Positions 1 through 64,000 of a stretch of DNA of 64,000 nt are shown in pieces (the first letter of the stretch is position 1; every line of letters begins with the position of its first letter). The stretch lies in assembly GCA_012646185.1 (NCBI GenBank), contig GCA_012646185.1_4706.1; one strand, given 5' to 3'. The stretch is from a phage. The position numbers were made by a program, and so were the translations under genes. The notes beneath the pieces are model-generated. The model was not told the origin of the DNA and did no database searches. It saw only the letters and a list, made by a program, of their open reading frames with translations.

Positions 1-333
1 CAAATCGTACGATATACCTTTCTCTGTGACAATCCCACCAATCTGGAGATCGACACGTTCCGTCGTCGGATCGATATACTTGACACGGACTTTCAATTCC
101 ACGCGATCGTAATAACGCATTAAATAATCATACAACATCCGGTATGTCGCATCTTCCAATTTGGGTGCGCTATACTGCGACGTTGCAATGAGGTACGGTA
201 GTGAAACGATGGAACCTTGATAGCAATACGACTGGGAATAATTCGATATTGCGAAATTGGTCATTAACCCATCCAGCTTTTTACCCGACGCGGTTAAAAA
301 GCTCGACAGTCCCGGTAACGGATTCGATGCCAT
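1..333 (-). CDS. hypothetical protein, partial (C-terminus lies beyond window start)
   Basis: Minus-strand open frame running off coordinate 1; ATG at 333-331 preceded by AGAGGAG Shine-Dalgarno 7 nt upstream; absent from ORF track because no stop lies inside the window. Confidence 0.5.
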   Translation of the reverse strand, partial: MASNPLPGLSSFLTASGKKLDGLMTNFAISNYSQSYCYQGSIVSLPYLIATSQYSAPKLEDATYRMLYDYLMRYYDRVELKVRVKYIDPTTERVDLQIGGIVTEKGISYDL

Positions 334-346
334 GAGGAACTCCTCT

Positions 347-796
347 TTAAGCGTAATTCATTCCAACCAATCTATCGTAGTTAGGCATATGTCCTAACTC
401 CAGTTCGACGGGCATGGATACATTGGTGCGCGGTGCGTAAAATGTTCGCGTATGCATATCGATATACCCACAGTCCAAATAAACAATATCGGACAACTCC
501 GCTGGATGTTTAGGTGCGGGAATCTTTAAGCGATTGTAACACTCAAGCTGCCACCAGGCATGAAAAAAGTTATTGTAGGCGTACGATTTACTGTTGGCAA
601 CTTTAAGTCCGTAGATCACCCATAACGCCGCCATGAAGTTGGTTGCGTTAATTCGCATCGGTTGTTCATTATTGAGCATGTACGTGTAGGTAAACAACGG
701 TGTGTTACCATCACCGAAACGTCCGACTAAGGTATTGTTCGTGTGTTCGACCTCAAAGGAAAAATGCTGGCTGCTATTGCCATCAAAATGGATCAT
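347..796 (-). CDS. hypothetical protein
   Basis: 149-aa ORF in co-oriented minus-strand array; stop abuts the SD of the next gene; no recognisable motif. Confidence 0.6.
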   Translation of the reverse strand: MIHFDGNSSQHFSFEVEHTNNTLVGRFGDGNTPLFTYTYMLNNEQPMRINATNFMAALWVIYGLKVANSKSYAYNNFFHAWWQLECYNRLKIPAPKHPAELSDIVYLDCGYIDMHTRTFYAPRTNVSMPVELELGHMPNYDRLVGMNYA

Positions 797-850
797 CCCG
801 TTCTCCTCAAGCTTTTCATTTCATAGAGTGGTGGAAATTCGTAGAAAGTT

Positions 851-899
851 ACAAAAATAAAAAAGAATGGGCAGCCCCTCCCCACCCGAAGGTAGGGAG
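851..899 (-). terminator. intrinsic terminator (9-bp stem, UUCG loop, U-tract) on minus strand
   Basis: Plus strand ctccccacc-cgaa-ggtagggag at 878-899 preceded by an A-run at 851-870; on the minus strand this is a hairpin followed by a U-tract, downstream of the CDS ending at 915. Confidence 0.55.
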
Positions 900-914
900 A
901 GACCGCAAATATAC

Positions 915-1379
915 TTAAACCAAAGCTGCGATAACGTCGTTAACATTACGGCCTCGCAACTCTGCCGCTAAACGAATAACTTCATCCAGGGAACGGTTTG
1001 TACGAATCTTGGCCACTTTCCAATTTTCAGGATACTGTTCGAAGTTAAGCAACCAAGTCATTACCTTTGCTTGTTCCATACCGTTGAGTTTGATTGTCGT
1101 GCGCGGATTGGCTTTGAACCACTTCTTGCTCAGCTGCGCCATACGGCGAACAGGGTAAGCGTAAGCGCGAGTCCAGTCTTTGGACAGATTGTCGAGTAAT
1201 TCACAGTAGCTGTTGTCGTAGTCTTTGTTGATACGACGTAATAACCAGTTGGCGGTCATCTGATAAAGTTTATCATCTTCACGTAACCGCATACCTGCTA
1301 CTGCTAAATAAATGATAAGACCTGCGCCCAGGATGAGAGACAGGATAAACAGAATTTGGGTTTCTTGTGCTAAAGTCAT
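915..1379 (-). CDS. hypothetical membrane-anchored protein
   Basis: 154-aa ORF with a hydrophobic N-terminal segment (ILFILSLILGAGLIIYLAVAG); early-promoter motif ~95 nt upstream. Confidence 0.6.
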   Translation of the reverse strand: MTLAQETQILFILSLILGAGLIIYLAVAGMRLREDDKLYQMTANWLLRRINKDYDNSYCELLDNLSKDWTRAYAYPVRRMAQLSKKWFKANPRTTIKLNGMEQAKVMTWLLNFEQYPENWKVAKIRTNRSLDEVIRLAAELRGRNVNDVIAALV

Positions 1380-1464
1380 TTTACTATCCTCGGATTTCGT
1401 TAGGATTTAATTTCCAATATAAGGACAATGTGATATGCCTTATACAGTCGATTGATGTTGTACA

Positions 1465-1495
1465 TCACTTAAGTAATATAGCCGTGAAAAATGTT
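1465..1495 (-). promoter_or_regulatory. phiKZ-type early promoter motif (TATATTAC on minus strand)
   Basis: Plus strand aagtaatatagccgtgaaaaatg; minus strand reads ...CGGCTATATTACTT; oriented toward the CDS starting at 1379; same core as sites at 7294, 36265, 60955. Confidence 0.5.
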
Positions 1496-1498
1496 GGA

Positions 1499-2296
1499 TT
1501 AACGTGTTCTCCTATCACGATGCGTATACGACTGAAGACCGATGTCCATATGCGGTAACGTCAGCGTCTGCCAGATCTGTCGTGCGTAGCGATCGAGCGT
1601 ATGATCGTCAGTAACACAATCGACGGGTTCGATGAGGTGGGTCGTATACTGGCTTTTCTCGGAGAAAGGTTCGAGGTTAGCTGTATCGCCTAATCCGCTT
1701 TTCACTGTGAAGACAAGACGTGTGACTATCATCGCTTTATGTTGCTGTTCATTATAACGAAGGCTGCGGTATACGGCATAGCTCCCTCCTTTTAGGCTTC
1801 GGGTATAACGAAGGTCGGAGGTCGTCTCGGAAATCTGATACAGCATCCAGTCCAACGTATCACGCCAGTACGCATCATCCACATCAGGAACCGTGATACC
1901 GTATCGCGTAGGCAGCAATTCTAAAAGCAATTTATAAAGTCCGCGACGCAGACCATGCTCTTCTGTTTCCGATAAACCGTTTCCAACGTAACGTGAAATA
2001 CGTGTACGTAAATACGTACGGATGAACATATTCGCCATCAAGGTCTTCACTCTGCTACTGGTATCCTCAAAGCGATCAACGCTGAAACTCGTTTCAATCA
2101 GTCGTCCATTAAAATACAATGCGGCAACATACATCGCGTTATTACTATCACGTTCAATGTTTAAACGTCCGCAGATATTGGCTGCGTCGTTCATGGTGAA
2201 TTCTAATTTATCGTGTTCGATACGATAGATAATATCCTCTTGGGTTGCCAGGCTCGCAATGCGACGGTAGCCCGGAGAAGTACGTTTTACACTCAT
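1499..2296 (-). CDS. hypothetical protein
   Basis: ORF track gives 1499..2335; start trimmed to the ATG at 2296 (residue M14), which has a GAGGA SD 5 nt upstream; the track start codon lies inside the TTTATGCCG motif directly after a terminator hairpin. Confidence 0.55.
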   Translation of the reverse strand: MSVKRTSPGYRRIASLATQEDIIYRIEHDKLEFTMNDAANICGRLNIERDSNNAMYVAALYFNGRLIETSFSVDRFEDTSSRVKTLMANMFIRTYLRTRISRYVGNGLSETEEHGLRRGLYKLLLELLPTRYGITVPDVDDAYWRDTLDWMLYQISETTSDLRYTRSLKGGSYAVYRSLRYNEQQHKAMIVTRLVFTVKSGLGDTANLEPFSEKSQYTTHLIEPVDCVTDDHTLDRYARQIWQTLTLPHMDIGLQSYTHRDRRTR

Positions 2297-2328
2297 GATT
2301 GTCCTCGTTTTCAATTTTAAGATTGCAT

Positions 2329-2338
2329 GCGGCATAAA
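2329..2338 (-). promoter_or_regulatory. late-promoter-like motif TTTATGCCG (minus strand) directly after a hairpin
   Basis: Plus strand gcggcataaa adjacent to hairpin 2339-2363; one of five copies of this arrangement (also 10852, 14900, 37167, 59785). Confidence 0.45.
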
Positions 2339-2363
2339 CCCTCCCCGCCTTATGCAGGGAGGG
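2339..2363 (-). terminator. GC-rich hairpin between co-oriented genes
   Basis: ccctccc - 11-nt loop - gggaggg, between the CDS ending at 2379 and the CDS starting at 2296. Confidence 0.45.
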
Positions 2364-2378
2364 CAGCCATTAAATGGA

Positions 2379-3017
2379 TTAACCTAATTTACCACCGGCA
2401 ATGTTGGTGAAATCTTCGCCATCAGGAACTTGCAGTAGGATACGTGCCATGTCCCAGTTGGTTAATGTAATTGCTTTATCATCGATACTCAGTTCTGGTA
2501 GGTCGAGTTCATGATCATCAAACTCGTAGGAAATACTCCACGTTTCATCTGTTTTAGGATCGGTTATCAACACACCGTCTGTTACACGCATGTAGTCCGG
2601 ATGCAATTCATTACTGAATGTGCTGAACGGATCGGTGTAACATTCAGCATACCCCTCGATCTGCTGACGTTGCGCCTTCGTACGTAATTCAGGGCACGCC
2701 ATAATCAGTTGTCGAGATATGCCGTTTGCAGCACGGAAGTCTTCCACGGTGTTGCATGGCATAACCACATCGTCATGGAAGATGTTCTCCGATTGTCTCA
2801 ACAGCGTCTTACGGAGTTCAGCATAGTTTATCTGATTGAATGCGTCGAACGTTGCTAACGATTCAGCGTAAAAATGCTTTACGTGTTCGCTTGCACTGCC
2901 GAGGCTATTCATCAGCTTGTGGCCGTACTCCATAAAGCTTTTATCGAGACCGGAGGACATTTCTCCGAACCTCAGTGCACGATAACTGTCTCGTCCACCT
3001 GTAAATATTTGCGCCAT
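2379..3017 (-). CDS. hypothetical protein
   Basis: 212-aa ORF; ATG preceded by AGGAGG SD immediately after the stop of the upstream exon. Confidence 0.65.
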   Translation of the reverse strand: MAQIFTGGRDSYRALRFGEMSSGLDKSFMEYGHKLMNSLGSASEHVKHFYAESLATFDAFNQINYAELRKTLLRQSENIFHDDVVMPCNTVEDFRAANGISRQLIMACPELRTKAQRQQIEGYAECYTDPFSTFSNELHPDYMRVTDGVLITDPKTDETWSISYEFDDHELDLPELSIDDKAITLTNWDMARILLQVPDGEDFTNIAGGKLG

Positions 3018-3032
3018 TACAGGCGTCCTCCT

Positions 3033-3254
3033 TTAGCAATGGTTGTTAGTTGCTTCTATTTCATCAAGATACGGTTCTACGTCATCGCCCTCCACGAATT
3101 CGTTGAACCAACAGTCAATGGTAGAAATAACCGGTGACTGGTGTTCACATTTCTTAGATACCTTAAAAGGCACGTTATTATCCATCATACCGAGTTCGGG
3201 TCGAAAACGCCCGAAATGTTTCGCAGTCCAAATGTCTGGGACGATATGGTTGTT
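3033..3254 (-). CDS. exon 3 of beta-prime-like gene (73 codons + stop)
   Basis: Begins AAC AAC CAT ATC GTC CCA (NNHIVP, cf. E. coli QMAVHVP after DFDGD) immediately after an intron-terminal G at 3255; in frame with the micro-exon. Confidence 0.7.
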   Translation of the reverse strand, partial: NNHIVPDIWTAKHFGRFRPELGMMDNNVPFKVSKKCEHQSPVISTIDCWFNEFVEGDDVEPYLDEIEATNNHC

Positions 3255-5233
3255 CATCAAAATCTTCAGTATGAATCGCTACTTCATACCCGCAGCATTA
3301 CCTGCAGCTCCTGGTGTTACCAGGATGTTGAGAGTATATCATGCCCATATTCCAAATGGAACGTAGGACTTCCGCGCTGGATCTCGCTTGAGACCACTTA
3401 CTCGTTGAACGTTCTCCTAAACGGAGCTTCGCTGCTGATTGGACATTGTTACGTACGGTAGGCGTCCCATTAAAGGGATTTTCATTGAAGCCGCGTACAT
3501 CCGTTACCTTGTTTCTACCTTATCGGTTCCTCTTACGAGGCGTAACGGCTTTAGCCTATTCCAGCAATTCACGGAATGCATATTCTCCTTTTCAGGAGAT
3601 AAGGCCATGGCTCTGGCATCACCGTCAAAGTCCACATATCTTCAGTATGAATCGCTACTTCATACCCGCAGCATTACCTGCAGCTCCTGGTGTTACCAGG
3701 ACGGAGAGATCATCTCATCACCCACGAAGGGTGTTCCGCGCTACCCTCAGCGAATTCGAGGGACATGATCGTTGAACCTTCCACCGATAATCGGTGGCTA
3801 GGCTGCTGATTAAACATTGTACGTTGGGGTGGCATCCTGGTTCAGGACTGTCGTTGAAGCCTCCCAACATCCACTCACTTATTTCCGCCTTATCGGCTCC
3901 CATAAGGGCAGAGTGGCTTTAGCCCGTCTCAGCAATTCACGGAATTCAAGCTCTTCCTTTCAGAAGGCAGGGCCTCATCTGAAGCATTGTATCCCTTAAG
4001 GATCATCACGCTTAACCCGATGGTGTTATCCTGCGGATCGCGTTTAACCTTGGTGATTTCAAGACATTGGTTACTGCTTCGGTCAAGTGATGGGTTTCGA
4101 ACAAAGCCGCACACAATCCCATCGAACGGCGTATCAGCAATAAGCTCATCGTGCAGCTCGCTCATCATCGGATGATAATTACGGACATGTTCCGCAACGA
4201 ACGCACGCGCTGCTCTCGGTGAGTAACCACGATGGAATAACTTGGATTGGATATGTTCTTTATTGGTTAAAGTAAATGGTGCGTATGGGAAATGCAGATG
4301 ATAATAACGATGGTTCGCTGTTATCGAACTGATTACGGTACGCGTGGTGAATGGATGTAATGTACCTAATATGTTTTTACGTGTAATACCTTTCTTCTTA
4401 CCGATGAACTCATCGAAAATCGCTGCGTGGTATTGCAGTAGCTTCAATTGCACTTTCGCCATCCAGTTTTCTTTCTTTCTGGCGCTCAAAGGTGTTGTTG
4501 GATGATAGATACTGTTCAACGTACCAATAGCATCGATCGCACCTTCCATTTTGCTATCCGCATAACGACCGGTCGGCGTATTTTCGATAACGAACATCAT
4601 GGCTGCAGGAAAGCTGATATACTGACTGAAGAACTTATCACGATGGATACGGATGAATTCTCGTAGCGTGTCAACTTTCTCCATGTTCTTCGGTCCACGT
4701 AACGTCGGTCCTTTATACAAGATCTCCATGATGCGATCGAAGTTCTGTATAAAGCTATTTACGCCACGCCGTATCCCGAATACATCGAATTGCTGCTCCA
4801 GATAGTTCTTGAGTTCGATGGGTCGTTTTACATTTGGACGGTAACTGGCATCAATGAGCCACGTCATCGTTTCAAAGCTTTTGATATTCAACTCGCTTGC
4901 CAGCACGAGATGGACCAACGGGTTAATGAACGCATCGATTCCTTCAGGAACGCGCGCCCAAACCGTCGAACGAATCTCTTGTTCTGCTGGGTAGGTTACA
5001 ACCGTTTTACAGTTTGGACACACCGTGCCGAGTAGCTCACCACGATTGTAGAAACCACAACCACATTGTGGTGTGATATCCAACGTATCGCTGGAGTAAA
5101 CACGGGTGATAAAACTGTTTAATTTCTTCTTCTCTTCGACGACTTTTGTATCGTAATCATTCAACAAAATCGGCGTGAAAGGAAGTTCTGCGAGCTGTCT
5201 ATCGAAACTCACGATATCGAGCATGATGGCCAT
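3033..5233 (-). CDS. RNA polymerase beta-prime-like subunit, N-terminal fragment type (non-virion RNAP by synteny); gene interrupted by two group I introns
   Basis: Exon 1 carries a Cys4 zinc-ribbon (CGCG...CPNC), a match to the beta-prime GKRVDYSGRSVI region (RKNILGTLHPFTTRTVIS) and an NRAPTLH-like RNPSLD; the spliced product of exons 3983..5233 + 3618..3632 + 3033..3254 (495 aa) reads ...KGYNA-DFDGD-NNHIVPD..., restoring the universal NADFDGD Mg-binding motif; AGGAG SD before the ATG at 5233. Confidence 0.75.
3255..3617 (-). ncRNA. group I intron (no ORF), 3'-proximal member of a tandem pair
   Basis: On the minus strand, in canonical order: P-like GAAUUGCUGGAAU (plus 3561-3573), Q-like AAUCAGCAGC (plus 3431-3440), R-like GUUCAACGAGUAAG (plus 3397-3410), S-like GAUAUACUCU (plus 3331-3340) with P7 pairing GAGUA/UACUC; ends in G; preceding exon ends in U. 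Confidence 0.75.
3618..3632 (-). CDS. 15-nt micro-exon encoding D-F-D-G-D (catalytic aspartate triad)
   Basis: Minus strand GAC TTT GAC GGT GAT lies exactly between the two introns, in frame with exon 1 (ends ...TAC AAT GCT = YNA) and exon 3. Confidence 0.7.
3633..3982 (-). ncRNA. group I intron (no ORF), 5'-proximal member of a tandem pair
   Basis: P-like GAAUUGCUGAGA (plus 3928-3940), Q-like AAUCAGCAGCC (plus 3801-3811), R-like GGUUCAACGAUCAUG (plus 3764-3778), S-like GAUGAUCUCUC (plus 3704-3714) with P7 GAUCAU/AUGAUC; ends in G at 3633; exon 1 ends in U at 3983. Confidence 0.8.
3983..5233 (-). CDS. exon 1 of beta-prime-like gene (417 codons)
   Basis: ORF-track ORF 3929..5233 truncated at the 5' splice site; the 18 track codons after ...GYNA (SDEALPSERKSLNSVNC) are intron-encoded and overlap the intron P element. 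Confidence 0.7.
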
Positions 5234-5275
5234 GGGGTATCTCCTACAAATGAAAAAGAACGTTAGGACGTATAA

Positions 5276-5299
5276 GGGAGGGAGGTTGCCCTCCCTCCC
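5276..5299 (-). terminator. GC-rich hairpin after the shell-protein gene
   Basis: gggagggagg-ttg-cctccctccc, with a U-rich stretch ~15 nt downstream on the minus strand. Confidence 0.5.
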
Positions 5300-5325
5300 G
5301 TCAGATTACATCGAACGTTCTTCCA

Positions 5326-7221
5326 TTAGAACAGGTTGAATGCCCCACCCATGTTGTTAACGCCAACATTCGGACGATCGCTACGTGCGTAGATGTTACC
5401 GGAGATGTTACCCAGACCACGAGCACGTGCTGCCATGTTACCACGAACAGCGGTACCTGCCAGATGCTGGATGTTCTCAGGACGGATGGTGAAGCCAGCA
5501 TCAGCCGCAGCTTCGATCAGCGCCTGCAGTGCTAACGGATCGAAGTCGTAACGCATTGCCCAGCCGGTTTGTTCCCAGCTACCAGACAGAACACGATCGA
5601 TGATTTCGTGACGAGCGACAACACGCTGAGACATCGTCATATCGGTACGGTCGAAGCTGTCTTCCCAAGCTTCTACGGTATCCGGGTTAGTGATGTTCAT
5701 CATGTACAGATCGTCCATATCACGAATATCGTGACGGTGACCATCCTGGTGGTTGTAGTAACCCAGCGGGATACGGTTACCGGTAGCGTAGACCAGCGGT
5801 TGGCCGTATTGATATTTCTTGCTGAAGCAACCCAGGGTAGTATCATCGAAGGCACGGTAAAGTGCTTTGTAGCCTTCAGAGACTTCCTGAACTTTACCTT
5901 CAACATTACCCGTATAGATCTTCTCAGCCGCCGGGATCATACGCAGCAGCCAGCTGTATTCGCCTTCTTCCGGTACGTCGATAGAAATCAGCAGAGACGG
6001 ATACAGAACCTGTTGCAGGAACTTGTAAATCTGCTCGTTGGTTTGCGTAGACAGATCCAGCGGTGCAGTCACTTCAGGATCCAGCACCATCGCCAGAGCA
6101 CCTGGGTTATGCGGACCAATACCACGAGCCGCGTTGCTGATTAAAGACTGTGCCCATGCCATGCCGCTGTTCAGCGTAGCGATGGTACCAATCAGACCCA
6201 GCACGAAGCTGTTCGGTGTGAACGCATCCAGCTCCAGCGGGTAAGCGCTGGTCATCACGTAACGCGGCTGGTATTGTACAGTCGGCGGTACCGGATAGCC
6301 GTTAACCAGAACAGGGCCTTGGTTGAAGGTCGGGTTCTGCGGGCTGTAGGTCAGGTCGATGTAACCGGTGGTGGCGACCAGACGCTGTTGACTATCGTAA
6401 TCGCTCATCGCTTGACGGATGCGGTTAGAGATAGTTACAGTGATGTCAGAACGCACAGGGTTACCAACAATATCACTGTCCTGCATACCGCTGGTGTTGT
6501 ACTGAACGCTGCTGATTGGCTGATCGCTTGCCATCATGCCCAGGTTGAACTGCGGCAGACCCAGTTTATCACCGAGACGGATTTCGATTGCGGTCTGGAT
6601 TGCGTTATCTGCAGCAGACAGCAGGGTGGTTGCCAGATGCGCAGATTCAGCGGTGATTTCATTGGTCACCACAGCCAGACCAGCGATACGAACAGTACCG
6701 TTAGACTTACCGCCAATAGCTGAATACATTGCCGCCATGACTTCGTTGATGAACGTACCGTTCAGGTTATCAACCCAGGTACGCGGTACCAGAATGTTAC
6801 CATGCGGACCTTGTTCTTCACGACGCGGCAGCGGAGCCAGACCAGCAACCAGCGGCAGGACGTAACCGAAGAAGTGGTTATGATCACCAACTTTTGCACC
6901 GCTCATAACAACCAGGGTCGGATACGGTACGCTGTACTGGTTCGGGTCAACCGCAACAAAGATGAAGTCGTCTTTGAACTGGGTATCTTCCAGATATTTC
7001 TCCATCAGACGACGGAGATTCAGTACCTGCTCGGAGCCGGTATTACGGCTGATACGACGGCTCAGTGTACGGTTGATCGTACGCATCGTATGAGTTACTT
7101 TAGGACGGTCGGCAAAATCTGCAGCGGTTTCCAGCGCCTCATCAGCACGTTGTGCGGTGCGGGTTTCAGCTGCACGAATTTCTACATTATCGTTACCGTT
7201 ATTACGTACGTCTAAGCCCAT
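5326..7221 (-). CDS. chmA: chimallin-like phage nucleus shell protein (putative)
   Basis: 631-aa ORF, strong AAGAGGAA SD, codon usage typical of an abundant protein, early-promoter motif ~70 nt upstream, immediately upstream of a beta-prime-like RNAP gene as in phiKZ (gp54-gp55); identification rests on size and synteny, not on a catalytic motif. Confidence 0.55.
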   Translation of the reverse strand: MGLDVRNNGNDNVEIRAAETRTAQRADEALETAADFADRPKVTHTMRTINRTLSRRISRNTGSEQVLNLRRLMEKYLEDTQFKDDFIFVAVDPNQYSVPYPTLVVMSGAKVGDHNHFFGYVLPLVAGLAPLPRREEQGPHGNILVPRTWVDNLNGTFINEVMAAMYSAIGGKSNGTVRIAGLAVVTNEITAESAHLATTLLSAADNAIQTAIEIRLGDKLGLPQFNLGMMASDQPISSVQYNTSGMQDSDIVGNPVRSDITVTISNRIRQAMSDYDSQQRLVATTGYIDLTYSPQNPTFNQGPVLVNGYPVPPTVQYQPRYVMTSAYPLELDAFTPNSFVLGLIGTIATLNSGMAWAQSLISNAARGIGPHNPGALAMVLDPEVTAPLDLSTQTNEQIYKFLQQVLYPSLLISIDVPEEGEYSWLLRMIPAAEKIYTGNVEGKVQEVSEGYKALYRAFDDTTLGCFSKKYQYGQPLVYATGNRIPLGYYNHQDGHRHDIRDMDDLYMMNITNPDTVEAWEDSFDRTDMTMSQRVVARHEIIDRVLSGSWEQTGWAMRYDFDPLALQALIEAAADAGFTIRPENIQHLAGTAVRGNMAARARGLGNISGNIYARSDRPNVGVNNMGGAFNLF

Positions 7222-7285
7222 TTGGGATTCCTCTTTTCTTAAACTTTATTAAATGACGTCATTGAATCAGCTTCTACTCGCTCAT

Positions 7286-7320
7286 TCACCTAGGTAATAT
7301 AACCCTGAAATTTTTTTCAA
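7286..7320 (-). promoter_or_regulatory. phiKZ-type early promoter motif (GAAAAAAA...TATATTAC on minus strand)
   Basis: Plus strand ctaggtaatataaccctgaaatttttttc; ~70 nt upstream of the chimallin-like start codon. Confidence 0.6.
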
Positions 7321-7475
7321 TATTGGTGTAACCACATTGAACGATATAAACCCCCAGGCGAACGCTGCCGAGAAGCAACATTCTTTCTACATATAATCAG
7401 GATATGTCTGTAAACTTTTACTTCTCTTATTGAGAGTAATGTCATATCCGTTTACTACCTTCTTACGGAGTTCGT

Positions 7476-8570
7476 ATGTTTCGTGTTTTAAATAACCTCC
7501 CGCGAACATCATCGGGTGTGCAACCCGTCCCTCAGAAAGACTATCTAATACGCGAAGTTCAAAGAAACCTACAGACAATCCAGAACCACTATCAAGGTTT
7601 TACCTTCGCGGTTCAGAGCGATCACATCCTTGCGTTGCTGCTCGCACAGCTCCCTATGAGATACGACATCTCAGTACAAACTTACTACGACATGATTCTC
7701 GATCTTACCCCAGAATTGGGTAATCGTGTCAAGTTGACAACATCAAGATACGCGGGTAAGTTATTCGACGGTGCTTTCTATCCGGGATTGCACGAAGCTA
7801 TTATCGCAACCGGTGAAAGTCGTCTTATTTCACGTGACGTTCTTGACAACTGGCGTAATTGGTCACCAGTTAGAATCGTGACGCACCCATACGCAAATCT
7901 TCGTTACATTCCTCTTCACCGAAAGCAGGTTGAAGATGGGCGAGGTTTTGCAGTCATTATGGTTGACGTACCTTTATTAGCGCTACAGTATCGAATGTGG
8001 TCTTTGATCATGGGTCATAACGTCGACGGTAAATGGGTGGTTAAAGAACCGGTTACAAGCTTCCTTGCGAGTTTTCCGTTGGTTAACGCATTATACTCAC
8101 ACAACGATGTTGTTATACGTAATCGTTGTTTGTGGGTATCTCCGGCTAAGAATCCACTCAAATCACCCATTTACGTTAACGACCTTGATAACGTATTCAG
8201 CCAAGTCGTTCTGTCCGTACAGCATCATTTATTACGAAGAAGACGAAGCTACACCGATATGCTTAAACAGATACCGAGTTTATACGGAGATCAGTACCAA
8301 GCAACCCGAATGGGTTACACCGTCGATCTTCGACAAACACGATGGGCAAGGGATCTGGGTTGTCTGTCATTATGGCAACAACTCGTCACATTGCAAAACG
8401 TATCTGAAAGCGTCGGGTTCAGCAGTCAAATCGATAACGACCTGTACCGTGCTGCCGACCGGAGTCTAAAAGAAGGTAACTGGGAATCCTCTCCGTTACC
8501 TGGCGATTTAAGACGTGAAGTTATCGCACAGGTTGCCGACCTCTTAAAAATTCTTCCCGCTGGTGCATAA
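7476..8570 (+). CDS. hypothetical protein
   Basis: 364-aa ORF with ACGGAG SD; the only plus-strand gene in this neighbourhood; ends at a bidirectional terminator. Confidence 0.65.
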   Translation: MFRVLNNLPRTSSGVQPVPQKDYLIREVQRNLQTIQNHYQGFTFAVQSDHILALLLAQLPMRYDISVQTYYDMILDLTPELGNRVKLTTSRYAGKLFDGAFYPGLHEAIIATGESRLISRDVLDNWRNWSPVRIVTHPYANLRYIPLHRKQVEDGRGFAVIMVDVPLLALQYRMWSLIMGHNVDGKWVVKEPVTSFLASFPLVNALYSHNDVVIRNRCLWVSPAKNPLKSPIYVNDLDNVFSQVVLSVQHHLLRRRRSYTDMLKQIPSLYGDQYQATRMGYTVDLRQTRWARDLGCLSLWQQLVTLQNVSESVGFSSQIDNDLYRAADRSLKEGNWESSPLPGDLRREVIAQVADLLKILPAGA

Positions 8571-8590
8571 TCACCTCCCTCTTCCCTTGC

Positions 8591-8620
8591 ATCCTCCCAA
8601 CCCGTAAGGGAAGGGAGGAT
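8591..8620. terminator. bidirectional terminator hairpin with GNRA (GUAA) tetraloop, contains conserved 24-mer
   Basis: atcctccc-aa-ccc-gtaa-ggg-aa-gggaggat between convergent CDSs; the 24-mer ctcccaacccgtaagggaagggag (8594-8617) recurs in reverse orientation at 58655-58678. Confidence 0.6.
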
Positions 8621-8636
8621 GGGGTGGTGGATTATG

Positions 8637-10790
8637 TTACTCTGCGGTTTCTTGCTTCGGTAAATAACTTGCTGCAATGTCTTGGGCTAACAATGTATTG
8701 TTTTTATTCGAGATGAAAATACCGTAACTTTCCATTAACGCGTAATACGAACGCACGAGCGTAGAGATCAATCGACGAATATCCATACCTTGAATAAAGA
8801 TATCGGGAAGCCCGGAGGCTTCGATCACCGGTAATGGTATCGTTAAGTTGCTTATCGTTTTCTTATCGTTACGTACAATCCAATCACGGAAACGTTGTTG
8901 TAACCCTTTATCCTCCCAGGAATCAATCCAATCGTTAAGAAGCGTTTTGTTCTTCGTCGCCAACGGCACACGAACCCCAACATAGGGTGGTTCCTGGCAA
9001 TGGCCGTACGATTGAGCAAACACCTCTTCCCACATATCGTAAGACTGTTTCGTTACTGCAACATGCGGTTTCACTTTAACACGTGTTAAGAAATCGGGAT
9101 CACCTCGTTTCATGGACTCAACGATTTCGTTTTCTAACGAGATAATATCATCAAGAACCAATCGAATGCTGATCTTCTCATTACGTAACAGCTTATCCAT
9201 GATACCACACATCATGCGTTCAACACGTTTGACGATCATTTTTGGTGCTGACGCATCACGCATAACAGGACCTTTCAATTCCAGCTTCGGTGGATTGATA
9301 GGAACCCCTTCACGCATGGTCATGTAACCGTAATAGTTTTTACCCATCGAGGTTAACGACAGAATCAAGAACATATATTCGTTCTTCATTTCCATTACGT
9401 ACATATGCTCTTTCGCTACACCGATATTACCAGAACACATCGCCATCAGATGAACCGTAATCTGCGTAACCAGATAGATAAGCGTATTTGCTAAGCGCGT
9501 CGAAACTGGATTGATCTCCATATTTCCAAATCGCCACTGAACCCACTCCTGGCAGGTAAACACCGTCGAGTCGGTATCAGACAACACACCCACTTCACGG
9601 ATTGCTGATGGGAAAGCATAAACGCCAGCCGGTTGGTTCTCGGTACGCCAGAACGCCATAATCAAATCAGCATAGCTTTGAATACGCTGTAGCATTAATT
9701 TTGTCGTTGCTGCAGTAAGACGATAACCAAGCTCATTTCCTTTTTCTAGCGCTACGTAAATCGCTTCCCCGTTCAAGAACTCCGTGCATTGTGCTGTAAT
9801 CCAAGCGACCGTGTTGTTATCCATGGAAGCAATAATGGCTTTAGCCTCTTCCATCGTTTCAACCGGTTCGGATGCCAGTTCACATAACGAGTCAAGAAAA
9901 TCTCGAACAAATTCAGGATTAAGCTCACGTAACGAGTACAGGTTATTGCTGTACATGTAGCAGGCACGTTCCAGTGGGGTTAAACCAGTAATTAACTCCC
10001 GGATAATCAGTTCTTTCTCTGGGTCGAAAGTATATCGATGCAAGCATTTCGATACGTTAGCCCAAACCTCTTCCGGTGTAGGGTAATGTAATTTGTATTT
10101 TACCATTACCTGTTCAATGGCTTTACGATCGCTGTTACGGACAATACTTACGATGTTTTCGATTGCGATATCACAATCGTAATAATGGAAATTGCCCGCA
10201 AGGAAGCGTTCGTTGTTCGCATTGGCTGAACCTGAAGCACAGCGACATGTTGTCGTTAAACTTGGATGCGCGATCGGATTATAAAAAGGGTTAAACTTGG
10301 ACGCCTGGGTTCCTGACAAACTGTTGTTATCTAACTTGGTGTTGGTTTGTCGTTTATCGTGTAACTCAGCTTCATCTTTACGTCCGTGTGCTTGTGCTAT
10401 CGACATTTGTTTCTTTTGTTTCTTACGCAACTTACCGTTTTCAACCGCGAAGTCGCTTAGCACACTGGAGCGTGTCTCACGTGGGTAACAGTTAGCCCAC
10501 ACCGGCGTGATAATTAAATTATTTTCTTTAATATCGTTGAAGTATTGGCTGAACTTGATGACTTCTTTTTCTCGATTTCCTTCGGTACGCTGTGTTAATA
10601 CAAGACAGTCGGGATCAACCATCCCGTATTTTCCACCAGGACGAACCGTTTCAAGAACAAACTGCAACGCTTCCTGCTGTGATATCCCACGCATGCGCAT
10701 TAAGAACAGGGTATAATCCTGTACCGCTTCTTTGGTCATATCCAACGTACGACCATATCCGTTTTCATCGTAAAAGAACGGATTTTCCAT
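8637..10790 (-). CDS. hypothetical protein (717 aa)
   Basis: Long ORF with TGGAGGA SD; contains an SDTDS peptide but no other polymerase or P-loop motif, so no function is called. Confidence 0.7.
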   Translation of the reverse strand: MENPFFYDENGYGRTLDMTKEAVQDYTLFLMRMRGISQQEALQFVLETVRPGGKYGMVDPDCLVLTQRTEGNREKEVIKFSQYFNDIKENNLIITPVWANCYPRETRSSVLSDFAVENGKLRKKQKKQMSIAQAHGRKDEAELHDKRQTNTKLDNNSLSGTQASKFNPFYNPIAHPSLTTTCRCASGSANANNERFLAGNFHYYDCDIAIENIVSIVRNSDRKAIEQVMVKYKLHYPTPEEVWANVSKCLHRYTFDPEKELIIRELITGLTPLERACYMYSNNLYSLRELNPEFVRDFLDSLCELASEPVETMEEAKAIIASMDNNTVAWITAQCTEFLNGEAIYVALEKGNELGYRLTAATTKLMLQRIQSYADLIMAFWRTENQPAGVYAFPSAIREVGVLSDTDSTVFTCQEWVQWRFGNMEINPVSTRLANTLIYLVTQITVHLMAMCSGNIGVAKEHMYVMEMKNEYMFLILSLTSMGKNYYGYMTMREGVPINPPKLELKGPVMRDASAPKMIVKRVERMMCGIMDKLLRNEKISIRLVLDDIISLENEIVESMKRGDPDFLTRVKVKPHVAVTKQSYDMWEEVFAQSYGHCQEPPYVGVRVPLATKNKTLLNDWIDSWEDKGLQQRFRDWIVRNDKKTISNLTIPLPVIEASGLPDIFIQGMDIRRLISTLVRSYYALMESYGIFISNKNNTLLAQDIAASYLPKQETAE

Positions 10791-10851
10791 AAATCCTCCA
10801 AAAGTTATTTAGTCTGTCTACATCATCTCGTATATCTGTTAAAAAAGAAGG

Positions 10852-10864
10852 ACGGCATAAAAAA
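10852..10864 (-). promoter_or_regulatory. late-promoter-like motif TTTTTTATGCCGT after hairpin
   Basis: Plus strand acggcataaaaaa adjacent to hairpin 10866-10893; ~65 nt upstream of the ATG at 10790. Confidence 0.5.
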
Positions 10865-10865
10865 G

Positions 10866-10893
10866 AACCGATCCAGCCGAAGCCAGATCGGTT
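10866..10893 (-). terminator. intrinsic terminator hairpin
   Basis: aaccgatc...gatcggtt inverted repeat followed on the minus strand by a U-tract. Confidence 0.5.
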
Positions 10894-11088
10894 AAAAAGG
10901 ATAATAACTGACAGAAAGATATCGATGATGTTCGTGAAACAAGATCTTCTCTCGTGTACAATGATGCTAGATCAGAGGGAGGTTGTAACACGAGAGGTGG
11001 TCCGCCAAAGAAGGAATAAAAACACGAACCTATCTTATTTCACTGATGGCACTAACCACTCAAAATATATAGTACTGTATGTAAAAGT

Positions 11089-11502
11089 TTACTGATTAAT
11101 CAAGTCGTTAGCAACAATCTTGGTGTAACCCGCCTGATTAAGAATTTGATTAATTTTCGTCACGTCGGTCGCATCCTCAATAACGATGCTGGGTTTATAG
11201 ATCAGCGTCTTGGTAACGACGATTGTACTCTCCTTAATCCAAGGAATCCCTAGAATCACATACTCGCCGTCGGCTGTAATGACCTCGACGTAATTGTATT
11301 TCGTCGGATCGTTCGGTACACTAGACGGGAGCCGGGAATAAATCTGTTGGTGAATGGCATCTACATCACGACCGTTACGTACAGCTGTGCGATAATTGTA
11401 CACAGCGCTAATTTCTACTCCGTTGAAGTTAACCCCAAGTTCTGGGGCGTACACATCAAAACTCACAACAGAGCCAATCTTTTCTAAATCAGAAGCTGGC
11501 AT
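11089..11502 (-). CDS. hypothetical protein
   Basis: 137-aa ORF; AAGGAT SD 8 nt before the ATG. Confidence 0.65.
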   Translation of the reverse strand: MPASDLEKIGSVVSFDVYAPELGVNFNGVEISAVYNYRTAVRNGRDVDAIHQQIYSRLPSSVPNDPTKYNYVEVITADGEYVILGIPWIKESTIVVTKTLIYKPSIVIEDATDVTKINQILNQAGYTKIVANDLINQ

Positions 11503-11513
11503 AATAGCATCCT

Positions 11514-12035
11514 TTATTTAAAAATGTATTCATATCCGAAAGTCGTCGCTGACCAGACCCGGATAGATGATAGTGTTCCGCCACGATAAAACGTTTTTGT
11601 GAATTCCATATCCTGGACAACACGATAATAAACACGTCCGATAATACGCACGATAAGGTTTCGTGATAACGATCTCTCCTCGCAGTATTCATCGATAAAG
11701 TCATCGTCGATATCCGATAAGACAACATCCGCAATTTCTTGCAGTAGATTCCTCATCAGCATCTGCCTTCCTTCGGTACCCCACCCAGACAAACAGTAAT
11801 CGTCTTCTGCCTGACTATAGATGTCGTTAACCGCCTGTTCGAGCAGTTGCTCAAGATAGTAGTCATCGCGTTTTATAACGTGGCGACGGCGCTCAGTGGC
11901 GTATTTTTCCATCCTGTGTTTCTCTTGTTCGGCGTATGTATTAACGACGCCACAGTCTTTTCTGGATCGTCCCACAATGCACGACGAAAACTGGATACTA
12001 CCATAACGGTAGGATAGATTTGTACAACCTCCCAT
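11514..12035 (-). CDS. hypothetical protein (start uncertain)
   Basis: ORF-track coordinates; N-terminal part overlaps ORF 11873..12361 in another frame; an internal Met (MEKYATERRR, near 11912) is a possible true start. Confidence 0.45.
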   Translation of the reverse strand: MGGCTNLSYRYGSIQFSSCIVGRSRKDCGVVNTYAEQEKHRMEKYATERRRHVIKRDDYYLEQLLEQAVNDIYSQAEDDYCLSGWGTEGRQMLMRNLLQEIADVVLSDIDDDFIDEYCEERSLSRNLIVRIIGRVYYRVVQDMEFTKTFYRGGTLSSIRVWSATTFGYEYIFK

Positions 12036-12361
12036 CCGTAACGATGTGCGTTAGTCGTACGTCCGACATTGAACAGACATAGCTGATTTAAGAAACAGAG
12101 CTGCATCTTCGTAAACAACACCATGTCTTCACGTTTAACGTATCCGAGGATATACGCATTCTCGAACGCCTCGCGTGACAAGACGGGACGATTAAGATAC
12201 CGTAACGCTAATACCAACAACGTTGTTATGCGCAACGGATCTTCTGGGTCATTCATGGTACTCAGCTCTGCTTGTAACCAGTCAGGGATAGTAACCGTCA
12301 GACGATAGGTATCTGTTCCACGATCAACCACATTCAATGTTGAAAAAGGCAACATATCCAT
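11873..12361 (-). CDS. hypothetical protein (start/end uncertain)
   Basis: ORF-track coordinates; part of a chain of mutually overlapping minus-strand ORFs in alternating frames. Confidence 0.4.
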   Translation of the reverse strand: MDMLPFSTLNVVDRGTDTYRLTVTIPDWLQAELSTMNDPEDPLRITTLLVLALRYLNRPVLSREAFENAYILGYVKREDMVLFTKMQLCFLNQLCLFNVGRTTNAHRYGWEVVQIYPTVMVVSSFRRALWDDPEKTVASLIHTPNKRNTGWKNTPLSAVATL

Positions 12362-12899
12362 GAATTCCTTCTAGCTCGAGGTTGTTCTCGCCGGTCTTCG
12401 GTAATAACCCACTGGCCGTTAACATCTGTGTCATCGAGTAGTCAAAGCACGGGAATATCAGGTTAACGGTTTCCTGGATCGCGTCAACATAACTATAAAT
12501 GGCTTCATAATACTCACCGTCATGATCTACGCTAACCAGTTCCTGACACAGTTCTTCGCTTATCATTTCATATACCGGTGGATACCACGATTGAAATGGT
12601 CGCTGCATACGTAACGACCAGTACTCGTACGTTGTATACTGAAGCACGTCATAAGCCGATACGTTAATGCGGTCGAAGAAAGCATACTTGTCCATATGCT
12701 GGTACAACATCGCCAACACGGTTTCCAAGCACACCGATATCCGCACGCCGTCATCTTTCCCGTTAAGAAAATTAGGTTTCTGCCGATAACGCACAAATGC
12801 CGACGGCCTTGATTGCATTATTCCACCACCAACCATAACGTCATACTCGTATCTAACGTAAAATTGAAATGCCACCAATCTTCTACACGTGGAATCCAC
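12324..12899 (-). CDS. hypothetical protein (start uncertain)
   Basis: ORF-track coordinates; ATG at 12818 (MQSRPS...) overlaps the upstream stop (taATG) and is a plausible true start. Confidence 0.45.
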   Translation of the reverse strand: MDSTCRRLVAFQFYVRYEYDVMVGGGIMQSRPSAFVRYRQKPNFLNGKDDGVRISVCLETVLAMLYQHMDKYAFFDRINVSAYDVLQYTTYEYWSLRMQRPFQSWYPPVYEMISEELCQELVSVDHDGEYYEAIYSYVDAIQETVNLIFPCFDYSMTQMLTASGLLPKTGENNLELEGIHGYVAFFNIECG

Positions 12900-13501
12900 G
12901 TACGAAGGATTTGGTTAACTTCGCTTCGCATCACCGATAAACGACAACGAAAATCGAACTTCTCATCGTGGCCGTAGTCTTCATGCATGAAAACTTCATC
13001 CAAAACGAACTCAAGTTGCATGTCGACATCGCGGCCAGAGATATTCCGTTTGTACAAATACAGTTCAATCGTGTCGTAAAGCAACGTATGAATATCATAA
13101 TTTCCGTTCGGTGAGAAATAAGGTAATCGCTCATCGAGCATCGAAAACAGATATTCACTGTAGTTTAATAACGGGATGATGTATCGACGCCCTGTCTGTG
13201 GTGTGCGAATATGTATCGAAACCTGACTTGGGCGCGGAATAACCGACGGCTTAGAATCGTCTCTCTGAAATTGCTCTAAAGATCGCAACAAAGGTGGCCG
13301 CATTGTAACTCTCCAACGCCCAATTGTAAGGCCCTTCCAACATGTGTTCCCATACGTGAATAAACTCACTACCGAAGACAGGCTCCAGCGCCATGGTGAG
13401 ATTCGTAAGTTCTGACGCAGCCGCATGGTAAGCATCAACATGTCTTTCCATTGACGGATCGTCTTCATTGAAAATACGTTCTGTGTCGCCAGCCCGCTCA
13501 A
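12818..13501 (-). CDS. hypothetical protein (start uncertain)
   Basis: ORF-track coordinates; protein-like sequence begins only in the C-terminal half; first ATG after the upstream stop is at 13141. Confidence 0.4.
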   Translation of the reverse strand: MSGLATQNVFSMKTIRQWKDMLMLTMRLRQNLRISPWRWSLSSVVSLFTYGNTCWKGLTIGRWRVTMRPPLLRSLEQFQRDDSKPSVIPRPSQVSIHIRTPQTGRRYIIPLLNYSEYLFSMLDERLPYFSPNGNYDIHTLLYDTIELYLYKRNISGRDVDMQLEFVLDEVFMHEDYGHDEKFDFRCRLSVMRSEVNQILRTWIPRVEDWWHFNFTLDTSMTLWLVVE

Positions 13502-13880
13502 TAAGTTCGGTAATGAGATCTGTCCATGTCTCGTGACACGTCATCATTTCCTGTTCTCGACTTAGTATGCCGATGTCTGCGTGGACGCTGGACTCGAACC
13601 GGTCTAAAAGGACCCGAAGAACGTGCACCTTGTCGATGTATTTCACCGTTATCCAGGAAAGCGGTTGCCACCGACTCAGCATCCATCCGGTACTCGGGAA
13701 CCCCAAACTCATATAGTACGGGTTGCACCGGACCGAAGACGGAGCGACGTTGTTTAAATCGTTCCTTAAGGGCAAGGCCTTGTTTAATATAAACGGGTTC
13801 ATTGGCGAGCTGTTCCGCTTTTCGTTTTGCGTGAGCCAATCGAAGTTCTTCCAATTGCCCAAGCCATTCAAATTGTTCAT
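13251..13880 (-). CDS. hypothetical protein (start uncertain)
   Basis: ORF-track coordinates; first ~110 codons are W/R-rich and overlap the 13498..14475 frame. Confidence 0.4.
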   Translation of the reverse strand: MNNLNGLGNWKNFDWLTQNEKRNSSPMNPFILNKALPLRNDLNNVAPSSVRCNPYYMSLGFPSTGWMLSRWQPLSWITVKYIDKVHVLRVLLDRFESSVHADIGILSREQEMMTCHETWTDLITELIERAGDTERIFNEDDPSMERHVDAYHAAASELTNLTMALEPVFGSEFIHVWEHMLEGPYNWALESYNAATFVAIFRAISERRF

Positions 13881-14475
13881 CTGTTAGCTCCTGGGGACGT
13901 TCAACAATCGCGCCAGACGGGCAGATATTGATCGTAATGTTAATTGACGGCATCGCCATCACTCGAGGATTACTATTACGTACGCGGACAACATGTTCGG
14001 TTGCTGATTTACGATCGACGCAATACTCTGTTTCTTGGAACTCAAATGCTTTTAACGGCGTTGGTTTTGTTTGATGTTTAGGAACGCGGCCAAGATCAAC
14101 AATATAGGCATAATCGCACACACGTTCTATTCCGTAAATACGGTTATCCGACCAGTTCTTACCAAACAGCTTGTTGTGATGATAAGACAGATATTCGGTT
14201 ACCATACCCTGGACAACATCGAAGTCTTCTCGAAATTCAGGTTGGTACCAAATCGGACCGAGAATATCTGCGAACGATTCATGACGATATCGAGGATCAT
14301 GTCGAGTCCAGGTCATTCTCTGATTAAGATCGAAATCCACCAACAACTCGGTTAATTGCAATTTTTCCTTCGGAGAAAGCTGGCGTTGATGATGCAAACT
14401 CAGACAATCGATAAGCGGTAATGAAACCCACGATGCTAATGTGTACAAATCGATCCTGGCTAATCTCTTGGTCAT
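13498..14475 (-). CDS. hypothetical protein
   Basis: 325-aa ORF; Arg-rich C-terminal tail overlaps the next frame, so a frameshift or overlap is possible. Confidence 0.5.
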   Translation of the reverse strand: MTKRLARIDLYTLASWVSLPLIDCLSLHHQRQLSPKEKLQLTELLVDFDLNQRMTWTRHDPRYRHESFADILGPIWYQPEFREDFDVVQGMVTEYLSYHHNKLFGKNWSDNRIYGIERVCDYAYIVDLGRVPKHQTKPTPLKAFEFQETEYCVDRKSATEHVVRVRNSNPRVMAMPSINITINICPSGAIVERPQELTDEQFEWLGQLEELRLAHAKRKAEQLANEPVYIKQGLALKERFKQRRSVFGPVQPVLYEFGVPEYRMDAESVATAFLDNGEIHRQGARSSGPFRPVRVQRPRRHRHTKSRTGNDDVSRDMDRSHYRTY

Positions 14476-14566
14476 ACTCTTTTCCTAAGTCCCCATTGTT
14501 TATACACACGATATCTGGGAATAGTTAAAATATACGGCGTAAAACGAAGCAGGAGAGTTTCTGACG

Positions 14567-14887
14567 TCATTTTCTCCCTCTTCGAATACTACCGATACCT
14601 CTTTCGTCTAAGACGTCCCAGGCACGCTTTATTTCATCCTCCGTTGCTCTGGTATCTGGAGGGACAACCATAACACAGTCATGGAATGGCCAATGTGTAG
14701 GTCTGGGGTTAGCGAACAAATCATCCCATTCAAATGTCCATTCTTTCTTTGAGCGATTGTAGTAGAGCGTAAGGTACGTGTTGGTATACGCTGGATAACC
14801 ATGCATCACTTCAATATCCTTACGATCTTGCCGTTCCTGATTCCAATCGTTAAACCGCTTTCTTATTTTCTCCCACCACTTTCCCAT
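14567..14887 (-). CDS. hypothetical protein
   Basis: 106-aa ORF; TAGGAGAAAG SD; TTTTATGCCGT motif ~17 nt upstream. Confidence 0.6.
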   Translation of the reverse strand: MGKWWEKIRKRFNDWNQERQDRKDIEVMHGYPAYTNTYLTLYYNRSKKEWTFEWDDLFANPRPTHWPFHDCVMVVPPDTRATEDEIKRAWDVLDERGIGSIRRGRK

Positions 14888-14899
14888 GCTTTCTCCTAC

Positions 14900-14910
14900 A
14901 CGGCATAAAA
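14900..14910 (-). promoter_or_regulatory. late-promoter-like motif TTTTATGCCGT after hairpin
   Basis: Plus strand acggcataaaa adjacent to hairpin 14910-14931. Confidence 0.45.
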
Positions 14911-14931
14911 GCCTGCCCCGAAGGACAGGCT
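14910..14931 (-). terminator. hairpin (agcctg-10 nt-caggct)
   Basis: Inverted repeat between CDSs 14941..15141 and 14567..14887; no strong U-tract. Confidence 0.35.
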
Positions 14932-14940
14932 CGATAGAAC

Positions 14941-15141
14941 TTAACGACCATCCAATTTCAATGAAGGATGGTTGACGATATGTGCGTGTTTTGCTGGGTC
15001 ATATAGCTGATATGGAAAATAGCCATGCCATTGACGGCCTTGGCATTTCGTACACAGGAACTGACCAACACCTTGTCGATTCTCGTAAGCGAGTTCGGTA
15101 CTATCAACATGACCGCAACGTTCGCAGATAAACAGCGACAT
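14941..15141 (-). CDS. small zinc-ribbon protein (CxxC...CxxC)
   Basis: 66-aa ORF MSLFICERCGHV...CTKCQG with two CxxC pairs; the overlapping ORF 14958..15179 is rejected. Confidence 0.5.
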   Translation of the reverse strand: MSLFICERCGHVDSTELAYENRQGVGQFLCTKCQGRQWHGYFPYQLYDPAKHAHIVNHPSLKLDGR

Positions 15142-15178
15142 AGCGCATCCCCATTCACTTGAACCTTTTGGTTCGGCA

Positions 15179-16159
15179 TTAGAAAAGCAAGAAACCGCTA
15201 TTCTTCGCTTCCGCTACAGTTTCGTCACCAACTTTCGGTGCCTGTTGACGTGCGTTACGATGTTCGATGTAACGTTTCGCTTCGTCAGCGATTTGTTTGA
15301 TAATACCCCCTAAACGATCGGTACTTAAAACAAACGACGTCGCTTCACGAATCGGGCTGCTTTCAGGCACAAAACCATCACAGCTGTAAATAGCGCTAAC
15401 ACCCATGACTTTTGTCGCGTCTTTCGGATAAAGCGTACAGAAAGCAATCGGGCTATCGTTCTCTTTCGTCCAATCGTATCCCATGAACGTATTCAGTTCG
15501 GTGATCGTTGGTTCCAAACCGGTAACACGTGGATGGTTTAAGAAGTTTTCCAGGTCGGCGCTGTCAAGACGACGGTTCTCGCCAGAAAACAGAACACAAA
15601 GCTGGCTAATAACAACCTGCACGTCCAGGTTGACATCCTGCTCCGATTTCCCATTTTCGCCATTCATGTGATAGCTAACAATCACTGGACGTTTCAACCC
15701 TTCTGCAGCCGCCATCAGTCCCTTGAAGGTGCGATCGGCGTTGATCGTCTGGCGCTCATCATCGAACGAGGCAACGATACAACACACCACACGTTCACCG
15801 CGTTCCAGCAGGTTAGCAACCAACGCAGGACCGGCAACAGAACCTGAACCACCGCTCAAACTAAAGACCACGATATTAAATTTACCGGGCGTACGCTTAT
15901 TCAGAATACCCGGGATTTGTGAACAGATCAGTTCAGCGTTCTCATCACGCTTCTTACCAGAACCGTCTAACTCACGACCGGCTGCATCTTTAAAGATGTA
16001 AATATGATCGTCACCCAGTGTGCTATCGCGTAGGTTAGCGCGGCTGGTATCGACATACGTCATGCTGTGTAATCCTTTCGCGACTTCGCCTTCAAATGCT
16101 GAGCCGATTTCGCCACCACAACCACCGACAGCCCAAATATGTACTTGGTTCTCTTGCAT
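15179..16159 (-). CDS. phuZ: PhuZ-like phage tubulin/FtsZ-family GTPase
   Basis: 326 aa; N-terminal VGGCGGEIG (tubulin T1-loop-like) and SLSGGSGS (T4-loop GGGTGSG-like signature); TAGGAG SD. Confidence 0.75.
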   Translation of the reverse strand: MQENQVHIWAVGGCGGEIGSAFEGEVAKGLHSMTYVDTSRANLRDSTLGDDHIYIFKDAAGRELDGSGKKRDENAELICSQIPGILNKRTPGKFNIVVFSLSGGSGSVAGPALVANLLERGERVVCCIVASFDDERQTINADRTFKGLMAAAEGLKRPVIVSYHMNGENGKSEQDVNLDVQVVISQLCVLFSGENRRLDSADLENFLNHPRVTGLEPTITELNTFMGYDWTKENDSPIAFCTLYPKDATKVMGVSAIYSCDGFVPESSPIREATSFVLSTDRLGGIIKQIADEAKRYIEHRNARQQAPKVGDETVAEAKNSGFLLF

Positions 16160-16223
16160 GTGAACTCCTAATTTAATATGTATTTAACGCACAATGAATC
16201 TTTCTTTGCTAAAGGGGTGACCC

Positions 16224-17066
16224 ATGGGTGCTATTGACTACAGTGTAGATCGTATCTGTCGTACAATACCGGCAGATATCCTACAGTATTGCTATATCGA
16301 TCGTTACGACTGGCGTAATCGCTATCCTCGTTCCGTAGAAGACATCATTACCGATTGGGTAATCCGTAAACGGGTTATCGGCGACATCGATATCTACGGG
16401 GGGCTACAAACCGTTATCCCCCTTGATGATGCCGGTGTCACTATCGAAGAAGTCACCATTAACTGTTATGTTTTCCACATTCCGTTGGAAGCCACACAGG
16501 GACGTTATATCACGTCCGCATTATCCATTATTTCAGGGAGCGTGAACAACTACGGAATAAACTATAACGGGCAATGGGGTGCTTTCAACCAAACCCAGTT
16601 TCAACGTCAGCTTTGTGGGTGGAACCCCGCAAGCAACACGTTACAGCAAGGGATGAACGCGTTCGGTCCCATGAACGTTCTTAGTACAGCCAACGTTGAT
16701 ATCATCGCCCCTAACACCATCATGGTGAACAACGTCACGCCTGTACAATTTCCCCTGAGCCTACGCTGTTTCCTTGCCCACGATCCGGAACTTACCAACC
16801 TCAGCATGGAGGTTTGGAACGACTTCTACAAACTCTGTTTATACGCCACGCAAAGTGACATCTACAACAGAACCGTTATCCGTCTCGATAGAGGTGTTAC
16901 AGCACAAGGACAAGAAGTCGGTGCATTCAAGGAATACATCGATCGCTTTGCCGATGCTGAAAACACATATCAGGAATTCCTGAACGAAACGTGGGCTGGC
17001 GTTGCCGCCTGGAACGATCCGCAAACTAAACGTCGCGCCATTCGACTACAAACCGGTTACTTCTGA
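16224..17066 (+). CDS. hypothetical protein
   Basis: 280-aa plus-strand ORF divergent from phuZ; AAAGGGGTGA SD. Confidence 0.65.
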   Translation: MGAIDYSVDRICRTIPADILQYCYIDRYDWRNRYPRSVEDIITDWVIRKRVIGDIDIYGGLQTVIPLDDAGVTIEEVTINCYVFHIPLEATQGRYITSALSIISGSVNNYGINYNGQWGAFNQTQFQRQLCGWNPASNTLQQGMNAFGPMNVLSTANVDIIAPNTIMVNNVTPVQFPLSLRCFLAHDPELTNLSMEVWNDFYKLCLYATQSDIYNRTVIRLDRGVTAQGQEVGAFKEYIDRFADAENTYQEFLNETWAGVAAWNDPQTKRRAIRLQTGYF

Positions 17067-17593
17067 TTAACGACAGCTTCCTCCCTCGGAGTTTTCGAGG
17101 GAGGTATTTGCCGTTTGAACACTTTCAGCATGTTCGCAAAATCAGCAGCAATAATACAGGCCGAGGTTGATAGCTTATTACTGAAAATGAGATCGTCCGG
17201 TAAACAATCGAACTGAATACCGTATTGCGTCTTTGTCTCATCAACGATCAATGACGGTGTCGATCTTGTCTTCGCGATGTCGGTGATATACAAACGTAGA
17301 AATAATTCACCGTCTTCGCTATCCATAAAACGATAAGCGTTACCAGAAAACGCAACATGCGGCGTAACGATAAATTGAACACGATCGTCGGTCGGATGGA
17401 TATTTAACCAACGTTCGATATCATTACTACTCACATTTCGCATATTTACTACGGTAAAAGCAAATAGCGTATCGTGATGTTTGGAATAATGCAGCACGTA
17501 CGCCGCACCTTTCTTTTTGTGAATCCCTTCAATGTATTCTATTGTCGTATAGCCAGATTTATATAGCTTTACTTGCGGTTTATCACTCATCAT
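17057..17593 (-). CDS. hypothetical protein
   Basis: ORF track 17057..17674 trimmed to the ATG at 17593, which overlaps the upstream TGA stop (ATGA arrangement). Confidence 0.55.
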   Translation of the reverse strand: MMSDKPQVKLYKSGYTTIEYIEGIHKKKGAAYVLHYSKHHDTLFAFTVVNMRNVSSNDIERWLNIHPTDDRVQFIVTPHVAFSGNAYRFMDSEDGELFLRLYITDIAKTRSTPSLIVDETKTQYGIQFDCLPDDLIFSNKLSTSACIIAADFANMLKVFKRQIPPSKTPREEAVVNQK

Positions 17594-17889
17594 AACAACC
17601 CTTCCCGTTTCATCGCAGCACGCATACTTGCGTAAAGCGCATTCTTCATCGCACCTGGACGCAACGGATAACAAATCTCATATCGACGTCCTTGTTTTAC
17701 AGCAATTTTCCTTCCGTTCAGAAACAACGCACCATTATCCAGCAACAACTCACCTTGTAGTATCATGAGTCCTGCTTTAACATGACGTCCTTCTTCTTTC
17801 GTTAAGACCTTATAGCCGTGTTTATCCAATAACCACAATTCGTAGATACCATGCGCAGCCTTCGGCATTACTTTCTTCTTCGTCGTCAT
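17590..17889 (-). CDS. hypothetical protein
   Basis: 99-aa basic ORF in co-oriented array. Confidence 0.55.
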   Translation of the reverse strand: MTTKKKVMPKAAHGIYELWLLDKHGYKVLTKEEGRHVKAGLMILQGELLLDNGALFLNGRKIAVKQGRRYEICYPLRPGAMKNALYASMRAAMKREGLL

Positions 17890-17901
17890 GGAAGATCCTC
17901 C

Positions 17902-18276
17902 TTAAACTCCTTGTCGGATCATCACCAACCGGAGCATGTTGTATTCCAATGTAGCGCTTTCTAATTCGAATTCATATCGATACCAGAAATTCGGCTCTAA
18001 TTGACCTACAACACATTTACGAACATCTGTCTGCACCTTCCTCGACAACACCTGTAACAGTTGTGTTATCTCCGGCTTGAAGTAATGCGCCAAACCTAAC
18101 TGATCAGAATAAAACAGGCCACAATCAAAGATGGCCTGTAAAATAACATATTCAACCATCAGGTGACGCGCATCGGGGTCAGGGAATGGCGAACGTAAAG
18201 CGAGATCTAACACATCGACGATTGGGCCGACATAAATGGCGGCACGGTACTCACGAATAACACTGATGTTATCCAT
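17902..18276 (-). CDS. hypothetical protein
   Basis: 124-aa ORF in co-oriented array. Confidence 0.55.
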   Translation of the reverse strand: MDNISVIREYRAAIYVGPIVDVLDLALRSPFPDPDARHLMVEYVILQAIFDCGLFYSDQLGLAHYFKPEITQLLQVLSRKVQTDVRKCVVGQLEPNFWYRYEFELESATLEYNMLRLVMIRQGV

Positions 18277-18289
18277 GATAACCTATTCG

Positions 18290-19114
18290 TTAACTATCGC
18301 TTTCTGACGTATCGACGTAGTTGAAAATACGATCCCGTAAACACTCGTAACGAGGCAACGCGCTAAGAATGATCATCTTCAACTGCATCGCGATCGATAC
18401 ACGTTCTTCATCCGACGCATCGTCTCCCCATTTACCCGGCTTAACCTGAATGGGTTCATGCGGATCCTGCGGGAATATAAAACTTAACAACAGATAATCC
18501 GTACGGAACTCCCACACTTCTCGACCGTCGTTATCGGTTTCCTTACGCAACGTGAAGAGTTGGCGTTCGGTGGTTGGATCCAGCATCAGCGGTCGGCCAC
18601 GAACAATCTCCAGTTTACGTGGGCTGACGAACGTCGTACGTTCAGGAAGGTATTTTTCAACATCATCCGTATCCAACAAGAACAAAATGATGTCGTCAAA
18701 ATACTTCGGTGCGTACGTGTGTATCGGTTCACCGTCGCTATACGAAGAGATCTCCTGGAGTATTGGCGTCTTAGACGAAAAGTTCTGGCACGAACCACGG
18801 GTGATCGGTAAGGTGGTCCATTGATGTTCTGTAGACAATTCGACAGGCACCAACGGATAATCATCGATGAAGACCACGCACGTTGTACTAATGGGTATTC
18901 TTCCATCATTACCCGGTTCAAAAACCAAACGTATCTTACCTGTAATCAACGCCATCTCATCTGGCATTAAATGGCTTGCTGAACGGGCAAGCCTGAAACC
19001 GCTCGCCTGTTTATAAGGTTCGGGTTTATAGCCACGGACAATAAGAGACACATCCGCAAGTTCAACGCTCACAAATGCATCTTTGGTGTCTTCATTGTTC
19101 GTCGTTAACGTCAT
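18290..19114 (-). CDS. hypothetical protein
   Basis: 274-aa ORF in co-oriented array. Confidence 0.6.
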   Translation of the reverse strand: MTLTTNNEDTKDAFVSVELADVSLIVRGYKPEPYKQASGFRLARSASHLMPDEMALITGKIRLVFEPGNDGRIPISTTCVVFIDDYPLVPVELSTEHQWTTLPITRGSCQNFSSKTPILQEISSYSDGEPIHTYAPKYFDDIILFLLDTDDVEKYLPERTTFVSPRKLEIVRGRPLMLDPTTERQLFTLRKETDNDGREVWEFRTDYLLLSFIFPQDPHEPIQVKPGKWGDDASDEERVSIAMQLKMIILSALPRYECLRDRIFNYVDTSESDS

Positions 19115-20129
19115 TGTTCATTTTCTCCATTGCAACAAATCGTTCAAGCTCGCGTAATAAACGCTCTTTTAACGCAGTATCAACTTCCGGAGCATGTTTA
19201 TCACGATACCATTCTGTCCCGTTGTATTGCAGGCTAACATGCCATGTTCCTAACGGGCTTTCCTCTGCAGCGGCGATGAAATTCTTAACGCCGGTTTTGG
19301 TAGGATACTCCATGATAGGAACAGCCTGCTTCAGATCCATCACGGTAAGATCCTGGAAGTTATAATCCAGAAGCGTTAATGCACGTTTGTCGCGTAGCAG
19401 TAACCCGCAATCCAAGATGGTGAAATCAATACCCCAGAAACGTAACTTACCTCCAACCCCAACAGGAGTATGGCCACGATAAACTGCAAGATAAATCTCA
19501 CCTTTATCGGTTTCTTTGTTGTATCCAGCAATAAAAGCGGCTGTGATTAATGGTTGGTGTCCTTTCGCTAAGAAGACAGGGTGGTTATGATACAACCAGT
19601 CACTACGAATCAGATCGGTAACCTGACCTAAACGTGCGGTTGGTACCATCACCGATCCCAGAGTTTCATCAACAGGAACCTGGTAATATTCAAACAGAAC
19701 ACCATCGATTTCTTCGGTAGCGTAAGGTGTACGTGTGGGATCGTTAAGGAGTTTACGGAGTTTTGTGTTGATTTCATTAACACGACTATCCTGTTCTTTC
19801 TCACGGCTACCGATAACAAAAGCAACAAGATTGCGTACGCTAACAAAAACATCATCTTTCTCGGTGTCGCTGAGATCAGCTTCATCCGGCATTGTTGTCC
19901 AATGTAACGGACCTTCAACGACCTTAAGCCATTTATCTTCGCGTTCAGGATAAACAAAAGGCTTATGCACAGGAACACTGGTATGCTGAACACGTAATAA
20001 CAGATTGCATAACGACGGTAATGTTTTCTCTAGAGGAGGGACAATACCTGAGGTAACGGAAATAACATAGCGGTTAAGAACAAGAGAAGCTGAATAAGTA
20101 ATGTTATCTAATCCTGGTAATTGATCCAT
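19092..20129 (-). CDS. hypothetical protein
   Basis: 345-aa ORF; TAAGGAT SD before the ATG at 20129. Confidence 0.6.
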   Translation of the reverse strand: MDQLPGLDNITYSASLVLNRYVISVTSGIVPPLEKTLPSLCNLLLRVQHTSVPVHKPFVYPEREDKWLKVVEGPLHWTTMPDEADLSDTEKDDVFVSVRNLVAFVIGSREKEQDSRVNEINTKLRKLLNDPTRTPYATEEIDGVLFEYYQVPVDETLGSVMVPTARLGQVTDLIRSDWLYHNHPVFLAKGHQPLITAAFIAGYNKETDKGEIYLAVYRGHTPVGVGGKLRFWGIDFTILDCGLLLRDKRALTLLDYNFQDLTVMDLKQAVPIMEYPTKTGVKNFIAAAEESPLGTWHVSLQYNGTEWYRDKHAPEVDTALKERLLRELERFVAMEKMNNDVNDEQ

Positions 20130-20437
20130 GATAGGAATCCTTAGTATGTTTGATATGTTGTTTAATTGACATATTAAGTTTAAAAGAGGTTATGTTTTAC
20201 GTATTGTTAATAACGTATTCTTATCTCTATTAAGTTATGTTCTATCTAAAGATAGTAAACAGATATAATGCTCCCCACCTCCCCATTCTCCCAAGTAATA
20301 CTGGCCTACCGGCCCTCTCCTTTTTAAGGGAGAGAGTAAGCATTCAGTATTGCTCAAATGAATAAGCAAAACAGTATAAACTTACCGTCTCGAGTTATCT
20401 CGAGACGGCGTAGTAGTATCTGTTTATCTCTTTTATG

Positions 20438-20791
20438 CTAACAGCCTATTTCTGCATGAACCTTTAACGATTCGAATACATCTTGCTTCTTTGTCATCGT
20501 CTTGTATAAACGTGATTGAGCAATGATCTTTATCCATTGTTGTGGATCGCGTAAATTCACATTTTCAAAACGGGGTGGGGTATTAGCTCCGTCGAGTCGG
20601 ATATACCCTAAGAGCAATCCTTCATGGTCTCCTCGACGGATTTCGATATGCGGTTTGAGGAAGACACGATTGTCTGGTGGATACCAGCTTACGGTGTAGT
20701 AATGGTTTCCTGAAACAACGAATTCGTGAACGGTTTTTGTCTCATCGTCAATGACCGCATTTACGTTGGGAATCATTAATTTTTGAAGCAT
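20438..20791 (-). CDS. hypothetical protein
   Basis: 117-aa ORF. Confidence 0.55.
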   Translation of the reverse strand: MLQKLMIPNVNAVIDDETKTVHEFVVSGNHYYTVSWYPPDNRVFLKPHIEIRRGDHEGLLLGYIRLDGANTPPRFENVNLRDPQQWIKIIAQSRLYKTMTKKQDVFESLKVHAEIGC

Positions 20792-21375
20792 GGGACATAA
20801 ACCTCCATCAACATCGCATAAAGCGCACCAAGCCCGTGTAGGACTTGGTTAGGTGCAAAGGTTGGTGTGTAACATACTTGTTCGGTTGGTGTTTGTTGAC
20901 GTAAGTCTAACGGATCCCCGTTGATAAGCATCTGCAGGAGATCAGCATCATCTTGCAATGTGTCTTCATCGATATACGCATCAACACAAAGCAGTCGGTG
21001 TAACTGTTCGGGTTTAATTGAAATACCTACAACCATGCAGTTGTTGTAGGTGGCGTTGTCCAGAAAGAAGTGGATGACGCCCGCTTGAGGATCGCCACCG
21101 TAGTGAAGCCAGCGCGTAAAACCAGCCGACATCATCCATAGCGGGTTGTGTTGTAACGCACTGACGACGCGGGTCTCGAAATCCAAACCAAACTTCTGGA
21201 AGATCGCACCCATCTGGAAACGATCTTCATCGAGACGGTAGCGGAATATACAAGCATCCGATCCCGATGAGTTATCATACACCGAAAGATACCCACGATG
21301 GATTTCCACGGTAACATTGTTGTCGTCAAGCGTGGCGCTCGCAACGCCGTTAGAAAAGGTTGGAACAAAGCTCAT
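20776..21375 (-). CDS. hypothetical protein
   Basis: 199-aa ORF. Confidence 0.6.
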   Translation of the reverse strand: MSFVPTFSNGVASATLDDNNVTVEIHRGYLSVYDNSSGSDACIFRYRLDEDRFQMGAIFQKFGLDFETRVVSALQHNPLWMMSAGFTRWLHYGGDPQAGVIHFFLDNATYNNCMVVGISIKPEQLHRLLCVDAYIDEDTLQDDADLLQMLINGDPLDLRQQTPTEQVCYTPTFAPNQVLHGLGALYAMLMEVYVPCFKN

Positions 21376-21923
21376 CTTGTAATCCTTAATTTACCTGAAT
21401 GAATTATCGTTGATGGGTCCACGACGCGACCGTATTTCGCGTTACGTAATACACGATGCCCAAAGAAGTCAGCGGTTTCCAAAACAACCGTGTAACAACC
21501 CAGCTGATGTTGGTGTCCCCAAAACCGTTCAATGGGAATCCAGCAGGGCGACATGCCTTTGTGTCGCCAATCCGTAACACAACCGAATTCAGCAAACTGT
21601 TCAGTAAACCACTCGTCAATGTCGGTATCCGTAAAGAGAAATACGTGGTTTTTAACCAGATAAGCGAACCCAGGATAAAAAAGCTGAGGGTCATCCGGGT
21701 CACGGAGATAAACACGAAGTTTGTCTAGCGTACCCTCGATAACGATCGTATCGGGTAATCCTGGCGGCGTGAACCGAAGTTGGAAGTTATCCTCGTTTGC
21801 CGAGGCGTTAACCAAATACCCCAATTGAAGGGGCCGATGCAATTCGAAAAGGTTGAACGTTAATGCATATTCGATATACTCTAATCCTATATTCATGTCT
21901 GACCTATGTGGTATGGACGGCAT
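21372..21923 (-). CDS. hypothetical protein
   Basis: 183-aa ORF; degenerate early-promoter-like motif (GAAGGTAATGTAGG) ~30 nt upstream. Confidence 0.6.
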   Translation of the reverse strand: MPSIPHRSDMNIGLEYIEYALTFNLFELHRPLQLGYLVNASANEDNFQLRFTPPGLPDTIVIEGTLDKLRVYLRDPDDPQLFYPGFAYLVKNHVFLFTDTDIDEWFTEQFAEFGCVTDWRHKGMSPCWIPIERFWGHQHQLGCYTVVLETADFFGHRVLRNAKYGRVVDPSTIIHSGKLRITR

Positions 21924-21951
21924 TGCATTGCCTTCCGCGAGTGTAATCAGG

Positions 21952-21975
21952 AAGGTAATGTAGGTTTATTTTAAT
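21952..21975 (-). promoter_or_regulatory. degenerate early-promoter-like motif (TACATTAC on minus strand)
   Basis: Plus strand gaaggtaatgtaggtttattttaatc resembles the site at 60951 (gaaggtaatatagtcctgttattttttt). Confidence 0.3.
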
Positions 21976-22034
21976 CTCCATTTCGCGATGATATGACAGT
22001 CTTTATTACGTTTACCATCTGAGGGAGCATGCTC

Positions 22035-23273
22035 ATGTCTTCTATTTTACAGGTGTTTAATGCGCATGCGGAAGGCATTGACATCGACGAGTATTTTGTT
22101 AATCAGGTTATCCGTTACGCGACACGCTTCCGTACGCAAGACCAAGAACACATGCGTTTTTTCGGTGGGGTTCTGTTAGGTGTACAGAAAATCCGATTCA
22201 CAACAAGACATAACGATACATGGTTTTCCGACGTCTTGATGATGGATGAAGAAAGCTTACGGCGCGATTTGAGTAAACTGCCCTTCTACAATACGCAGAC
22301 CAACCGTGTTGCCTCAAACGCCTTTAACCTAAGTTGCTGTTGGTTGCTTTATGCGATCTTCCACAGCAAACAAATCAAAAAAGAAAAGGTTCGTGAAGCC
22401 GGGATGCTTGCAGCAATGCAAGTCCTCCATTATAAATTCATTTGCGGTCTGGTAGCACGACGTTATCCTTATAACGCCGATCCGGCTATCGCCATTAAAG
22501 CGTACGATGAGTTAACACTCAAATCAGGCATCAAGCGCATGAATAGCTGGAATGAGTACATCGACGAACGCTGTAATGCCATCATTGCGCGTAATAGTAC
22601 ACATTTCAGTCGTTGGTCAACCCTGGAACCTGATAGCGTCGCCGAACGTTTTGTGCGTGATGTGAATACCGGAATCCGTAAGGTTATCAACCGTATCACC
22701 GATACGTACTACGCGATGTACGAAGAAGGTAAGAAGATAGGCACGTCTTCTCAAACTGTAGAGTTAGACGATGGTCTCGCTGTTCGCGATATTAAACGCA
22801 ACGAAACCACTTATCGTCAATATCTGTTCGAAATCGCTTATGACCGAACAAGTTTCGTTAAACGTGAACTCATGGTCGTCATCCTCGACGTGCATCATAC
22901 TACCAATCTTTTATCCCTTGAGCGAGCGTTAAGCTATATCAGCGCTAACGTAGAACGACCGACAAGAGACGGAAAACAGGTCTCTCAGATGTTGCGGCTT
23001 GTAATGGAGCATGCTATCGAGTATATCATCTTGAATAAGGTCGATATGCGCGATCTTACGTTCTTATTCTACATGCGTAACGTGTACACGTCCAACCGTA
23101 CCAGCAACCCGAAACTGTTAGAACTGCGTAAAATTGGCTCTGAAGTCATTAAGAAAGCAACCAATGCGAGAAACGACGCTGAAGCTGCGGCGACACGCAC
23201 CGGTGTCTTTCTGTATATCCTGCTTCGTGTGTTTAGCCGTAACTATTACGTTCGACGTGCGATGTCACGTTAA
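22035..23273 (+). CDS. hypothetical protein
   Basis: ORF track 22029..23273; the second ATG at 22035 has better spacing from the GAGGGAG SD. Confidence 0.65.
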   Translation: MSSILQVFNAHAEGIDIDEYFVNQVIRYATRFRTQDQEHMRFFGGVLLGVQKIRFTTRHNDTWFSDVLMMDEESLRRDLSKLPFYNTQTNRVASNAFNLSCCWLLYAIFHSKQIKKEKVREAGMLAAMQVLHYKFICGLVARRYPYNADPAIAIKAYDELTLKSGIKRMNSWNEYIDERCNAIIARNSTHFSRWSTLEPDSVAERFVRDVNTGIRKVINRITDTYYAMYEEGKKIGTSSQTVELDDGLAVRDIKRNETTYRQYLFEIAYDRTSFVKRELMVVILDVHHTTNLLSLERALSYISANVERPTRDGKQVSQMLRLVMEHAIEYIILNKVDMRDLTFLFYMRNVYTSNRTSNPKLLELRKIGSEVIKKATNARNDAEAAATRTGVFLYILLRVFSRNYYVRRAMSR

Positions 23274-23427
23274 CAATGTAACGGTAAAACTTTACTGACG
23301 TTGGTTATTATTTGAAGCATAGGGCTTCACCCAGGAGTACCATCCCTTTAAGTCGTTTGTCCTCTCCTGGTTAACTGTCGTTCTCTCACAGTGCTCGACA
23401 GACCAAAAATGCTCAGGCCTCATAGCC

Positions 23428-23456
23428 TCCTCTGGGAATGGAACCCAGAGGAGGAC
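23428..23456. terminator. bidirectional terminator hairpin (11-bp stem)
   Basis: cctcctctggg-aatggaa-cccagaggagg between convergent CDSs. Confidence 0.55.
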
Positions 23457-23466
23457 TATGTTTGCC

Positions 23467-23775
23467 TTAAAATTCAATGCGACCTTTTGTCGTAAACAAT
23501 ACACCTCTTTGCCAACAGAAAAGATCCTCCGATTGAGCGCAAACACGAATACCCGCATCGAATAGATGTTTTGTTCTGGCGCTTAAACAATCAGGATCTT
23601 CTACATACAACAGAAGACGTTGGCATTTATTTTGAATGCGTTCGACAAGGATGTTCTTATCGCTTAAAATAAAATGCGCGTTATCTGTTAAGTTATCGTC
23701 GGTTTCCAGCTGCCCGACAAGTTTGATTAAAATACGCAATTGCTCAAGTGTGTCATGATCAAGTGAATCACCCAT
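23467..23775 (-). CDS. hypothetical protein
   Basis: ORF track 23467..23787 starts at a TTG; the ATG at 23775 has a GAGGT SD 5 nt upstream. Confidence 0.5.
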   Translation of the reverse strand: MGDSLDHDTLEQLRILIKLVGQLETDDNLTDNAHFILSDKNILVERIQNKCQRLLLYVEDPDCLSARTKHLFDAGIRVCAQSEDLFCWQRGVLFTTKGRIEF

Positions 23776-23822
23776 GGCGTACCTCAACGTTATACGTCGT
23801 TTGTATTATAATACGCTATCGT

Positions 23823-23846
23823 CTCCCCGCCTGTATTAACGGGGAG
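23823..23846 (-). terminator. hairpin downstream of terminase gene
   Basis: ctccccg-cctgtattaa-cggggag. Confidence 0.4.
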
Positions 23847-23860
23847 TCTGCAAACTACTC

Positions 23861-26092
23861 TTAGAAAAAACCGCCCGGACGGTATTGACCCATCGTCATC
23901 CACGCATTACGAGAAATATTCCGTTCATTCGAAGAGCGGCTTATTTGACGATAAGTATTCGCTCGTTCCTCCCTTGCTTTCGTGATCATCGCATCAATAG
24001 AAACAGCCGCTGAATCCTCCCCACGTATTTTTCCTTTATACGTAAGAAGCTCTGCCTCCAATCGATCCAAGATAAGGCCGTTGGTTTCGGTCTTAAGCAA
24101 CTCATAGATTTCAGCAACGCGTTGACGTAGCTTCGCCTGCTGTTGGTTAAGATACGCTTCATACGGATCGATTTCACCCGTTACAGATGCTGGTAAACGA
24201 CTCATGACTTTAAGTGGATCGATACCGTAATGGATCTGTTTCTTAGCACGCTTGATGAACCACATCGCTAACATCCATGCGAACGTCATGTCATCGTGCA
24301 TTCCATCCTGGTGATCAACACGCCCATCTTTGATAACCAATCCAAGGATCTCGGAACACAACATCTTATCACGTAATTGCCCGCGGGTTTCTACAATACC
24401 TTCCATCAAGATGTCGGAATACAACTCCATACGTTTGCGTGCATCCGTTGTGAAGCCTAAATGCCGTTTACGTTGAGCATACCAACTTTCATCACGCATA
24501 CTCAATGGTAATTTCAGGTCTTCGAACATCGCTGGGTTATCAGCATGTCTGTCCACAATCGTGTTGTATACGCGTTTGAACACGTCGATGCCCGCTTGCC
24601 GCAAGAACTCTTCAATCGCATCTAACAACATGATTGCGCTGCTTTTACGTTCAGGAATCAACGTAACGTTCTTAAAACGCATCATGAAGTTGGCCATCCA
24701 ACGAGCAAAAGAAAGCAGGCTCAGTTTATTAAAACGTCCCGTCGCGACAACTTCTGCTGTTTCCACATCCACCATCACCAAACCGATAGCGTCACGACCG
24801 ATCGCGTCACTGGTGTCTAAACCAGCAACCACCTTATTGTTCTGCATGTATGTCTCGATTTGACCTCGAGGTATATACCAGTTGATGCAGTAGCCTTCAG
24901 GTGAGATCTCGATATGGTCGATTTCACGTTGTCCTGCCATGATCATCTCAACCATCTCAGCGGTTAACGGGCTTTCTGCTGAACCGTTGGTCCAGATGTT
25001 CATGTAGTCGCGGTCTTTCTGAAGTTTATCACCTTCCGTTTCGTTCATGGTTTTTGCTAACCATTCATCACTGAATCCCAATTGGGCATGGTTCCATTGT
25101 GCCCCGATCCTGACGGTCGCTTTGCTGAGCTCGCACGGTACGTTGTTCAATACCGTCTGATGCAGATGCTTTTCGTTACGGCAGTCAAAGAAACTTTCAG
25201 AGAACGGCGCTGAACGCATGAAAACTTCATAAGCCCATTTGCCTTCGCGTTTATCCAATTCACCTGCTGTTGTCGTATAGATGATACTTGTCAGGTCGCC
25301 GTTGCTTAATGCTTCATCGCGTGCCGCACCCATCGCACCGATACCAGCAGGAACAATAATTTCGATGTATTTCGTAAACGCGGTTTCGTCGCTATGGAAT
25401 AGCGGGGTTGTTAGACCACGACCGATGTTTGTTGCTTGTTTCTTATCCGAACGTGGAATCTTTACCGATAACTTGTTCTTAAACCGCGTGTAGGTCACGT
25501 TCTCTTTGTTCGATGAATCGCGACTATCCAGCGTCCAGAGATATGCAGGCAACAGATCGCGTATACTACGCACGTCTTCTACCGTTTTCGTACGGGCATC
25601 ACCGTCTTTTGTTAACTGAATAACCTCGGTGTTTCGACTACGAACATAGGTTAGATAACAGAACAACCCTAACATGGTCATGGATTTACCCGTCTGACGT
25701 ATCTGTATCTGATACCAGTTCGTTCGGGTAAATATCCCCCAGAGCATCGGAATGTTACCACGGTTAGCACGGAATGAAATTTTGTTATCACCCGCTTTAG
25801 CCGGAACGCGCATCACTTCACGGAAGAAGTACCATGGATTAAGATAGCATTCCGCACTGATCATCTGAATCTGTTCTGACGTCAAATTCGGTGCGTGGGG
25901 ATCAACACCAATCAATCTTGGGTTTAATAACGCCATGAAAAACGCAGAGTTCCGGACACCGAATTCACGACGATACAAGATCGCTAAATCACGCCAACTT
26001 GTGTTTGTTGTTTCCCAGTGTGGAACAGCCTGAGGAAAATAATCCCAATCTTCCTCAAACAGGATGATTTTCTTCGGATCGACAATCGACAT
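23861..26092 (-). CDS. terL: terminase large subunit
   Basis: 743 aa; P-loop-like IQIRQTGKS, acidic Walker-B-like GLVMVDVE and C-terminal nuclease-like GLDTSDAIGRD / HDDMTFAWMLAMW segments; GGAGGAG SD. Confidence 0.75.
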   Translation of the reverse strand: MSIVDPKKIILFEEDWDYFPQAVPHWETTNTSWRDLAILYRREFGVRNSAFFMALLNPRLIGVDPHAPNLTSEQIQMISAECYLNPWYFFREVMRVPAKAGDNKISFRANRGNIPMLWGIFTRTNWYQIQIRQTGKSMTMLGLFCYLTYVRSRNTEVIQLTKDGDARTKTVEDVRSIRDLLPAYLWTLDSRDSSNKENVTYTRFKNKLSVKIPRSDKKQATNIGRGLTTPLFHSDETAFTKYIEIIVPAGIGAMGAARDEALSNGDLTSIIYTTTAGELDKREGKWAYEVFMRSAPFSESFFDCRNEKHLHQTVLNNVPCELSKATVRIGAQWNHAQLGFSDEWLAKTMNETEGDKLQKDRDYMNIWTNGSAESPLTAEMVEMIMAGQREIDHIEISPEGYCINWYIPRGQIETYMQNNKVVAGLDTSDAIGRDAIGLVMVDVETAEVVATGRFNKLSLLSFARWMANFMMRFKNVTLIPERKSSAIMLLDAIEEFLRQAGIDVFKRVYNTIVDRHADNPAMFEDLKLPLSMRDESWYAQRKRHLGFTTDARKRMELYSDILMEGIVETRGQLRDKMLCSEILGLVIKDGRVDHQDGMHDDMTFAWMLAMWFIKRAKKQIHYGIDPLKVMSRLPASVTGEIDPYEAYLNQQQAKLRQRVAEIYELLKTETNGLILDRLEAELLTYKGKIRGEDSAAVSIDAMITKAREERANTYRQISRSSNERNISRNAWMTMGQYRPGGFF

Positions 26093-26104
26093 ATAAACTC
26101 CTCC

Positions 26105-26131
26105 GATGGAGGGTGCCGGGCACCCTCCATC
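26105..26131 (-). terminator. perfect 13-bp palindrome hairpin immediately upstream of terL SD
   Basis: gatggagggtgcc-g-ggcaccctccatc. Confidence 0.45.
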
Positions 26132-26142
26132 GTTGTATTACC

Positions 26143-27882
26143 TTATGCGACTTTACTAATAACGACTGCTGTGATACCGAGATGTAGGTCGACGCCATTC
26201 TGTACTTTAATCCAGCGGATATACAGGTTAGCGTTATCCTGTCCCGTACCACCTGGGACGTTATTGTTCCTATTCCATTGCGAGATTTCGAAACGTTTCT
26301 GCACGTTAGGACCAACCATGATTTCAAAGTGGGTCGGTTCTGGTGCTTTCGATTCCGTTTTCTCAAGATAGAGCGGATGTGTCGTGTAGTAAAGCTGCTT
26401 CAACCATTCACCCAGATCTGAGTGTTTGTTCGTCAAGTCAACATACGCGTTACCAGCAACATCGTAAGTAAACAACGCTTTCGTGTTACGACCGTACACA
26501 TCCGTTGTCGTCGGCGTTGTTTGCGAGCTGAACGTTACTGTCCAGTAATCACCGGATGTTGCCGAACCTGCTTGCAGTAACGTCATTCGAATAGTCTGCG
26601 TATGACGTACGCGTTTGTAAACGGTAGGATCGACTTCATCTAACCAGATGTTGTACGCAAATTCCTGAGGTTGTCCGTATTTCTTCGGATTAAACTCAGG
26701 GCTGTTCAGCGCCAATTGTACTTTATCGGTTACGTTGTAGTATCGCTCACGGTCAACGTTGTACAACCAGAACACCAGCTCATATCCCACTGCATCAGAT
26801 ACCCATTGTGGATAGCAGAACAGTTTAACACTGTATGCCCCTTTCGCTTCTTTAGAAACGACGGTATAAGGTACGCTGATGTGTTTCACTGCGCCAGGTA
26901 ACGCGTAGGATGTGTCCTCATCATCGTCCAGGTAGTAGTGTAACGCCAGCGGGTGTTTGCTGTTGATAACCTGGGACGTGAAGACGTTAAGGCCGTCCAA
27001 CACAACCTTGTTACCAGTAACCGGCCAATGTTTAATGGAACCATCACTGTAGGTGACTTCAGCCTGAAGGTCGACGGAATCCAGGTTGACGTTAATCGGC
27101 AACTCGAGTAGTTTGGTATCGCTGCTGCTCAGCCACGTTGACTTCAGTCGTACCCCGTCTTCCAGAATATATTTAATACCCCGGTCTGGTGTGCGTACAT
27201 AGTCGGTGATACGAACAATCATACGTTTCATGGATAGTGGCTGTGGACCGTCACCATAACCTACTACCATCACCTGCTCAAAATCTTCGACAGGCTTAAT
27301 GCAGTAACCTTCACGAGGTGCCCAGATAGCTTTATTCGTTCCGTCTTTGTAAGCGATAAGCTGACACGGAATGAAATCACTGATCTTATTCCCGCTGTTG
27401 TCATACATCGCACTGATGATTTCGCCTTTGGCGCTGATATCAGAACCGCGGAACACTGCGATACGTCGAATATCCGAGCCATGCAGATGGAAACGACGAT
27501 CGATGTTCATTGTAGCAGGGATCGTGTTCGTATTAATCAATACACGCCATGTATCGTACGACCACGTCGGGTCAATACCTTCAAAGGTTGTCGTCTCATC
27601 ACCCTGGCCGTCGAATGGAGCAGACAGCTGACCGATAAGTTTAAGGGTACTTAGTTTTGTGCGATCGTCTACGGCGATAACACGGTACACCGCATTCGTA
27701 TCCCAGTCTTCAACTTTATCGTCCACGTTGGGGACGTAAAGTTTCCAGTCTTCTTCAACGCCATTATAGATCTCTTTATACGCATAGGTGGTATAGCGTC
27801 TGTCGAGATCCTGAATAGCGAGTTTATCCGGATGCTGTTGTGCATAAAGCACCGGATTGGTAATCTCTCTTCCCATTATCAC
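26143..27882 (-). CDS. hypothetical protein (likely virion/morphogenesis module)
   Basis: 579-aa ORF; its ATG overlaps the stop of the upstream gene. Confidence 0.65.
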   Translation of the reverse strand: MIMGREITNPVLYAQQHPDKLAIQDLDRRYTTYAYKEIYNGVEEDWKLYVPNVDDKVEDWDTNAVYRVIAVDDRTKLSTLKLIGQLSAPFDGQGDETTTFEGIDPTWSYDTWRVLINTNTIPATMNIDRRFHLHGSDIRRIAVFRGSDISAKGEIISAMYDNSGNKISDFIPCQLIAYKDGTNKAIWAPREGYCIKPVEDFEQVMVVGYGDGPQPLSMKRMIVRITDYVRTPDRGIKYILEDGVRLKSTWLSSSDTKLLELPINVNLDSVDLQAEVTYSDGSIKHWPVTGNKVVLDGLNVFTSQVINSKHPLALHYYLDDDEDTSYALPGAVKHISVPYTVVSKEAKGAYSVKLFCYPQWVSDAVGYELVFWLYNVDRERYYNVTDKVQLALNSPEFNPKKYGQPQEFAYNIWLDEVDPTVYKRVRHTQTIRMTLLQAGSATSGDYWTVTFSSQTTPTTTDVYGRNTKALFTYDVAGNAYVDLTNKHSDLGEWLKQLYYTTHPLYLEKTESKAPEPTHFEIMVGPNVQKRFEISQWNRNNNVPGGTGQDNANLYIRWIKVQNGVDLHLGITAVVISKVA

Positions 27883-30473
27883 TCACCTTTGATTGTGTAA
27901 AACTTCGTGAAGTCCACGCGATCTTTCAAGAACTCACGACTGACGCGTTCTAAGAACCGCAGTTGTTTAACCGTAACTTCAAGCGGCGTCCAACTGTCGT
28001 GTGGATGAATAGAGACCATCCGCCAATCGTAATTACGTAACGCAGGATCGTAGTCATAGAACCATTTATACGGCTCCATGAAATCCATCAGTTTAACGTC
28101 CTGCATATCAGGATCGGGATCGATAACACCATTGATAAGATCGTACGTTACCGCCATCAACGTTGGGCTGATAAGCTGGTATTTGTTTTCAATCGTTACC
28201 GGCGTATCGTACTTCACACGAGGGAAATACAAGGACATATAGTCTTCAACGCGTTTATCGGTTTCAAGACTTTTGTCGCGTAGATAATACGTGTCTGTGT
28301 TCACGAGACCACGGATAGGGGCAATAACGTGGTAAATCGCATAAGGCACCCCATCGTTGACTTTGATGTCAGCAGGGTATTGTGTGTCCTCAGCTGTAAC
28401 CACTTCGCTACGATCGTAAATACGTCCACCAACCACAATACGAACAACATGGTCGTCACGAACATTAAACACGTCGTCGTAAGAAAGCTGATTATGCATC
28501 GTCCAACCGGTATCGTAAACGGTTTCACTGGTTAAGTCCGTACGTGGAAAACCGGTGCATCTCACGGTAACCGTGTGTGTGTTCCCCTCACTGAAATACC
28601 GTTTCGCGTTGATCATGATCGTTGGCCATTTTACGATATAATCGATATCGCGTACCAAGCTGTAGCTTTTGGTTGCTCGCTCGTCACCTAACCATACTTC
28701 GATTTGACCAGGTTCGAAAGGCAGCGGGTATTCAACATCAATACCCGTCGTAACATCCAACCATACGGTGTGATTACGATGTTGTATCGTGGTCTTATAC
28801 GCTAAGAAGTAGGTGTCGAACAATACTAAACCGGTTTGCTTTCTTCCGTCCAACGACCATTTTATTACCCCGTTCTCTTCCGTTACCACAGAAGCATCAT
28901 CGGTAACATCCTTCCATGTGTTCGCAACAGGTTGTCCGTTACGAAGGTTTACGCTGTAGCAGCGGTAACTTGCCCACTCACGGATTGGGACGTCGGCAAC
29001 ACCCATCACGTAATCAAGCGTTCTCCCACCAACACCCGATCGGCCCTCAACATAGGACGTGGTTTCATATTGCGGATAAAAATGTCGGCCTGCCGGATGT
29101 TGCGTGATACCCAATAATAGACCGTCACTGTCGTACTCGAAGAACGTCGCATTTGCACGCAAACCCCACGGTACTTCAGCGGTAGGGGTACCCATATCGT
29201 CAGTAACGCGTTGTGGACTATCTGCAACCAGTTTTGCCATCGCGTTATACCCGTAAGCGGAGGTCACCATGTCGATCGTGATATTGCTTTCCTTATTACG
29301 CATGATGCGTGTATAATCACTGGCTTCAAGCGTACGTGCAAAGAACTCGGGTATATTAGCGTTCTGTTCTAACATCGCACCGACGATGACGTCGTCTGGA
29401 AGTTTATACAATTCGTGGATGCGGTTATGTTCGAAGGTTAACTGCGTTTTCAAACCGCTATCACGGACAACCACTTCCAGGGTTAAATCACGAAGCGATT
29501 CTGCTCCATCAACCCGTTCAACGAAGTAACTGACATAATCAACAGGAATCCCGTAATCACGATGCGTGAGCATGCGGATACTATTTTCCTGGTTGGTATG
29601 GTAATAACGTCCTTTTCCGTTAGGTCCTTTCACGTAGATATCAACGTCATCACGATACCGGATTTTAGTATCCGCTTCATCTTTCGGCGGATGAATAAGA
29701 TACTTCACTTTTTTGTCCAGATCGCTGTTGTACGTTCTAAGATCTTCTACACGGAAGCTGTACCGATGAACAACTGTGCCATCATAGATGACCTGAATGC
29801 TATCGCCGATCTTAAAACTTGACGGTGGGATGTCTTCAACCGCTTCACCATTGATACTACAGTGCGTCCAACCGATTCCGGTTTCCTGGATCTTTTTACG
29901 CCAGGCGTATAGCTGACGCTGCCACTGTAGAACCTGTGTCGAGCTGGTTACAATCCCCCCAAGGACATGCACTTCACGCCCCGCCGGTTTCGTGTATGAT
30001 GGATAGCCTTCCGCGAAGTCAGCGTTGAGATAGGTGCGCCAGTAATAATCACCAACGCCAAGGTCAGCGATATTCGGTTGGTCGAGCACACAGACCAGCA
30101 TCGTTTCGTTTTCCAGATTACCCGTCCACGTTAATGTCAACGGGAATTCTTTACCGTCCTCGGTATAGATATTGTAATACGATCCCTTCACCTCACAGAA
30201 CTTGCTGAGTTCTCGCCACCACAACCGACCCGCCCCGACATTAAAATCCTCTCCCATGTGTCGTCCAATAACAAACACATGGAACGTATTGGTATCATCA
30301 GGAAGATTGAATGTACGATGCCAAGCCGTAAAGTTTTTTACTGCGCCGGTCTTTCCGGTAATACGACGCATCTTGATACGATGCTGGTTGTCCATTAATG
30401 GACGGCAGTTCACGTTCAGCGCAGCATGATTTATCAAGTATTGCGCTGTAGGATTAGAAGCGTTCAACACCAC
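27879..30473 (-). CDS. hypothetical large structural protein (864 aa)
   Basis: Long ORF with GTG start after a GGAGG SD; sits between terminase and the sheath/tube genes; no motif-level identification (a portal role is possible but unsupported). Confidence 0.65.
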   Translation of the reverse strand: MVLNASNPTAQYLINHAALNVNCRPLMDNQHRIKMRRITGKTGAVKNFTAWHRTFNLPDDTNTFHVFVIGRHMGEDFNVGAGRLWWRELSKFCEVKGSYYNIYTEDGKEFPLTLTWTGNLENETMLVCVLDQPNIADLGVGDYYWRTYLNADFAEGYPSYTKPAGREVHVLGGIVTSSTQVLQWQRQLYAWRKKIQETGIGWTHCSINGEAVEDIPPSSFKIGDSIQVIYDGTVVHRYSFRVEDLRTYNSDLDKKVKYLIHPPKDEADTKIRYRDDVDIYVKGPNGKGRYYHTNQENSIRMLTHRDYGIPVDYVSYFVERVDGAESLRDLTLEVVVRDSGLKTQLTFEHNRIHELYKLPDDVIVGAMLEQNANIPEFFARTLEASDYTRIMRNKESNITIDMVTSAYGYNAMAKLVADSPQRVTDDMGTPTAEVPWGLRANATFFEYDSDGLLLGITQHPAGRHFYPQYETTSYVEGRSGVGGRTLDYVMGVADVPIREWASYRCYSVNLRNGQPVANTWKDVTDDASVVTEENGVIKWSLDGRKQTGLVLFDTYFLAYKTTIQHRNHTVWLDVTTGIDVEYPLPFEPGQIEVWLGDERATKSYSLVRDIDYIVKWPTIMINAKRYFSEGNTHTVTVRCTGFPRTDLTSETVYDTGWTMHNQLSYDDVFNVRDDHVVRIVVGGRIYDRSEVVTAEDTQYPADIKVNDGVPYAIYHVIAPIRGLVNTDTYYLRDKSLETDKRVEDYMSLYFPRVKYDTPVTIENKYQLISPTLMAVTYDLINGVIDPDPDMQDVKLMDFMEPYKWFYDYDPALRNYDWRMVSIHPHDSWTPLEVTVKQLRFLERVSREFLKDRVDFTKFYTIKGE

Positions 30474-31401
30474 GGCATGCCTCCAGGAGGTATTTCATGT
30501 TGGCTTGGAAATCATTGACGTCACGCGCCATACGACGCTGATCCGCCATGAGACGAGCCAACACGGTATCACGGTAACCACGATCGTGGTCGGCAGCAGA
30601 GCATAAAAGAATAAATGTTGGTGGATGCTCTAAAGCAATCCCAGCAACTTCTTTGCTATAACCCCCAACCCAGCTGTAAGCGGTGATTTCAAACAACAAC
30701 GCTTGGGTTAACGTGTTCAAACGGGGACTAATATTACTTTCTTTTAGTGCGGTTACAAAAGCTGCCATGTTAGGGATATAACCCAGGTTTTCGGTTACGA
30801 TACCGATGCTCGCAAAATCGTAACGAAGCGTTGTCTGGATGGTGCGCACCATAGTTAGTCTTTCATTATTTGTAAGGCTATCTTTAAATAAGCAAAGATA
30901 GTACCACGCTGTTATGATGGCAACGTCACGACGTTGTTGGAGATCCAGACCTAAACGTTGAGTAATTTGTCCACTGATCCAATCGCAGAAGACACGCATC
31001 GGGATAGGGCCAAGACGTTCAAAAGGACGTGTGCCCAAGGATTCCCATCCTACCTGAAGATACGCACGTGATTGAAGAAAGTTATATTCACGTTCGTTAA
31101 CGACGGTAGTACGCGATCCTGGGCGTGAAGTGTCGGTTGGTGTGCGAGCATAGGCACGCTGGTCGATGACGACGCGTTGTCCATCCATCACCGTTTTAAT
31201 CACCAGCGGATGACCGAAGGAAGGAATATCGTCTAACGTGTTTTTGTTACCGATAACTTCTAAGACGGGGGTGTTTACACCATTTTCTTCTCCTGGTGCG
31301 CTTAACAACCCACCGACATAAGCAACCTCGATTGCGGTGCGAATACGGTCAATCCCTTTGAGTTTTGTTCCAACAGTTGTGTCGTAAGGAGAGATGAACA
31401 T
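30454..31401 (-). CDS. hypothetical protein
   Basis: ORF track 30454..31446 starts at a GTG; the ATG at 31401 has an AAGGAA SD. Confidence 0.55.
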   Translation of the reverse strand: MFISPYDTTVGTKLKGIDRIRTAIEVAYVGGLLSAPGEENGVNTPVLEVIGNKNTLDDIPSFGHPLVIKTVMDGQRVVIDQRAYARTPTDTSRPGSRTTVVNEREYNFLQSRAYLQVGWESLGTRPFERLGPIPMRVFCDWISGQITQRLGLDLQQRRDVAIITAWYYLCLFKDSLTNNERLTMVRTIQTTLRYDFASIGIVTENLGYIPNMAAFVTALKESNISPRLNTLTQALLFEITAYSWVGGYSKEVAGIALEHPPTFILLCSAADHDRGYRDTVLARLMADQRRMARDVNDFQANMKYLLEACRGVERF

Positions 31402-31461
31402 AGATAATTCCTTTATTACGGCATAGTAAGAAAACGGGTTACGCACACAGATTTAAGCATA

Positions 31462-31480
31462 ATGGTAATATTTTACGTAA
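31462..31480 (-). promoter_or_regulatory. degenerate early-promoter-like motif (AATATTAC on minus strand)
   Basis: Plus strand atggtaatattttacg in the divergent region between 31401 and 31547. Confidence 0.25.
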
Positions 31481-31546
31481 TGCCTATGACATTGTGTCAC
31501 GTGTGCAATTATGTCATACAATTTCCTTAATTTAAGGAGAGTTATA

Positions 31547-33625
31547 ATGAGGCTCAAAAACAGTACGCCTCGCGCGATTTTCACGGGCTTTAAAGAGGGT
31601 CTCACTACGGATCCGGTAACCGCCCCTGAGATCACGCCCATTCACCTCCCGTATGTCTACATTCAGGGTGGTCGTGGTAAAGAGGATACCTTGCTTTTAA
31701 CAGGGGACGCCCTGTCCACCGTTTACGGTGACGAAATGTTGAATTACCGTAGTAAGTATGCTTCTCCTGCAACACTGATTGCACGTCAAGCGGCTTCAAC
31801 CGGTAGCGCAATTTTCACCAAACGTTTGGTGTCACCCGATGCAAAATACGCCCGTATTCGTATCGGTGTAGAAGTGGTTGACGATGTTCTTCCGGTTTGG
31901 CAGCGTAACCCTGACGGTTCCTATAAAAAGGATCAGGACGGCAACCGTATTCAGGACGGCGACAAAGTCACCAATAAAATCAAAATGCGTTGGGTCGTTA
32001 ACCACGACAAAGACGCTGACTCGCCGCATGAATTCGGTAAAGATGAAGTCACTATCGGATCGATGACCGCAACCGCGGACGACGCTCAGAGTAACTACTA
32101 TCCGATTCTGGATGGTCTGGTAAGCTGGCGCGGTGAGGAAGGTAACAATATCGGTCTGCGTTTAGAAGCGCCGACCGCATTGAGCAGCAATCCGACCCGT
32201 ACCGACATCATCGAACGCATCGGTGCATTCCTGTATCGCATTCAGTTCGTTGAACGTAAATCGGCACGTACCGCACCGACGGTCATCCGTACCATCAGCG
32301 GTATGGAACAAGAAACGTTCGCGTTGCAGACAGGTGTTATCCATCCGGACGACGAGACTGATCTGTCCTTTGATAAAGTCGTTGTTGACGCCTACGAGTA
32401 CAATGAAACGGGGAATACTCCGATCTTTGCACCGATGGATCAACTTCACATCTATCAGAAGAATATCGACGAACTGACCAAGCGTCTGTATGATGCTGAG
32501 AAAGCGGAAGCAGGAAACCACCTGTTGACCGACGTGGAATTCGTTGAAGGTCAGATGAACATCCTTACCGGTGTTGACTACAACGGTATTCCGTATTACT
32601 CGGTGGAAGTCCTGGATGCAGACGAAGGCGGCGTTATCTTTGATGGCGGCAGCACCTTCTACGCGATCGACGGTAGCGATGGCACCGTTGACTGGGATAC
32701 CTTCGATGCGTTAGCGCAACAGCAGTTCGAATCGTTCGGCAACATGGGCGAAGATCTGGAAGACATGGCTTTCTATCCGTTCTCCATCGTGTATGACATT
32801 GGTTACAAAGTCGACACGAAGAAAGCGATGGCAAACGTCTTGTCTCTGCGTCCGGATGTCATGATCATTGCGTCAACCCATACCTGGAAGGGTGTGGAAC
32901 TGAATGTTGATGAAGAAAGCTCCATGGGTGCAATGCTGCGTAACTATTACCGCCTGCATCCAGAAAGCGTGCTTTACAATACCCCAGCTTGCCGTGCTGC
33001 GGTATTCATGCAATACGGTGAAAGCATCGAAGCGCCAAGCCTGGGTAAAGTTCCGTTGACGCTGGAAGTTGCGAATAAACTTGCAACTTACATGGGTGCT
33101 TCGGATGGTGTTATCCGTGGTACCCGCATCGATAACAACCCTGGTAACGTTGTCACAACGATGCGTAAAATCAACAAGACGTATCGTAACGCAACGGTCC
33201 GCGATCGTGATTGGGAAAACGGCTTGAACTATGTTCAGACCTACAACCGTAATTCCAACTTCTTCCCGGCTTGGGGCACGATCTACAATAACGACCGTTC
33301 GGTATGGCGTTCGTTGATCAACGTGATCATCGGTTGCGATCTAACTCGTGTCTGCTATCGTCTCTGGGCAGAAACCACCGGTACAACAGGAATGGATGAA
33401 ACCCTGTTCCTGAAACTGATGGGCGAACGCTTCCTGGAATACACCACGGGCCGTTACAACGACCACGTGACTGTTAAGGGACGTTTCTACCTGGATAAAG
33501 AAGACGGTTACAACGGCTTCAGCTATCACGGCGATATCAGCCTGATCGGCGATCCAGGCATGACCGTGGGTACGTTTACCATCACCGGGCTGCGTCGTAA
33601 CACCGAAGCAGCAGAAGCGGCGTAA
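31547..33625 (+). CDS. tail sheath protein (putative)
   Basis: ORF track 31511..33625 trimmed to the ATG at 31547 (AAGGAGA SD); ~690 aa, followed 15 nt later by a ~296-aa ORF as in phiKZ gp29/gp30; codon usage typical of an abundant protein; call rests on size and synteny. Confidence 0.6.
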   Translation: MRLKNSTPRAIFTGFKEGLTTDPVTAPEITPIHLPYVYIQGGRGKEDTLLLTGDALSTVYGDEMLNYRSKYASPATLIARQAASTGSAIFTKRLVSPDAKYARIRIGVEVVDDVLPVWQRNPDGSYKKDQDGNRIQDGDKVTNKIKMRWVVNHDKDADSPHEFGKDEVTIGSMTATADDAQSNYYPILDGLVSWRGEEGNNIGLRLEAPTALSSNPTRTDIIERIGAFLYRIQFVERKSARTAPTVIRTISGMEQETFALQTGVIHPDDETDLSFDKVVVDAYEYNETGNTPIFAPMDQLHIYQKNIDELTKRLYDAEKAEAGNHLLTDVEFVEGQMNILTGVDYNGIPYYSVEVLDADEGGVIFDGGSTFYAIDGSDGTVDWDTFDALAQQQFESFGNMGEDLEDMAFYPFSIVYDIGYKVDTKKAMANVLSLRPDVMIIASTHTWKGVELNVDEESSMGAMLRNYYRLHPESVLYNTPACRAAVFMQYGESIEAPSLGKVPLTLEVANKLATYMGASDGVIRGTRIDNNPGNVVTTMRKINKTYRNATVRDRDWENGLNYVQTYNRNSNFFPAWGTIYNNDRSVWRSLINVIIGCDLTRVCYRLWAETTGTTGMDETLFLKLMGERFLEYTTGRYNDHVTVKGRFYLDKEDGYNGFSYHGDISLIGDPGMTVGTFTITGLRRNTEAAEAA

Positions 33626-33640
33626 TGAGAGGAGTCCATA

Positions 33641-34531
33641 ATGCGTCCTGATAATACCCTACTCGGTGAACAGGGTGTTGGTGCTCTTAGCAACGCGGCT
33701 ATGGTCGATATTCGTGCAGGTGCCCAAAACGGGTACATCAGCAATATCGGTACGTACGTTGCTAACGCCAACTACATTCCTAACCAAATGTTCTGTCTCC
33801 TGCTGGAGGCACCACGTGGTTTCAACTATCTACCTAACCCGGATGTACAGATTGGTTATCTGAAGGCGTTGGTAGAAGAGGTTGCGCATTCGATTACCGG
33901 TCTGCAACGCGGATTGGAAGTTGAATTCGTTAGCGTCCCGGTTTCTGGTTCCGGTGAAATCCAGGAAGAAGTTTCTGACGTTAAACGTCCTCGCTCTAAC
34001 CCGACTTTCGGGATCTATGAGAAAGAAGGTCGTTCCGTTAGTTACTTCCTGGAACAATGGATCACGTATCTGTTGATGGATCCGGATGCCAAATATCCGA
34101 TGTTGTCGTCTATCGTATCCACCGGTGGTCCAACCGACCTGCTGGCGGATTATCGTAGCGCAACAATGCTGTTCGTTGAGCCAGACCGTCAACACAAGAA
34201 AGTGGTTAACGCCTGGCTGTGCACGAACATGATGCCTCATGGTACCGGCGACTGGACATCACGTCGTAACAAGAACGATGCGCCAAACGTGGTAGAATTG
34301 AGCATTCAGTTCACCGCGTTAACACAGACCAACTACGGCGTGCGTGCTTTTGCACAACGTCTGCTGGATAAGATGAACCTGCTTAAAGTGAACCCGGATT
34401 TCCGTCCGGCTTATCTGAGCGACATCGATCCGGCTGTGGCAGCGCAGAAGGTTGGCTATACCTTCGACTTTGATAACAACGATACCTTTGAGGTACCGAA
34501 TACTTATCAAAACGTAACACCTCGCGTGTAA
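33641..34531 (+). CDS. tail tube protein (putative)
   Basis: 296-aa ORF with GAGAGGAG SD directly after the sheath candidate. Confidence 0.5.
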   Translation: MRPDNTLLGEQGVGALSNAAMVDIRAGAQNGYISNIGTYVANANYIPNQMFCLLLEAPRGFNYLPNPDVQIGYLKALVEEVAHSITGLQRGLEVEFVSVPVSGSGEIQEEVSDVKRPRSNPTFGIYEKEGRSVSYFLEQWITYLLMDPDAKYPMLSSIVSTGGPTDLLADYRSATMLFVEPDRQHKKVVNAWLCTNMMPHGTGDWTSRRNKNDAPNVVELSIQFTALTQTNYGVRAFAQRLLDKMNLLKVNPDFRPAYLSDIDPAVAAQKVGYTFDFDNNDTFEVPNTYQNVTPRV

Positions 34532-34557
34532 CGTAAAAAAAAAAGCATATTAACCTC

Positions 34558-34594
34558 CCTTCCTTCCCCGGCCTTGACGGCTAGGGAAGGAAGG
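34558..34594. terminator. bidirectional terminator hairpin (11-bp stem)
   Basis: ccttccttccc - loop - gggaaggaagg between convergent CDSs; A10 run upstream on the plus strand. Confidence 0.55.
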
Positions 34595-34606
34595 TTTATG
34601 GTTTAT

Positions 34607-35146
34607 TTACTGTTTGTTCGTGGCTTCACGAATGAAAATAACATCAGGATATTCTTGGGATTCAATGAATTCAGGATTACGATAACGACGAATGTGACGC
34701 ATTGTCGTACAAGCAAGTTTGTAAAGATGTTCCTCCTCACGTTGTGTTAATAACATCAGTTGCGCGTCTGGAATCACGAATGGGAGTCTTTCATTCACGT
34801 ATTCCCGAAGGTCATCGAGATCATCGTGATGAATGCCCTCTGAGAGCTTATATAACGCTTCCAGCAATTCTAATCCACCGAACTGGTAACTTCCTATTGT
34901 CGTCTTAAACAATGCGCCAGAACGCGTGGTGGATGCTCTATCGGCGACATCGTATTGTTCTAACATATATCCGTAGACCATGCTACGTCGATCCAGTGTA
35001 TCCGTAACGAGATTACGCCACCGTTCTAGTCTTTTGAGCGCTTTGTCGATAGAGTAAACGATCATGCCATGTTCATCCAACTCTTCCGCAATACCCAATA
35101 GTTCATTGTTGTTAGGTTTTGCTGCACCGATAAGAAAAACACTCAT
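34607..35146 (-). CDS. hypothetical protein
   Basis: 179-aa ORF. Confidence 0.6.
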   Translation of the reverse strand: MSVFLIGAAKPNNNELLGIAEELDEHGMIVYSIDKALKRLERWRNLVTDTLDRRSMVYGYMLEQYDVADRASTTRSGALFKTTIGSYQFGGLELLEALYKLSEGIHHDDLDDLREYVNERLPFVIPDAQLMLLTQREEEHLYKLACTTMRHIRRYRNPEFIESQEYPDVIFIREATNKQ

Positions 35147-35559
35147 TACTCAAACTCCTTATTCCAAAACTCGATTAATGAATCGAGCTGTTCCTTACTG
35201 GTTATCTCACCTCCCCTAACAAAATGAAATCGTTCTTGAATGGCGATCTTTTCAAGGATATCGGTAAGCGAATGACGGTGACAGAAATTTCCTGCAGGAC
35301 AATAACACCCTAACACCACAACCGGATGGGAGAATAAAGCCAGCCACTCCGATGTATGATCAACAAAGCTTTTACGCATAAGCGTGTAGTAGCCTGCGGT
35401 ATATTCATCCTCGGTTAACGTTTTTGATTTGATTCCTGTAACAAGTTCCCATGAAGGTGCGAAGAGCGGGTTACCTGTTTTCACCGTCGTGTCCAGTAGG
35501 AACGCTCGTGTGTCTGAAAGCCAACGATATTTGGCTAATTGAAGGGTGTATAAAAACAC
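35146..35559 (-). CDS. DUF488-like protein (conserved LGCYC...FCHRH motif)
   Basis: 137 aa; C-terminal VVVLGCYCPAGNFCHRH recalls the CHR signature of the DUF488 family; recalled from memory, not searched. Confidence 0.45.
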   Translation of the reverse strand: MFLYTLQLAKYRWLSDTRAFLLDTTVKTGNPLFAPSWELVTGIKSKTLTEDEYTAGYYTLMRKSFVDHTSEWLALFSHPVVVLGCYCPAGNFCHRHSLTDILEKIAIQERFHFVRGGEITSKEQLDSLIEFWNKEFE

Positions 35560-35602
35560 AGCGCTAACCCCAAAGGATAAAAATAAAACCTTGACATAAC
35601 CA

Positions 35603-35632
35603 CCACCGTAGCCCCATACAGGGCTACGGTGG
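35603..35632 (-). terminator. hairpin (12-bp stem)
   Basis: ccaccgtagccc - atacag - gggctacggtgg. Confidence 0.45.
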
Positions 35633-35662
35633 GGTCATACAGAGAGACGTGTTAAGTTACAA

Positions 35663-36142
35663 TCAGTCTTTCAGCAGCTCAGCTGCATACGCACTGATGT
35701 TGTCGCGAATATGCTTAACCTGAGTTGTCGGGAAAGATTTCTTATACGCGGTAGTCAGGCGTCCGTAAACCTGTTTCTTCTCGTTAGAGCCGAAACCAAC
35801 TTCAGCGCTACGTTGAACCGTTGCAGACACAACGTCTTTGCCCAGCGGCAGGGTTACAGAAACAACGTCAACCTGTTTGTTATCCGCCATGAACTGCGCG
35901 CCAACGCGGCCAACCGCCAGACCGTGAGCCAGACCGATATCGGTGGTCAGTTTCTGTGCTTTTTCCAGGATTTCTTTTTCTTCCGGCGTTACCAGAGTAC
36001 CCAGGAAATCACTGCCTAACTTCTGGCTACCAGATTCGTCCAGTTTAATACCAGCGGCGATTTTATCAGAAAGAGCCTGAACTTCCGGACGTACGTTAGA
36101 AGTGGTTTCAGTCGCTACGGTGGTTTCTACAGCTTCAGACAT
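35663..36142 (-). CDS. hypothetical abundant protein
   Basis: 159-aa ORF with strongly biased codon usage; early-promoter motif ~120 nt upstream. Confidence 0.65.
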   Translation of the reverse strand: MSEAVETTVATETTSNVRPEVQALSDKIAAGIKLDESGSQKLGSDFLGTLVTPEEKEILEKAQKLTTDIGLAHGLAVGRVGAQFMADNKQVDVVSVTLPLGKDVVSATVQRSAEVGFGSNEKKQVYGRLTTAYKKSFPTTQVKHIRDNISAYAAELLKD

Positions 36143-36257
36143 GTTAATACTCCAATTAGTTTTTTCGATCGATCAAAAGGATAAAATCAGAAGATTCTTT
36201 CTTCATAGGGAAAACACAAGTCGGTTAAGGTTTACTTCTTAAACTCCTTGCGTTCTA

Positions 36258-36290
36258 TCAGTTAGGTAATATAGACCTCAACTTTTTTCC
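36258..36290 (-). promoter_or_regulatory. phiKZ-type early promoter motif (GAAAAAAG...TATATTAC on minus strand)
   Basis: Plus strand cagttaggtaatatagacctcaacttttttcc. Confidence 0.55.
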
Positions 36291-37078
36291 AATAATGCTG
36301 CAACGTTCCGCGCGAAACGAATTACCTTGTAATTGCGGGTCTGTTTGATATCTTCTTCCCCATCACTGTCACCTTCAGACGGATCTTCCCACATGAAGTC
36401 TTGTTCGTCCGCTTTCTGTAAGTAGCGGTATAACTGCACCATGCTGCGTGCGGTCGGAGAGATAGCGCGAAGCTCATCCAATTCTTCATCCGTGAGCAGA
36501 ACATGCGGTGAACGCAGTGGTTCCATTGTCGTATTACACAACAGACGAATCAGCAGATCGACGCACGGAATAACCGAACCTGGTGAGGCGATTTCTGGGT
36601 GTAATGTATAACCCCAATATACAGTGTTAAAATACGTCAAAACAGCAGGTAGTGACGGATGTTCCATCGCACGGCCAATTTGTTGTCTTACGATAGATGC
36701 ACGATCGTTCAATACATCGAAAGTAATCTGCTGCGGTTCCATAACCGCAAGTGAAATACCGTATGCGTCAGCCACACCCAGGATTTCATGAAGGGCCGAA
36801 CGTTCTTCTTCGGTGGATATTGTCCCGATTGCCTTACGCCCTGCAAGGTCAATCAGCATCGGTGAAACAGCTTCTTTAACCGCATTAAAAGAAGCCTGGT
36901 AAGCGTGTTTGTGAATATACAGCGTCCACGCTAATGCGCGCTCAGCCGCATGAAGCAGATCGACATAAGACAGTTCTTGATGGCATGGGCCATACACACT
37001 CACAGCAAGCTTGGTGGCTTTCTCAGAGGCTTGCATAATAACATCCGGTGATTTAGGCATATCGCGTTCTTCTTGCAT
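36278..37078 (-). CDS. hypothetical protein
   Basis: 266-aa ORF; TTTTTATGCCGT motif ~87 nt upstream. Confidence 0.6.
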   Translation of the reverse strand: MQEERDMPKSPDVIMQASEKATKLAVSVYGPCHQELSYVDLLHAAERALAWTLYIHKHAYQASFNAVKEAVSPMLIDLAGRKAIGTISTEEERSALHEILGVADAYGISLAVMEPQQITFDVLNDRASIVRQQIGRAMEHPSLPAVLTYFNTVYWGYTLHPEIASPGSVIPCVDLLIRLLCNTTMEPLRSPHVLLTDEELDELRAISPTARSMVQLYRYLQKADEQDFMWEDPSEGDSDGEEDIKQTRNYKVIRFARNVAALLEKS

Positions 37079-37166
37079 CTTTTAAATTCCTACTTAACAA
37101 TAAAGTTCATATACGGCGTATGTATCCGTAGAATAATGAGTTCCGGTAAGATCTTACATCAAAATG

Positions 37167-37178
37167 ACGGCATAAAAA
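37167..37178 (-). promoter_or_regulatory. late-promoter-like motif TTTTTATGCCGT after hairpin
   Basis: Plus strand acggcataaaaa adjacent to hairpin 37181-37208. Confidence 0.5.
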
Positions 37179-37180
37179 GT

Positions 37181-37208
37181 ACCTCCTTACCCACATGGGT
37201 AAGGAGGT
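37181..37208 (-). terminator. intrinsic terminator (12-bp perfect stem, 4-nt loop)
   Basis: acctccttaccc-acat-gggtaaggaggt followed on the minus strand by a U-rich stretch. Confidence 0.6.
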
Positions 37209-37359
37209 TCGTCCATCACGACGAAAGGACGTTATGTGACGCGGTGTCCATAACGGCCCTGGTAGCAGGCATCAAAGATAACAAAAAGGATGTAAGTTGA
37301 GCTAAACCACCTAAATACGGTAACGATTACTTCCGTACACAATATAACGCAACATCTTT

Positions 37360-38169
37360 TTACCAATGATTAAAGCTGCCCGCTTTAACGACGTCACAGC
37401 GCAGATGGTTACGTAACTGATCCAGGAAGACAACCGGACTGTCGCCAGACAACATGGCCAGCGCGTGTTGGCCACCGGAACGAACAACAAGCTCATCAAC
37501 CATTGGTGCTGTAATCGGAAGATCATACGCATCCATGATTGCTTTGGCTTCCTGTTCTACGTCTTTCTGGAACCCTTCCATCGTCGGAGAGTCATATTTG
37601 GTTGCAAACTCGATCCCAGGCAAGTTAACGTAATCGTAAGTCATGACACGGGTCATAACACGACGGCGCTCACGTTGCCAGATCTGAGGATCGGTTAACG
37701 CGCGAACCGAAAAACACACGTTCACCAACGGCGTTTCAAAATCTTTACGTAATGGATCACCGTACGGCCCGCAAGGAATAACATCCCCCATCACCATCAC
37801 GACAGGACGACCACGACGATCACGTCCAGCTTCCTCTAGCCAAATCTTAGAAAAACAATGGCTTACCTTCGTTTCTTCGATTCGTAATGCTCGCTGCAAA
37901 AAGCTGGTTGCATCCTGACCGATCTCTGGTTTAGGGTGACCGTATTCACCTTTCAACGAACGATTGCGTGCGTTTGTTTGCAATAAGCTGTTTTCCAGGA
38001 ACAGCGGTTTCGAACGCTCAAGTTCGTAATATTCTTCGGTATTGTTAAAACAGTTAAATCCGCCTATAACACAGGTGTAGGCACCGTCAGCATTAGGACG
38101 GATAATACCTTTCTTATTCACACCAAGATAACTGGTGCAAACAAGATTACTAATTGGTGGTTGCATCAT
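37360..38169 (-). CDS. hypothetical protein
   Basis: 269-aa ORF; conserved ACGTCAAGAAGGT motif ~50 nt upstream. Confidence 0.6.
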   Translation of the reverse strand: MMQPPISNLVCTSYLGVNKKGIIRPNADGAYTCVIGGFNCFNNTEEYYELERSKPLFLENSLLQTNARNRSLKGEYGHPKPEIGQDATSFLQRALRIEETKVSHCFSKIWLEEAGRDRRGRPVVMVMGDVIPCGPYGDPLRKDFETPLVNVCFSVRALTDPQIWQRERRRVMTRVMTYDYVNLPGIEFATKYDSPTMEGFQKDVEQEAKAIMDAYDLPITAPMVDELVVRSGGQHALAMLSGDSPVVFLDQLRNHLRCDVVKAGSFNHW

Positions 38170-38213
38170 AACCCCTTTATAAGCAACTGAATGAAAAAAG
38201 CGTTACATTCCCG

Positions 38214-38242
38214 CTTTTACGTCAAGAAGGTGACGCGTAAGC
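38214..38242 (-). promoter_or_regulatory. candidate regulatory motif (ACCTTCTTGACGT on minus strand)
   Basis: Plus strand tacgtcaagaaggtgac; same 13-mer at 41493-41505; function unknown. Confidence 0.3.
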
Positions 38243-38248
38243 GTTATA

Positions 38249-38980
38249 TCACCATTCATACGATCCGGCGCACTGATGCCCCAATAGTACCAACGCGTCG
38301 TCTTTGGCAGCCAGGTATTTTTCTAACGTTATCCGTGAAACAGACACATTAGAGAAATCCATCACACCTAAGCGATGATCGTAATGGTTAATTTGCATCC
38401 GGTAATAACCTTTCTTTACCACCAGAAACTCACCTTGACGCAACCATAGCGGAACGTTATCAACCTCCGCATGGATATAAAACACCGGACATTCTGTCGT
38501 AACGGAGTTTTCCTTCCCATCGCTATCTGTAATCTTCCCTTTGGGGACAGCCGCGATAAAACATTCTCCGATACGCTCGGTTTGGTACCCGTTGGGGTAA
38601 CGCGGATCGTGAAACAACCAATGTTCATCGCTAATATCCACATCGGATAATAACGTACGATGTGGACGTAAGGCGATATCAAACGGAACACGATAGATAA
38701 CGTACCCGCCTAACCAATGGGCTAAGTGACCGCCAGAAAAATACTGCTTGATTGCGGTACTGTAGCCGTATATACAACCCATCAAACTGCTGGACACACA
38801 GATCCTTGGAAACGACCCGTCTTCCATACGCAAGGTACGTTGAGGGATACGCGGCATCATCGTTTTCAGTTCGGTATCGGTGCTAATATGCAATAAACCG
38901 AAAGGAAGCGTTTTGCTCGGCACCCACGCACAACGTTCCATAATCGCTCTTGGGACAATAGTCTCGATAGACGATAACAT
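38249..38980 (-). CDS. hypothetical protein
   Basis: 243-aa ORF. Confidence 0.6.
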   Translation of the reverse strand: MLSSIETIVPRAIMERCAWVPSKTLPFGLLHISTDTELKTMMPRIPQRTLRMEDGSFPRICVSSSLMGCIYGYSTAIKQYFSGGHLAHWLGGYVIYRVPFDIALRPHRTLLSDVDISDEHWLFHDPRYPNGYQTERIGECFIAAVPKGKITDSDGKENSVTTECPVFYIHAEVDNVPLWLRQGEFLVVKKGYYRMQINHYDHRLGVMDFSNVSVSRITLEKYLAAKDDALVLLGHQCAGSYEW

Positions 38981-38981
38981 A

Positions 38982-39692
38982 TCACCCCCTCAGAATCGCT
39001 TCTGTTTCGCTGATCGTATCCGCAGGATAAACCAAACTACTATCGATTGCGTTATTCACGTAACCACCCATTAAGTTGGTGATGGTGTTTGTACCGCTAT
39101 CGATAATGTTTCGTAATCCGATGTCGATGGCTTTTAAGGTGCTGCGTTCCTCATCCGAAAGCAAACGCCATGCTCGACGACGATCGTTGGGGTCACGTGT
39201 GGTGATAGACGCCAGAACAGAATAGATGCTGCTATCCGCATTCAATTTAACACCAGCCAATTTCGCTGACGTGTAGAGCAGCTGATATTTTTCTTTTTCG
39301 GTGTACCACCACGGCACTTTACCGAGCGTATAGATCTCGTTATACATCAGCCATGGGAAAGAGTTTCGCATCACGACATCGGTTGACACCAACACCGTGT
39401 CGCCGGGAAGAAACACAAATTCATAAAACGGCTGACCATCCATGGTAATCTCACGGATGTCAGATGGGTCGATATGGAGCTGGGTCAATGCGTGGCTGAC
39501 ACCATACTGACCATCAGGAAGAATAATCGGGCAGCACGCACAAACCCGGTTCTCACTCCCGATGATAGATAAACCCAATCCCTCGTAACGGACGGGTGTC
39601 AGAATCGAACACCCGCCACGAGTAACAACAGATTTATCTTCTTGTATGTCCCAGTCCGCAAGCACCGCAGCACCGTTGCGGACAAGCGCCAT
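38982..39692 (-). CDS. hypothetical protein
   Basis: 236-aa ORF. Confidence 0.6.
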   Translation of the reverse strand: MALVRNGAAVLADWDIQEDKSVVTRGGCSILTPVRYEGLGLSIIGSENRVCACCPIILPDGQYGVSHALTQLHIDPSDIREITMDGQPFYEFVFLPGDTVLVSTDVVMRNSFPWLMYNEIYTLGKVPWWYTEKEKYQLLYTSAKLAGVKLNADSSIYSVLASITTRDPNDRRRAWRLLSDEERSTLKAIDIGLRNIIDSGTNTITNLMGGYVNNAIDSSLVYPADTISETEAILRG

Positions 39693-41216
39693 TTACACCT
39701 CGCTAATCTGGATAACGTAAAGCTGCTGGGCCACGTAATCGGTGGTCAGATGCATCGTTGCGATGGTTGCTGCTTCGAATACCGTGAGTTCAGGACGTTC
39801 ACGCATAATCAAATCGATCTCATCGATGAGACGGTTAACGCCTTGAGCGTCTTCGTGATGCATGGTTTTCACGTACAGCGTACGGAAATACTGCTGGAAG
39901 TTAGCTACGTCGGTATCGGTAAGGGTAGCAACTTCACCACGCACAATTTCCATGACCTTCTTACGGGCATCTTCATCGAGGTCCACCGTAATCAGGTCAG
40001 CAAATACACCCTGCAACGCCAACGCGTATGCACGTAAGCGGTTTGCGGCTTGCTGGCTGGCTTTCATGTTAATGTAGTTACGGTAATGCTGCATGAAGCC
40101 CGCACCGTTAGCCAACAGTTCATCTTTACTGATGAGTTCACGTTCTAACAGGACAGCTGCGGTCAGTGCTTCCGGCGAACCACCTTCTTGCAGATAACCC
40201 ATGTAGACGTCTGCGTTAACGAAAATCGTCATCGTTGACGCGTCTTCAGCACGTTGAATCTGAGAAGCCGACGGTGCAGAAAGAATCAGCTCACCACGCT
40301 CCATACGCAGGATACGATCACGACCGACGCGGGCCATCCCGTTGATCGCCGCAGCACGAGCTTGTTGCATTTTAGCGCGGTAGTTTTCAAGCATCATGTC
40401 GTTGCCGTCCTGGATATCTTCCAGCAGGTTAACGGCCCACATATAGCAGAGGAATGCAGGAGTTGCCGCCGCGCGGGAACCGTGGAATGCAACGTTATCG
40501 CTATCCGGATATGTAATCAGATAAGCGGTGTTGTTCGAAGAAGGAGCGGAACCACGGAAGAAATAGTTGTAGATGTCTTCCAGTGCCTGATCGCTCATCC
40601 CTTCCGTTGCTTGCTGTACAAAACGATCCAGGTTTTCATTACCGGTATACAGCAACGTACGCAGCTTATCACCGGTGATAAACGCAAGCTTTCCGGTTGG
40701 AGTGAAATCGTTATTAATCGAAATCAAGCCATTGAGGTCATAATCGCTAACTAAGGCCTGGTACTCTTCGGAGTTATAAAACTCAGGATAGTAACTCAGA
40801 CTTACTGTCGGGATCAGTTTCGGTGCCAGGATGATCGAATCGATACGTTTTTCCAGTTCCGGGTACAGCGCACGGCATTTCGGCAGGATGGTATTACGCG
40901 CCAACTCTTTGGCATACACCACTTTTTCCACCACGTCTTGAACTGCGGTCTGTAAAACTTCATCGTGGATATAAACCTCGCGTTCGCTGGCAGGTGCTAC
41001 AGCGCCATCTTCGGTTTCATCAAGTGTTTCAGCAACAACCACACGTTCAGCACTAAGCTGTACCAACGCATCCGCGTCTTCCGGTGGCTGGTTCCAGTGC
41101 ATGGTTTCACAAACCGCGGCTAACGGAGTACCTGGAATCGCAGCGACGATTTGGTTACGTTTGATAAACCCTTCGACAATAGGCTCAACAGCATAAACGG
41201 TTTTATTGGTGATCAT
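39693..41216 (-). CDS. hypothetical protein (507 aa)
   Basis: Long ORF with codon usage typical of an abundant protein. Confidence 0.65.
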   Translation of the reverse strand: MITNKTVYAVEPIVEGFIKRNQIVAAIPGTPLAAVCETMHWNQPPEDADALVQLSAERVVVAETLDETEDGAVAPASEREVYIHDEVLQTAVQDVVEKVVYAKELARNTILPKCRALYPELEKRIDSIILAPKLIPTVSLSYYPEFYNSEEYQALVSDYDLNGLISINNDFTPTGKLAFITGDKLRTLLYTGNENLDRFVQQATEGMSDQALEDIYNYFFRGSAPSSNNTAYLITYPDSDNVAFHGSRAAATPAFLCYMWAVNLLEDIQDGNDMMLENYRAKMQQARAAAINGMARVGRDRILRMERGELILSAPSASQIQRAEDASTMTIFVNADVYMGYLQEGGSPEALTAAVLLERELISKDELLANGAGFMQHYRNYINMKASQQAANRLRAYALALQGVFADLITVDLDEDARKKVMEIVRGEVATLTDTDVANFQQYFRTLYVKTMHHEDAQGVNRLIDEIDLIMRERPELTVFEAATIATMHLTTDYVAQQLYVIQISEV

Positions 41217-41449
41217 TACTGCGCTCCCTCCAACGCATTACTACCTACGGGTTCTTTGGTTTCCAGACGGCTGTTTAAGCGCGCAGCAACCGCATCTTCC
41301 AATCCCAACGGCATAACCTTTTTGTTCACGTCAGGATCGGCGGCATCATTACCAACGGTTTGACGTACGACCTCAGCAACCAACGTTACCGCGTTCGTCA
41401 GCGCAACAAAGCTCGCTGCCCGAGCCGTGTTAAGTTGTTCTTGGTTCAT
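41216..41449 (-). CDS. hypothetical small protein
   Basis: 77-aa ORF; its stop overlaps the next start. Confidence 0.5.
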   Translation of the reverse strand: MNQEQLNTARAASFVALTNAVTLVAEVVRQTVGNDAADPDVNKKVMPLGLEDAVAARLNSRLETKEPVGSNALEGAQ

Positions 41450-41480
41450 TCACTTTTCCTTTTAATGTCAGAGCATCGCA

Positions 41481-41500
41481 TTCTTGACGTACGTCAAGAA
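41481..41500. promoter_or_regulatory. perfect 20-nt palindrome TTCTTGACGTACGTCAAGAA
   Basis: Between the RNAP beta-like gene terminator and the CDS starting at 41449; shares ACGTCAAGAAGGT with 38214-38242. Confidence 0.35.
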
Positions 41501-41523
41501 GGTACTGCGTTCAGCGAAATAAA

Positions 41524-41549
41524 CGAGCAGGGGCATGAAGCCCCCTGCT
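41524..41549 (-). terminator. intrinsic terminator after RNAP beta-like gene
   Basis: gagcagggg - loop - cccctgctc, followed on the minus strand by UUUAUUUCG. Confidence 0.55.
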
Positions 41550-41550
41550 C

Positions 41551-44500
41551 TTATTTGGCGTCGTTAAAATAAATATCAACAGCTCGTTCCGTTGCGTAGA
41601 GGAGACCAAGATTCACAGTCCCAACCACTTCCGGTGAACCGATGATACGGTTAGCGATACTGGTGCCACTGAAGATAGCATCAAGGGTGTGCCCGTCTTC
41701 GGTTTTGTTCACACCATGACCCACGGAAGAGACAACGGATTTCGCTTGAGCTGCGAAGGTACCTTTATCACCCATCCCCGCACCAAGGTCGTAACGCATG
41801 AAAATACGGATAGCGATCTGGTTCTCGCCTAACGGATTACCGTCTATTCTCACGTTACTGTTATTGATACGCCCCGTAGTTGCTTCGTTGAGTTTCAGTT
41901 CCTTAACGCGTTTAGCTCGTGCTTTATCTGCCTCACCGACGAGCGCTGCCATGGTTTCACTCATATCCTCAATCTGAGCGCGGTACAGTACATCGATCTG
42001 TACAACTTCACCATGAACGTCAGCACGTGGGTTATACTGACTCATACGACGTAATGCTTCAACGGCTTCCTGACTCTCATCACTCAGATCGGTCGCAATC
42101 GGTTCTTCCAGTGTTGCAAGGATCGTTCGTGGTTCAACATGATCGCCGATTTTCACGAGACCACGAATGTTGAGATGGGCGTCAACGATGAGCGTACGGC
42201 TCTTAATCGATGGTGTTACGAGACGATCAGCAAGATTGTCGAAGATATACGAACTGTCCTCGTGAGTCTCTGGAATATCCAGAATACCGACAAGAGACAG
42301 AACACCTGCGCGCCAAACAACCTGACCTGGGTTCCACCAATCGCGTTTAAAATAAAGACGATGGAAAACCACCACATCCTGATCCTTAACGCGATCCCCG
42401 ACTTTATAATCGGTAATGAGATCGTGAGGATAATACTTACCTGGTCCTTTCCCGATTATCGTACCGAGCTGGAAAACCTCTTCCCCTAACTCTGGATCGT
42501 CGTATTGTATCGTAAGCGCAGTTTTGGTGACCTTCTTAACAACACCATCGCCTTGGGCAGCTGCTGCAAAGAGCTTACCAACACGATGCGCGATGACAGT
42601 CTCACCGCCTGTGCGCCATGGTTGTACATCGTAACCTTCAGCAGCAATCATGCGGTTGTGTTGGATCCCGACGAAGACCAGACGTTTTCCATCATCACGG
42701 TCTACAGCCGGAACAGCTAACGCTGACGTACTCATTACCGATGAGATGCCGTCTGTCTTTTCATCGAATGGTCGTGTTTCACCATACACCGACACGATAT
42801 TAGCATTAGGTGCAAGGTAAGCAGAGATACCCACATCCCCACTATCTTTCGTACCCTCTGACACAATACCAACATCGGACTTGTCGTATTCACGATCGCG
42901 TGCGCGTCGAAGCGATGTCTTTGAACGACCCCCGATACCGGTCATCGTTGCTTCTTCACCCTGCTTGATATCCAGCATCGGGTTGGTTTCATCGATCACG
43001 ATGGACGCGCTGTCGTCGAGAATTTGGTTCCAGACGCTTACCGGACTGATTGAGATTTTCTGACGATTTCCTTGACTGCTGTTCTCATTCTGACGAATAG
43101 CGCCAACCAGATCCTTATACACCAATTCAGCGAACTTATCGTACGTTTTAAAACGTTGATAGTTCACATCGTTGGTGTTAGGTGCCCAGTCATCCAGAAG
43201 CAGTTCAACAGCACGCAGTAACAACATGGCGAAATCGGTAGGTTCTCCCATGTTCTGTAGCAACGTACGGCTTACCGGATCAACGAAAAGACGCTCCATG
43301 AGTTCAAGTTCGCGTAAATGACGAACCTTAAGTCCGGCACCATCGACAACGTTAAAATAGATATCTCGATTGTCGAAAGCACCGCGAGCGTAACCGATGT
43401 AGTTACGGTACTCGTTAAATCCGCCCAGCAACAACGTCGTCATGCGATCGTCTTTACTGAAGATCAAACTTTCGTCATCAAAGCTCACCGCGAATTCATC
43501 GGGCGCTAGACCCATACGAGAACCGCGAGGTACCGTACGATAGTTCGCTTTAAGATGTTCTAATAACGGGGTAAGTCCACCCAGATAACTTAGAACAACA
43601 CCAACCGGAATACGTACACCCATGAATTCAAGATCGGCGGCTTCGATCGGCATCTTAGCCGCATTGATACCGAAGAAATCGGGGAACGTCCCTACAGGTG
43701 TTGGTGTTTGTCCTGACTGACAGATATAGAGCTGATTGCGTTTATCGATTGCTAAGAATTCACCCAGCGTGTTACGCGCAAACGTCAGGAGCCCTTCGGC
43801 TAACTGTTCGTTGAACCGATCTTCCCCGATGAACTCCGGCAATGTCTTTGTATCAAGACGTATATCCCAATCAGCAAATTGGATTTGGGTATAGTTGCGT
43901 GCAAGCACAGCGAAGTAATACGGGACTTTGACGGCCGGATCAAAGACGTTACCACGTTTTAACGTGGTTAAGGGCGAAGACTTATCGTAATACATCGCTG
44001 TAAGTTGGCGTGTTAGCCAACGACCGGCGTTATTAACGACACGCTCTGAACGTTTAACAAACACCTTACCGTAGGCGGTACTCAACGCAACTTCGGATGA
44101 TGATACCTTTCTAATAGGTTTATCAACACGTTGTTTACGCATCCGGTATTTGATGCCGTTAACAACATAAATGCCGTCCTTACGAACCTTCGGCAACATC
44201 ACCGGGAACGTGGTTGGGACACCGCCTACAGGAGCCAGTTTAATCGTGATGACTTGATAATCCCCCATCACGTCAACAACATCTTCAACTTTATATCCCG
44301 TGACAGGGTAACCTGCCTGTTGTACGGCAACAACAGCGGCTGCGATGTCCTTTTGCATCACGTGTTCAACGTAATGTTTATCCCACACCGCAAGCGTCGA
44401 TTTACATAGGCTCTTATCGACGATAACATCCGCTTCCGGCATAACCTTTGCTGGCGCTAATTTCGCGGCTTTTGGTTTAACTTCAACATACTCAGCAAGT

Positions 44501-45897
44501 GTTAATCCAGAACCGTCGGGTGCTTCGATTTCGTGAATGGCGTCAGCATTACGCATCGCTGCTTTATATTGGACGCCGCTTAACTGACCCGCATCAGCCA
44601 GATCGCTCGCGCGTACCAACACCGCATCCGATAACGACTGAATATATTCACCGTGTGTTTTCGGTAGCGTTGCTGCGTCAAAGACATCAACCTTTTCTTC
44701 TTCGGTATCGTCGGTAACGACTTCGAAGAGATCGTCGGTAATGTCCTGATCTTCATCGGGTTGGAAATCTGGTTGTACTTCTACCCCGGGTACTTCACGG
44801 ACATCTTCGAACGAGCGTTCTACAATGGCGTTCCACGCATCAGCGTCATCGTCTTCATCCGACCCGCCGACCAACTCCGCTTCTAACTCATCGGGATCAA
44901 GAACGGTAGCCAGATCCTCACCGTTAGGAAGCACGACGTCGCGATCATCATACTCCGCATCCGGGCTGTCTGCAAGAATATCTCGCTCTTGACGAAGAAC
45001 CTGTTCCTCTTCTTGTTTCTGTTCTTCTTCATTCGCACTCTGCGACCACAAACGTGTTACCGCCATCATCCAACGACGCTGGAAGGTTTCAAGTGTCGTT
45101 TTATCGAGTTCTTCCCCTTCCTTAACAAGCCCGGTACGCCATTCCTCCAGCAGGCCCAGATTCAGCGTAAAGAAGTACACACCGTCCGTAAATACAACGT
45201 TAAGCTTATCCAGCGTGGCTCTGTCTAACGAAGCCATCGTACTGTTCTCACGATCGGTTCCCAACCAGCGGAAGAAGTCAAAGAACGACAGCTCCTCCGG
45301 CGTAGCGAAATTCATGAGGTTGTTACGGGTCGGTGCCTGTTGCGTGGTACGCATCAACGAAATCTTCGGCAATGTTGACGGTATACGGAACAACAGAAAG
45401 TGTTGACGATCGCTTTGCTGTGCGATTTCGTTGGCTTTCGACCAAATTGTTTTACGTACGTTGAACCATTCATCATACCAACGGGTGAGCGTTGGACGAT
45501 AAATGTACATGTGGTTAAGATGCGCGTAGTTAGCCACGATCTGAGCGTTGATGTTTTTCTCCACCGTACTTAGATCAGTGACCAAACGAAAACGACGATG
45601 CGATGCACGGTAATCCAGTTTCGCACGCGGTAGCTGGAATCGCTGATCCCGTCGAGGTGCGCCTTGCTTGGTTGCAAGGTCATCCGCGAACGATATCCAA
45701 AGCTGGGCACTTTCTTTGCTCAGCATGTATTCGTTTTCTGGAGGACCTATCAATGATGGATCCGTTGCGGTGTAATGATAGACAGCATAACGCGGCAGCT
45801 GCAATAGCTGCACTAAACGTAATCTCGGTGACAATAGCTCTTGGTAGCGTCTGACACCGAACTGTCGGTAGTAATCAAGGTATTTAAGTTTTGCCAT
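41551..45897 (-). CDS. RNA polymerase beta-like subunit, large N-terminal fragment type (virion RNAP by synteny), putative
   Basis: 1448-aa ORF directly downstream of the beta-prime-like gene and next to the giant tail-protein gene, as in phiKZ gp178-gp181; C-terminal DLGAGMGDKG...RIIGSP resembles the beta GDKxAGRHGNKG / NPLGVPSRMNIGQ region; assignment is tentative. Confidence 0.5.
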   Translation of the reverse strand: MAKLKYLDYYRQFGVRRYQELLSPRLRLVQLLQLPRYAVYHYTATDPSLIGPPENEYMLSKESAQLWISFADDLATKQGAPRRDQRFQLPRAKLDYRASHRRFRLVTDLSTVEKNINAQIVANYAHLNHMYIYRPTLTRWYDEWFNVRKTIWSKANEIAQQSDRQHFLLFRIPSTLPKISLMRTTQQAPTRNNLMNFATPEELSFFDFFRWLGTDRENSTMASLDRATLDKLNVVFTDGVYFFTLNLGLLEEWRTGLVKEGEELDKTTLETFQRRWMMAVTRLWSQSANEEEQKQEEEQVLRQERDILADSPDAEYDDRDVVLPNGEDLATVLDPDELEAELVGGSDEDDDADAWNAIVERSFEDVREVPGVEVQPDFQPDEDQDITDDLFEVVTDDTEEEKVDVFDAATLPKTHGEYIQSLSDAVLVRASDLADAGQLSGVQYKAAMRNADAIHEIEAPDGSGLTLAEYVEVKPKAAKLAPAKVMPEADVIVDKSLCKSTLAVWDKHYVEHVMQKDIAAAVVAVQQAGYPVTGYKVEDVVDVMGDYQVITIKLAPVGGVPTTFPVMLPKVRKDGIYVVNGIKYRMRKQRVDKPIRKVSSSEVALSTAYGKVFVKRSERVVNNAGRWLTRQLTAMYYDKSSPLTTLKRGNVFDPAVKVPYYFAVLARNYTQIQFADWDIRLDTKTLPEFIGEDRFNEQLAEGLLTFARNTLGEFLAIDKRNQLYICQSGQTPTPVGTFPDFFGINAAKMPIEAADLEFMGVRIPVGVVLSYLGGLTPLLEHLKANYRTVPRGSRMGLAPDEFAVSFDDESLIFSKDDRMTTLLLGGFNEYRNYIGYARGAFDNRDIYFNVVDGAGLKVRHLRELELMERLFVDPVSRTLLQNMGEPTDFAMLLLRAVELLLDDWAPNTNDVNYQRFKTYDKFAELVYKDLVGAIRQNENSSQGNRQKISISPVSVWNQILDDSASIVIDETNPMLDIKQGEEATMTGIGGRSKTSLRRARDREYDKSDVGIVSEGTKDSGDVGISAYLAPNANIVSVYGETRPFDEKTDGISSVMSTSALAVPAVDRDDGKRLVFVGIQHNRMIAAEGYDVQPWRTGGETVIAHRVGKLFAAAAQGDGVVKKVTKTALTIQYDDPELGEEVFQLGTIIGKGPGKYYPHDLITDYKVGDRVKDQDVVVFHRLYFKRDWWNPGQVVWRAGVLSLVGILDIPETHEDSSYIFDNLADRLVTPSIKSRTLIVDAHLNIRGLVKIGDHVEPRTILATLEEPIATDLSDESQEAVEALRRMSQYNPRADVHGEVVQIDVLYRAQIEDMSETMAALVGEADKARAKRVKELKLNEATTGRINNSNVRIDGNPLGENQIAIRIFMRYDLGAGMGDKGTFAAQAKSVVSSVGHGVNKTEDGHTLDAIFSGTSIANRIIGSPEVVGTVNLGLLYATERAVDIYFNDAK

Positions 45898-45900
45898 GGG

Positions 45901-46080
45901 TTAGGCTCCACGAGGTCCCGTTAAGTTGCGTAACAGGAACGCAACTGTATCGTAACCAATATCAATGTTGAATTTATTTTTACCGCTTACCCAGAAAGCA
46001 CGCTTCTTGTGTGAGTTGGTAATTTCGTCAATAGCTTCCATGGAATAAAGAACGTTAACCGAGACCGTATCACCGTCGAA
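45901..46080 (-). CDS. exon 2 of virion-type beta-prime-like gene (59 codons + stop)
   Basis: Begins TTC GAC GGT GAT ACG GTC (FDGDTVSVNVLYSMEAIDE, cf. E. coli FDGDQMAVHVPLTLEAQLE) right after an intron-terminal G at 46081; stop TAA lies 3 nt before the ATG of the beta-like gene. Confidence 0.7.
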   Translation of the reverse strand, partial: FDGDTVSVNVLYSMEAIDEITNSHKKRAFWVSGKNKFNIDIGYDTVAFLLRNLTGPRGA

Positions 46081-49000
46081 CCTTGTCTTCGCCTCAGGTC
46101 GCTACGCTGAGACCGCCTGCATGGATACGTACATCACAGGCTGCTTGCACTTTCATGCAAGAGGAGACTATATCAAACCGGCAGCGCAACCTGCTACGGT
46201 AACCTACACTTCGAAGACGCTCGTCCTCTACAGGGTGGTAAATCCCTTAGTCGTTGAACCTGCGTTGTTTCACATTCTTGTTTGTAAGAATGTCGTATTA
46301 CTACGCAACAACCAGGCTGCTGATTGCCCATTGTTTCGCACCTTAGCACCGCTTACGCGGCTTTTCTTTCAGCCTAAGCCTCTTACGGAGGTAGTGCATC
46401 TCAACTGTTGTTTCTGCCTTTCGGCACCTCATGGGTCGTTGAGCTTTAGGGGTTCCCAGCATTTCGTAGGTTTTTCAAGCACTCCCTTTCGGGAATACCG
46501 GACTCATTATTAGCTTATTTATTCAAGTATCTGAAATCCCACTTATCTTTACGTCGTTTATCGCACTTGATGTCAGGATGATTAACACGATGCCTAATAG
46601 TTGTTGCCGATAGCTGGCTGAGATTCTCAGCAGATCGTGCGCCAAGAACAACGAGTTTTGTGTCGTCTGGACGCGTAACTTCTACTGCCCGATAATGCTT
46701 ACGTAACACATCACGCCAATATTCACGACGTTCTGGTTCAGCATACTCAAGCATGTAACCGTTAACATCTACTAAACCGTAGCTTTCGTTTAATCGAGAG
46801 GTAGCGGCTGGTTTACTAATACCGATTGCTTTAGCCGCATCGACCACGGTTTTATACGGGGTCTCATTACCGTCTCTATCTACAACCACAATGAAATCTG
46901 GACGTGAATCGAGTAGCTGCTGTCTGCGTTCGACGGCTTGTTGATGAAGCACCATGTTAACGTGTTCGAACCCGTAACCTTCTGGACCGTGCCACCCTGG
47001 ATTGTTATTCGCTCGATAAAGTACCGTCGCAGATTTCACTCCAGTCTGACGTGACGCCTCGTTTGCACTATGAACAACCGTGGTAGAGCCGTCAGGGTGA
47101 TATATCCGTATCTGGTTCATTATACCGGAACCAATGAAGTTACCATCAGCTGATTTAATATCCGGCCATGGTTGAGGATCATCTTTGAATTTAACCACCC
47201 AGCGGTTATTAAACAGTTTGACTTTTCGAACATGTTTGCCCATTGTCGTATCCGTAACACCTGCGACTACTGATGCCTGTGTGATACTCAGGTACTCAGT
47301 AACGGTATCGTTCCATGTATCCCAAAGCAGAACCGGTTTATTGTCGTCGCGTAAACCGTATTCGATGGCGTGTAGAACGTTACGACTTCTGGTCGCCCAT
47401 TCAAGATTATCGAGAGAGTAATTCCATTTGTCGGCATCGAGATGATTAACGTCCAACTTATCGACATTAGCCGGATATTCCCGCCACGCCAACATCAAGC
47501 AGCGATGCAGAACCTTAGTTCTCGTTACATCCCGACAATCATGACGTAGACTAATGAATACGTAATTATCCTTTTTCGGATACGATCTACATTCCTGACC
47601 GTCTTTGCGGCGAATAACTCGTCCTTTCTCATTTATCAGATAACGGGTGTGTCCAGGAATGACACGATAACCAGGGTACTTAGCGATTTCGTAAGCAGGC
47701 TCGAACCGATAGGATAAATTATCAACATCCCAGTTAGATTCGTCACCATCAACAAACATCGCTTTGACGTACTTCTGTGTTTCAATATCAACCAGGATGT
47801 TTTTGTGTGCGATACAAATCAATGCTGGGATATTGAATTCACGACCGGCTAAGATAACCATGTCGCCATTTCTCGGTATCACGACGTGGGTATCACGATA
47901 CCGTAAATTTCCATAGCCGTCTATTTCAATCCAGCTTAGAAACGGAATGGATATAAACTCTTTTTCAGATACTCGCCATTTAAACATCTTAATACCTATT
48001 TAATACTAAACATCATATTAATAGGTTTAAAAGTTAAAAATGACAGAAAATGGCTAAATTGAATCACCGCCTAAACCGGCGAGGTACGGGGCAGGAACAA
48101 TAGTAGTTTCTACGAATGATGCATTAGGTAACCAGTCGGGGTATTCCCATGCGATAAATCGTTCATCCGTTATTGGTTCCCAGTTACTATCCAGTTCGGT
48201 TTTCGGTTTTGCCGCAACGGTTGTACGTGCGTAACAGGTTAACGGGATAACGGATTGCATACCGGATACCGGATAACGTGTTACCATCGCAGCCAGGTTA
48301 TTCCAGTACTTATAACCAGCGATATAAATAAGCTCGGTGTAAGTAATGGGGTGAACATCCGCACCAGGCTTATTCAACATCTCCGGAGGTAATTCACTCA
48401 TACCACGGAATAACCGAAACGAATCATTGTTCACATAGACGAGGCAAAGATATCGTCCATTGACCATGATAGGCTCGTTACGCACGCCAGGATCGCTTAA
48501 GGTGTTCAGTAAACGTTCTATTCCGTCCCAGGTTGTAAAGTCATCGATGGTGTCTGGATCAAGCGTGACACGTTCACGTTCCATCGTTTCGGTATCAATA
48601 AGTTCAACTTCTGTAACGTCACGAACAAATATTTCCTGCAAAATACCGGTACGTAACGCATGTTGCGTTACTGGGAGAGCAGCTTTACTCATCTGGTATA
48701 ACCCTAACTGAACTGCGGTACAGGAAGGCTGGTTAGGCGACCCTAATACCTCCGTTGTGGGGTTAATTGCCGAAATAACGTTACGGGTTGAGTTCCAAAC
48801 GCGACGTGAACCAAACTTCCCTTGGAAGATCCCTTTCTTACCTTGGAACATATCCAACAACAAAGCGTAGATATCGTTAAACGTTCTCTGTAAGCTCCAG
48901 CGTTGGCCGTCGTAAACGGGATCGGAATAATCTTTTAATCCATCAGGGACGGTGTTAGAAATTGCAAGGAAACGACGATACAACTCCGTGATTTCTTGCT

Positions 49001-49529
49001 CGCTTTCATACCCACCTTCTTTTACTTCTATTTCACGTAAACCCGCAGGTAAAACCAGTAGATGACGAGTCATCGCTTTGAACATGTTCTCTTCGACGAC
49101 TTTAATTCGTAGCTCTCGTTGAGCTGAACCCGTTGAAACGAACTTAATATCAGCGACGTGTTGTGCAAAGAACCCGTACCCTGTCTGTCCTGTTAACGCA
49201 TCAGACGCAACGAAGTCGCGTTGTTCAGGATCCCAACGCGCGTACGCCTTCCCCGACATGATATCGCCATAGAGGTGTTTTAGTCGAATGAGACGATCGT
49301 AGATGACAGGATGTAGGATTTCAACCTTGCATTCAATCACCGCAAATCGACGGTCTCGATCTTCACTACCCGCACTACCAAAGATGGTGTATGAATAGAA
49401 ACCGTCATCGTGGAAATTACCGGTGCTTGGATCACGAATGCTCATGCTCGTGATCTTGGGGAGAAAACGTAACTGCTGTTTATCGAGGTGTAAAATACTA
49501 ATATTAAACGGCTCTCTGACTTTAGCCAT
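45901..49529 (-). CDS. RNA polymerase beta-prime-like subunit, N-terminal fragment type (virion RNAP by synteny); gene interrupted by a group I intron
   Basis: Exon 1 shows GLFxxxIFGP-like (DGFYSYTIFGS), QGKFGSRRVWNSTRNVISAINP (cf. [26 protein letters not shown]) and TRYPVSG (cf. NRAPTLH); splicing 48063..49529 to 45901..46080 gives ...YLAGLGGD-FDGD-TVSVNV... (548 aa); AAGAGGAG SD before the ATG at 49529. Confidence 0.75.
46081..48062 (-). ncRNA. group I intron carrying an HNH homing-endonuclease ORF (mobile intron)
   Basis: Minus strand: 5' exon ends GGT GAT (U); ORF 46515..47987 lies in the 5' part; core follows with P-like GAAAUGCUGGGAAC (plus 46451-46465), Q-like AAUCAGCAGCC (46314-46324), R GUUCAACGACUAAG (46246-46260), S GAUAUAGUCUC (46164-46174), P7 GACUA/UAGUC; ends in G. 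Confidence 0.8.
46515..47987 (-). CDS. HNH homing endonuclease (intron-encoded)
   Basis: 490 aa; HNH_3-type motif VNHLDADKWNYSLDNLEWATRSRNVLH; C-terminal helix-turn-helix-like AKAIGISKPAATSRL; lies entirely within the intron. Confidence 0.8.
   Translation of the reverse strand: MFKWRVSEKEFISIPFLSWIEIDGYGNLRYRDTHVVIPRNGDMVILAGREFNIPALICIAHKNILVDIETQKYVKAMFVDGDESNWDVDNLSYRFEPAYEIAKYPGYRVIPGHTRYLINEKGRVIRRKDGQECRSYPKKDNYVFISLRHDCRDVTRTKVLHRCLMLAWREYPANVDKLDVNHLDADKWNYSLDNLEWATRSRNVLHAIEYGLRDDNKPVLLWDTWNDTVTEYLSITQASVVAGVTDTTMGKHVRKVKLFNNRWVVKFKDDPQPWPDIKSADGNFIGSGIMNQIRIYHPDGSTTVVHSANEASRQTGVKSATVLYRANNNPGWHGPEGYGFEHVNMVLHQQAVERRQQLLDSRPDFIVVVDRDGNETPYKTVVDAAKAIGISKPAATSRLNESYGLVDVNGYMLEYAEPERREYWRDVLRKHYRAVEVTRPDDTKLVVLGARSAENLSQLSATTIRHRVNHPDIKCDKRRKDKWDFRYLNK
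48063..49529 (-). CDS. exon 1 of virion-type beta-prime-like gene (489 codons)
   Basis: ORF-track ORF 48054..49571 trimmed at both ends: start at the SD-supported ATG 49529; the last two track codons (S, I) and the stop are intron sequence. Confidence 0.65.
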
Positions 49530-49591
49530 GGAGACACTCCTCTTTACCACCACCGGCTGCGGCGGTATCATCTGAACACACGAGAGACGTA

Positions 49592-49637
49592 ATGGGTGAT
49601 GGCGTCACCCATCGCTTCCTTGCTTGAGGCGAGGAAG
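49592..49637. promoter_or_regulatory. two adjacent hairpins in divergent intergenic region
   Basis: atgggtga-tggcg-tcacccat (49592-49612) and cttcct..aggaag (49615-49637) between the divergently transcribed RNAP and giant tail-protein genes. Confidence 0.3.
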
Positions 49638-49774
49638 TTACTAGGTTACGTACCTGCCTGATTTTATCAGGTGGGCGATGTGTGAAGTTATGCTTCAACA
49701 TTATCAATGCCGAAGGTAAACTTCGTGCATCACGTTCCAACGTAACATGGGAACGTATCGAACTGGAGGTATAC

Positions 49775-52700
49775 ATGGTAGATAAAACCCGTGTTGAGGG
49801 TGATGATAATTGGGACAACTGGGATGAAGACTTCTCCCTGGATCTCGATTTTAACGAACCCAAAGACGATCGTAAACCGATAACACGCTTTGCGATAGGA
49901 GCGGTTAAAGGTGCTGCTGAAGATCTTACTTCCTACGAAAGAATGAGGGAGATCGCCAGAAACGCATTGCCTAAGGGCTACAGCGACGGTATGGATCTTA
50001 TCGATTCCGCCGTCGGATCCACGAAGGAACTATACAATGAAGCCGTTCGTGACGTTCTTCCTAAGGTCCAAAGCTCAAAACGGTTAGCCGCACAACTGAC
50101 CAAGAAATACCGTGCGAGCATGCCCGATTTCTCGAAGAAAATTCTTGAGCAATGGGAGCAAGAAGCCAAGGAAGAAGACGAACGTAAAAAAGCTGAAGAA
50201 ACCCTTCGTCAACGCATGGCGAGCGCAGGGGACGATGAGATCGCCCGCAAGGTTGCCGAGGCATTAGGCGAATCAGCAAACCAAAGCGCGGATCAGTTCG
50301 CTGAACAGCAAGCGAAAGAGAGTATCCGTGACGATATCGCTGACAAACGGTACGCTGTAACCAACAAACAAATGAGTGCGATGCAAGAAGGCGTCGCCAA
50401 GATGGTTGGTTTCAACAATGAATTCGCTGCGCGCTACATGCGTAAAAGCCTGGAACTGAAATATCGTTCCTTAGCGATTCAGCGTGCAAGTTTCGACCAG
50501 CATAAAAAGTTAGCCGAAGTCTATATCGGTTTATTACAAAACATCCAGAAGAATACGGCTTTACCTGATGCGGCTAAAGCGAAGATGTCGGAAGAATTCC
50601 GTCGTAGTGCATACCAACGTTTCTTTGGTAATGCGTTAGATGCGATGGGTTCTTTCGAGAACCGTTTCTTTGCCGATGTTAAGAAGAACCTCGCCACCAA
50701 CGCATTAGGTGCTTTAAAAGGCGTCGTGTCTGGCGCAAACGATGCGTTATACGGTTTAAACGAAGCACGTGACTCGATGTCCATGATGGACGGGATGGGG
50801 TCAGAAGGCGATATTAAGGAAATGCAAGGAAAGATGTTGGGTCAACTTATCGGCTCAACTGTCGTACCATGGATGGCTGATAAAGGCAGGATGGCGTTAC
50901 GCGATTTAGCAAAACGTCACCCCAATGCTAAATTCGCTAGCGCGTTAAAAGCCGTGGATCAAGGTGGTGAGGCTGCCGCTTACACGACGCGTAATCTCGG
51001 TAAACTGCTCCAGGAAGATATTCGTAAAAACGAATTCAATCTTAGCGATCCGTTTTACAAGCAATTGTTACGCGGTGCAGGGCGTTGGGCTTTCAACATG
51101 GATAGCGGACGTAACTTCCGCGTGATGAACGACACCGCTGAAACACTGGCGGAGCAAACGTCTTTCGACGGTTTAACCTACCGCAGCATCAACGAAGTTA
51201 TTCCAGGCTTTCTTGCACGCATTCTGAAAAGCAGTGAAGGTATCCGCACCGGAAACAGCGATCCTGATTACGAGGTCTATGACGGCATCAGCGGGCAATT
51301 CGTGTCTCAGCGCACGCGTGAACAAAGCGTCAATGACACGCTGTTTAACAAACGTACATTTGGTTATTACGCCAGCCGTTTCAACGAGGTTATCTCGGTC
51401 ATCGATCCCGATAAACAATTATCGGAAAAAGCCAGGAAGGCACTGGCTAAACAGTTGGCACGAGATAGCGACGCGAACATCGCATTCGACCCGGCTCGTT
51501 TTACGGATGAAAGCAACTTCGATCGTAGCATTGACCGTGACGCTATTAAGGAACTTTCCACGTACTTTCGTGACCGTTACGGTATTCGTGATGATGTCAA
51601 CGATAAGGGCGAACGTCATCAGGTCATTGGAAACCGCGGGCAATATTACACGGAACGTAACCGAGCCGACCTTCGCTACGGTAATTTGAAATCGTTACAA
51701 CCGGATATCCAGCGTAACCTTAACCTACTGAAACGTACTGGTGACGTCCAATATCTGGAACGTATTGGTATTGTAACGAGAAATAGCGACGGAAGTTACT
51801 CGGTTAATCACGATAGGTATTTCTCTGAAATCGATCGGTACATCGACCGACCGGAGTACGCTGAACGTAGTGATGTTAATACGCGATTAACCGCTCAGGA
51901 AACAAGAGCGCTGGCGTTGGGTTATCGTGACGCAAAACCATCAGTTGATGACGTCCAAAATGCGGGTCTGCCGAACATCGATCGTAAGGCTGTTGGAACA
52001 GTAACCGTTGATGAAAACATCGGCTACGATAAATGGTGGAACGACACAGGTGTTATCACCACATCGCTTGAAGAACAGAATCGAGCATGGCAAGAGCTTT
52101 ATCTCGAAGCGTTATCTGAAGCATCCGAACAACGTGTTGAGATGCTTGCGTTGCTGAAAGCCATTTCTGAGAAAGACTGGTCTAATAACGTTTCGCTGGA
52201 TGGTGAAGACGTGCCTGAAGGCGCAGCACCTATTTCATTTATTGATCGTGCCAAACAAAAACTTGGCGGACGCAACCTCTTTAAAGGTGGCCGTAATCTC
52301 CTCTGGAAAGGAATTAAAAATACCGCACGTTTAGGTGTTAAAGGCGCGCGCTGGGGTGCAGAACGCACGTTGGGTAGTTTGGTAAATTCCGGCCGACGCA
52401 TTATCAACTTCAACCGCTTCGTGTTCGGTGCGTTATCCAAGGTCGATCAGGTTCCGTTTGACATTTACGTTAAAGGGGAATCCCAACCACGCATACTGGC
52501 TGCCAAACTTCGTCAGGGGTTATACTTCGACGAGGCGACAGGAAAAGCCGTCAAACGGATGAAGGATATCAAAGGCCCACTCGTTGATGCAGATGGAAAC
52601 ATCGTAATCAGCAACGAGGATATCGAGAAAGGGTTGGTCACTCGCGCCGGTCGTGCCTTTGAGAATTCAGGACTTAAAGCATGGGCGCGTGAAGGTCTTA

Positions 52701-55700
52701 ATGGAATCACGACGGTATTAAGTCTCCCACGGATGTTAAAACGCGGTGCGGTCGAGATCTACAAGCAGCTTGACAAAACACCCGACGTTTACGTCAAGGG
52801 AGAATCAACGCCTCGTCTGTTGTCCATGGTGTTAGCAGCGGGTGGGTATTTCCGTCGCTCGGATGGACAAGTCATCAAAAATCTTGAAGACATCGATGGT
52901 GATGTTGTTGATGCACAAGGTAACGTCGTACTTACGCTTGCCGACATGCAGAAAGGACTTGTCGATAAATACGGTAAAGCGATTCGTCGCTTAAAAGAAA
53001 AGCTCATCAACTTCGGTGTGAAAGCTTTCACGTTACCGTTAACGCTGCTACGTAAGACAAAGGACATCCTTAAAGCCCTTCCAGGTAAAACCGTTAACGG
53101 TCTACGACGGATGGGATTAAATGTCCAATCACCCGACGCATTACTGGTGGGAACAACGTCGAGCATGGTAGATCGGCTCGATGCGATTTACCAGCTTCTT
53201 GACCAGCGTATGCCGGGTGGTGATAAGGATTATCGCGATTGGAATGGGGATGGCGTTCGAGAAGGATCGTTGGAAGACCTGAAACGTAAGCGTGAAGCCA
53301 AGGAAAACGGTAAGGATGACACCGGCAAAGATTCCAATAAAGGAGAAGAAAAGGAGAAGAAACGAGGATTACTCGGAAGCCTTTTCGATATGCTTGGCGA
53401 TACCGCATTAGGTAAACGACTCATGGCGAGTCCGCTTGGAAAAATTCTAGGCGGTCTTGGGGCGGTGTTAAGCGGCGGAGCATCGTTAACCGGATTGTTG
53501 GGCAAGGGTCTCATTAGTGGAACCGGCGCGCTAGTCAAGGGAGGACTAAGTGCGGCAGGATGGTTAGGACGTGGTGCGTTAATGGCGGGTGGGGCTGCAT
53601 TGAACGCCGTTGGTGGGTTATCGGGATTAGGTGCATTCCTCATCTCACCTGTTGGGCTTGCTATCGCTGGCGGTGCATTGGCTGCTTATGCTGGATGGAA
53701 GATCTATCAGCATTTCGCCGAGAAGCCTGACCCGATGCAGAAGCTCCGTCTTATTGCATACGGTGCAAAAGGGGACGATAAAGACTTCAATAAGAAGCTG
53801 CTTGCGACAGAAACATACCTCACCGACCATGTGGTTATGACCGGGGATACCATCGGATTCGATCCGAAAGCCGACTCGGAAAAGATTCTCGAAATCTGGG
53901 AATTGTCCCTGGAAGATTCCGACCGAATGAACGAATGGAAACGCTGGTATCTGCATCGTTTTATTCCTGTTTTCGCTCGTGCGTACAAACTCTGGAAAGA
54001 GCATATGCCGGACGAGAAGAAATACATGGAAATGGATAAATATCCGAACGGTGAGAACAAAGTGAAATGGTCGGAAGCGTTTATCTGGCCTTCCGATAGT
54101 CCTGACGGTCCGTATTACGTCGAAGCTAACCCGTTGGGTTCTTCTGGTGCGACGCGTTATATTGCTGGTCAAGACGTCAAAACCTTGATGCTGAAACAAC
54201 TCGAAGCCATCAAGAAAGAGTACCAGAATCAGATCAAACAATACTCTCATGATGAGGCTATTGCTGATTGGTCACGGATGTCTGACACACAGCGTAAATC
54301 CGTTGCGCCTAACGCATTACGTGGTCAGAAAGCGTCGTTACGTTTTAACGATAAACGTTACAACAGCGCTGGTGCTAAAGGACGACAGAAACTGGATGCA
54401 ACCGCGGTTATTGAAAGCGTAGACCGCCGTGGTAGAAAATGGGTTGCCGGTGGATACATCGATGAACTCACCAGTCTCCGTGTTCGCGCGTACGGTATCA
54501 AGGTTCCGTTGTTAAGCCAGATAAAAGTGCTGATGGAACTTGAAGACGCTGTAGAACCTGGCGTTGTCGCTGAAGGTAAAGGTGTTAAATACGGTGGCGA
54601 TCTTGTCGCGCTCTACAAGAAATTCGCGACGAAGTTCGGAAGAGACGTTAACAGCAAGCATGATCAGGATATCTGGTTTGCTTGGATGAACAACCGTTTC
54701 CTGCCCGTCTTTTTAACCTATTACCAACAAGTTAGCGAAATGGGCGGTCAAGGACTTCTGTCCGACGTGGTACAGAACCTGAAAGACAGCCAACGCTGGG
54801 AAATCGGTGAAGCACTTGTCGCAACACAATACCGTGATGAGAAAGGTACACTGCAGCCTGTATGGTCCTGGAATAGTTGTGGTTTCTCCGGTACTGAAGC
54901 TAACACCACCAGCAGTTCAACAAAGAGCCAACTCGATCTGTTAAAAGAATATGCGGATAAAGAGAAGGTTCGTGAGAAGAACGCGGAAGCATCGCAAGAG
55001 GATACCGATAAATTATCGAAGATCCAAGAGCTGATGATGAAGCAGGCTGGGTACGAGAAGAAGGACGGTGTCTGGCAGAAGAAATCTCGCATTACCGGCG
55101 GGATGAGTAACTCCGAAGCGAATTACAACCCCAATAGGAATAAGGTCGGTGAAAGCAGCTTTACGGCTTCGGCTACTTCCAATGCGGGATTGGGATCAAC
55201 CGGCGATCTTACTGGATTGCCTAACATGGGCTTACAGAAACCGGCAATGGGACCAGGTCCTGAAGCTGGACGTCGTGCGCTTGTTAAATCCGCTGTAAAA
55301 CGCGGCATTACCGATCCAATGGAAATGGCGATGTTCCTTGCGAACATCGAACATGAATCGGGGAACTACACTCACGTACGTGAGGGGAACTACAAGACGC
55401 CAGAGCGTCTTAAACAGGTCTTCCCTTACAAATTCCGTGATGTGCAGGATGCCGCACAGACGATCAGCATGGGGCCGGAAGCGGTATTCGAACGTGTGTA
55501 TGGTAATCGTAAAGATCTCGGAAACACACAGAAAGGAGACGGGGCGAAGTATTTAGGACGCGGCTTCATTCAGGTTACCGGTAAAGCTAACTACGCTCGT
55601 CTGTCTAAGACCTTGAATAAGGATCTTGTCAGCGATCCGACCTACCTGGAAACGCCGGAAGGTGCGGCGGAAGGTAGTGTTGCATGGTGGCTCAACCGAG

Positions 55701-56440
55701 GTAACGTATTACGCGATCCCGCAAAACGGGGTGACGTACGCCAAGTTCGTTATCTGGTTAACGGTGGGTTTAACGGATTACGTGATGTTGAACAACGTTC
55801 AGCTTATTGGATTCAGGCGGCTAAGAATGGCACCCTGAAGAAAATGATGGACGAGTTATCAGGGTCAACATCAGACGATCAAGCTGAAGGACCAACCACT
55901 GCCGAACAGGTGAAGAACGAAGCAGCACAAGAGGCAAACGGAACACCTGCTGTAAGCAACGATCCGCAAGCCCCAGCATCTTCTACTACCCCTGAAGCTA
56001 AACCGTCTGCGGCTGCCGGGACGGCCCCAGCACCTGGAGAAGCATCACCAACGCCCGGAAGTTTCGAAACAGCAAAAGCCGCGGCAGGACAACCGACATC
56101 AACTCCAGCACCTAGCGATTTGCCGTCAAACCCGGGTGCAAATCGAGGGATATCGGTTCCGAATACACCTGCACAGGTTGCGCAGTCTGCGACACAAACG
56201 TCGGCTGCAAGTGAGAACTTCTACGGTAGCGCAGGTGAAATTCTCCGACAGCAGCTGACCACGCAGCAGAACATCGAGAAGAACACCGGTAGAACGAATG
56301 AACTTATTTCGGAATTAATCCAAGCCGTTAAGGGTTCTTCTATCGGTAAGGGTTCTGCAAGTCCTTCTCAACAACAGGCGATGTCGCTACCTAATCGTCC
56401 GCAAGGAATCTCTCCAACACGGACAAGGTACGCACAGTAG
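49775..56440 (+). CDS. giant tail-associated protein with C-terminal GH19 (chitinase-like) peptidoglycan hydrolase domain
   Basis: ORF track 49682..56440 trimmed to the ATG at 49775 (GGAGGT SD); ~2,220 aa; Gly/Ala/Leu-rich hydrophobic segment (approx. 53400-53700); GH19 signatures AMFLANIEHESGNY, YLGRGFIQVTGKANY and SVAWWLNRG at approx. 55270-55830; positional analogue of phiKZ gp181. Confidence 0.8.
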   Translation: MVDKTRVEGDDNWDNWDEDFSLDLDFNEPKDDRKPITRFAIGAVKGAAEDLTSYERMREIARNALPKGYSDGMDLIDSAVGSTKELYNEAVRDVLPKVQSSKRLAAQLTKKYRASMPDFSKKILEQWEQEAKEEDERKKAEETLRQRMASAGDDEIARKVAEALGESANQSADQFAEQQAKESIRDDIADKRYAVTNKQMSAMQEGVAKMVGFNNEFAARYMRKSLELKYRSLAIQRASFDQHKKLAEVYIGLLQNIQKNTALPDAAKAKMSEEFRRSAYQRFFGNALDAMGSFENRFFADVKKNLATNALGALKGVVSGANDALYGLNEARDSMSMMDGMGSEGDIKEMQGKMLGQLIGSTVVPWMADKGRMALRDLAKRHPNAKFASALKAVDQGGEAAAYTTRNLGKLLQEDIRKNEFNLSDPFYKQLLRGAGRWAFNMDSGRNFRVMNDTAETLAEQTSFDGLTYRSINEVIPGFLARILKSSEGIRTGNSDPDYEVYDGISGQFVSQRTREQSVNDTLFNKRTFGYYASRFNEVISVIDPDKQLSEKARKALAKQLARDSDANIAFDPARFTDESNFDRSIDRDAIKELSTYFRDRYGIRDDVNDKGERHQVIGNRGQYYTERNRADLRYGNLKSLQPDIQRNLNLLKRTGDVQYLERIGIVTRNSDGSYSVNHDRYFSEIDRYIDRPEYAERSDVNTRLTAQETRALALGYRDAKPSVDDVQNAGLPNIDRKAVGTVTVDENIGYDKWWNDTGVITTSLEEQNRAWQELYLEALSEASEQRVEMLALLKAISEKDWSNNVSLDGEDVPEGAAPISFIDRAKQKLGGRNLFKGGRNLLWKGIKNTARLGVKGARWGAERTLGSLVNSGRRIINFNRFVFGALSKVDQVPFDIYVKGESQPRILAAKLRQGLYFDEATGKAVKRMKDIKGPLVDADGNIVISNEDIEKGLVTRAGRAFENSGLKAWAREGLNGITTVLSLPRMLKRGAVEIYKQLDKTPDVYVKGESTPRLLSMVLAAGGYFRRSDGQVIKNLEDIDGDVVDAQGNVVLTLADMQKGLVDKYGKAIRRLKEKLINFGVKAFTLPLTLLRKTKDILKALPGKTVNGLRRMGLNVQSPDALLVGTTSSMVDRLDAIYQLLDQRMPGGDKDYRDWNGDGVREGSLEDLKRKREAKENGKDDTGKDSNKGEEKEKKRGLLGSLFDMLGDTALGKRLMASPLGKILGGLGAVLSGGASLTGLLGKGLISGTGALVKGGLSAAGWLGRGALMAGGAALNAVGGLSGLGAFLISPVGLAIAGGALAAYAGWKIYQHFAEKPDPMQKLRLIAYGAKGDDKDFNKKLLATETYLTDHVVMTGDTIGFDPKADSEKILEIWELSLEDSDRMNEWKRWYLHRFIPVFARAYKLWKEHMPDEKKYMEMDKYPNGENKVKWSEAFIWPSDSPDGPYYVEANPLGSSGATRYIAGQDVKTLMLKQLEAIKKEYQNQIKQYSHDEAIADWSRMSDTQRKSVAPNALRGQKASLRFNDKRYNSAGAKGRQKLDATAVIESVDRRGRKWVAGGYIDELTSLRVRAYGIKVPLLSQIKVLMELEDAVEPGVVAEGKGVKYGGDLVALYKKFATKFGRDVNSKHDQDIWFAWMNNRFLPVFLTYYQQVSEMGGQGLLSDVVQNLKDSQRWEIGEALVATQYRDEKGTLQPVWSWNSCGFSGTEANTTSSSTKSQLDLLKEYADKEKVREKNAEASQEDTDKLSKIQELMMKQAGYEKKDGVWQKKSRITGGMSNSEANYNPNRNKVGESSFTASATSNAGLGSTGDLTGLPNMGLQKPAMGPGPEAGRRALVKSAVKRGITDPMEMAMFLANIEHESGNYTHVREGNYKTPERLKQVFPYKFRDVQDAAQTISMGPEAVFERVYGNRKDLGNTQKGDGAKYLGRGFIQVTGKANYARLSKTLNKDLVSDPTYLETPEGAAEGSVAWWLNRGNVLRDPAKRGDVRQVRYLVNGGFNGLRDVEQRSAYWIQAAKNGTLKKMMDELSGSTSDDQAEGPTTAEQVKNEAAQEANGTPAVSNDPQAPASSTTPEAKPSAAAGTAPAPGEASPTPGSFETAKAAAGQPTSTPAPSDLPSNPGANRGISVPNTPAQVAQSATQTSAASENFYGSAGEILRQQLTTQQNIEKNTGRTNELISELIQAVKGSSIGKGSASPSQQQAMSLPNRPQGISPTRTRYAQ

Positions 56441-56452
56441 TCATTAGTTAAG

Positions 56453-56471
56453 GGCGGGAGATTCCCGCCCT
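56453..56471 (+). terminator. GC-rich hairpin (8-bp stem) after giant gene
   Basis: gggcggga-gat-tcccgccc followed by tcttctt; may act as an attenuator since the next gene is co-oriented. Confidence 0.45.
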
Positions 56472-56489
56472 CTTCTTGAGGAATGTTAC

Positions 56490-58634
56490 ATGGGTATTCT
56501 TGTTCAAAACGCCCTAATCACCAAACAGGCATTTTTATTACCGGGCGATAGCAGCACGCTGAGTGCCGACATGATTAAAGCGAGACATACACCGTATTCC
56601 TACGATAACGTCGATGATACCACCTTAGGTGGGAACTGGGTGCTTAACCCGCCGCCGCAATATACAAAATTTGCCGACATCAAAGAACGCCGACGTGCGG
56701 TTATGCCGGGATCAACGGGTATGGGTCGAGGCTATAGTGAAAGCATTAACAGCTTTAAAGAAGTCGTTACGTTACGATTCGGTAAACCTCGCTTTACAGG
56801 CGCAAGTATCTTCTTTACTGATTTCTACGATGCGGATGTTGCCGTAACGGTTAAAACCGGTCGCGATCCCGGTATTCTTTATTACGCGGCCAAAGCGTAT
56901 ACCACCGTTCTTTCTTACCTCACACCGCTACCTTACTTGTATATGGTTGGACGTATCGGTCGATATTTCCTGGGTAAGCCAACCAGTCAATATTACTATC
57001 AAGTACCAACCATGCATGTGTATTGGGCGTCTTTCCAGACGTTGGTAAACCAAACAGCGATAAACATGGGTCTTATCGCCGGTGCCGGTAAAGATAAAGG
57101 CTACGTGGAAGAAGGAGGTACCGTACTCCACCAATATTCAATCGGTGGTCAGAACGTTGAAGAATTCATCAACTACGCCTCTAAGACGCTACCGGGGATT
57201 TATAAGAAAGGTGGTGGGATCGATATCTACCAGATTGCAACACGTCGTCAGCGCATACAGAACGCATGGGTACGTCGTATTCAATCCATGATGGAAAACG
57301 ATTACTCGTCTTACGAGGAGTTCTGGAACGATCTTGATAAACGACTTGATAGTGGAGCATTTCCATCGGATGTAACCGGTCGTACGTTAACGCAGTATCT
57401 CGCCGATGTGCAGAAATCTAAAGTTTATAGCGTCGAAAACAAAGGCGATAATAAACAAACAATGGACGACCTTTTATTCGGAAGGGCCACATACACCAAC
57501 AAGGATGCTGATGCCAACTTCAATGTCTCAGCGGCTACCTCCGACGGTGGTACGTCAACACAGAGTCAGGGCACAACAGCCAATGTCGGTAATTCGACGT
57601 CAGGGACAACGCAGGCTTCAACAGCAGCATCGACGGCTGGAGGAGCGAACGTACAGAGCAAAGGAATCGGTCAAACAAATGCGGCCGAGGAAGCTAAGTT
57701 TCTTGATCTGATGGATGCTGAACTGGCCGATGGCGCTCAGTTTATCAGTTTTCGAGTCGACTCTGTCACCAGTGTAACCGAAACGTTTTCAAACAGTGCT
57801 TCAGAAAGTTCAATCGCGCAGACGATGAACAGTCGTGCGCAAGCGAACATCGAACGTCGTTTCACCCTTTCCGGTGGTAATACAGGTTGGGCTATATTGG
57901 ACGAAGCCATCAAAGCCGGTTCCGATCTCGTTAATGGTGCTATTTCCGGGATGGGCCTGGATGGTATTTTTGGTGCCTTCATGGGTTCCGGCTTCGCTGA
58001 CATTCCGAAATTCTATTCCGGATCATCGGTAAGTCTTCCACGCGCAGATCTAACGATGGAATTGCGTTCTTGGAGTGGGGACCGCTGGTCGATCTTTACG
58101 AACCTCATGGTACCTCTTTTAGCGATCCTTGCAGGTGGTTTACCTCAGGCTACCGGTAAATCGTCCTACGGGATGCCATTCATGTGTGAGTGTTATATTC
58201 CCGGTAAAGTTCAGATTAAAATGGGCCTTATCGACAACATCACTGTGACGCGTCATGTTGGAAACGTACCATCGACACGCGAGCGATTACCGTTGGGTAT
58301 CGACGTCAGCTTCAGCGTTTATGACCTGTCGTCCATCGTCGCCATGCCGATCACAACGACGGCCGCATCGATCGCAAAACTGGATCCTCGCGGCTTCTTA
58401 AGTGATCTTCTTGCTGACGATACGCCGCTCAACAACTATCTTGCTGTATTATCGGCATTGACACTTACGGAACAAGTTTACATGATTCCGGATTTAAGTC
58501 GTCGCATGCATAAAACCATGGCTGATATCGATAGTTTCTGGAGCAAAGGTAATTTTGCTAGCTGGTTGTCTGACACCATGCCTGGCAGGATAGCATCAGG
58601 GCTGTTATGGAAACGTACAGAACGACCGTTCTGA
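56490..58634 (+). CDS. hypothetical virion protein (714 aa)
   Basis: Long ORF with GAGGAA SD, co-oriented with the giant tail-protein gene. Confidence 0.7.
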   Translation: MGILVQNALITKQAFLLPGDSSTLSADMIKARHTPYSYDNVDDTTLGGNWVLNPPPQYTKFADIKERRRAVMPGSTGMGRGYSESINSFKEVVTLRFGKPRFTGASIFFTDFYDADVAVTVKTGRDPGILYYAAKAYTTVLSYLTPLPYLYMVGRIGRYFLGKPTSQYYYQVPTMHVYWASFQTLVNQTAINMGLIAGAGKDKGYVEEGGTVLHQYSIGGQNVEEFINYASKTLPGIYKKGGGIDIYQIATRRQRIQNAWVRRIQSMMENDYSSYEEFWNDLDKRLDSGAFPSDVTGRTLTQYLADVQKSKVYSVENKGDNKQTMDDLLFGRATYTNKDADANFNVSAATSDGGTSTQSQGTTANVGNSTSGTTQASTAASTAGGANVQSKGIGQTNAAEEAKFLDLMDAELADGAQFISFRVDSVTSVTETFSNSASESSIAQTMNSRAQANIERRFTLSGGNTGWAILDEAIKAGSDLVNGAISGMGLDGIFGAFMGSGFADIPKFYSGSSVSLPRADLTMELRSWSGDRWSIFTNLMVPLLAILAGGLPQATGKSSYGMPFMCECYIPGKVQIKMGLIDNITVTRHVGNVPSTRERLPLGIDVSFSVYDLSSIVAMPITTTAASIAKLDPRGFLSDLLADDTPLNNYLAVLSALTLTEQVYMIPDLSRRMHKTMADIDSFWSKGNFASWLSDTMPGRIASGLLWKRTERPF

Positions 58635-58650
58635 TATTCACTGCATAAAC

Positions 58651-58682
58651 CCCTCTCCCTTCCCTTACGGGTTGGGAGAGGG
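58651..58682. terminator. bidirectional terminator hairpin containing the conserved 24-mer in reverse orientation
   Basis: ccctctccc-ttcccttacgggtt-gggagaggg; 58655-58678 is the reverse complement of 8594-8617. Confidence 0.6.
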
Positions 58683-58688
58683 ATTATG

Positions 58689-59756
58689 TTAACCTAATGA
58701 CACCGTCGGTAAATCAGGATAAAGTTTCTTCAAACCCGCCATCGTGGTGGTAGTTGTATAATTCTTACCCATCGCAGCAAGAGATGCGTATTTCCTACTG
58801 CGGGAGAAAAGAGAATAGAACCCACTGGATGTTTCCATCCACATCGTGAGGAGTTCCGCATCATTACCGTGGTAGTTCGTTTTACCCCATCCAGGTTTAA
58901 ACGCATCGGCAAAATCAATTAAACGCGAGGCTTCAGCGTCGTATTCTTTAAGGGTAATGTACGATGGAATGCGGTAGTTACGAAACAGTAACGTAATGAG
59001 TTCAGGGACAACGCTACGGGCACGTTCGGCAGTAATGAGTTCGGTGATCACAGCAGCCGTACGGAAATCGCCGTTGAGGCCAACGCTGCTTAACGATTCC
59101 GCTAAAGTGGTCGCCATCGCCACTTTATCCTCCGCTGACCCAGAGTCATACAGACTACGCACATCGATGTAGTTGCCTGCTAATGCAGCTTGACGAATCA
59201 ACGACGTGACAACCGTCCGGTTCGTCTTATAGTCGTTGTAACTGAATTCGGTTCGCGTTTTCCCTTGATCGTCGAGATACCGATCGACAATCGTTGAAAG
59301 TTTATAATACTCATCGCCCGACATCAGACTATCGAGAAGCTTAACGTTTCCATCTTTATCAATAAGCTTCCCTAACGCGCCATTGGATTGCTGGTTAATG
59401 GTACTGTAAATCTGGTCTTTTACTTGCGATAGGATGTTATCGGTTGACGATATATTCAGGCCAGTAACATCTTTGATCTTATTCATCAACGCGTTTTCAT
59501 TCAGGGAGATTTTGCCTCCGCTGATATCGATGAAAGAATTAAGATCGCTTATGGAAATCAGGTTTCCTGTTAACGCCGATAATGTACTATTGATACTGTT
59601 CGTAATACTGCTACGAAAACTGGTTAACGCATCAGCCGCTGAAACAGCGGTACCGCTAACCGCTTTAAGGAGCGTATCACGCCCTGTCGAAAAATCGCTG
59701 GTAATGGTTTTGATCTTGGACGTATCTATACTCGGCAGTTTGTCGTAAAGACTCAT
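58689..59756 (-). CDS. hypothetical protein
   Basis: ORF track 58689..59807 trimmed to the ATG at 59756 (AGGAGG SD); the track's N-terminal extension is encoded by the terminator hairpin and TTTATGCCGT motif. Confidence 0.6.
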   Translation of the reverse strand: MSLYDKLPSIDTSKIKTITSDFSTGRDTLLKAVSGTAVSAADALTSFRSSITNSINSTLSALTGNLISISDLNSFIDISGGKISLNENALMNKIKDVTGLNISSTDNILSQVKDQIYSTINQQSNGALGKLIDKDGNVKLLDSLMSGDEYYKLSTIVDRYLDDQGKTRTEFSYNDYKTNRTVVTSLIRQAALAGNYIDVRSLYDSGSAEDKVAMATTLAESLSSVGLNGDFRTAAVITELITAERARSVVPELITLLFRNYRIPSYITLKEYDAEASRLIDFADAFKPGWGKTNYHGNDAELLTMWMETSSGFYSLFSRSRKYASLAAMGKNYTTTTTMAGLKKLYPDLPTVSLG

Positions 59757-59784
59757 CACGTCCTCCTGAAAAAGAAAAAAGAAA

Positions 59785-59794
59785 TACGGCATAA
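59785..59794 (-). promoter_or_regulatory. late-promoter-like motif TTTATGCCGT after hairpin
   Basis: Plus strand acggcataaa adjacent to hairpin 59795-59820; ~30 nt upstream of the ATG at 59756. Confidence 0.5.
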
Positions 59795-59820
59795 AGCCTA
59801 CCCACACAATGGTGGGTAGG
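59795..59820 (-). terminator. intrinsic terminator (10-bp stem) with U-tract
   Basis: gcctacccac-acaatg-gtgggtaggc followed on the minus strand by UUUCUUUUUUCUUUUU. Confidence 0.6.
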
Positions 59821-59838
59821 CTAAGATCAACATCGATG

Positions 59839-60351
59839 TTAAACTTCTTCGTTTTCCGAACCTAACGATTCAGCATCTGGATCATCAACGGGAATGGTTG
59901 CGTCAAAATACCGCTTCGTATGCGTGGTTGTATAACCTACGCTATCTGTGATGGAAATCGTAAACGTGACTTCCCTTGCACGGATTAAGCGTAGTTTATT
60001 CATGAAGTTACGGAACGGCATCGATCCCCGATTCAACTCCTTAATGACGTTTCCTCGAATACTGGAAATGTCTTTATTCGTTTTATCAGGGTGTCGTTTC
60101 TTCACATCACGCATATGTCGGGTAATATACGAATTGAGCTGATTTGCGCCGATCCCTCTCTCCGTATAAATCTGCAACAGGAACTCCGTAAGGAAATCCT
60201 GTCTACCCGTAGGCGTCCAGAAATTGTTACCGTGATGGTAGTTAGTCGCTCGTCCTCGATTGCTTTGAGGATTTTCATCATCGCTCTCATCACGACGCTT
60301 AAGCGGATTAATGCGTGCGCGGAAAGAGACTTCATTATATTTATTTGTCAT
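59839..60351 (-). CDS. hypothetical protein
   Basis: ORF track 59839..60396 trimmed to the ATG at 60351, which overlaps the upstream TGA (ATGA). Confidence 0.5.
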   Translation of the reverse strand: MTNKYNEVSFRARINPLKRRDESDDENPQSNRGRATNYHHGNNFWTPTGRQDFLTEFLLQIYTERGIGANQLNSYITRHMRDVKKRHPDKTNKDISSIRGNVIKELNRGSMPFRNFMNKLRLIRAREVTFTISITDSVGYTTTHTKRYFDATIPVDDPDAESLGSENEEV

Positions 60352-60863
60352 AATACACCAGTGTACTGACTGAGTGCGAAGGTTAGGAGTTCGCAACAGT
60401 CTCTCGCTAGTTTCCTTGTTTTGCGTAATCCATAAGCCGCATCCAAATCGTCACGTTCCGCCAGCGCGTCTAACCACGTCGCAAGTATGCGTCCATACTC
60501 GATAACGTCACGCATGAGAACGTCGAACTGGATAACACGACCATCGGCATCAGCAAGCCAACGATTGAATGTGATTTGTGGTGCTAGTATTGCATATGTT
60601 CTCTCCTCTAATGCGATTATGTTTATGTTGCCTTCGTTATCGAACGCTTGATGCCAACGGCGAAGGTCAAGCATCAACGACTCAGCGTCCATATACCACA
60701 ACGGTAAATACGTTTTACGTGCAACGCGTATATCGTAGATGTTGTGAACCCAGGACGTTGTTTTGTAAAGCAACAAGAGTTCGTTTAACCGTTGCCTATC
60801 ATCTTGAAACGTCTTCCTTTTATAACGTTGGAACGCACGCCTCAAGAAAAAGCGATGTAACAT
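60348..60863 (-). CDS. hypothetical protein
   Basis: 171-aa ORF; early-promoter motif ~90 nt upstream. Confidence 0.55.
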   Translation of the reverse strand: MLHRFFLRRAFQRYKRKTFQDDRQRLNELLLLYKTTSWVHNIYDIRVARKTYLPLWYMDAESLMLDLRRWHQAFDNEGNINIIALEERTYAILAPQITFNRWLADADGRVIQFDVLMRDVIEYGRILATWLDALAERDDLDAAYGLRKTRKLARDCCELLTFALSQYTGVL

Positions 60864-60947
60864 GGCATCACCTATGTATCATTCTTGCAGGCATCAATGA
60901 AGCCATCACAAGAAGGTAACGTTATACGTCGCCTTCATGACAGTCAT

Positions 60948-60980
60948 CATGAAGGTAATATAGTCCTGTTATTTTTTTCA
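60948..60980 (-). promoter_or_regulatory. phiKZ-type early promoter motif (GAAAAAAA...TATATTAC on minus strand)
   Basis: Plus strand gaaggtaatatagtcctgttatttttttc. Confidence 0.55.
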
Positions 60981-60996
60981 ATACGGAGAATGTAAA

Positions 60997-61626
60997 ATGA
61001 GCGAATATGGTGTTGCCCCCGTAGATGATGAACCGCAAGAAGCACCTGATAAATTCGAGGTCCGTCTTGACGAAACCCGTAATATCCGCCAACGATTTAT
61101 TCAACGTCTTGAAATGCTGTTAGATAGCGAATTCAAGGAATTTGAGCATAATCCTGGCGCTGATAACAAAGCCATCGTCGACGTCGAAAACGTCGACCGA
61201 ATAGGTAAGCTGTTGTTGAAATCGTTGGGCGATAACGACAAAGTCGACTTAACATTGAAACGTATCAGTGCCGACCAGGCCATGAACGACAGCGCACTGA
61301 AAACAGCACAAGCCCTAACCGAAACCATGCTGCGCCGCTTAGGTCAGATGGATCAACATCCTCTCGCAGCAGGGGCTGTTTATGAAGGCGAAGTCGTGAA
61401 ACCCGTCACACCTGAAGAACGTGATCGTCGACTTGGTTTTGCGTCATTGGAAGAGTTCGATAGCAAGGAGTTTTCACCAGGCGTTCTCATCCAGGGACGT
61501 GTCGAAGAAACCAGCGATGCTTTCTACGCTAGAATGGCTCAACTGACGGCGTCGGTTCGTGAGGAGGTATCTCAGAAGATGGCTGCAGATCATCAGTCTT
61601 CGGAGGCGTCACACGAGGAGGAATAA
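60997..61626 (+). CDS. hypothetical acidic protein
   Basis: 209-aa ORF with GGAGAA SD; 3' end overlaps the convergent ORF 61529..62317 by ~100 nt. Confidence 0.5.
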   Translation: MSEYGVAPVDDEPQEAPDKFEVRLDETRNIRQRFIQRLEMLLDSEFKEFEHNPGADNKAIVDVENVDRIGKLLLKSLGDNDKVDLTLKRISADQAMNDSALKTAQALTETMLRRLGQMDQHPLAAGAVYEGEVVKPVTPEERDRRLGFASLEEFDSKEFSPGVLIQGRVEETSDAFYARMAQLTASVREEVSQKMAADHQSSEASHEEE

Positions 61627-62317
61627 AATAACTGAACCATTTTATTCCAAAGAACCGCATGAACATCACAGGTGCGTTAGAAAGTTCGATTGCTTCGTAA
61701 AGTTTGTCATAAGCCAGATCGGAATCAGGGATGGTTTCACTGATTCGTCTGGCTACAACCAATACGTTACAAATCGGATTGTCTTCTAACAGCATCTGAT
61801 TGGGGAGGTGCCAGCGTTTGAAATCGTAAAAGAACATCGCATTATACGTCTTACGGATTTCTGACGGATGCAGTGTGGCCGGATGACGGTAAATAACCTC
61901 AACGCTATCTTGCGCGCCGAGGTATTGCTGGATGCCTTCTTTTAACGCAATTGCAGCATCTCCCACAAATTCAAACGGGTACGTATTCACATGAACCGAA
62001 AAATCCGGTGCAGCAATCCCTGTCAAGCGGTCTTTCATGTAGTCCGCTACCACGTAACATAATCGCCACATCAACTCCGTCGGAATGCATTTATCGAGAA
62101 TGGTTTCATCGATATTTGCCAACGCACCCTTAAACTCTTCGTAAGTGTAAGTAACACCCGCCTGCTTCTCCGGCTCCAGGTTATAGGGTCGGTAATGCCA
62201 TTTCTTCCCCCACTTTCTGATAGCCTCCGGATCCAACGTTGTTGCTACCGCCATTTCGATATCAAGCAGCGCCTCGAGTTCTACGTACACCGTCACTAAC
62301 GCCGCATTTCCAGTCAT
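61529..62317 (-). CDS. hypothetical protein
   Basis: 262-aa ORF; convergent overlap with 60997..61626, so the true C-terminus of one of the two is uncertain. Confidence 0.5.
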   Translation of the reverse strand: MTGNAALVTVYVELEALLDIEMAVATTLDPEAIRKWGKKWHYRPYNLEPEKQAGVTYTYEEFKGALANIDETILDKCIPTELMWRLCYVVADYMKDRLTGIAAPDFSVHVNTYPFEFVGDAAIALKEGIQQYLGAQDSVEVIYRHPATLHPSEIRKTYNAMFFYDFKRWHLPNQMLLEDNPICNVLVVARRISETIPDSDLAYDKLYEAIELSNAPVMFMRFFGIKWFSYFIPPRVTPPKTDDLQPSSEIPPHEPTPSVEPF

Positions 62318-63021
62318 CGTTGCTCTCCAGCTTCACCGGTTAACATCTGCATATCGGGAGACGTTTTAATTTTCTTCTCGTACTCTTTTGTTTGTTTGAA
62401 TACCAACTCACCGATTTCTTCCAATTCTTCAACGGTGACGGTATGCAAATAGAGCAACGGAATAATCCAGGTATTCGCACGAAGCATATCCCGAATATCA
62501 TCAACGGTGGGTAACTCCGTAAAGAACTGTTCGTCTACCGCAAATAAATCCCGTGCGATACCATCCACCAGTTTATGATCGCTTTCATGGATCCATGCAA
62601 AACTTCCAGCAAGATGATCGATAAGCATATCGATGTCATCGACCGTTGAGAACACTGTACGCCGAACGTGCGTTGTGAGGTCCATCGTAAAACCCATTAA
62701 CGAAGGGGTTTCCTCAGAACGGAGTTCACGCCAAAGACGGATCATGTTTTCAGGGATAAACAAATCATGGATGAACGTCACACTGAATTTCGTAACCCAA
62801 TCACGAATTGTTGCCCCTTTGGAATATTGTTGCGGTGGGGAATACAAATACACCCAGCGTTTCGTGTACGCGATAACTTCCTTTCGCATCGCCGCATCTA
62901 AAACAAGCACGTAACGATCGGAAGCAAGCTCTTCTAATAAAAGCTCGAACGCAGTATCACTCTCTGGGGAGAACGATCGTTTTATTTCTGCGATACGTCG
63001 TGATAACCGACCACGTAACAT
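62314..63021 (-). CDS. hypothetical protein
   Basis: 235-aa ORF; its stop overlaps the next start. Confidence 0.6.
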   Translation of the reverse strand: MLRGRLSRRIAEIKRSFSPESDTAFELLLEELASDRYVLVLDAAMRKEVIAYTKRWVYLYSPPQQYSKGATIRDWVTKFSVTFIHDLFIPENMIRLWRELRSEETPSLMGFTMDLTTHVRRTVFSTVDDIDMLIDHLAGSFAWIHESDHKLVDGIARDLFAVDEQFFTELPTVDDIRDMLRANTWIIPLLYLHTVTVEELEEIGELVFKQTKEYEKKIKTSPDMQMLTGEAGEQR

Positions 63022-63023
63022 AA

Positions 63024-63698
63024 TTAGCCCTCATCAAGGTTATTCTGGAGATGCATTGCGGTGAGGATAACGCCAACCGCCGAAACCGATTTTGCCTTGC
63101 TGTCTTCAGGGAGCTGCTCCAAGCTTACGGTACCTGTTTCTAACAGCATGCGGTTCATCGCGTTGAACTTCTTATCATCACCACCACGAGCCTGCATCAG
63201 CTCTCGGTTCACGTTCGGCATCGACCGTCCTAACGTCGCTTGCATTTCCGGCTGGCTCCAAGTGGAACCTTTACTATCACCCGTCGGCTGATTGGTGAGC
63301 TGGTCCTTGGTGTTGTTGTTTTTCGGAATCGATATTTTAGCACTCAACGTTTCGGCTTGTCGGCGGTTTGGAATCAGGTACAATCTGGTTGGGCGGTCAC
63401 GAAGCACCAATTGCCCTGTTTTCTGGTCGGTGAGATAAATGCGCTGGAAGAAGGGGAAACCGTATTTCTTACCAACTTCCAACGCACGTTTTATCGTCAC
63501 CTCGTTTTTGTTCATGTTGGGTACCCAGATGGGTAGAATCTCTTTCTTATCCCGACATAAACGCATATAGGCATCAAACGTCTCATCATCGATTTCAGCA
63601 AAACGTTTTTTGTAAATAGCGTAAGTCGGGCTCGATTCACCCACCAGGTCTTTGATATACCCAAGAATGAATTTTTCTGCTGCAGCGCGGTTGGACAT
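63024..63698 (-). CDS. hypothetical protein
   Basis: 224-aa ORF. Confidence 0.6.
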   Translation of the reverse strand: MSNRAAAEKFILGYIKDLVGESSPTYAIYKKRFAEIDDETFDAYMRLCRDKKEILPIWVPNMNKNEVTIKRALEVGKKYGFPFFQRIYLTDQKTGQLVLRDRPTRLYLIPNRRQAETLSAKISIPKNNNTKDQLTNQPTGDSKGSTWSQPEMQATLGRSMPNVNRELMQARGGDDKKFNAMNRMLLETGTVSLEQLPEDSKAKSVSAVGVILTAMHLQNNLDEG

Positions 63699-63707
63699 AA
63701 ACGTCTC

Positions 63708-64000
63708 CTATTGTCGTGTCTGTTGCGGAAATACCCGAAACACCTGGACAATGATGTTCTTGTCCTCGCGGTTGGCGATGTCGATCATGTGTTTTGTTCC
63801 AGGACTTTTGAAATCCCAGAACGCAATTAAATGCGTAATGACATCGCCCATCCACTCATTGCGTCTGAATCCAGCACCTTTACGATAAGGGCCATCCCAA
63901 TCGGCAGGAAACGTGGTGTATTTGAACCCGTAATCCTTCGCATAGCGGCGCACATGCAAATCAGCACCTGAATGCGCACCGCCAGCAATGAGATGAACTT
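63708..64000 (-). CDS. hypothetical protein, partial (N-terminus lies beyond window end)
   Basis: ORF track 63708..63959 starts at a TTG; the same frame stays open to the window edge (...LIAGGAHSGADLHVRRYAKDYG...). Confidence 0.45.
   Translation of the reverse strand, partial: VHLIAGGAHSGADLHVRRYAKDYGFKYTTFPADWDGPYRKGAGFRRNEWMGDVITHLIAFWDFKSPGTKHMIDIANREDKNIIVQVFRVFPQQTRQ

What the first reader, a model, noticed from the sequence alone, without database searches (positions are those of the whole stretch)
11514..14475. Chain of six minus-strand ORFs in alternating frames with long mutual overlaps
ORFs 13498..14475, 13251..13880, 12818..13501, 12324..12899, 11873..12361 and 11514..12035 overlap their neighbours by roughly 40-380 nt in the track. 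After trimming to plausible starts some overlaps vanish, but at two junctions (about 13650 and 13250) protein-like sequence continues in the new frame without a nearby ATG. This could be a set of short translationally coupled genes, one or two larger genes with programmed frameshifts, or frameshift errors or pseudogenisation.
Basis: seen in the sequence. Interest (0 to 1): 0.45.

Follow-up and report, generated by a model that had tools for sequence, protein, structure and literature searches.

The report
Six overlapping small jumbo-phage genes
The six overlapping reading frames are six real, separately started genes (gp237-gp242) of a Goslar-like E. coli jumbo phage, not frameshifted or broken genes; their 19-149-base overlaps are real and conserved, and two public start-codon annotations look wrong.

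Summary
The window is a 98.5% relative of Escherichia phage Goslar, and the six minus-strand ORFs are its annotated hypothetical genes gp237-gp242. Nine Goslar-like genomes (88.8-98.8% identical here) have no indel in the stretch. In every gene most substitutions are synonymous in the annotated frame. Two diverged syntenic lineages (22-44% protein identity) carry orthologs of these genes, in the same order, as separate genes. Sequencing error, pseudogenisation and "one or two big genes with programmed frameshifts" are therefore not supported. The real overlaps are 149, 53, 19, 32 and 40 nt. They recur in all three lineages and carry 3.5-fold fewer substitutions than single-frame sequence (p=6e-9), so both frames appear constrained. 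The conserved start is GTG 13646 (ATG in one diverged lineage), giving a 131-aa protein that overlaps a conserved arginine-rich tail of gp237. gp240 most likely starts at 12836. Function remains unknown. Overall this is an ordinary kind of arrangement, with unusually long and well-conserved overlaps.

The parts
13498..14475 (-). gp237 (Goslar HOV27_gp237 / Goslar_00198), 325 aa. Conserved core about 13647-14475, followed by an arginine-rich C-terminal tail.
   Evidence: Annotated in Goslar. 76 of 121 polymorphic sites in 13701-14475 are synonymous in this frame. Distant homologs P0002 (32% identity) and P0003 (29%) were found. ATG at 14475 has SD -5.5 kcal/mol.
13498..13646 (-). 149-nt dual-coding overlap. 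The gp237 tail (..EIHRQGARSSGPFRPVRVQRPRRHRHTKSRTGN + a variable last ~16 codons) is in one frame and the first 49 codons of gp238 are in the +1 frame.
   Evidence: The tail motif RPVR.QR is present in P0002 (..LRPVRRQRRSSRRSAP). Synonymous sites of the gp238 frame are depleted in variation in 13643-13548 (5/32 vs 35/65, p=4e-4) but not in 13547-13498. The tail ends 3 codons early in L014.
13251..13646 (-). gp238, revised: 131 aa starting at GTG 13646. GenBank/RefSeq annotate 98 aa from ATG 13547.
   Evidence: ATG 13547 is ACG/ACA in L014, L015 and L017, and ATG 13544 is CTG in L017. 5 of 6 substitutions in 13646-13548 fall at third positions of this frame. Codon usage switches at about 13640. 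The N-terminal peptide is conserved in L019 (MKYVKPVNIIRLLLDRF, with ATG at the same codon) and in L020 (GTG two codons upstream).
12818..13303 (-). gp239, 161 aa, ATG 13303; overlaps gp238 by 53 nt (13251-13303).
   Evidence: ATG and GGAG SD (-6.4 kcal/mol) are invariant. A 67-nt invariant run, 13256-13322, covers the SD, the start and the overlap. Orthologs are 44% and 36% identical in L019 and L020.
12324..12836 (-). gp240, revised: 170 aa from ATG 12836 (annotated start 12818); overlaps gp239 by 19 nt.
   Evidence: The codon at 12818-12816 is ATA, ACA or GTA in four of nine genomes, while ATG 12836 is invariant. The L019 ortholog starts MLGGDRMSS, aligning with MVGGGIMQS. An independent gene caller gives 170 aa in L021-L023.
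11873..12355 (-). gp241, 160 aa from ATG 12355 (an additional ATG at 12361 is lost in L017); overlaps gp240 by 32 nt.
   Evidence: SD -5.7 kcal/mol; L019 ortholog, 22% identity, E=1.5e-7.
11514..11912 (-). gp242, 132 aa from ATG 11912; overlaps gp241 by 40 nt.
   Evidence: ATG 11912 is invariant, and the upstream ORF extension to 12035 is closed by stop codons in L015 and L017. In L019 the in-frame sequence upstream of the called start of the ortholog reads MEKCKARPIRIRRIIRRDD, matching MEKYATERRRHVIKRDD.
10866..10893 (-). Strong terminator-like hairpin downstream of gp243; probable 3' end of the transcription unit.
   Evidence: 12-bp stem followed by a T-run. Annotated as a terminator in Goslar.
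14911..14930 (-). Putative terminator upstream of gp236 (from Goslar's annotation); probable upstream boundary of the unit gp236-gp243.
   Evidence: Goslar annotation. It was not recovered by the simple scan.
13603..13608 (-). In-frame TTT AGA (Phe followed by a rare Arg codon) in the gp237 frame, inside the overlap. Candidate +1 shift-prone site, probably incidental.
   Evidence: It is CTT AGA in L019, TTT CGA in L017, and absent in L020.
13275..13280 (-). Second in-frame TTT AGA, in the gp238 frame inside the gp238/gp239 overlap.
   Evidence: It is invariant in the nine Goslar-like genomes but absent at the homologous position in L019 and L020.

Best explanation
The region holds six real protein-coding genes (Goslar gp237-gp242). 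They are non-structural ORFans lying between PhuZ and the SH3DP/gp243-DNA polymerase genes, probably transcribed as one unit (gp236-gp243). Each is translated from its own start codon. Each downstream start lies inside the 3' end of the upstream gene, at GTG 13646, ATG 13303, ATG 12836, ATG 12355 and ATG 11912. Neighbours therefore share 149, 53, 19, 32 and 40 nt that are read in two frames. Shown by the analysis: the frames, the conserved starts, purifying selection in each frame, extra constraint in the overlaps, and conservation of the overlapping layout in diverged relatives. Inferred: translation of each gene is coupled to that of its upstream neighbour. Three of the five internal starts have only weak Shine-Dalgarno sequences, which fits coupling. 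This would keep the six products in fixed proportion. The gp237/gp238 overlap encodes both a conserved basic, probably disordered tail of gp237 and the N-terminal segment of gp238, which a low-confidence model predicts to be helical. The biochemical function of the six proteins is unknown.
For: - Identity: the window is 98.5% identical to Goslar, which annotates the same six genes in the same frames.
- No indels: nine independent assemblies, 88.8-98.8% identical, have none in 11514-14475.
- Purifying selection in each frame: synonymous/total polymorphic sites are 76/121, 32/39, 60/76, 76/116, 61/90 and 32/51, and variation is concentrated at each frame's third codon position.
- Overlap zones carry fewer substitutions: 13/243 vs 493/2615 sites, p=6e-9.
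- Diverged syntenic loci L019 and L020 carry the genes as separate genes in the same order. BLASTP confirms orthologs of all six in L019 and of gp237-gp240 in L020.
- Overlaps recur at every internal junction in all three lineages, using homology-inferred starts in L019 and L020: 149/89/20, 53/83/41, 19/22/34, 32/35/35 and 40/79/20 nt.
- The gp238 start is supported by loss of the annotated ATGs, the codon-usage switch, and conservation of the N-terminal peptide with ATG (L019) or GTG (L020) at or next to the same codon. In L020 part of that peptide lies beyond the gp237 stop, so the other frame cannot be forcing its conservation.
- No conserved slippery site and no long homopolymer in the junction zones. 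No Rfam element. The hairpin around the GTG is no more stable than shuffled sequence (z=-0.77).
Against: - No expression, ribosome-profiling or proteomic evidence was found for these six proteins. None of them appears in the published Goslar virion mass-spectrometry table, which is expected for non-structural proteins but gives no positive support.
- GTG 13646 has a weak Shine-Dalgarno sequence (-3.1 kcal/mol, near background) and lies 149 nt inside a translated ORF, too far from the gp237 stop for simple termination-reinitiation.
- Genomes that keep ATG 13547/13544 might also make a shorter isoform. The Met at which the gene caller started the L019 ortholog aligns with Goslar's Met35.
- The window's only two in-frame TTT-AGA codon pairs both lie in the two +1 overlaps, an unexplained coincidence.
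- Translational coupling is inferred from the layout, not demonstrated.
Confidence: 0.85

Rival explanations
1. Programmed +1 ribosomal frameshifting joins gp237 to gp238 (and perhaps gp238 to gp239), for example at the in-frame TTT AGA C / CTT AGA C site. The product would be a fusion protein made in addition to, or instead of, an independent gp238.
For: - gp238 is in the +1 frame of gp237 in all three lineages, and its coding signal starts where the conserved gp237 core ends.
- There is no conserved ATG, and the GTG has a weak SD.
- A shift-prone-looking YTT AGA C sits in the overlap in both Goslar-like genomes and L019, resembling Ty1 CUU-AGG-C (own knowledge). The window's only two in-frame TTT-AGA pairs lie in the two +1 overlaps.
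Against: - A start codon is kept at or beside the first codon of the conserved gp238 peptide in all three lineages: GTG, ATG, GTG.
- A shift at 13608 would skip the 13 conserved N-terminal residues.
- In L020 gp237 stops before the motif, yet the gp238 N-terminus is conserved.
- The second motif is absent in L019 and L020.
- There is no conserved nucleotide motif at the frame switch, no stimulatory structure and no Rfam hit.
- gp239 has its own invariant ATG and a strong SD.
- TTT AGA arises automatically where the downstream frame reads T-TTA-GA.
Confidence: 0.05
2. gp238 starts at the annotated ATG 13547 (98 aa). The frame upstream of it is not translated, and the real gp237/gp238 overlap is only 50 nt.
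For: - This is the GenBank/RefSeq annotation.
- The ATG has a somewhat better SD (-4.3 kcal/mol).
- The Met at which the gene caller started the L019 ortholog aligns with Met35 of the long form.
Against: - ATG 13547 is lost in three of nine genomes, and both ATGs are lost in L017, while the protein downstream stays under strong purifying selection.
- Substitutions upstream of it fall at third positions of the gp238 frame (5 of 6). That pattern would be unlikely if only the gp237 frame were coding (about p=0.006 by my calculation from the counts).
- The 33-residue extension is conserved in L019 and partly in L020.
- An independent gene caller could not call gp238 at all in the L017-type contigs.
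Confidence: 0.08
3. The alternating frames reflect sequencing or assembly frameshift errors, or recent pseudogenisation of one or two larger genes.
For: At the first junction the coding signal switches frame at one point and the sequence reads through plausibly (..AFLDNGE|KYIDKVH..), which is what a 1-nt indel would produce.
Against: - The frame structure is identical in nine independent assemblies from an isolate and several metagenomes, with no indels.
- There is a strong synonymous excess in all six frames.
- The same split exists in lineages only 22-44% identical.
- There are no homopolymer runs of 6 or more at the junctions.
Confidence: 0.01

Closest known systems
Translationally coupled, overlapping cistrons in phage and bacterial operons (for example ATGA/TAATG junctions, and termination-reinitiation as described for RNA phages and E. 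coli operons; own knowledge)
   Same: The genes are same-strand neighbours in one transcription unit. Each downstream start codon, and its SD where there is one, lies inside the upstream gene. Several of these starts have weak SDs.
   Different: The overlaps are much longer than the usual 1-4 nt (19-149 nt), run through five consecutive junctions, and are conserved across lineages with 22-44% protein identity. Coupling itself was not tested. For the 149-nt overlap, simple termination-reinitiation is unlikely.
Overprinted (dual-coding) genes of small phages, for example phiX174 A/B, D/E and K, and the MS2 lysis gene (own knowledge)
   Same: One stretch of DNA is read in two frames, with evidence of constraint on both: synonymous sites are depleted in variation, both peptides are conserved within the nine Goslar-like genomes, and both are recognisable in L019.
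   Different: Only the gene ends overlap; no gene lies wholly inside another. This occurs in a roughly 240-kb genome, where genome compaction is not an obvious pressure. The gp237 tail is absent in one lineage (L020), so the dual-coding part may be a lineage-specific gain or loss.
Programmed frameshift genes of phages and bacteria (lambda G/GT tail chaperone -1, dnaX -1, prfB +1, Listeria phage PSA +1; own knowledge)
   Same: Two ORFs overlap in different frames, and coding continues in the new frame. At the first junction there is no ATG.
   Different: There is no conserved slippery site. The downstream ORFs have their own conserved start codons. The zero-frame does not terminate just after a shift site, except in L020. 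Five consecutive junctions would need both +1 and -1 events.

Membership tests
Programmed ribosomal frameshift gene pair | A conserved shift-prone (slippery) sequence in the zero frame within the overlap | tested here: not met
   No in-frame X_XXY_YYZ heptamer in any junction zone. The only +1 candidates are TTT AGA at 13608 and 13280. The second is absent in L019 and L020, and the first is absent in L020. The nucleotides at the frame switch differ between lineages.
Programmed ribosomal frameshift gene pair | The downstream ORF lacks its own initiation site and is expressed only as a fusion | tested here: not met
   Conserved starts are present at 13646 (GTG; ATG in L019), 13303, 12836, 12355 and 11912. 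Expression itself could not be tested.
Programmed ribosomal frameshift gene pair | A stimulatory element near the shift site (an RNA structure, or an upstream SD for +1 shifts) | tested here: not met
   The predicted hairpin at 13704-13608 has z=-0.77 against shuffles and no compensatory changes. No Rfam family matches.
Frameshifted pseudogene or sequencing error | Indel relative to intact orthologs | tested here: not met
   There are no indels among nine genomes. The orthologs are split in the same way in L019 and L020.
Frameshifted pseudogene or sequencing error | Relaxed selection after the break | tested here: not met
   63-82% of polymorphic sites are synonymous in the annotated frame of each gene.
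Overlapping, translationally coupled operon genes | Same strand, one transcription unit, with each downstream start inside or abutting the upstream ORF | tested here: met
   All are on the minus strand between terminator-like sites at 14911-14930 and 10866-10893. The starts lie 19-149 nt upstream of the preceding stops.
Overlapping, translationally coupled operon genes | Translation of the downstream cistron depends on translation of the upstream one | not testable with these tools
   This needs reporter fusions or premature-stop mutants. The only indirect hints are the weak SDs at gp238, gp240 and gp242.
Dual-coding (overprinted) sequence | Purifying selection on both frames, seen as loss of synonymous variation in the overlap | tested here: met
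   Pooled overlaps: 13/243 vs 493/2615 polymorphic sites, p=6e-9. gp238-frame third positions: 5/32 in 13643-13548 vs 35/65 in the non-overlapping part, p=4e-4. Caveat: recombination patchiness was only checked by eye.
Dual-coding (overprinted) sequence | Both products conserved in diverged relatives | tested here: inconclusive
   L019 has both the basic tail and the gp238 N-terminal peptide in overlapping frames, but conservation of one frame forces some conservation of the other. L020 keeps only the gp238 peptide.

The most novel reading that the evidence does not exclude
The conserved chain of long overlaps is an expression device rather than a passive layout. On this reading, the YTT-AGA-C site inside the gp237/gp238 overlap (and the TTT-AGA site in the gp238/gp239 overlap) drives low-level +1 frameshifting in the E. 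coli host, where AGA is a rare codon. This would produce gp237-gp238 and gp238-gp239 fusion proteins alongside the separate products.
Probability: 0.05. Interest if true: 0.6.

Novelty: new member of a known kind. Interest (0 to 1): 0.3.

Why it matters
Goslar is a main model for nucleus-forming jumbo phages in E. coli, and it is studied with knock-down tools that act on mRNA and translation.
- The results argue for correcting two gene models: gp238 should be 131 aa from GTG, not 98 aa from ATG, and gp240 should be 170 aa.
- Automated callers truncate these genes or miss them. gp238 is not called at all in L017-type contigs.
- Because gp237-gp242 overlap, perturbing one is likely to affect its neighbours.
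- More generally, this is a well-supported case, based on population-level and deep comparative data, of long same-strand overlaps (up to 149 nt) kept under two-frame constraint in a large phage genome. Such long overlaps are often dismissed as annotation errors.

Tried and rejected
- Pfam and PHROGs scans of the six proteins and of their L019/L020 orthologs gave nothing meaningful.
- A 1131-aa concatenation of the six products as a query to the search for homologous proteins returned nothing. A later search with gp237 alone found relatives, so the blank was probably a limit of the word prefilter with a long chimeric query, not true absence.
- tblastn against GenBank phages found only Goslar. 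The bacterial genome scan found nothing.
- Single-protein anchor scans with gp237, PhuZ and SH3DP in IMG/VR found only the three Goslar-like contigs.
- All-against-all comparison of the six products showed no paralogy.
- A conserved hairpin sequestering GTG 13646 was rejected: z=-0.77 and no compensatory pairs.
- Structure prediction did not help. gp238 alone gave pLDDT 54, all-helical. gp237 with six sequences gave pLDDT 56, with only residues 1-134 moderately confident.
- Fold searches found nothing in the PDB. BFVD gave only weak hits (E about 0.005-0.1) to uncharacterised proteins of other nucleus-forming jumbo phages. No function could be assigned.
- A profile search of PDB sequences found nothing. 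An Rfam scan found nothing relevant.
- Literature: no paper held in the library discusses gp237-gp242 of Goslar. They are absent from the virion mass-spectrometry table.
- The P0004 contig was too short to use.
- In more distant chimalliviruses (L028-L043) tblastn found no homologs of the six genes.
Full report
**Identity of the region.** The window is a close relative (98.5% nucleotide identity, no gaps over 4.2 kb) of Escherichia phage vB_EcoM_Goslar, a nucleus-forming jumbo phage. In the RefSeq numbering used in the literature they are gp237 to gp242. PhuZ is gp234 and chimallin is gp246. The cluster lies between PhuZ, a small zinc-ribbon ORF and gp236 on one side, and the SH3DP-domain protein gp243 and the DNA polymerase on the other. 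Terminator-like sites sit at 14911-14930 (Goslar annotation) and 10866-10893.

**Check of the observation.**
- The long overlaps of 40-380 nt come from listing each ORF from the first possible start after a stop codon.
- In related genomes those upstream extensions acquire stop codons or non-synonymous changes, so they are chance extensions.
- The overlaps that remain are 149, 53, 19, 32 and 40 nt.
- These are still exceptional for this genome. In 50 kb of Goslar annotation no other same-strand pair overlaps by more than 23 nt.

**Are these real genes in these frames?**
- I collected eight further Goslar-like genomes, three from IMG/VR and five from metagenomes, that are 88.8-98.8% identical to the window in this stretch.
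- None has an indel between 11514 and 14475.
- There are 524 polymorphic sites. In each gene's non-overlapping part, most are synonymous in the annotated frame: 76/121, 32/39, 60/76, 76/116, 61/90 and 32/51. They also concentrate at that frame's third codon position.
- A codon-usage track trained on the window's long ORFs follows the same frames.
- Sequencing error and pseudogenisation are therefore excluded.

**Start codons.**
- Four junctions have an ATG that is invariant in all nine genomes: 13303, 12836, 12355 and 11912.
- ATG 13303 has a GGAG Shine-Dalgarno sequence (-6.4 kcal/mol).
- The annotated gp240 start at 12818 is ATA, ACA or GTA in four genomes, so ATG 12836 is the likely start. 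An independent gene caller and the L019 ortholog agree.
The annotated ATG of gp238 (13547) is ACG or ACA in three genomes, and in L017 the next ATG is CTG, yet the protein downstream remains highly conserved.
- The gp237 frame loses coding signal at about 13640, where the gp238 frame gains it.
- Five of the six substitutions in 13646-13548 are at third positions of the gp238 frame.
- The only start codon conserved in all nine genomes is GTG 13646. Its Shine-Dalgarno sequence is weak (-3.1 kcal/mol).

**Diverged relatives.**
- An exhaustive HMMER search with gp237 found two distant homologs: P0002 (32% identity) and P0003 (29%).
- Their contigs, L019 and L020, are syntenic: tubulin, zinc-ribbon ORF, gp237 homolog, five small genes, SH3DP, DNA polymerase.
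- BLASTP links each of the six genes to a positional ortholog in L019, and gp237-gp240 also in L020, at 22-44% identity. The gp241 and gp242 counterparts in L020 are positional only.
- Reading upstream of the automatically called starts shows that the caller had truncated several genes to avoid overlaps.
- The gp238 ortholog of L019 continues upstream as MKYVKPVNIIRLLLDRFVDSV, homologous to Goslar's VKYIDKVHVLRVLLDRFESSV, with ATG at the codon where Goslar has GTG 13646.
- L020 reads V-T-VSYVNKLMVLRF, with GTG two codons upstream. Part of that conserved peptide lies beyond the gp237 stop, so it cannot be a by-product of the other frame.
- gp239 and gp242 of L019 likewise show N-terminal sequence homologous to Goslar's upstream of their called starts, which places their likely starts at upstream ATGs. 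The gp240 ortholog's called start already matches (MEK.. for gp242, M[VL]GG..M.S for gp240).
- With the homology-inferred starts, the overlaps in window/L019/L020 are 149/89/20, 53/83/41, 19/22/34, 32/35/35 and 40/79/20 nt.
- The frame steps are the same in the window and L019 (+1, +1, -1, +1, -1).
- The overlapping chain is therefore an old and conserved feature of this cluster.

**Two-frame constraint.**
- Substitution density in the overlap zones is 0.02-0.10 per site, against 0.14-0.25 in single-frame sequence. Pooled, this is 13/243 vs 493/2615 sites, p=6e-9.
- The 53-nt gp238/gp239 overlap sits in a 67-nt run that is invariant in nine genomes.
- In the first overlap, third positions of the gp238 frame vary far less inside 13643-13548 (5/32) than in the rest of gp238 (35/65, p=4e-4). 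They vary normally in 13547-13498 (8/16).
- This matches the protein picture. The first 31 or so residues of the gp237 tail (..RQGARSSGPFRPVRVQRPRRHRHTKSRTGN) are almost invariant. The last 16 or so vary, and the tail ends early in L014.
- P0002 has a recognisably similar basic tail (..LRPVRRQRRSSRRSAP), whereas P0003 stops before it.
- I conclude that about 100 nt are probably functional in both frames, and that the distal 50 nt of the gp237 ORF are a free-running extension.
- L017's divergence is patchy along the region. Part of the local depletion could therefore reflect recombination history, although the pooled result across five separate zones is hard to explain that way.

**Frameshifting considered.**
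- gp238 is +1 relative to gp237 in all three lineages, and the sequence reads through smoothly, so I looked for recoding signals.
- There is no in-frame -1 heptamer and no homopolymer of 6 or more at any junction.
- The hairpin that RNAalifold draws around the GTG is no more stable than shuffled sequence and has no compensatory pairs. Rfam has no match.
- One oddity remains. The window's only two in-frame TTT-AGA codon pairs lie in the two +1 overlaps, at 13608 and 13280, and AGA is rare in this genome (4.4 per 1000 codons).
- Several points argue against a functional role:
  - The motif arises automatically where the downstream frame reads T-TTA-GA.
  - The second site is absent in L019 and L020.
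  - The first is absent in L020.
  - A shift at 13608 would skip the conserved gp238 N-terminus.
- I rate frameshift fusion at about 5%.

**Function.**
- No family, structural or literature evidence assigns a function.
- None of the six appears in the Goslar virion mass-spectrometry table, which does list the neighbouring gp243, PhuZ and the DNA polymerase.
- The gp237 model has a moderately confident N-terminal domain and a disordered C-terminal part that includes the basic tail.
- More distant chimalliviruses keep the PhuZ ... SH3DP synteny, with 8-10 small same-strand ORFs in between. Some of these also overlap by 30-60 nt, but they have no detectable similarity to gp237-gp242.
- The interval therefore looks like a fast-evolving array of small accessory genes.

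**Verdict.** This is an ordinary kind of arrangement, a tightly packed operon of separately initiated genes. Its overlaps are unusually long, conserved and constrained in both frames, and two public start annotations appear to need correction. It is not a recoding event, an error or a pseudogene.

Noticed in passing
window 11089-11502 (-): gp243 matches Pfam PF20287, 'SH3 fold domain associated with phage DNA polymerases' (E=1e-36), and sits next to the DNA polymerase. However, the Goslar virion cryo-EM/mass-spectrometry supplement lists it as an inner baseplate protein (24 copies). The Pfam name may be misleading about its role.
   Followed up: partly
window 14567-14887 (-); L005; L019; L020: gp236 (106 aa, PHROG 5903) is variable. 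L005 aligns with 190 gapped positions within 14595-14831, which is not a multiple of three. L019 and L020 have no gp236 between the zinc-ribbon ORF and the gp237 homolog.
   Followed up: partly
window 13603-13608 and 13275-13280 (-): The only two in-frame TTT-AGA codon pairs in any ORF of 100 aa or more in the 64-kb window both lie inside the two +1 overlap zones. This is probably a by-product of T-TTA-GA in the downstream frames, but the coincidence is not fully explained.
   Followed up: yes
L028-L043 (IMG/VR jumbo phage contigs), about 3500-8000 in each locus: Distant chimalliviruses keep PhuZ and the zinc-ribbon ORF 4-5 kb upstream of SH3DP. The interval is filled by 8-10 small same-strand ORFs with no detectable similarity to gp237-gp242, and several of them also overlap by 30-60 nt (first-ATG models). 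This looks like a hypervariable small-gene array.
   Followed up: partly
window 3592-3968 and 46140-46568 (-), from Goslar annotation: Goslar annotates two group I introns in this window. One lies next to an HNH endonuclease gene (2558-3568) and an RNA polymerase beta subunit gene, and the other lies between RNA polymerase-related genes.
   Followed up: no
L021-L023 (L017-type contigs), between 5978 and 6173 of L021: The automatic gene calls stored for these contigs have no gene at all where gp238 lies, because both ATGs are mutated. In L019 the caller started several genes downstream of homologous N-termini to avoid overlaps, and it started the gp237 homolog 22 codons too early.
   Followed up: yes
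BFVD hits to the gp237 model: After Goslar's own protein, many of the best weak fold matches (E 0.005-0.1, probability up to 0.98) are uncharacterised proteins of other jumbo phages, including nucleus-forming ones (PS119XW, 201phi2-1, Phabio, PhiPA3 gp044, Noxifer, RSL2). This hints that the N-terminal domain of gp237 may belong to a fold shared among jumbo phages.
   Followed up: no

What the first reader, a model, noticed from the sequence alone, without database searches (positions are those of the whole stretch)
41551..49529. Split RNAP architecture: the beta-like ORF ends just after a GDK...RIIGSP region and the beta-prime-like ORFs end 60-75 residues after DFDGD
The 1448-aa protein's C-terminus (DLGAGMGDKG...AIFSGTSIANRIIGSP) resembles the beta-subunit region around GDKxAGRHGNKG / NPLGVPSRMNIGQ, and both beta-prime-like genes stop shortly after the catalytic loop. 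That matches the subunit split points of phiKZ-type virion and non-virion RNAPs and implies the partner C-terminal fragments are encoded elsewhere, outside this window.
Basis: partly seen in the sequence, partly recalled or inferred. Interest (0 to 1): 0.4.

Follow-up and report, generated by a model that had tools for sequence, protein, structure and literature searches.

The report
Split phage RNA polymerase genes, intron-interrupted

Summary
The window is a close relative of E. coli jumbo phage Goslar (91-98% nt identity). The 1448-aa ORF is beta-like. A family profile aligns collinearly with E. coli RpoB 509-1107 (hhalign 95%, E 3.5e-8), and the ORF ends 70 residues after GDK.

The beta-prime part holds only after splicing. 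The 505-aa ORF stops inside the motif (…LGGD|SI*). FDGD plus 55 more residues lie 1,982 nt downstream, beyond a group I intron (Rfam 56.3 bits, above the 50-bit cut-off). That intron carries the 490-aa ORF, an HNH homing endonuclease related to phiKZ gp179.

The second beta-prime gene (5233-3033, next to chimallin) holds two tandem paralogous group I introns. They flank an 18-nt micro-exon, GACTTTGACGGTGATGCC (DFDGDA). Splicing restores a gapless match to phiKZ gp55 and a Pfam RNAP hit.

Not all partner fragments lie outside the window. Beta-C (63024-63698) and, by the literature only, beta-prime-C (38982-39692) are inside it.

The split architecture and the phiKZ-type intron are already known. 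The twin-intron micro-exon and the clustering of five insertion points in about 24 nt appear undescribed in the literature I could search. They are a modest variant of a known theme.

The parts
48063..49571 (-). Virion RNAP beta-prime-N, exon 1. The ORF as listed runs to a stop at 48054-48056, 6 nt into the intron. The likely start is M15 at 49529. It is the homolog of phiKZ gp180, Goslar gp205 and SPN3US gp240.
   Evidence: phrog_2986 3.4e-161, covering profile positions 3-484 of 539, so the C-terminal 55 positions are missing. Alignment A1 with intronless RAY gp163 and 14Ps5-6 puts the break at LGGD|FDGD. Profile A8 against E. coli RpoC 219-357: 88.5%, E 2.7e-6.
46081..48062 (-). Group I intron, 1,982 nt, inserted between GAT (D) and TTC (F) of GGD|FDGD. 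The 5' splice site follows U48063. The internal guide sequence UGAGUC is at 46506-46501. The terminal G (omegaG) is at 46081.
   Evidence: Rfam RF00028 56.3 bits against a 50-bit gathering score, E 1.3e-11, for 46530-46144. P1 is GAU|UCA paired with UGAGUC, with a U.G wobble at the splice site. phiKZ gp180/gp179 carries an intron at the same codon boundary. Goslar RefSeq annotates Intron_gpI here.
46515..47987 (-). Intron-encoded HNH homing endonuclease, 490 aa. It sits in the P1 loop, between the 5' splice site and the guide sequence.
   Evidence: Pfam HNH_3 1.7e-8 (above cut-off); NUMOD1 and I-HmuI_NUMOD-like are weak. phrog_59 1.2e-26. BLASTP to phiKZ gp179 2e-31.
45901..46080 (-). Virion RNAP beta-prime-N, exon 2: FDGDTVSVNVLYS...PRGA plus stop. 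It has no start codon of its own before M at 46041.
   Evidence: Alignment with the intronless homologs. Spliced length is 562 aa, or 548 aa from M15, with 55 residues after DFDGD.
41551..45897 (-). Virion RNAP beta-N, 1448 aa. It is the homolog of phiKZ gp178, Goslar gp207 and SPN3US gp241. It starts 4 nt after the beta-prime-N stop and is uninterrupted here.
   Evidence: phrog_3148, full length. 2197 family representatives, nearly all ending at the same point. PDB profile hits to beta. hhalign to RpoB 509-1107.
63024..63698 (-). Virion RNAP beta-C, 224 aa, homolog of Goslar gp196. This is the C-terminal partner of the 1448-aa protein and it lies inside the window.
   Evidence: phrog_3233 1.1e-65. 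100% identical to Goslar. hhalign of A3 against RpoB 1160-1312, E 0.0069, collinear and directly after the beta-N end point. All of the top 50 Foldseek PDB hits are RNAP beta chains, but E is 0.097 or worse. Goslar gp196 is listed as a vRNAP subunit (10.64898/2026.04.21.720040).
38982..39692 (-). Putative virion RNAP beta-prime-C, 236 aa, homolog of Goslar gp210 and SPN3US gp244. The assignment rests on the literature.
   Evidence: BLASTP to SPN3US gp244 2e-23, and syntenic. gp244 is called the fifth vRNAP subunit, beta-prime-C, in PMC5694885. Goslar gp210 is listed as a vRNAP subunit. No similarity to RpoC was detectable here and the AF2 model is unusable.
3983..5233 (-). Non-virion RNAP beta-prime-N, exon 1 (417 codons, ...ILKGYNA). 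It is the homolog of phiKZ gp55 and lies directly downstream of chimallin (5326-7221).
   Evidence: PDB 7ogp_A (phiKZ gp55) 1.6e-60, with the alignment stopping at NA(D). phrog_2987 covers positions 1-417 of 478. Chimallin Pfam hit 4.6e-27.
3633..3982 (-). Intron I1, a 350-nt group I intron without an ORF, inserted at NA|D. P1 is GCU|UC-agau-GAGGC.
   Evidence: Rfam RF00028 is sub-threshold at 23.1 bits (E 0.0022 in the 1.2-kb search, 0.12 in the whole-window search). It is a paralog of I2 by direct repeats. Family alignment with covariation. P1 check. The same intron is present in IMG/VR contig L023.
3615..3632 (-). 18-nt micro-exon GAC TTT GAC GGT GAT GCC, encoding DFDGDA, the Mg-binding loop.
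   Evidence: The spliced product aligns without gaps to phiKZ gp55, NADFDGDA-MNNH against NADFDGDQ-LNLT. Pfam RNA_pol_Rpb1_2 scores 36.9 bits (cut-off 25.3) across residues 371-428 only after splicing.
3258..3614 (-). Intron I2, a 357-nt group I intron without an ORF, inserted at DGDA|M. It is the ortholog of Goslar intron B. Its 5' splice site follows C, not U.
   Evidence: Rfam RF00028 27.4 bits (E 1.2e-4 local, 0.006 whole window). 94% identical to Goslar over 2300-3606. Covariation. P1 forms a C-G pair. The same C is present in L023.
3033..3257 (-). Non-virion RNAP beta-prime-N, exon 3: MNNHIVPDIW...NNHC plus stop, 74 codons. Goslar annotates this stretch as hypothetical gp185.

Best explanation
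The window comes from a Goslar-like member of the Chimalliviridae, the nucleus-forming jumbo phages. It encodes the phage's own multisubunit RNA polymerases as separate fragments of beta and beta-prime.

The finding's region holds the operon-like pair beta-prime-N then beta-N of the virion-packaged enzyme. Beta-prime-N carries the DFDGD Mg-binding loop of double-psi barrel A. It ends 55 residues after the loop. Beta-N carries the beta core through the GDK...K...NR motifs of barrel B. It ends 70 residues after GDK. The active site forms between these two polypeptides (inferred from the phiKZ and AR9 nvRNAP structures). The missing beta C-terminus is supplied by a 224-aa protein at 63024-63698. 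A further subunit, beta-prime-C according to the literature, lies at 38982-39692.

The beta-prime-N gene is not one ORF. A 1,982-nt group I intron sits between the first Asp and the Phe codon of DFDGD. It carries an HNH homing endonuclease gene in its P1 loop. Self-splicing (inferred) joins ...LGGD to FDGDTVS.... The endonuclease presumably nicks or cuts intron-less alleles at this highly conserved sequence during co-infection and so spreads the intron (inferred by analogy with PhiPA3 gp210 and I-HmuI).

The paralogous non-virion beta-prime-N gene (5233-3033) is interrupted twice by ORF-less members of the same intron family, at NA|D and at DGDA|M. The catalytic loop is therefore encoded on an 18-nt micro-exon, which must be ligated on both sides to give an active enzyme.
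For: Identity of the phage:
- 90.8-98% nt identity to Goslar.
- Chimallin is present, and the corresponding Goslar region annotates PhuZ and the terminase.

Beta-N:
- Profile hits to beta.

Beta-C:
-, and the literature.

Beta-prime-N of the virion enzyme:
-.

vRNAP intron:
- Rfam score above the gathering threshold.
- A U.G wobble at the splice site in P1 and a terminal G.
- An in-frame junction that reproduces the sequence of the intron-less homologs RAY gp163 and phiKZ-species phage 14Ps5-6.
- 239 of 276 phage records cover at least 80% of a query spanning the junction in one place.
- phiKZ has the same intron-plus-endonuclease layout at the same site, and the endonucleases are homologous.

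nvRNAP introns:
- Two Rfam hits and direct repeats.
- Five-intron alignment: 89.8% of cells are paired, against 36-45% in the slid controls. 40 pairs have changes on both sides, against 5-11 in the controls. P7 is 100% paired, with four different pair types at one position.
- After splicing, the match to phiKZ gp55 (PDB 7ogp_A) rises from 208.5 to 255 bits. The alignment runs without gaps across both junctions.
- Pfam RNA_pol_Rpb1_2 passes its cut-off only for the spliced protein.
- An independent genome, L023, keeps both introns and the same micro-exon, with compensatory changes in the 3' hairpins.
- Goslar and L018 have a different upstream intron and a 13-nt micro-exon, but the same downstream intron.

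Literature:
- Split sites: PMC7598289.
- phiKZ introns in gp55 and gp180: PMC11512511, PMC10914365.
- Five vRNAP subunits in SPN3US and Goslar: PMC5694885, 10.64898/2026.04.21.720040.
Against: - There are no RNA or protein data for this phage, so splicing is inferred from sequence only.
- A long-read transcriptome of phiKZ found no spliced reads for the homologous introns under its conditions (PMC10914365).
- Introns I1 and I2 score below Rfam's gathering threshold (23.1 and 27.4 against 50 bits).
- Intron I2 has C rather than the almost universal U before its 5' splice site. This makes a C-G pair instead of the U.G wobble, which from general knowledge of group I introns should slow the first splicing step.
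- The beta-C assignment rests on a modest hhalign E-value (0.0069, probability 5.6%) and on non-significant Foldseek hits.
- The beta-prime-C assignment could not be reproduced here at all.
Confidence: 0.88

Rival explanations
1. The 505-aa and 434-aa ORFs are complete beta-prime-N genes that contain DFDGD and end 60-75 residues later. There are no introns, and all partner fragments lie elsewhere in the genome.
For: The end points of the mature proteins (55 and 75 residues after DFDGD) agree with the known split after DPBB-A (PMC7598289). The beta-prime-M subunit and the remaining nvRNAP subunits are indeed absent from the window.
Against: Neither ORF contains DFDGD. The PHROG profiles show 55-61 C-terminal positions missing from each ORF. 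There are Rfam intron hits. Beta-C and the gp244/gp210-type subunit are inside the window.
Confidence: 0.03
2. The catalytic loop is split at the protein level. Exon 1, the DFDGD piece and the tail are translated separately and assemble non-covalently, as one further step in the fragmentation of these polymerases.
For: These enzymes are already split into four or five polypeptides, and phiKZ long-read data did not show splicing (PMC10914365).
Against: The 18-nt micro-exon and the 59-codon exon 2 have no start codon or ribosome-binding site at their 5' ends. The intervening sequences have a conserved group I core with covariation, a terminal G, and guide sequences complementary to the exon ends. 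The deposited phiKZ nvRNAP chain is a single 508-residue gp55-gp56.1 polypeptide. Most relatives have uninterrupted genes.
Confidence: 0.03
3. The beta-prime genes are decaying. The insertions are dead mobile elements, and intron I2 (or I1) no longer splices in this strain. The strain would then depend on another polymerase or be a defective genome.
For: I1 and I2 have no endonuclease, score below the Rfam threshold, and I2 has a C-G pair at the 5' splice site.
Against: Both RNAPs belong to the conserved core of chimalliviruses, and vRNAP subunits are essential in SPN3US (PMC5694885). Exon reading frames are intact and junctions are exact. Changes between the window, L023, Goslar and L018 are compensatory in the helices. 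The C at -1 is shared by two independent genomes.
Confidence: 0.05
4. The twin introns act as a switch. Because the 3' ends of I1 and I2 are 93% identical over 81 nt, the I1 5' splice site can be joined to the I2 3' splice site. That would skip the micro-exon and yield a catalytically dead beta-prime-N (NA|MNNH) that modulates late transcription.
For: The last 81 nt of I1 and I2 are near-identical. Exon 1 joined to exon 3 stays in frame (sequence). The weak C-G 5' splice site of I2 could favour skipping.
Against: This is purely speculative and nothing here measures isoforms. Goslar and L018 have an unrelated upstream intron in a different phase (tt|c), where skipping would shift the frame. A conserved regulatory role is therefore unlikely.
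Confidence: 0.05

Closest known systems
phiKZ virion RNAP locus gp180 (beta-prime-N) / gp179 (HNH) / gp178 (beta-N)
   Same: Same gene order. Same split points. A group I intron with an HNH endonuclease in the P1 loop at the same codon boundary (GAD|FDGD against GGD|FDGD). The endonucleases are homologous (2e-31). The ribozymes are alignable, with a shared 3' end.
   Different: Protein identity is only about 33-40%. The endonuclease here is 490 aa against 357 aa. The window is an E. coli phage with 46% G+C. Some phiKZ-species isolates, such as 14Ps5-6, lack the intron.
Escherichia phage vB_EcoM_Goslar (NC_048170), gp205-gp207, gp196, gp210, gp247/gp186/gp185
   Same: 91-98% nt identity and the same vRNAP locus, including the annotated Intron_gpI. 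The downstream nvRNAP intron (B, equivalent to I2) is the same. The vRNAP subunits have been identified by mass spectrometry.
   Different: The upstream nvRNAP intron differs. Goslar has an unrelated intron with an HNH gene (gp186) inserted 5 nt further downstream (NADF, tt|c) and a 13-nt micro-exon. The window has an ORF-less paralog of I2 at NA|D and an 18-nt micro-exon. The codons at the splice sites differ at synonymous positions.
phiKZ non-virion RNAP gp55 / gp56 / gp56.1 (PDB 7OGP)
   Same: Orthologous beta-prime-N (1.3e-74), located next to chimallin. The gene is interrupted in the NADFDGD codons by an intron of the same family. The mature protein ends about 70 residues after DFDGD.
   Different: phiKZ has one intron, with endonuclease gp56, at N|A. 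The window has two ORF-less introns at NA|D and DGDA|M.
PhiPA3 gp210 intron endonuclease in vRNAP beta-N gp211/gp209 (Birkholz et al. 2024, PMC11620839)
   Same: An HNH homing endonuclease inside a group I intron that targets a catalytic-site motif of a chimallivirus RNAP gene. Introns of the same family occupy that DD|PKR site in the IMG/VR contigs L017, L021, L028 and L029.
   Different: That intron is in the beta-N gene. In the window that site (residues 1068-1069, RDD|GKR) is unoccupied, and the endonuclease-bearing intron is in beta-prime-N instead.
Cyanobacterial and plastid split beta-prime (gamma/RpoC1 plus RpoC2)
   Same: Beta-prime is divided shortly after the double-psi barrel that carries NADFDGD. 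The jumbo-phage split is reported to coincide with this one (PMC7598289).
   Different: The cellular enzymes keep alpha and omega and an unsplit beta. Here beta is also split, after GDK...NR, and beta-prime is cut into three pieces in the virion enzyme (PMC5694885).
Multi-intron phage genes (for example the Twort ribonucleotide reductase gene with two group I introns, cited in PMC12908238)
   Same: Several self-splicing group I introns sit in one essential phage gene, at conserved active-site codons.
   Different: Here the two introns are only 18 nt apart, are paralogs of each other, and isolate the catalytic motif itself on a micro-exon.

Membership tests
Chimalliviridae / phiKZ-type split multisubunit RNAP (virion enzyme) | A beta-prime-N polypeptide with the DFDGD loop that ends shortly after double-psi barrel A | tested here: met
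   The spliced product has DFDGD at residues 503-507 and ends 55 residues later. It aligns full-length with RAY gp163, 14Ps5-6 and SPN3US gp240. hhalign to RpoC 219-357, E 2.7e-6.
Chimalliviridae / phiKZ-type split multisubunit RNAP (virion enzyme) | A large beta-N polypeptide homologous to beta through the GDK/HGNK/SRM region, ending there | tested here: met
   (RpoB 509-1107). Family members end at the same position.
Chimalliviridae / phiKZ-type split multisubunit RNAP (virion enzyme) | A separate beta-C polypeptide covering the beta C-terminus | tested here: inconclusive
   phrog_3233 1.1e-65. hhalign to RpoB 1160-1312, E 0.0069 but probability 5.6%. The profile finds nothing in the PDB. 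The Foldseek top 50 are all beta chains, but E is 0.097 or worse. The Goslar homolog gp196 is listed as a vRNAP subunit.
Chimalliviridae / phiKZ-type split multisubunit RNAP (virion enzyme) | Beta-prime-C as the fifth subunit (SPN3US gp244 type) | tested here: inconclusive
   Homology and synteny with SPN3US gp244 are met (2e-23). Similarity to beta-prime is not detectable (E 0.73). The AF2 model has pLDDT 42.
Chimalliviridae / phiKZ-type split multisubunit RNAP (virion enzyme) | Packaged in the virion and transcribes early genes | not testable with these tools
   Literature only, for the Goslar, phiKZ and SPN3US homologs.
Chimalliviridae non-virion RNAP beta-prime-N (phiKZ gp55 family) | Sequence homology to gp55, including the Zn-ribbon and the NADFDGD loop, and a position next to chimallin | tested here: met
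   7ogp_A 1.3e-74 over residues 21-476. Pfam PF00623 36.9 bits against a 25.3-bit cut-off. Chimallin at 5326-7221.
Group I intron (Rfam RF00028) | A conserved catalytic core (P3-P8 with P7) scoring above the family threshold | tested here: met
   The vRNAP intron scores 56.3 bits against the 50-bit gathering score. I1 (23.1 bits) and I2 (27.4 bits) do not reach it on score alone. They align to the same family with 89.8% of cells paired, 40 compensatory pairs and a covarying P7.
Group I intron (Rfam RF00028) | A U.G wobble pair at the 5' splice site in P1, formed with an internal guide sequence | tested here: met
   Met for the vRNAP intron (GAU|UCA with UGAGUC) and for I1 (GCU|UC with GAGGC). 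NOT met for I2 in the window and in L023, where GCC|A pairs with UGGC to give C-G. The Goslar ortholog has GCU|UA.
Group I intron (Rfam RF00028) | A terminal G (omegaG) and an exact in-frame restoration of the host gene | tested here: met
   All three introns end in G. The spliced proteins match intron-less homologs without gaps.
Group I intron (Rfam RF00028) | GTP-dependent self-splicing | not testable with these tools
   Needs an in vitro or in vivo RNA assay. The phiKZ long-read data were negative for the homologous introns (PMC10914365).
HNH homing endonuclease (I-HmuI / phiKZ gp179 / PhiPA3 gp210 type) | An HNH catalytic domain | tested here: met
   Pfam HNH_3 34.4 bits against a 24.8-bit cut-off. 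phrog_59 and phrog_959.
HNH homing endonuclease (I-HmuI / phiKZ gp179 / PhiPA3 gp210 type) | C-terminal NUMOD-type DNA-binding modules | tested here: inconclusive
   NUMOD1 E 0.029 and I-HmuI_NUMOD-like E 0.12, both below their cut-offs.
HNH homing endonuclease (I-HmuI / phiKZ gp179 / PhiPA3 gp210 type) | Encoded within an intron, and cleaves or nicks the intron-less allele near the insertion site | not testable with these tools
   The location inside the intron is shown (46515-47987 within 46081-48062). Activity is untested.

The most novel reading that the evidence does not exclude
The roughly 24 nt that encode N-A-D-F-D-G-D-x in chimallivirus beta-prime genes are a multi-target landing pad for one family of group I introns. 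I find five distinct insertion points:
- N|A in phiKZ gp55.
- NA|D in the window and L023.
- D|F in the virion genes of phiKZ, Goslar and the window.
- F(tt|c) in Goslar and L018.
- DGDA|M in all four Goslar-like genomes.

In the Goslar lineage two introns co-exist 13-18 nt apart, so the Mg-binding loop is a free-standing micro-exon. The window's upstream intron I1 would be an ectopic copy of the I2-type intron. Its 3-nt guide (GGC) recognises a second GCU (Ala) codon 18 nt upstream, which suggests endonuclease-independent transposition by reverse splicing. The twin arrangement could also allow exon skipping, and the C-G splice site of I2 could make polymerase production depend on splicing efficiency.
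Probability: 0.45. Interest if true: 0.55.

Novelty: new member of a known kind. Interest (0 to 1): 0.3.

Why it matters
The finding as written adds nothing new. The split beta and beta-prime architecture of phiKZ-like polymerases and its split points are published, and the window is a near-copy of a sequenced phage.

The practical value is corrective. Public annotation of Goslar-type genomes lists truncated 'RNA polymerase beta subunit' genes that lack the catalytic aspartates. It also lists the DFDGD-distal exon as a hypothetical protein. Anyone who expresses, models or knocks down these subunits needs the spliced sequences given here.

The intron layout is of some interest for mobile-element biology. 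Several staggered insertion sites of one intron family fall inside a single catalytic motif. A paralogous ORF-less intron pair brackets an 18-nt micro-exon. This gives a natural system for studying intron competition, ectopic transposition and the accuracy of tandem self-splicing. PhiPA3 gp210 has already shown that such intron endonucleases can decide the outcome of phage co-infection.

Tried and rejected
- Single-sequence searches of the 1448-aa protein found nothing useful: phmmer against the PDB and Pfam. A family profile was needed. The search for homologous proteins returned only 3 hits, so I used the exhaustive HMMER search and built A4.
- Beta-C: the profile found nothing in the PDB. 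AF2 gave pLDDT 66.7. Foldseek gave only non-significant hits, although all were beta chains. The claim rests on hhalign, PHROG and the literature.
- Beta-prime-C (236 aa): only 3 close homologs were found. hhalign against RpoC gave E 0.73. AF2 gave pLDDT 42, so no fold search was run.
- I looked for alternative splice sites that would put a U before the I2 5' splice site. A site after GAU would delete the residue between DGD and M that is present in all homologs. It could also be paired with a 3' site that does not end in G. Rejected.
- I considered a protein-level split at DFDGD, pseudogenes and inteins. All were rejected: there are stops in all frames, no start codons, a ribozyme core and exact junctions.
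- The look-up of encoding contigs for the 434-aa ORF gave only one short contig, with no new information.
- Several fetched loci (L004-L006, L011-L030) were not available to Python, so their junctions were read by eye from tool output.

Full report
**What the window is.** The finding's region is 90.8% identical at the nucleotide level to Escherichia phage vB_EcoM_Goslar. The region around the second beta-prime gene is 94-98% identical. The window also encodes chimallin (Pfam 4.6e-27), and the corresponding Goslar region annotates PhuZ, the terminase and the tail sheath. It is therefore a Goslar-like member of the Chimalliviridae. These are jumbo phages that carry two multisubunit RNA polymerases of their own, a virion-packaged one (vRNAP) and a non-virion one (nvRNAP) (PMC7598289, PMC8287921).

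**The observation, beta part.**
- As a single sequence it matches nothing in Pfam or the PDB. It is full-length phrog_3148.
- It belongs to a family with 2197 cluster representatives, almost all of which end within a few residues of the same point.
- A 41-sequence profile hits bacterial beta subunits in the PDB, with T. thermophilus at E 3.6e-17 and E. coli at 4.7e-7. The stretches are collinear. They include NP..K.R...G.GG / RD.H...G, the DDANR region, and VGDK..HGNKG.
- hhalign against E. coli RpoB gives 95% probability and E 3.5e-8 for window residues 962-1418 against RpoB 509-1107. The alignment ends with GMGDK...AQAK...NRI opposite GDK...HGNK...SRM.
GDK is at residues 1376-1378 and 70 residues follow.

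**The observation, beta-prime part.** The 505-aa ORF (48054-49571, -) is beta-prime-like.
- It matches phrog_2986, gives weak hits to AR9 and plastid beta-prime, and a four-sequence profile aligns to E. coli RpoC 219-357 with E 2.7e-6.
- It does not contain DFDGD. It ends ...APYLAGLGGD-SI-stop, and it covers only positions 3-484 of the 539-position PHROG profile.
- A motif scan finds FDGDTVSVNVLYS... 1.98 kb downstream, in a stretch with no start codon.
- Between the two lie a 490-aa ORF and 386 nt that Rfam calls a group I intron. The ORF is an HNH homing endonuclease (Pfam HNH_3 1.7e-8; phrog_59). The Rfam hit scores 56.3 bits against a 50-bit gathering threshold, E 1.3e-11.
- Intron-less homologs read ...LGGDYDGDTMS (Erwinia phage RAY gp163) and ...LGADFDGDTVS (phiKZ-species phage 14Ps5-6). 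This places the junction at GGD|FDGD.
- At the DNA level the 5' splice site follows U48063. An internal guide sequence, UGAGUC (46506-46501), lies 9 nt after the endonuclease stop codon. It pairs with GAU|UCA with the canonical U.G wobble. The intron ends in G46081.
- The intron is 1,982 nt long, with the endonuclease gene in the P1 loop.
- The spliced protein is 562 aa, or 548 aa from the probable start M15 at 49529. It has DFDGD at residues 503-507 and ends 55 residues later.
- phiKZ has the same arrangement at the same codon boundary: gp180 exon 1, then gp179, then the ribozyme, then exon 2, then gp178. Its endonuclease is homologous (2e-31).
- Goslar's RefSeq record annotates the intron, but it leaves gp205 truncated and exon 2 unannotated.

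**The second beta-prime gene.** It is the ortholog of phiKZ gp55 (7ogp_A, 1.6e-60). The alignment stops at ...NA(D).
- Downstream, DFDGD appears just after stop codons, and the sequence shows two tandem copies of a roughly 350-nt element.
- Both copies give sub-threshold Rfam group I hits of 27.4 and 23.1 bits.
- Reading the junctions gives five pieces: exon 1 to 3983 (...GYNA), intron I1 at 3982-3633, an 18-nt micro-exon at 3632-3615, intron I2 at 3614-3258, and exon 3 at 3257-3033. The micro-exon reads GAC TTT GAC GGT GAT GCC, which encodes DFDGDA.
- The spliced 497-aa protein aligns without gaps across both junctions to phiKZ gp55. NADFDGDA-MNNHIVPD lines up with NADFDGDQ-LNLTLMPD, and the score rises from 208.5 to 255 bits. 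The spliced protein now also reaches cellular beta-prime and Rpb1.
- Pfam RNA_pol_Rpb1_2 passes its cut-off (36.9 against 25.3 bits) over residues 371-428 only for the spliced protein.
- The protein ends 75 residues after DFDGD.

**Are I1 and I2 real ribozymes?** I aligned I1, I2, Goslar intron B and the ribozyme parts of the phiKZ gp180 intron and the window vRNAP intron.
- The alignment shows the conserved J3/4-P4 (AAUUGCUGG), P4'-P6 (AAUCAGCAGC), J6/7-P7 (GUUCAACGA..A) and P7' (GAUAUAGUC) blocks. It also shows a shared 3' end, GCUGCAsGUAA..UGCGGG, then a hairpin, then ACUGAAxAxxxxG|.
- On the consensus structure plus P7, 89.8% of cells are paired, against 36-45% when partners are slid by 1-3 columns. 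Forty pairs show changes on both sides, against 5-11 in the controls. P7 is 100% paired, with C-G, G-C, A-U and U-A at one position.
- P1 models carry the U.G wobble for I1 (GCU|UC-agau-GAGGC), for Goslar B (GCU|UA-auca-UAGGC) and for the introns of phiKZ gp55 and gp180.
- I2 in the window has GCC|A, which gives a C-G pair.
- A scan of IMG/VR with a core pattern found 20 loci of this intron family. One of them, L023, is a 237,533-bp contig with the same I1 plus micro-exon plus I2 arrangement. It has the same C at the I2 splice site and compensatory substitutions in the 3' hairpins. The arrangement is therefore inherited and under structural constraint.

**Comparison with Goslar.** Goslar and contig L018 share intron B (equivalent to I2) but have a different upstream intron.
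- That intron is inserted after the second base of the Phe codon (NADF, tt|c), which leaves a 13-nt micro-exon, C GAC GGT GAC GCT.
- In Goslar it carries the HNH gene gp186. In L018 it does not.
- phiKZ gp55 has its intron at N|A.
- Counting the virion genes, five insertion points fall within about 24 nt of coding sequence.
- About a third of phage records break the nvRNAP beta-prime-N match near this motif: only 147 of 231 cover at least 80% of the query. Most vRNAP genes are uninterrupted (239 of 276).

**Where the partner fragments are.**
- Goslar's annotation and a 2026 preprint list five vRNAP subunits: gp78, gp196, gp205, gp207 and gp210. Four have homologs in the window.
- The 224-aa ORF at 63024-63698 is 100% identical to Goslar gp196 and matches phrog_3233 at 1.1e-65. 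An 18-sequence profile aligns to RpoB 1160-1312, immediately after the point where beta-N stops, at E 0.0069 but with low hhalign probability. An AF2 model (pLDDT 66.7) retrieves only RNAP beta chains among its top 50 PDB matches, all non-significant. I accept it as beta-C with moderate confidence.
- The 236-aa ORF at 38982-39692 is homologous to and syntenic with SPN3US gp244 (2e-23). The SPN3US authors call gp244 the fifth subunit, beta-prime-C (PMC5694885). I could not reproduce any similarity to RpoC.
- The beta-prime-M subunit (Goslar gp78 type) and the remaining nvRNAP subunits are not in the window.

**How it most likely works.**
- Shown: the gene fragments, their homology to beta and beta-prime, the intron cores, the guide-sequence pairings and the in-frame junctions.
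- Inferred from the solved phiKZ and AR9 nvRNAP structures and from group I intron biochemistry: the pre-mRNAs self-splice, beta-prime-N and beta-N (with beta-C and the other pieces) assemble into an alpha-less and omega-less core, and the DFDGD loop and the GDK/K/R residues form the active centre.
- Inferred by analogy with PhiPA3 gp210 (PMC11620839) and I-HmuI: the HNH protein nicks intron-less alleles at the conserved DFDGD-coding sequence and drives homing during co-infection.
- I1 and I2 lack endonucleases. I1 may be an ectopic copy of the I2 type at a second GCU codon, since the guide needs only GCU, which would suggest reverse splicing. This is a hypothesis.

**Caveats.**
- There are no expression data for this phage.
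- A phiKZ long-read transcriptome did not detect splicing of the homologous introns (PMC10914365). The solved phiKZ nvRNAP nevertheless contains a single 508-residue gp55-gp56.1 chain.
- The C-G pair at the I2 5' splice site is atypical and unexplained.

**Comparison with what is known, and verdict.**
- Already published: the split architecture, the split after DPBB-A in beta-prime, the separate split in beta, the five-subunit virion enzyme, and endonuclease-bearing introns in phiKZ gp55 and gp180 and in PhiPA3 beta-N. The window is a near-identical relative of a sequenced phage, so the finding as stated is known biology, partly mis-described.
- New, as far as the searchable literature shows: the twin-intron and micro-exon organisation in the Goslar lineage, the extra intron I1 at a new site in this strain, and the clustering of insertion points. 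These are a variant of a known theme rather than a new kind of system.
- Scores: interest 0.3; novelty 'new member of a known kind'.

Noticed in passing
window 3615-3632 and 3258-3614 (-); L023 4616-4990: Intron I2 has C instead of the near-universal U immediately before its 5' splice site (GCC|AGAG), so P1 has a C-G pair rather than a U.G wobble. The same C is present in an independent IMG/VR genome. Goslar and L018 have GCU|UAAU.
   Followed up: partly
window 3983-3990 / 3615-3632 versus Goslar L002 1814-1826 and 3273-3285: The spliced codons around the catalytic loop differ between the window and Goslar only at synonymous third positions. The window reads AAT GCT GAC TTT GAC GGT GAT GCC and Goslar reads AAT GCC GAC TTC GAC GGT GAC GCT. 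Each difference coincides with the presence or absence of an intron at that spot, as expected from co-conversion or target-site immunity.
   Followed up: no
proteins P0088, P0143, P0162, P0163 (relatives of window 41551-45897): Several beta-N family representatives end exactly at ...GD, one residue before the invariant Lys of GDK (window K1378). This suggests another intron insertion site, GD|K, in the beta catalytic motif of other chimalliviruses.
   Followed up: partly
window 41551-45897 (-), residues 1066-1072 (VDRDDGKR); loci L017, L021, L028, L029: The PhiPA3 gp210-type intron site in beta-N (DD|PKR) is unoccupied in the window. In four IMG/VR jumbo-phage contigs it carries an intron of the same family as I1, I2 and the phiKZ gp180 intron.
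   Followed up: partly
window 41551-45897 (-), residues ~1-500, especially 285-400: The N-terminal third of beta-N has no similarity to cellular beta and contains a long acidic low-complexity stretch (EEEQKQEEEQ..., DEDDDADA...). In 201phi2-1 the homolog loses an N-terminal propeptide (PMC5694885). Whether that happens here is unknown.
   Followed up: no
Goslar NC_048170: gp205, gp247, gp185 (L001, L002): The public annotation lists the two beta-prime-N genes as truncated 'RNA polymerase beta subunit' ORFs without the catalytic aspartates. It lists nvRNAP exon 3 as hypothetical protein gp185. The second nvRNAP intron, the micro-exon and vRNAP exon 2 are not annotated.
   Followed up: yes
window 3262-3342 versus 3638-3718: The last 81 nt of I1 and I2 are 93% identical in this strain, while the rest of the two introns is about 72% identical. 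In L023 the two 3' ends differ more. This suggests recent gene conversion between the tandem introns.
   Followed up: no
locus L014 (IMG/VR contig of 47,746 bp): Another member of the intron family is followed by ...G TAC GAC GGC GAT ACT GTA TCT ATG (YDGDTVSM). That is a further beta-prime catalytic-loop insertion, possibly in a different codon phase.
   Followed up: no
window 49682-56440 (+): A 2252-aa ORF is transcribed divergently from the vRNAP genes. It corresponds to Goslar gp204, the 'tail fiber / lysozyme-domain protein'. The same synteny is seen in phiKZ (gp181), RAY and SPN3US (gp239).
   Followed up: no

What the first reader, a model, noticed from the sequence alone, without database searches (positions are those of the whole stretch)
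45901..49529. The second beta-prime-like RNAP gene is split by a ~2-kb group I intron carrying an HNH homing endonuclease, inserted between D and F of the same DFDGD motif
Exon 1 ends ...GGC GGT GAT (LGGD). The intron begins UCA..., contains the 490-aa HNH ORF 46515..47987, then a canonical core (P GAAAUGCUGGGAAC, Q AAUCAGCAGCC, R GUUCAACGACUAAG, S GAUAUAGUCUC) and ends in G at 46081. Exon 2 starts TTC GAC GGT GAT ACG GTC (FDGDTVSVNVLYSMEAIDE), which aligns with E. coli FDGDQMAVHVPLTLEAQLE. Without splicing the first ORF stops two codons after GGD, leaving no catalytic triad; with splicing the protein reads ...GGDFDGDTVSV.... The stop of exon 2 lies 3 nt before the ATG of the RNAP beta-like gene.
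Basis: partly seen in the sequence, partly recalled or inferred. Interest (0 to 1): 0.85.

Follow-up and report, generated by a model that had tools for sequence, protein, structure and literature searches.

The report
HNH-carrying group I intron in phage RNAP
A giant E. coli phage's packaged RNA polymerase gene is interrupted, inside the codons for its catalytic DFDGD loop, by a self-splicing group I intron that carries its own HNH DNA-cutting enzyme; the call is correct, but the same intron at the same site has been known in phage phiKZ since 2002.

Summary
The window is a Goslar-like E. coli chimallivirus. On the minus strand, the virion-RNAP beta'-N gene (phiKZ gp180 orthologue) is split after GGC GGT GAT (48063) by a 1982-nt group I intron (48062..46081). 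The intron carries a 490-aa I-HmuI-type HNH ORF. Exon 2 (46080..45901) starts FDGDTVSV.

- Rfam RF00028 scores 56.3 bits (gathering 50).
- The P/Q/R/S elements, the U before the 5' splice site and the terminal G are all present.
- The decisive evidence is natural intron-less Goslar-like alleles. They encode a contiguous 548-aa protein that matches the predicted spliced product at all but 1-2 residues.

- The guide sequence (R-GUCC) lies after the ORF, so the HNH gene sits in the P1 loop. Compensatory changes in eight variants and two ORF-less relatives support this.
- The same-site intron occurs in at least six chimallivirus lineages as intron-less, ORF-less and HNH-bearing alleles.
- Goslar-like intron-less alleles differ from intron-plus alleles at three wobble positions at the junction.

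It is not new in kind. phiKZ gp179/gp180 has the same arrangement, and Goslar's GenBank record already marks the ribozyme. Splicing itself remains inferred.

The parts
48063..49529 (-). Exon 1 of the virion-RNAP beta' N-terminal subunit gene (489 codons from Met15). It ends GGC GGT GAT (..LGGD). The mechanical ORF extends upstream to an ATG at 49571 and reads 2 codons into the intron.
   Evidence: phrog_2986 alignment begins at residue 17. Intron-less alleles P0016-P0018 start MAKVREPF.
46081..48062 (-). Group I intron, 1982 nt. The 5' splice site follows U48063, and the 3' terminal G (omega-G) is at 46081.
   Evidence: The same boundaries occur in Goslar and seven further copies.
48052..48065 (-). 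P1 5' strand: exon GAU, then intron UCA, then the distal stem UUAGC.
   Evidence: RNAduplex in 8 variants. Intron +1 covaries with the base 5' of GUCC: U-A in win, L003, L008 and phiKZ; C-G in Goslar, L004 and L005.
47995..48025 (-). Hairpin just upstream of the HNH start codon. Its 3' arm covers the AGG Shine-Dalgarno-like sequence. Inferred role: translational repression of the endonuclease in the folded precursor.
   Evidence: A hairpin at the same place, with different sequence, occurs in 7 variants or lineages.
46515..47987 (-). Intron ORF of 490 aa: an I-HmuI-type HNH endonuclease. The catalytic motif is DVNH182LD..N..N. Three C-terminal strand-plus-helix modules were located, and a fourth was seen only by eye.
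   Evidence: Pfam HNH_3 1.7e-8; NUMOD1 weak at 0.029. phrog_59 1.2e-26. PDB 1U3E I-HmuI E = 0.0033 over residues 114-212. Motif positions.
46500..46515 (-). P1 3' strand, located after the ORF. GCUAA forms the distal stem. UGA-G-UC(C) is the internal guide sequence, with G46503 as the wobble partner of U48063.
   Evidence: The GUCC motif is conserved in phiKZ, OMKO1, L022, L023 and L024.
46144..46530 (-). Ribozyme core matched by Rfam RF00028. Elements: P2 46499..46478; P3 46472..46466 paired with 46207..46201; P4-P5 plus a 126-nt extension 46452..46327; P6 three-way junction 46317..46258; P7.1 46246..46233; P7.2 46228..46213; P8 46200..46177; P9 46161..46144.
   Evidence: The MFE fold reproduces these helices, z = -3.55.
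46081..46143 (-). 3' peripheral helices P9.1 (46141..46115) and P9.2 (46112..46092), then the terminal ..GAAGACAAGG. This stretch lies beyond the Rfam match.
   Evidence: It is 100% identical to Goslar.
45901..46080 (-). Exon 2: 59 codons (FDGDTVSVNVLYSMEAIDE...GPRGA) plus the stop. It carries the remaining FDGD of the catalytic Asp loop.
   Evidence: The 59 aa are identical in all four full-length variants (L005 is truncated after 23 aa), with 4-9 synonymous and 0 non-synonymous codon differences.
41551..45897 (-). Downstream virion-RNAP beta-like subunit gene (1448 aa, phiKZ gp178 orthologue). Its ATG lies 3 nt after the exon 2 stop. It is context only, not part of the intron.
   Evidence: phrog_3148, 1389 bits. 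Synteny with phiKZ gp181-gp180-gp179-gp178.

Best explanation
This is a mobile group I intron of IA-type architecture (P7.1/P7.2, P9.1/P9.2). It interrupts the gene for the N-terminal half of the beta' subunit of the virion-packaged RNA polymerase of a Goslar-like E. coli chimallivirus. The interruption falls between the first D codon and the F codon of the catalytic DFDGD loop.

Proposed mechanism:
- The gene is transcribed through the intron.
- The last three exon bases (GAU) and the first intron bases pair with the guide sequence UGA-GUC(C), which lies about 1.56 kb downstream, just after the HNH ORF. This places the ORF in the P1 loop.
- Exogenous G attacks after U48063. The terminal G46081 then docks and the exons are ligated to GGUGAU-UUCGAC.
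- The result is a 548-aa protein reading ..AGLGGDFDGDTVSV..

The intron ORF encodes an I-HmuI-like HNH endonuclease. By analogy with I-HmuI and PhiPA3 gp210, it nicks intron-less alleles near the DFDGD-coding site. That would drive homing by recombinational repair in co-infections, or damage competitors. A hairpin over its ribosome-binding site probably limits its translation.

Shown here: the sequence, the family membership, the exact exon junction (matched by natural intron-less alleles), the P1 pairing by covariation, and the polymorphic distribution.

Inferred: self-splicing, nicking activity and target, homing or competition, and translational control.
For: - Ribozyme: Rfam RF00028 at 56.3 bits, above the gathering score of 50, E = 8.8e-13. 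The MFE fold of 46506..46081 gives the group I helices, z = -3.55. U sits at -1 and G at the 3' end.
- Junction: the spliced product is colinear with phrog_2986 in one stretch and with contiguous genes in 286 of 310 phage records. A weak local alignment puts GGDFDGD against SGDYDGD of the AR9 beta' subunit, 7S00/7S01.
- Natural intron-less alleles: P0016 (a cluster of 235 sequences), P0017 and P0018 are 548 aa and differ from the prediction at 1-2 residues. They sit in the same synteny.
- Selection: exon 2 shows only synonymous differences among variants, including in the first seven codons. No in-frame start codon lies between the upstream stop and FDGD.
- P1: intron +1 covaries with its partner, and the distal stems are lineage-specific. 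ORF-less relatives have a simple P1 hairpin with the same GUCC.
- Mobility: the same-site intron is found in phiKZ (92 bits), L008, L022, L023 and L024. In phikzviruses, 35 records are intron-less, 10 carry the HNH and 2 are ORF-less.
- HNH.
- Literature: phiKZ gp179 is described as an intron-encoded homing endonuclease (PMC12676376, PMC11512511, PMC10914365). PhiPA3 gp210 nicks its target and gives a competitive advantage (PMC11620839).
Against: - There are no RNA or protein data for this phage, so splicing is inferred.
- ONT-cappable-seq of phiKZ found no spliced reads for the homologous gp179 intron under the conditions tested (PMC10914365).
- P1 has only three exon base pairs here, with a C-U mismatch at -4.
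- The Rfam score is only modestly above threshold.
- The HNH match to I-HmuI is weak (E = 0.0033), and the NUMOD1 match is below the Pfam cut-off.
- Transfer between phages was not observed.
- The complete association of junction wobble bases with intron presence could reflect shared ancestry rather than homing.
Confidence: 0.88

Rival explanations
1. The ribozyme is a decayed, non-splicing relic. The beta'-N gene is then a pseudogene, or yields only a truncated exon 1 protein, and the phage relies on something else for the catalytic loop.
For: No spliced reads were seen for the homologous phiKZ intron (PMC10914365). The Rfam score is close to threshold. P1 is short.
Against: Exon 2 is 100% conserved at the protein level, with only synonymous changes. 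The ribozyme core is nearly invariant while the leader and ORF diverge, and peripheral helices change only by whole-hairpin indels. P1 shows compensatory changes. In one search, 286 of 310 phage records carrying the gene have it uninterrupted.
Confidence: 0.04
2. The gene is truly split. Exon 1 and the 59-codon frame are translated as two polypeptides that assemble without RNA splicing.
For: Jumbo-phage RNAP subunits are commonly split into separate genes (PMC7598289). There is an ATG at codon 14 of exon 2.
Against: No start codon lies between the upstream in-frame stop and FDGD, so the catalytic aspartates could not be translated separately. The FDGD..LYS codons upstream of that ATG show only synonymous variation. 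A bona fide ribozyme lies exactly between the frames. Intron-less alleles fuse the two frames precisely.
Confidence: 0.03
3. The intron splices but is no longer mobile. The HNH protein has been retained for another role, such as a weapon against co-infecting intron-less relatives or a splicing helper, rather than for homing.
For: PhiPA3 gp210 acts in interference competition (PMC11620839). All 7 intron-less Goslar-like alleles carry GGG GAC|TTT, against GGT GAT|TTC in all 8 intron-plus sources. This could mean the surviving intron-less alleles are cleavage-resistant. phiKZ orf179 can be deleted (PMC12676376).
Against: The three allelic states in phikzviruses and same-site occurrence in six lineages fit the ordinary homing cycle. 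Competition and homing are not mutually exclusive. No activity data exist.
Confidence: 0.25

Closest known systems
phiKZ gp180/gp179 intron (virion RNAP beta'-N gene of Pseudomonas phage phiKZ)
   Same: - Identical insertion point: GCG GAT|TTC GAC in phiKZ, GGT GAT|TTC GAC here.
- Same gene and synteny (gp181-like, beta'-N, HNH, ribozyme, exon 2, beta).
- Same order inside the intron: leader hairpin, HNH ORF, then GUCC guide sequence, P2 and the core.
- Rfam RF00028 scores 92 bits in phiKZ.
- The HNH proteins are 32% identical over residues 51-274.
   Different: - The host genes are only about 38% identical.
- The phiKZ intron is 1443 nt with a 357-aa HNH, against 1982 nt and 490 aa here.
- The P5, P6 and P8 peripheries and the P3 sequence differ.
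- phiKZ P1 has 4 exon base pairs, against 3 here.
- phiKZ-clade intron-less alleles are identical to phiKZ exons at the junction, whereas Goslar-clade ones are not.
Escherichia phage vB_EcoM_Goslar gp205/gp206 plus the annotated Intron_gpI (NC_048170)
   Same: It is the orthologous locus. The flanks are about 95% identical, exon 1 protein is 99.8% identical, and the splice sites are the same.
   Different: - The Goslar intron is 2044 nt.
- It has a 13-nt longer, different 5' leader, with intron +1 C instead of U and a compensating G in the guide region.
- It has a 49-nt extra hairpin in P8.
- The HNH ORF is 83.6% identical at the DNA level, with a 61-71% block at 47214..47613.
- GenBank annotates two separate CDSs and a ncRNA, not a joined CDS.
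PhiPA3 gp210 intron in the vRNAP beta gene gp211/209 (Birkholz et al. 2024, PMC11620839)
   Same: It is a group I intron with an HNH nicking endonuclease, inserted next to conserved active-site aspartate codons of a chimallivirus virion-RNAP gene. It is a proven homing-type nickase and competition factor.
   Different: It sits in a different subunit (beta, not beta') and at a different site. PhiPA3's own beta'-N gene (gp212) is intron-less. Activity is shown for gp210 only.
I-HmuI / I-HmuII introns of Bacillus phages SPO1 and SP82, and I-BasI of Bastille
   Same: They share the HNH_3-type catalytic motif followed by helix-turn-helix DNA-binding modules. They are intron-encoded in an essential phage polymerase gene and are nicking enzymes (PMC12908238 for references).
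   Different: The sequence relationship is distant (E = 0.0033). I-HmuI is 174 aa with one C-terminal module, whereas this protein has a roughly 100-aa N-terminal extension and at least three modules. The target is a DNA polymerase gene, not an RNAP gene.
T4 td / nrdB / sunY group IA2 introns
   Same: They share the core consensus (GUUCAACGACUA, GAUAUAGUC), the P7.1/P7.2 helices, and ribosome-site sequestration of the intron ORF (my knowledge of the T4 literature, not tested here).
   Different: The T4 ORFs lie in the P6 or P9 loops and encode GIY-YIG or other endonucleases. Here the ORF is in the P1 loop.

Membership tests
Group I intron (Rfam RF00028) | Conserved catalytic core (P3-P9, P/Q/R/S) scoring above the curated threshold | tested here: met
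   56.3 bits against a gathering score of 50, full-length model match 1-253, E = 8.8e-13. The helices are reproduced by the MFE fold, z = -3.55.
Group I intron (Rfam RF00028) | The 5' splice site follows a U that forms a U-G wobble in P1 with an internal guide sequence | tested here: met
   U48063 pairs with G46503. GAU|UCA pairs with UGA-GUC. The pairing is conserved, with compensatory change at intron +1, in 8 variants, and is present in ORF-less relatives. Only 3 exon base pairs form.
Group I intron (Rfam RF00028) | The intron ends in G (omega-G) | tested here: met
   G46081. The alternative G46082 would break the frame and need a non-U 5' site.
Group I intron (Rfam RF00028) | Removal restores an intact, colinear host gene | tested here: met
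   phrog_2986 matches in one stretch. Natural intron-less alleles are identical at the junction.
Group I intron (Rfam RF00028) | Self-splicing with guanosine cofactor | not testable with these tools
   No RNA data are available. The homologous phiKZ intron gave no spliced ONT reads (PMC10914365).
Subgroup IA (IA2-like) | P7.1 and P7.2 helices between P7 and P3', with T4-type R/S consensus | tested here: inconclusive
   Hairpins at 46246..46233 and 46228..46213 occupy that position. The subgroup was assigned by inspection, not with a subgroup-specific model.
HNH homing endonuclease, I-HmuI type (Pfam HNH_3) | HNH beta-beta-alpha-metal motif with the catalytic His and Asn residues | tested here: met
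   HNH_3 at 34.4 bits against a cut-off of 24.8. DVNH182LD..N..N aligns with I-HmuI VDHKD..N..N.
HNH homing endonuclease, I-HmuI type (Pfam HNH_3) | C-terminal NUMOD / helix-turn-helix DNA-binding modules | tested here: inconclusive
   NUMOD1 scores 15.1 bits, below the cut-off of 22.8. One search located three modules, and a fourth was seen only by eye. There is a weak second alignment to the I-HmuI C-terminus. No structure was predicted.
HNH homing endonuclease, I-HmuI type (Pfam HNH_3) | Site-specific nicking of the intron-less allele near the insertion site | not testable with these tools
   Shown only for PhiPA3 gp210 (PMC11620839) and I-HmuI.
Mobile (homing) intron | Sporadic presence or absence among close relatives at one conserved site | tested here: met
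   Goslar clade: 7 intron-less and 8 intron-plus sources. Phikzviruses: 35 intron-less, 10 with HNH, 2 ORF-less. Three further lineages carry it.
Chimallivirus virion RNAP beta' N-terminal subunit (phiKZ gp180 / phrog_2986) | Full-length homology, the DFDGD catalytic loop and conserved synteny | tested here: met
   phrog_2986 E = 2.2e-179. RAY orthologue annotated 'vRNAP beta' subunit 1'. Matches AR9 beta' 7S00/7S01 at E = 4e-4. Synteny with phiKZ gp181/180/178. Virion packaging was not tested.

The most novel reading that the evidence does not exclude
Goslar-like phage populations may be in an active arms race at this site. All 7 intron-less alleles carry GGG GAC|TTT. All 8 intron-plus sources carry GGT GAT|TTC. 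These are three synonymous wobble differences at -4, -1 and +3, while polymorphisms 10-15 nt away are shared between the two classes.

This would mean the surviving intron-less alleles are natural cleavage-resistant variants of the HNH target, like the laboratory phiKZ escape mutants against PhiPA3 gp210. The C at -1 would also make them poor recipients, because it abolishes the U-G splice-site wobble.

Together with the twin introns that bracket a 36-nt DFDGD micro-exon in the paralogous nvRNAP gene of the same genome, this would make the catalytic loop codons of both phage RNAPs a contested homing hotspot.
Probability: 0.3. Interest if true: 0.55.

Novelty: new member of a known kind. Interest (0 to 1): 0.33.

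Why it matters
For annotation, the vRNAP beta'-N gene of Goslar-like phages should be a joined CDS of 548 aa. At present public records, including Goslar's RefSeq entry, list a truncated 'RNA polymerase beta subunit', a 'hypothetical protein' and a stray ncRNA, and they omit the catalytic FDGD exon.

Biologically, this is one more case of a homing intron parked in the most conserved codons of an essential polymerase. Both intron-plus and intron-less alleles are well represented in public data. E. coli and Goslar-like phages are therefore a tractable system for testing the intron-endonuclease competition model proposed for PhiPA3 and phiKZ. The system could also settle whether and when these introns splice, which ONT data left open for phiKZ. 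It does not reveal a new mechanism.

Tried and rejected
- **First guide-sequence candidate.** I first took GUCAUU (48044..48039), upstream of the ORF, which can pair with GGUGAU. I rejected it because Goslar (GGCAAA), L005 and L008 lack it. The post-ORF R-GUCC is conserved and covaries.
- **Raised divergence near the intron.** Window-versus-Goslar divergence rises in exon 1 next to the intron (82-88% at 48014..48400), which looked like a co-conversion signature. It did not hold against L003, L004 or L005, so I dropped it.
- **Formal pair counts across the two intron types.** The MAFFT alignment of Goslar-type and phiKZ-type cores (A1) misaligns the S/P7' region. I therefore did not run the count of structure pairs or build a covariance model on it. 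The structural claims rest on Rfam, the MFE fold and hand-checked P1 covariation.
- **Literature on Goslar's intron.** Neither the Goslar genome paper nor the chimallivirus core-genome paper mentions it. Two papers, the AR9 genome paper and Ceyssens 2014, were not held.
- **Collection scans for the exon 1 end.** The IMG/VR scan returned only 2 loci. The metagenome scan returned 53, but only 4 were Goslar-like and the rest were chance matches to a degenerate pattern.
- **P10.** Only 2 possible base pairs with exon 2 exist, so I do not claim it.
- **Not attempted.** Structure prediction of the HNH protein, and a promoter or terminator scan inside the intron.


Full report
**What the window is.** The 4.3 kb around the finding is 90.4% identical to Escherichia phage vB_EcoM_Goslar, and the flanking genes are about 95% identical. 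The window therefore comes from a Goslar-like nucleus-forming jumbo phage (chimallivirus). All features of the finding lie on the minus strand.

**Checking the observation.** Every coordinate claim holds.
- The 505-aa ORF 49571..48054 ends ...LAGLGGD-S-I-stop. GAT occupies 48065..48063.
- The intervening sequence 48062..46081 is 1982 nt. It starts UCAAUUU and ends ...ACAAGG.
- It contains a 490-aa ORF (47987..46515).
- After that ORF come unique copies of the four classical core elements: P 46465..46452, Q 46325..46315, R 46259..46246 and S 46174..46164.
- The next frame starts TTC GAC GGT GAT ACG GTC (FDGDTVSV...) at 46080 and runs 59 codons to a stop at 45903..45901.
- That stop is 3 nt before the ATG (45897) of a 1448-aa gene.
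- Rfam's group I intron model matches 46530..46144 over its full length at 56.3 bits (gathering 50). E is 8.8e-13 for the region and 1.3e-11 for the whole window.
- The 426-nt post-ORF part folds on thermodynamics alone into P2, P3, P4-P5 with a large extension, a three-way P6, P7.1, P7.2, P8, P9, P9.1 and P9.2. The z-score is -3.55, and none of 100 shuffles folded as well.
- The Rfam match stops at P9. The true 3' end is 63 nt further on.

**What the host gene is.**
- Joined at the proposed sites, the product matches PHROG 2986 in a single stretch (residues 17-557 against profile 3-538 of 539, E = 2e-179).
- tblastn finds the gene uninterrupted in 286 of 310 phage records. Among them is Erwinia phage RAY, where it is annotated 'vRNAP beta' subunit 1'.
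- The product also hits the solved AR9 beta' subunit (7S00/7S01, E = 4e-4). A weak local alignment there places GGDFDGD on SGDYDGD.
- The downstream 1448-aa gene is the vRNAP beta subunit (phrog_3148).
- The upstream divergent 2252-aa gene is the phiKZ gp181-like protein. Synteny is therefore gp181/gp180/gp178.
- The true start is probably Met15 (49529), where all homologues begin.

**Decisive support for the junction.**
- A protein search returned three 548-aa clusters, P0016 (235 member sequences), P0017 and P0018. P0018 is deposited from a Salmonella Enteritidis assembly.
- These differ from my predicted spliced product at only 1-2 residues and read ...APYLAGLGGDFDGDTVSVNVLYSMEAIDE... without interruption.
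- Their loci (L014-L018, and later L026 and L029) carry the contiguous gene in the same synteny, 3 nt before the beta gene. Nature has thus provided the intron-less allele, and it equals the prediction.
- Within intron-plus variants (window, Goslar, L003, L004, L005) exon 2 shows 4-9 synonymous and no non-synonymous codon differences. Exon 1 shows 45-85 synonymous against 0-2 non-synonymous.
- Synonymous-only changes occur even in the first seven codons after the 3' splice site.
- No start codon lies between the upstream in-frame stop and FDGD. This stretch can therefore be translated only after exon joining.

**Where the guide sequence is.**
- My first candidate, GUCAUU upstream of the ORF, is not conserved in Goslar.
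- Instead, every copy has R-GUCC immediately 5' of P2, after the ORF.
- GUC pairs with the exon's GAU, giving a U-G wobble at the splice site.
- The preceding base pairs with intron position +1, and the two covary. The pair is U-A in the window, L003, L008, phiKZ and L022. It is C-G in Goslar, L004 and L005-7.
- Distal to this, each lineage has its own complementary stem. Examples are UUAGC/GCUAA here, UUAAC/GUUAA in L003, GGAAAGGCU/AGCUUUUCU in Goslar and CCCUUU/AAAGGG in L005.
- RNAduplex recovers the same geometry in all eight variants.
- Two ORF-less relatives (L023 at 383 nt, L024 at 401 nt) have the same P1 as a simple hairpin with a 6-nt loop.
- OMKO1 is a phiKZ-type copy in which the ORF is reduced to nine codons.
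- The HNH gene is therefore an insertion in the P1 loop, and P1 forms across about 1.56 kb.
- Peripheral helices differ between copies only by clean hairpin-sized indels: +33 nt in P5 in L005-7, -33 nt in P6 in L003, and +22 or +49 nt in P8 in L004-7 and Goslar. The core is nearly invariant.

**The intron ORF.**
- It passes Pfam HNH_3 (34.4 bits against 24.8) and matches phrog_59.
- It aligns to I-HmuI (1U3E) over residues 114-212 with the His/Asn motif conserved, DVNH182LD...N...N.
- The C-terminal half holds three strand-plus-helix modules located, plus a fourth seen only by eye. Only one gives a weak NUMOD1 signal, so that part is tentative.
- In seven variants or lineages, the 50 nt before the AUG fold into a hairpin of differing sequence. 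Its 3' arm covers the Shine-Dalgarno region. I infer this restrains translation, as is known for T4 intron ORFs.

**Relatives and prior knowledge.**
- phiKZ itself has the same arrangement. gp180 ends GGG GCG GAT|TAA. gp179 (HNH, 32% identical over residues 51-274) follows. Then comes a ribozyme scoring 92 bits, then FDGDTVSFNAVYSEE..., then gp178.
- This is in the literature. gp179 was predicted to be intron-encoded in 2002. [quoted passage not shown] A figure in PMC5105663 marks introns and a homing nuclease in vRNAP subunits.
- One study found no spliced reads for these phiKZ introns by ONT-cappable-seq (PMC10914365). That is the main caveat on splicing.
- Goslar's own records already annotate 'Intron_gpI' next to two unjoined CDSs. 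I found no paper discussing it.
- The functionally characterised PhiPA3 gp210 intron lies in the beta subunit gene, not in this one.

**Distribution.**
- Among phikzviruses at 97.7% protein identity or more, 35 records are intron-less, 10 carry the HNH intron and 2 carry a 481-nt ORF-less intron.
- Goslar-like sequences split into 7 intron-less and 8 intron-plus sources.
- Same-site introns also occur in a lineage whose exon 1 is 65% identical (L008, HNH 51% identical).
- They also occur in three lineages about 42% identical: L022 with a 329-aa HNH, and L023 and L024 without an ORF.
- This is the pattern expected of a homing intron cycling through invasion, ORF loss and intron loss.

**An unexpected detail.** All intron-plus Goslar-like alleles read GGT GAT|TTC at the junction. 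All intron-less ones read GGG GAC|TTT. The two classes share polymorphisms 10-15 nt upstream. In the phiKZ clade, by contrast, intron-less alleles are identical to phiKZ's exons. The association may reflect any of three things:
- tight co-conversion;
- the need for U at -1 for the splice-site wobble;
- selection of cleavage-resistant intron-less alleles.

With 15 non-independent sequences I cannot decide between these.

**Verdict.** The observation and interpretation are correct. The element is a new member, in a Goslar-like E. coli phage, of the known phiKZ gp179/gp180-type intron family. Splicing, nicking and homing are well-supported inferences, not demonstrations. Interest is modest.

Noticed in passing
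window 3033..5233 (minus strand): The paralogous non-virion RNAP beta'-N gene appears to carry two tandem ORF-less group I introns: A at 3982..3633 (350 nt) and B at 3596..3258 (339 nt). They bracket a 36-nt micro-exon (3632..3597) encoding DFDGDARAMALS. The Rfam hits are sub-threshold (23.1 and 27.4 bits). A and B are 62% identical, and their last ~70 nt are identical. The doubly spliced 503-aa product matches phrog_2987 in one stretch (1-480 against 1-474 of 478). The first cut is at NA|DFDGD, one codon upstream of the vRNAP site.
   Followed up: partly
L013 (Goslar NC_048170 167000-172000) versus window 3000..4000: At the nvRNAP locus Goslar has an annotated Intron_gpI plus a 337-aa HNH endonuclease (gp186). 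The window phage has no ORF there. The two phages therefore differ in intron and endonuclease content at this second site.
   Followed up: no
window 47214..47613: Inside the HNH ORF, identity to Goslar drops to 61-71%, between blocks of 91-93%. This mosaic pattern suggests recombination between endonuclease variants.
   Followed up: no
window 48063/46080 junction; loci L014-L018, L026, L029 versus L001, L003-L005, L044, L047, L060: Three synonymous wobble differences flank the insertion site and are completely associated with intron presence: GGT GAT|TTC in intron-plus alleles, GGG GAC|TTT in intron-less ones. In the phiKZ clade, intron-less and intron-plus junctions are identical.
   Followed up: partly
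L010 (Pseudomonas phage OMKO1) 1768..2248; also fMGyn-Pae01: This is a natural ORF-less derivative of the phiKZ gp179 intron (481 nt). The HNH ORF is reduced to 9 codons, while the leader hairpin, guide sequence and core are kept.
   Followed up: partly
L024 4913..6877: In this distant relative, a 439-aa ORF of unknown nature lies between exon 2 and the beta gene. A 205-aa ORF is also called on the opposite strand, over the ORF-less intron.
   Followed up: no
window 49529..49571: The mechanical ORF starts at an upstream ATG (49571). Homologues, the PHROG profile and the intron-less alleles all start at Met15 (49529, MAKVREPF). Goslar's annotated 502-aa CDS likewise over-extends, reading on into the intron at its 3' end.
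   Followed up: yes
L011 (Vibrio phage vB_pir03) and L012 (Proteus phage 7): Short blastn matches to this ribozyme core fall in introns that split another 'RNA polymerase beta prime' gene in these jumbo phages, probably the nvRNAP beta'-N gene. One of them contains several small ORFs.
   Followed up: no
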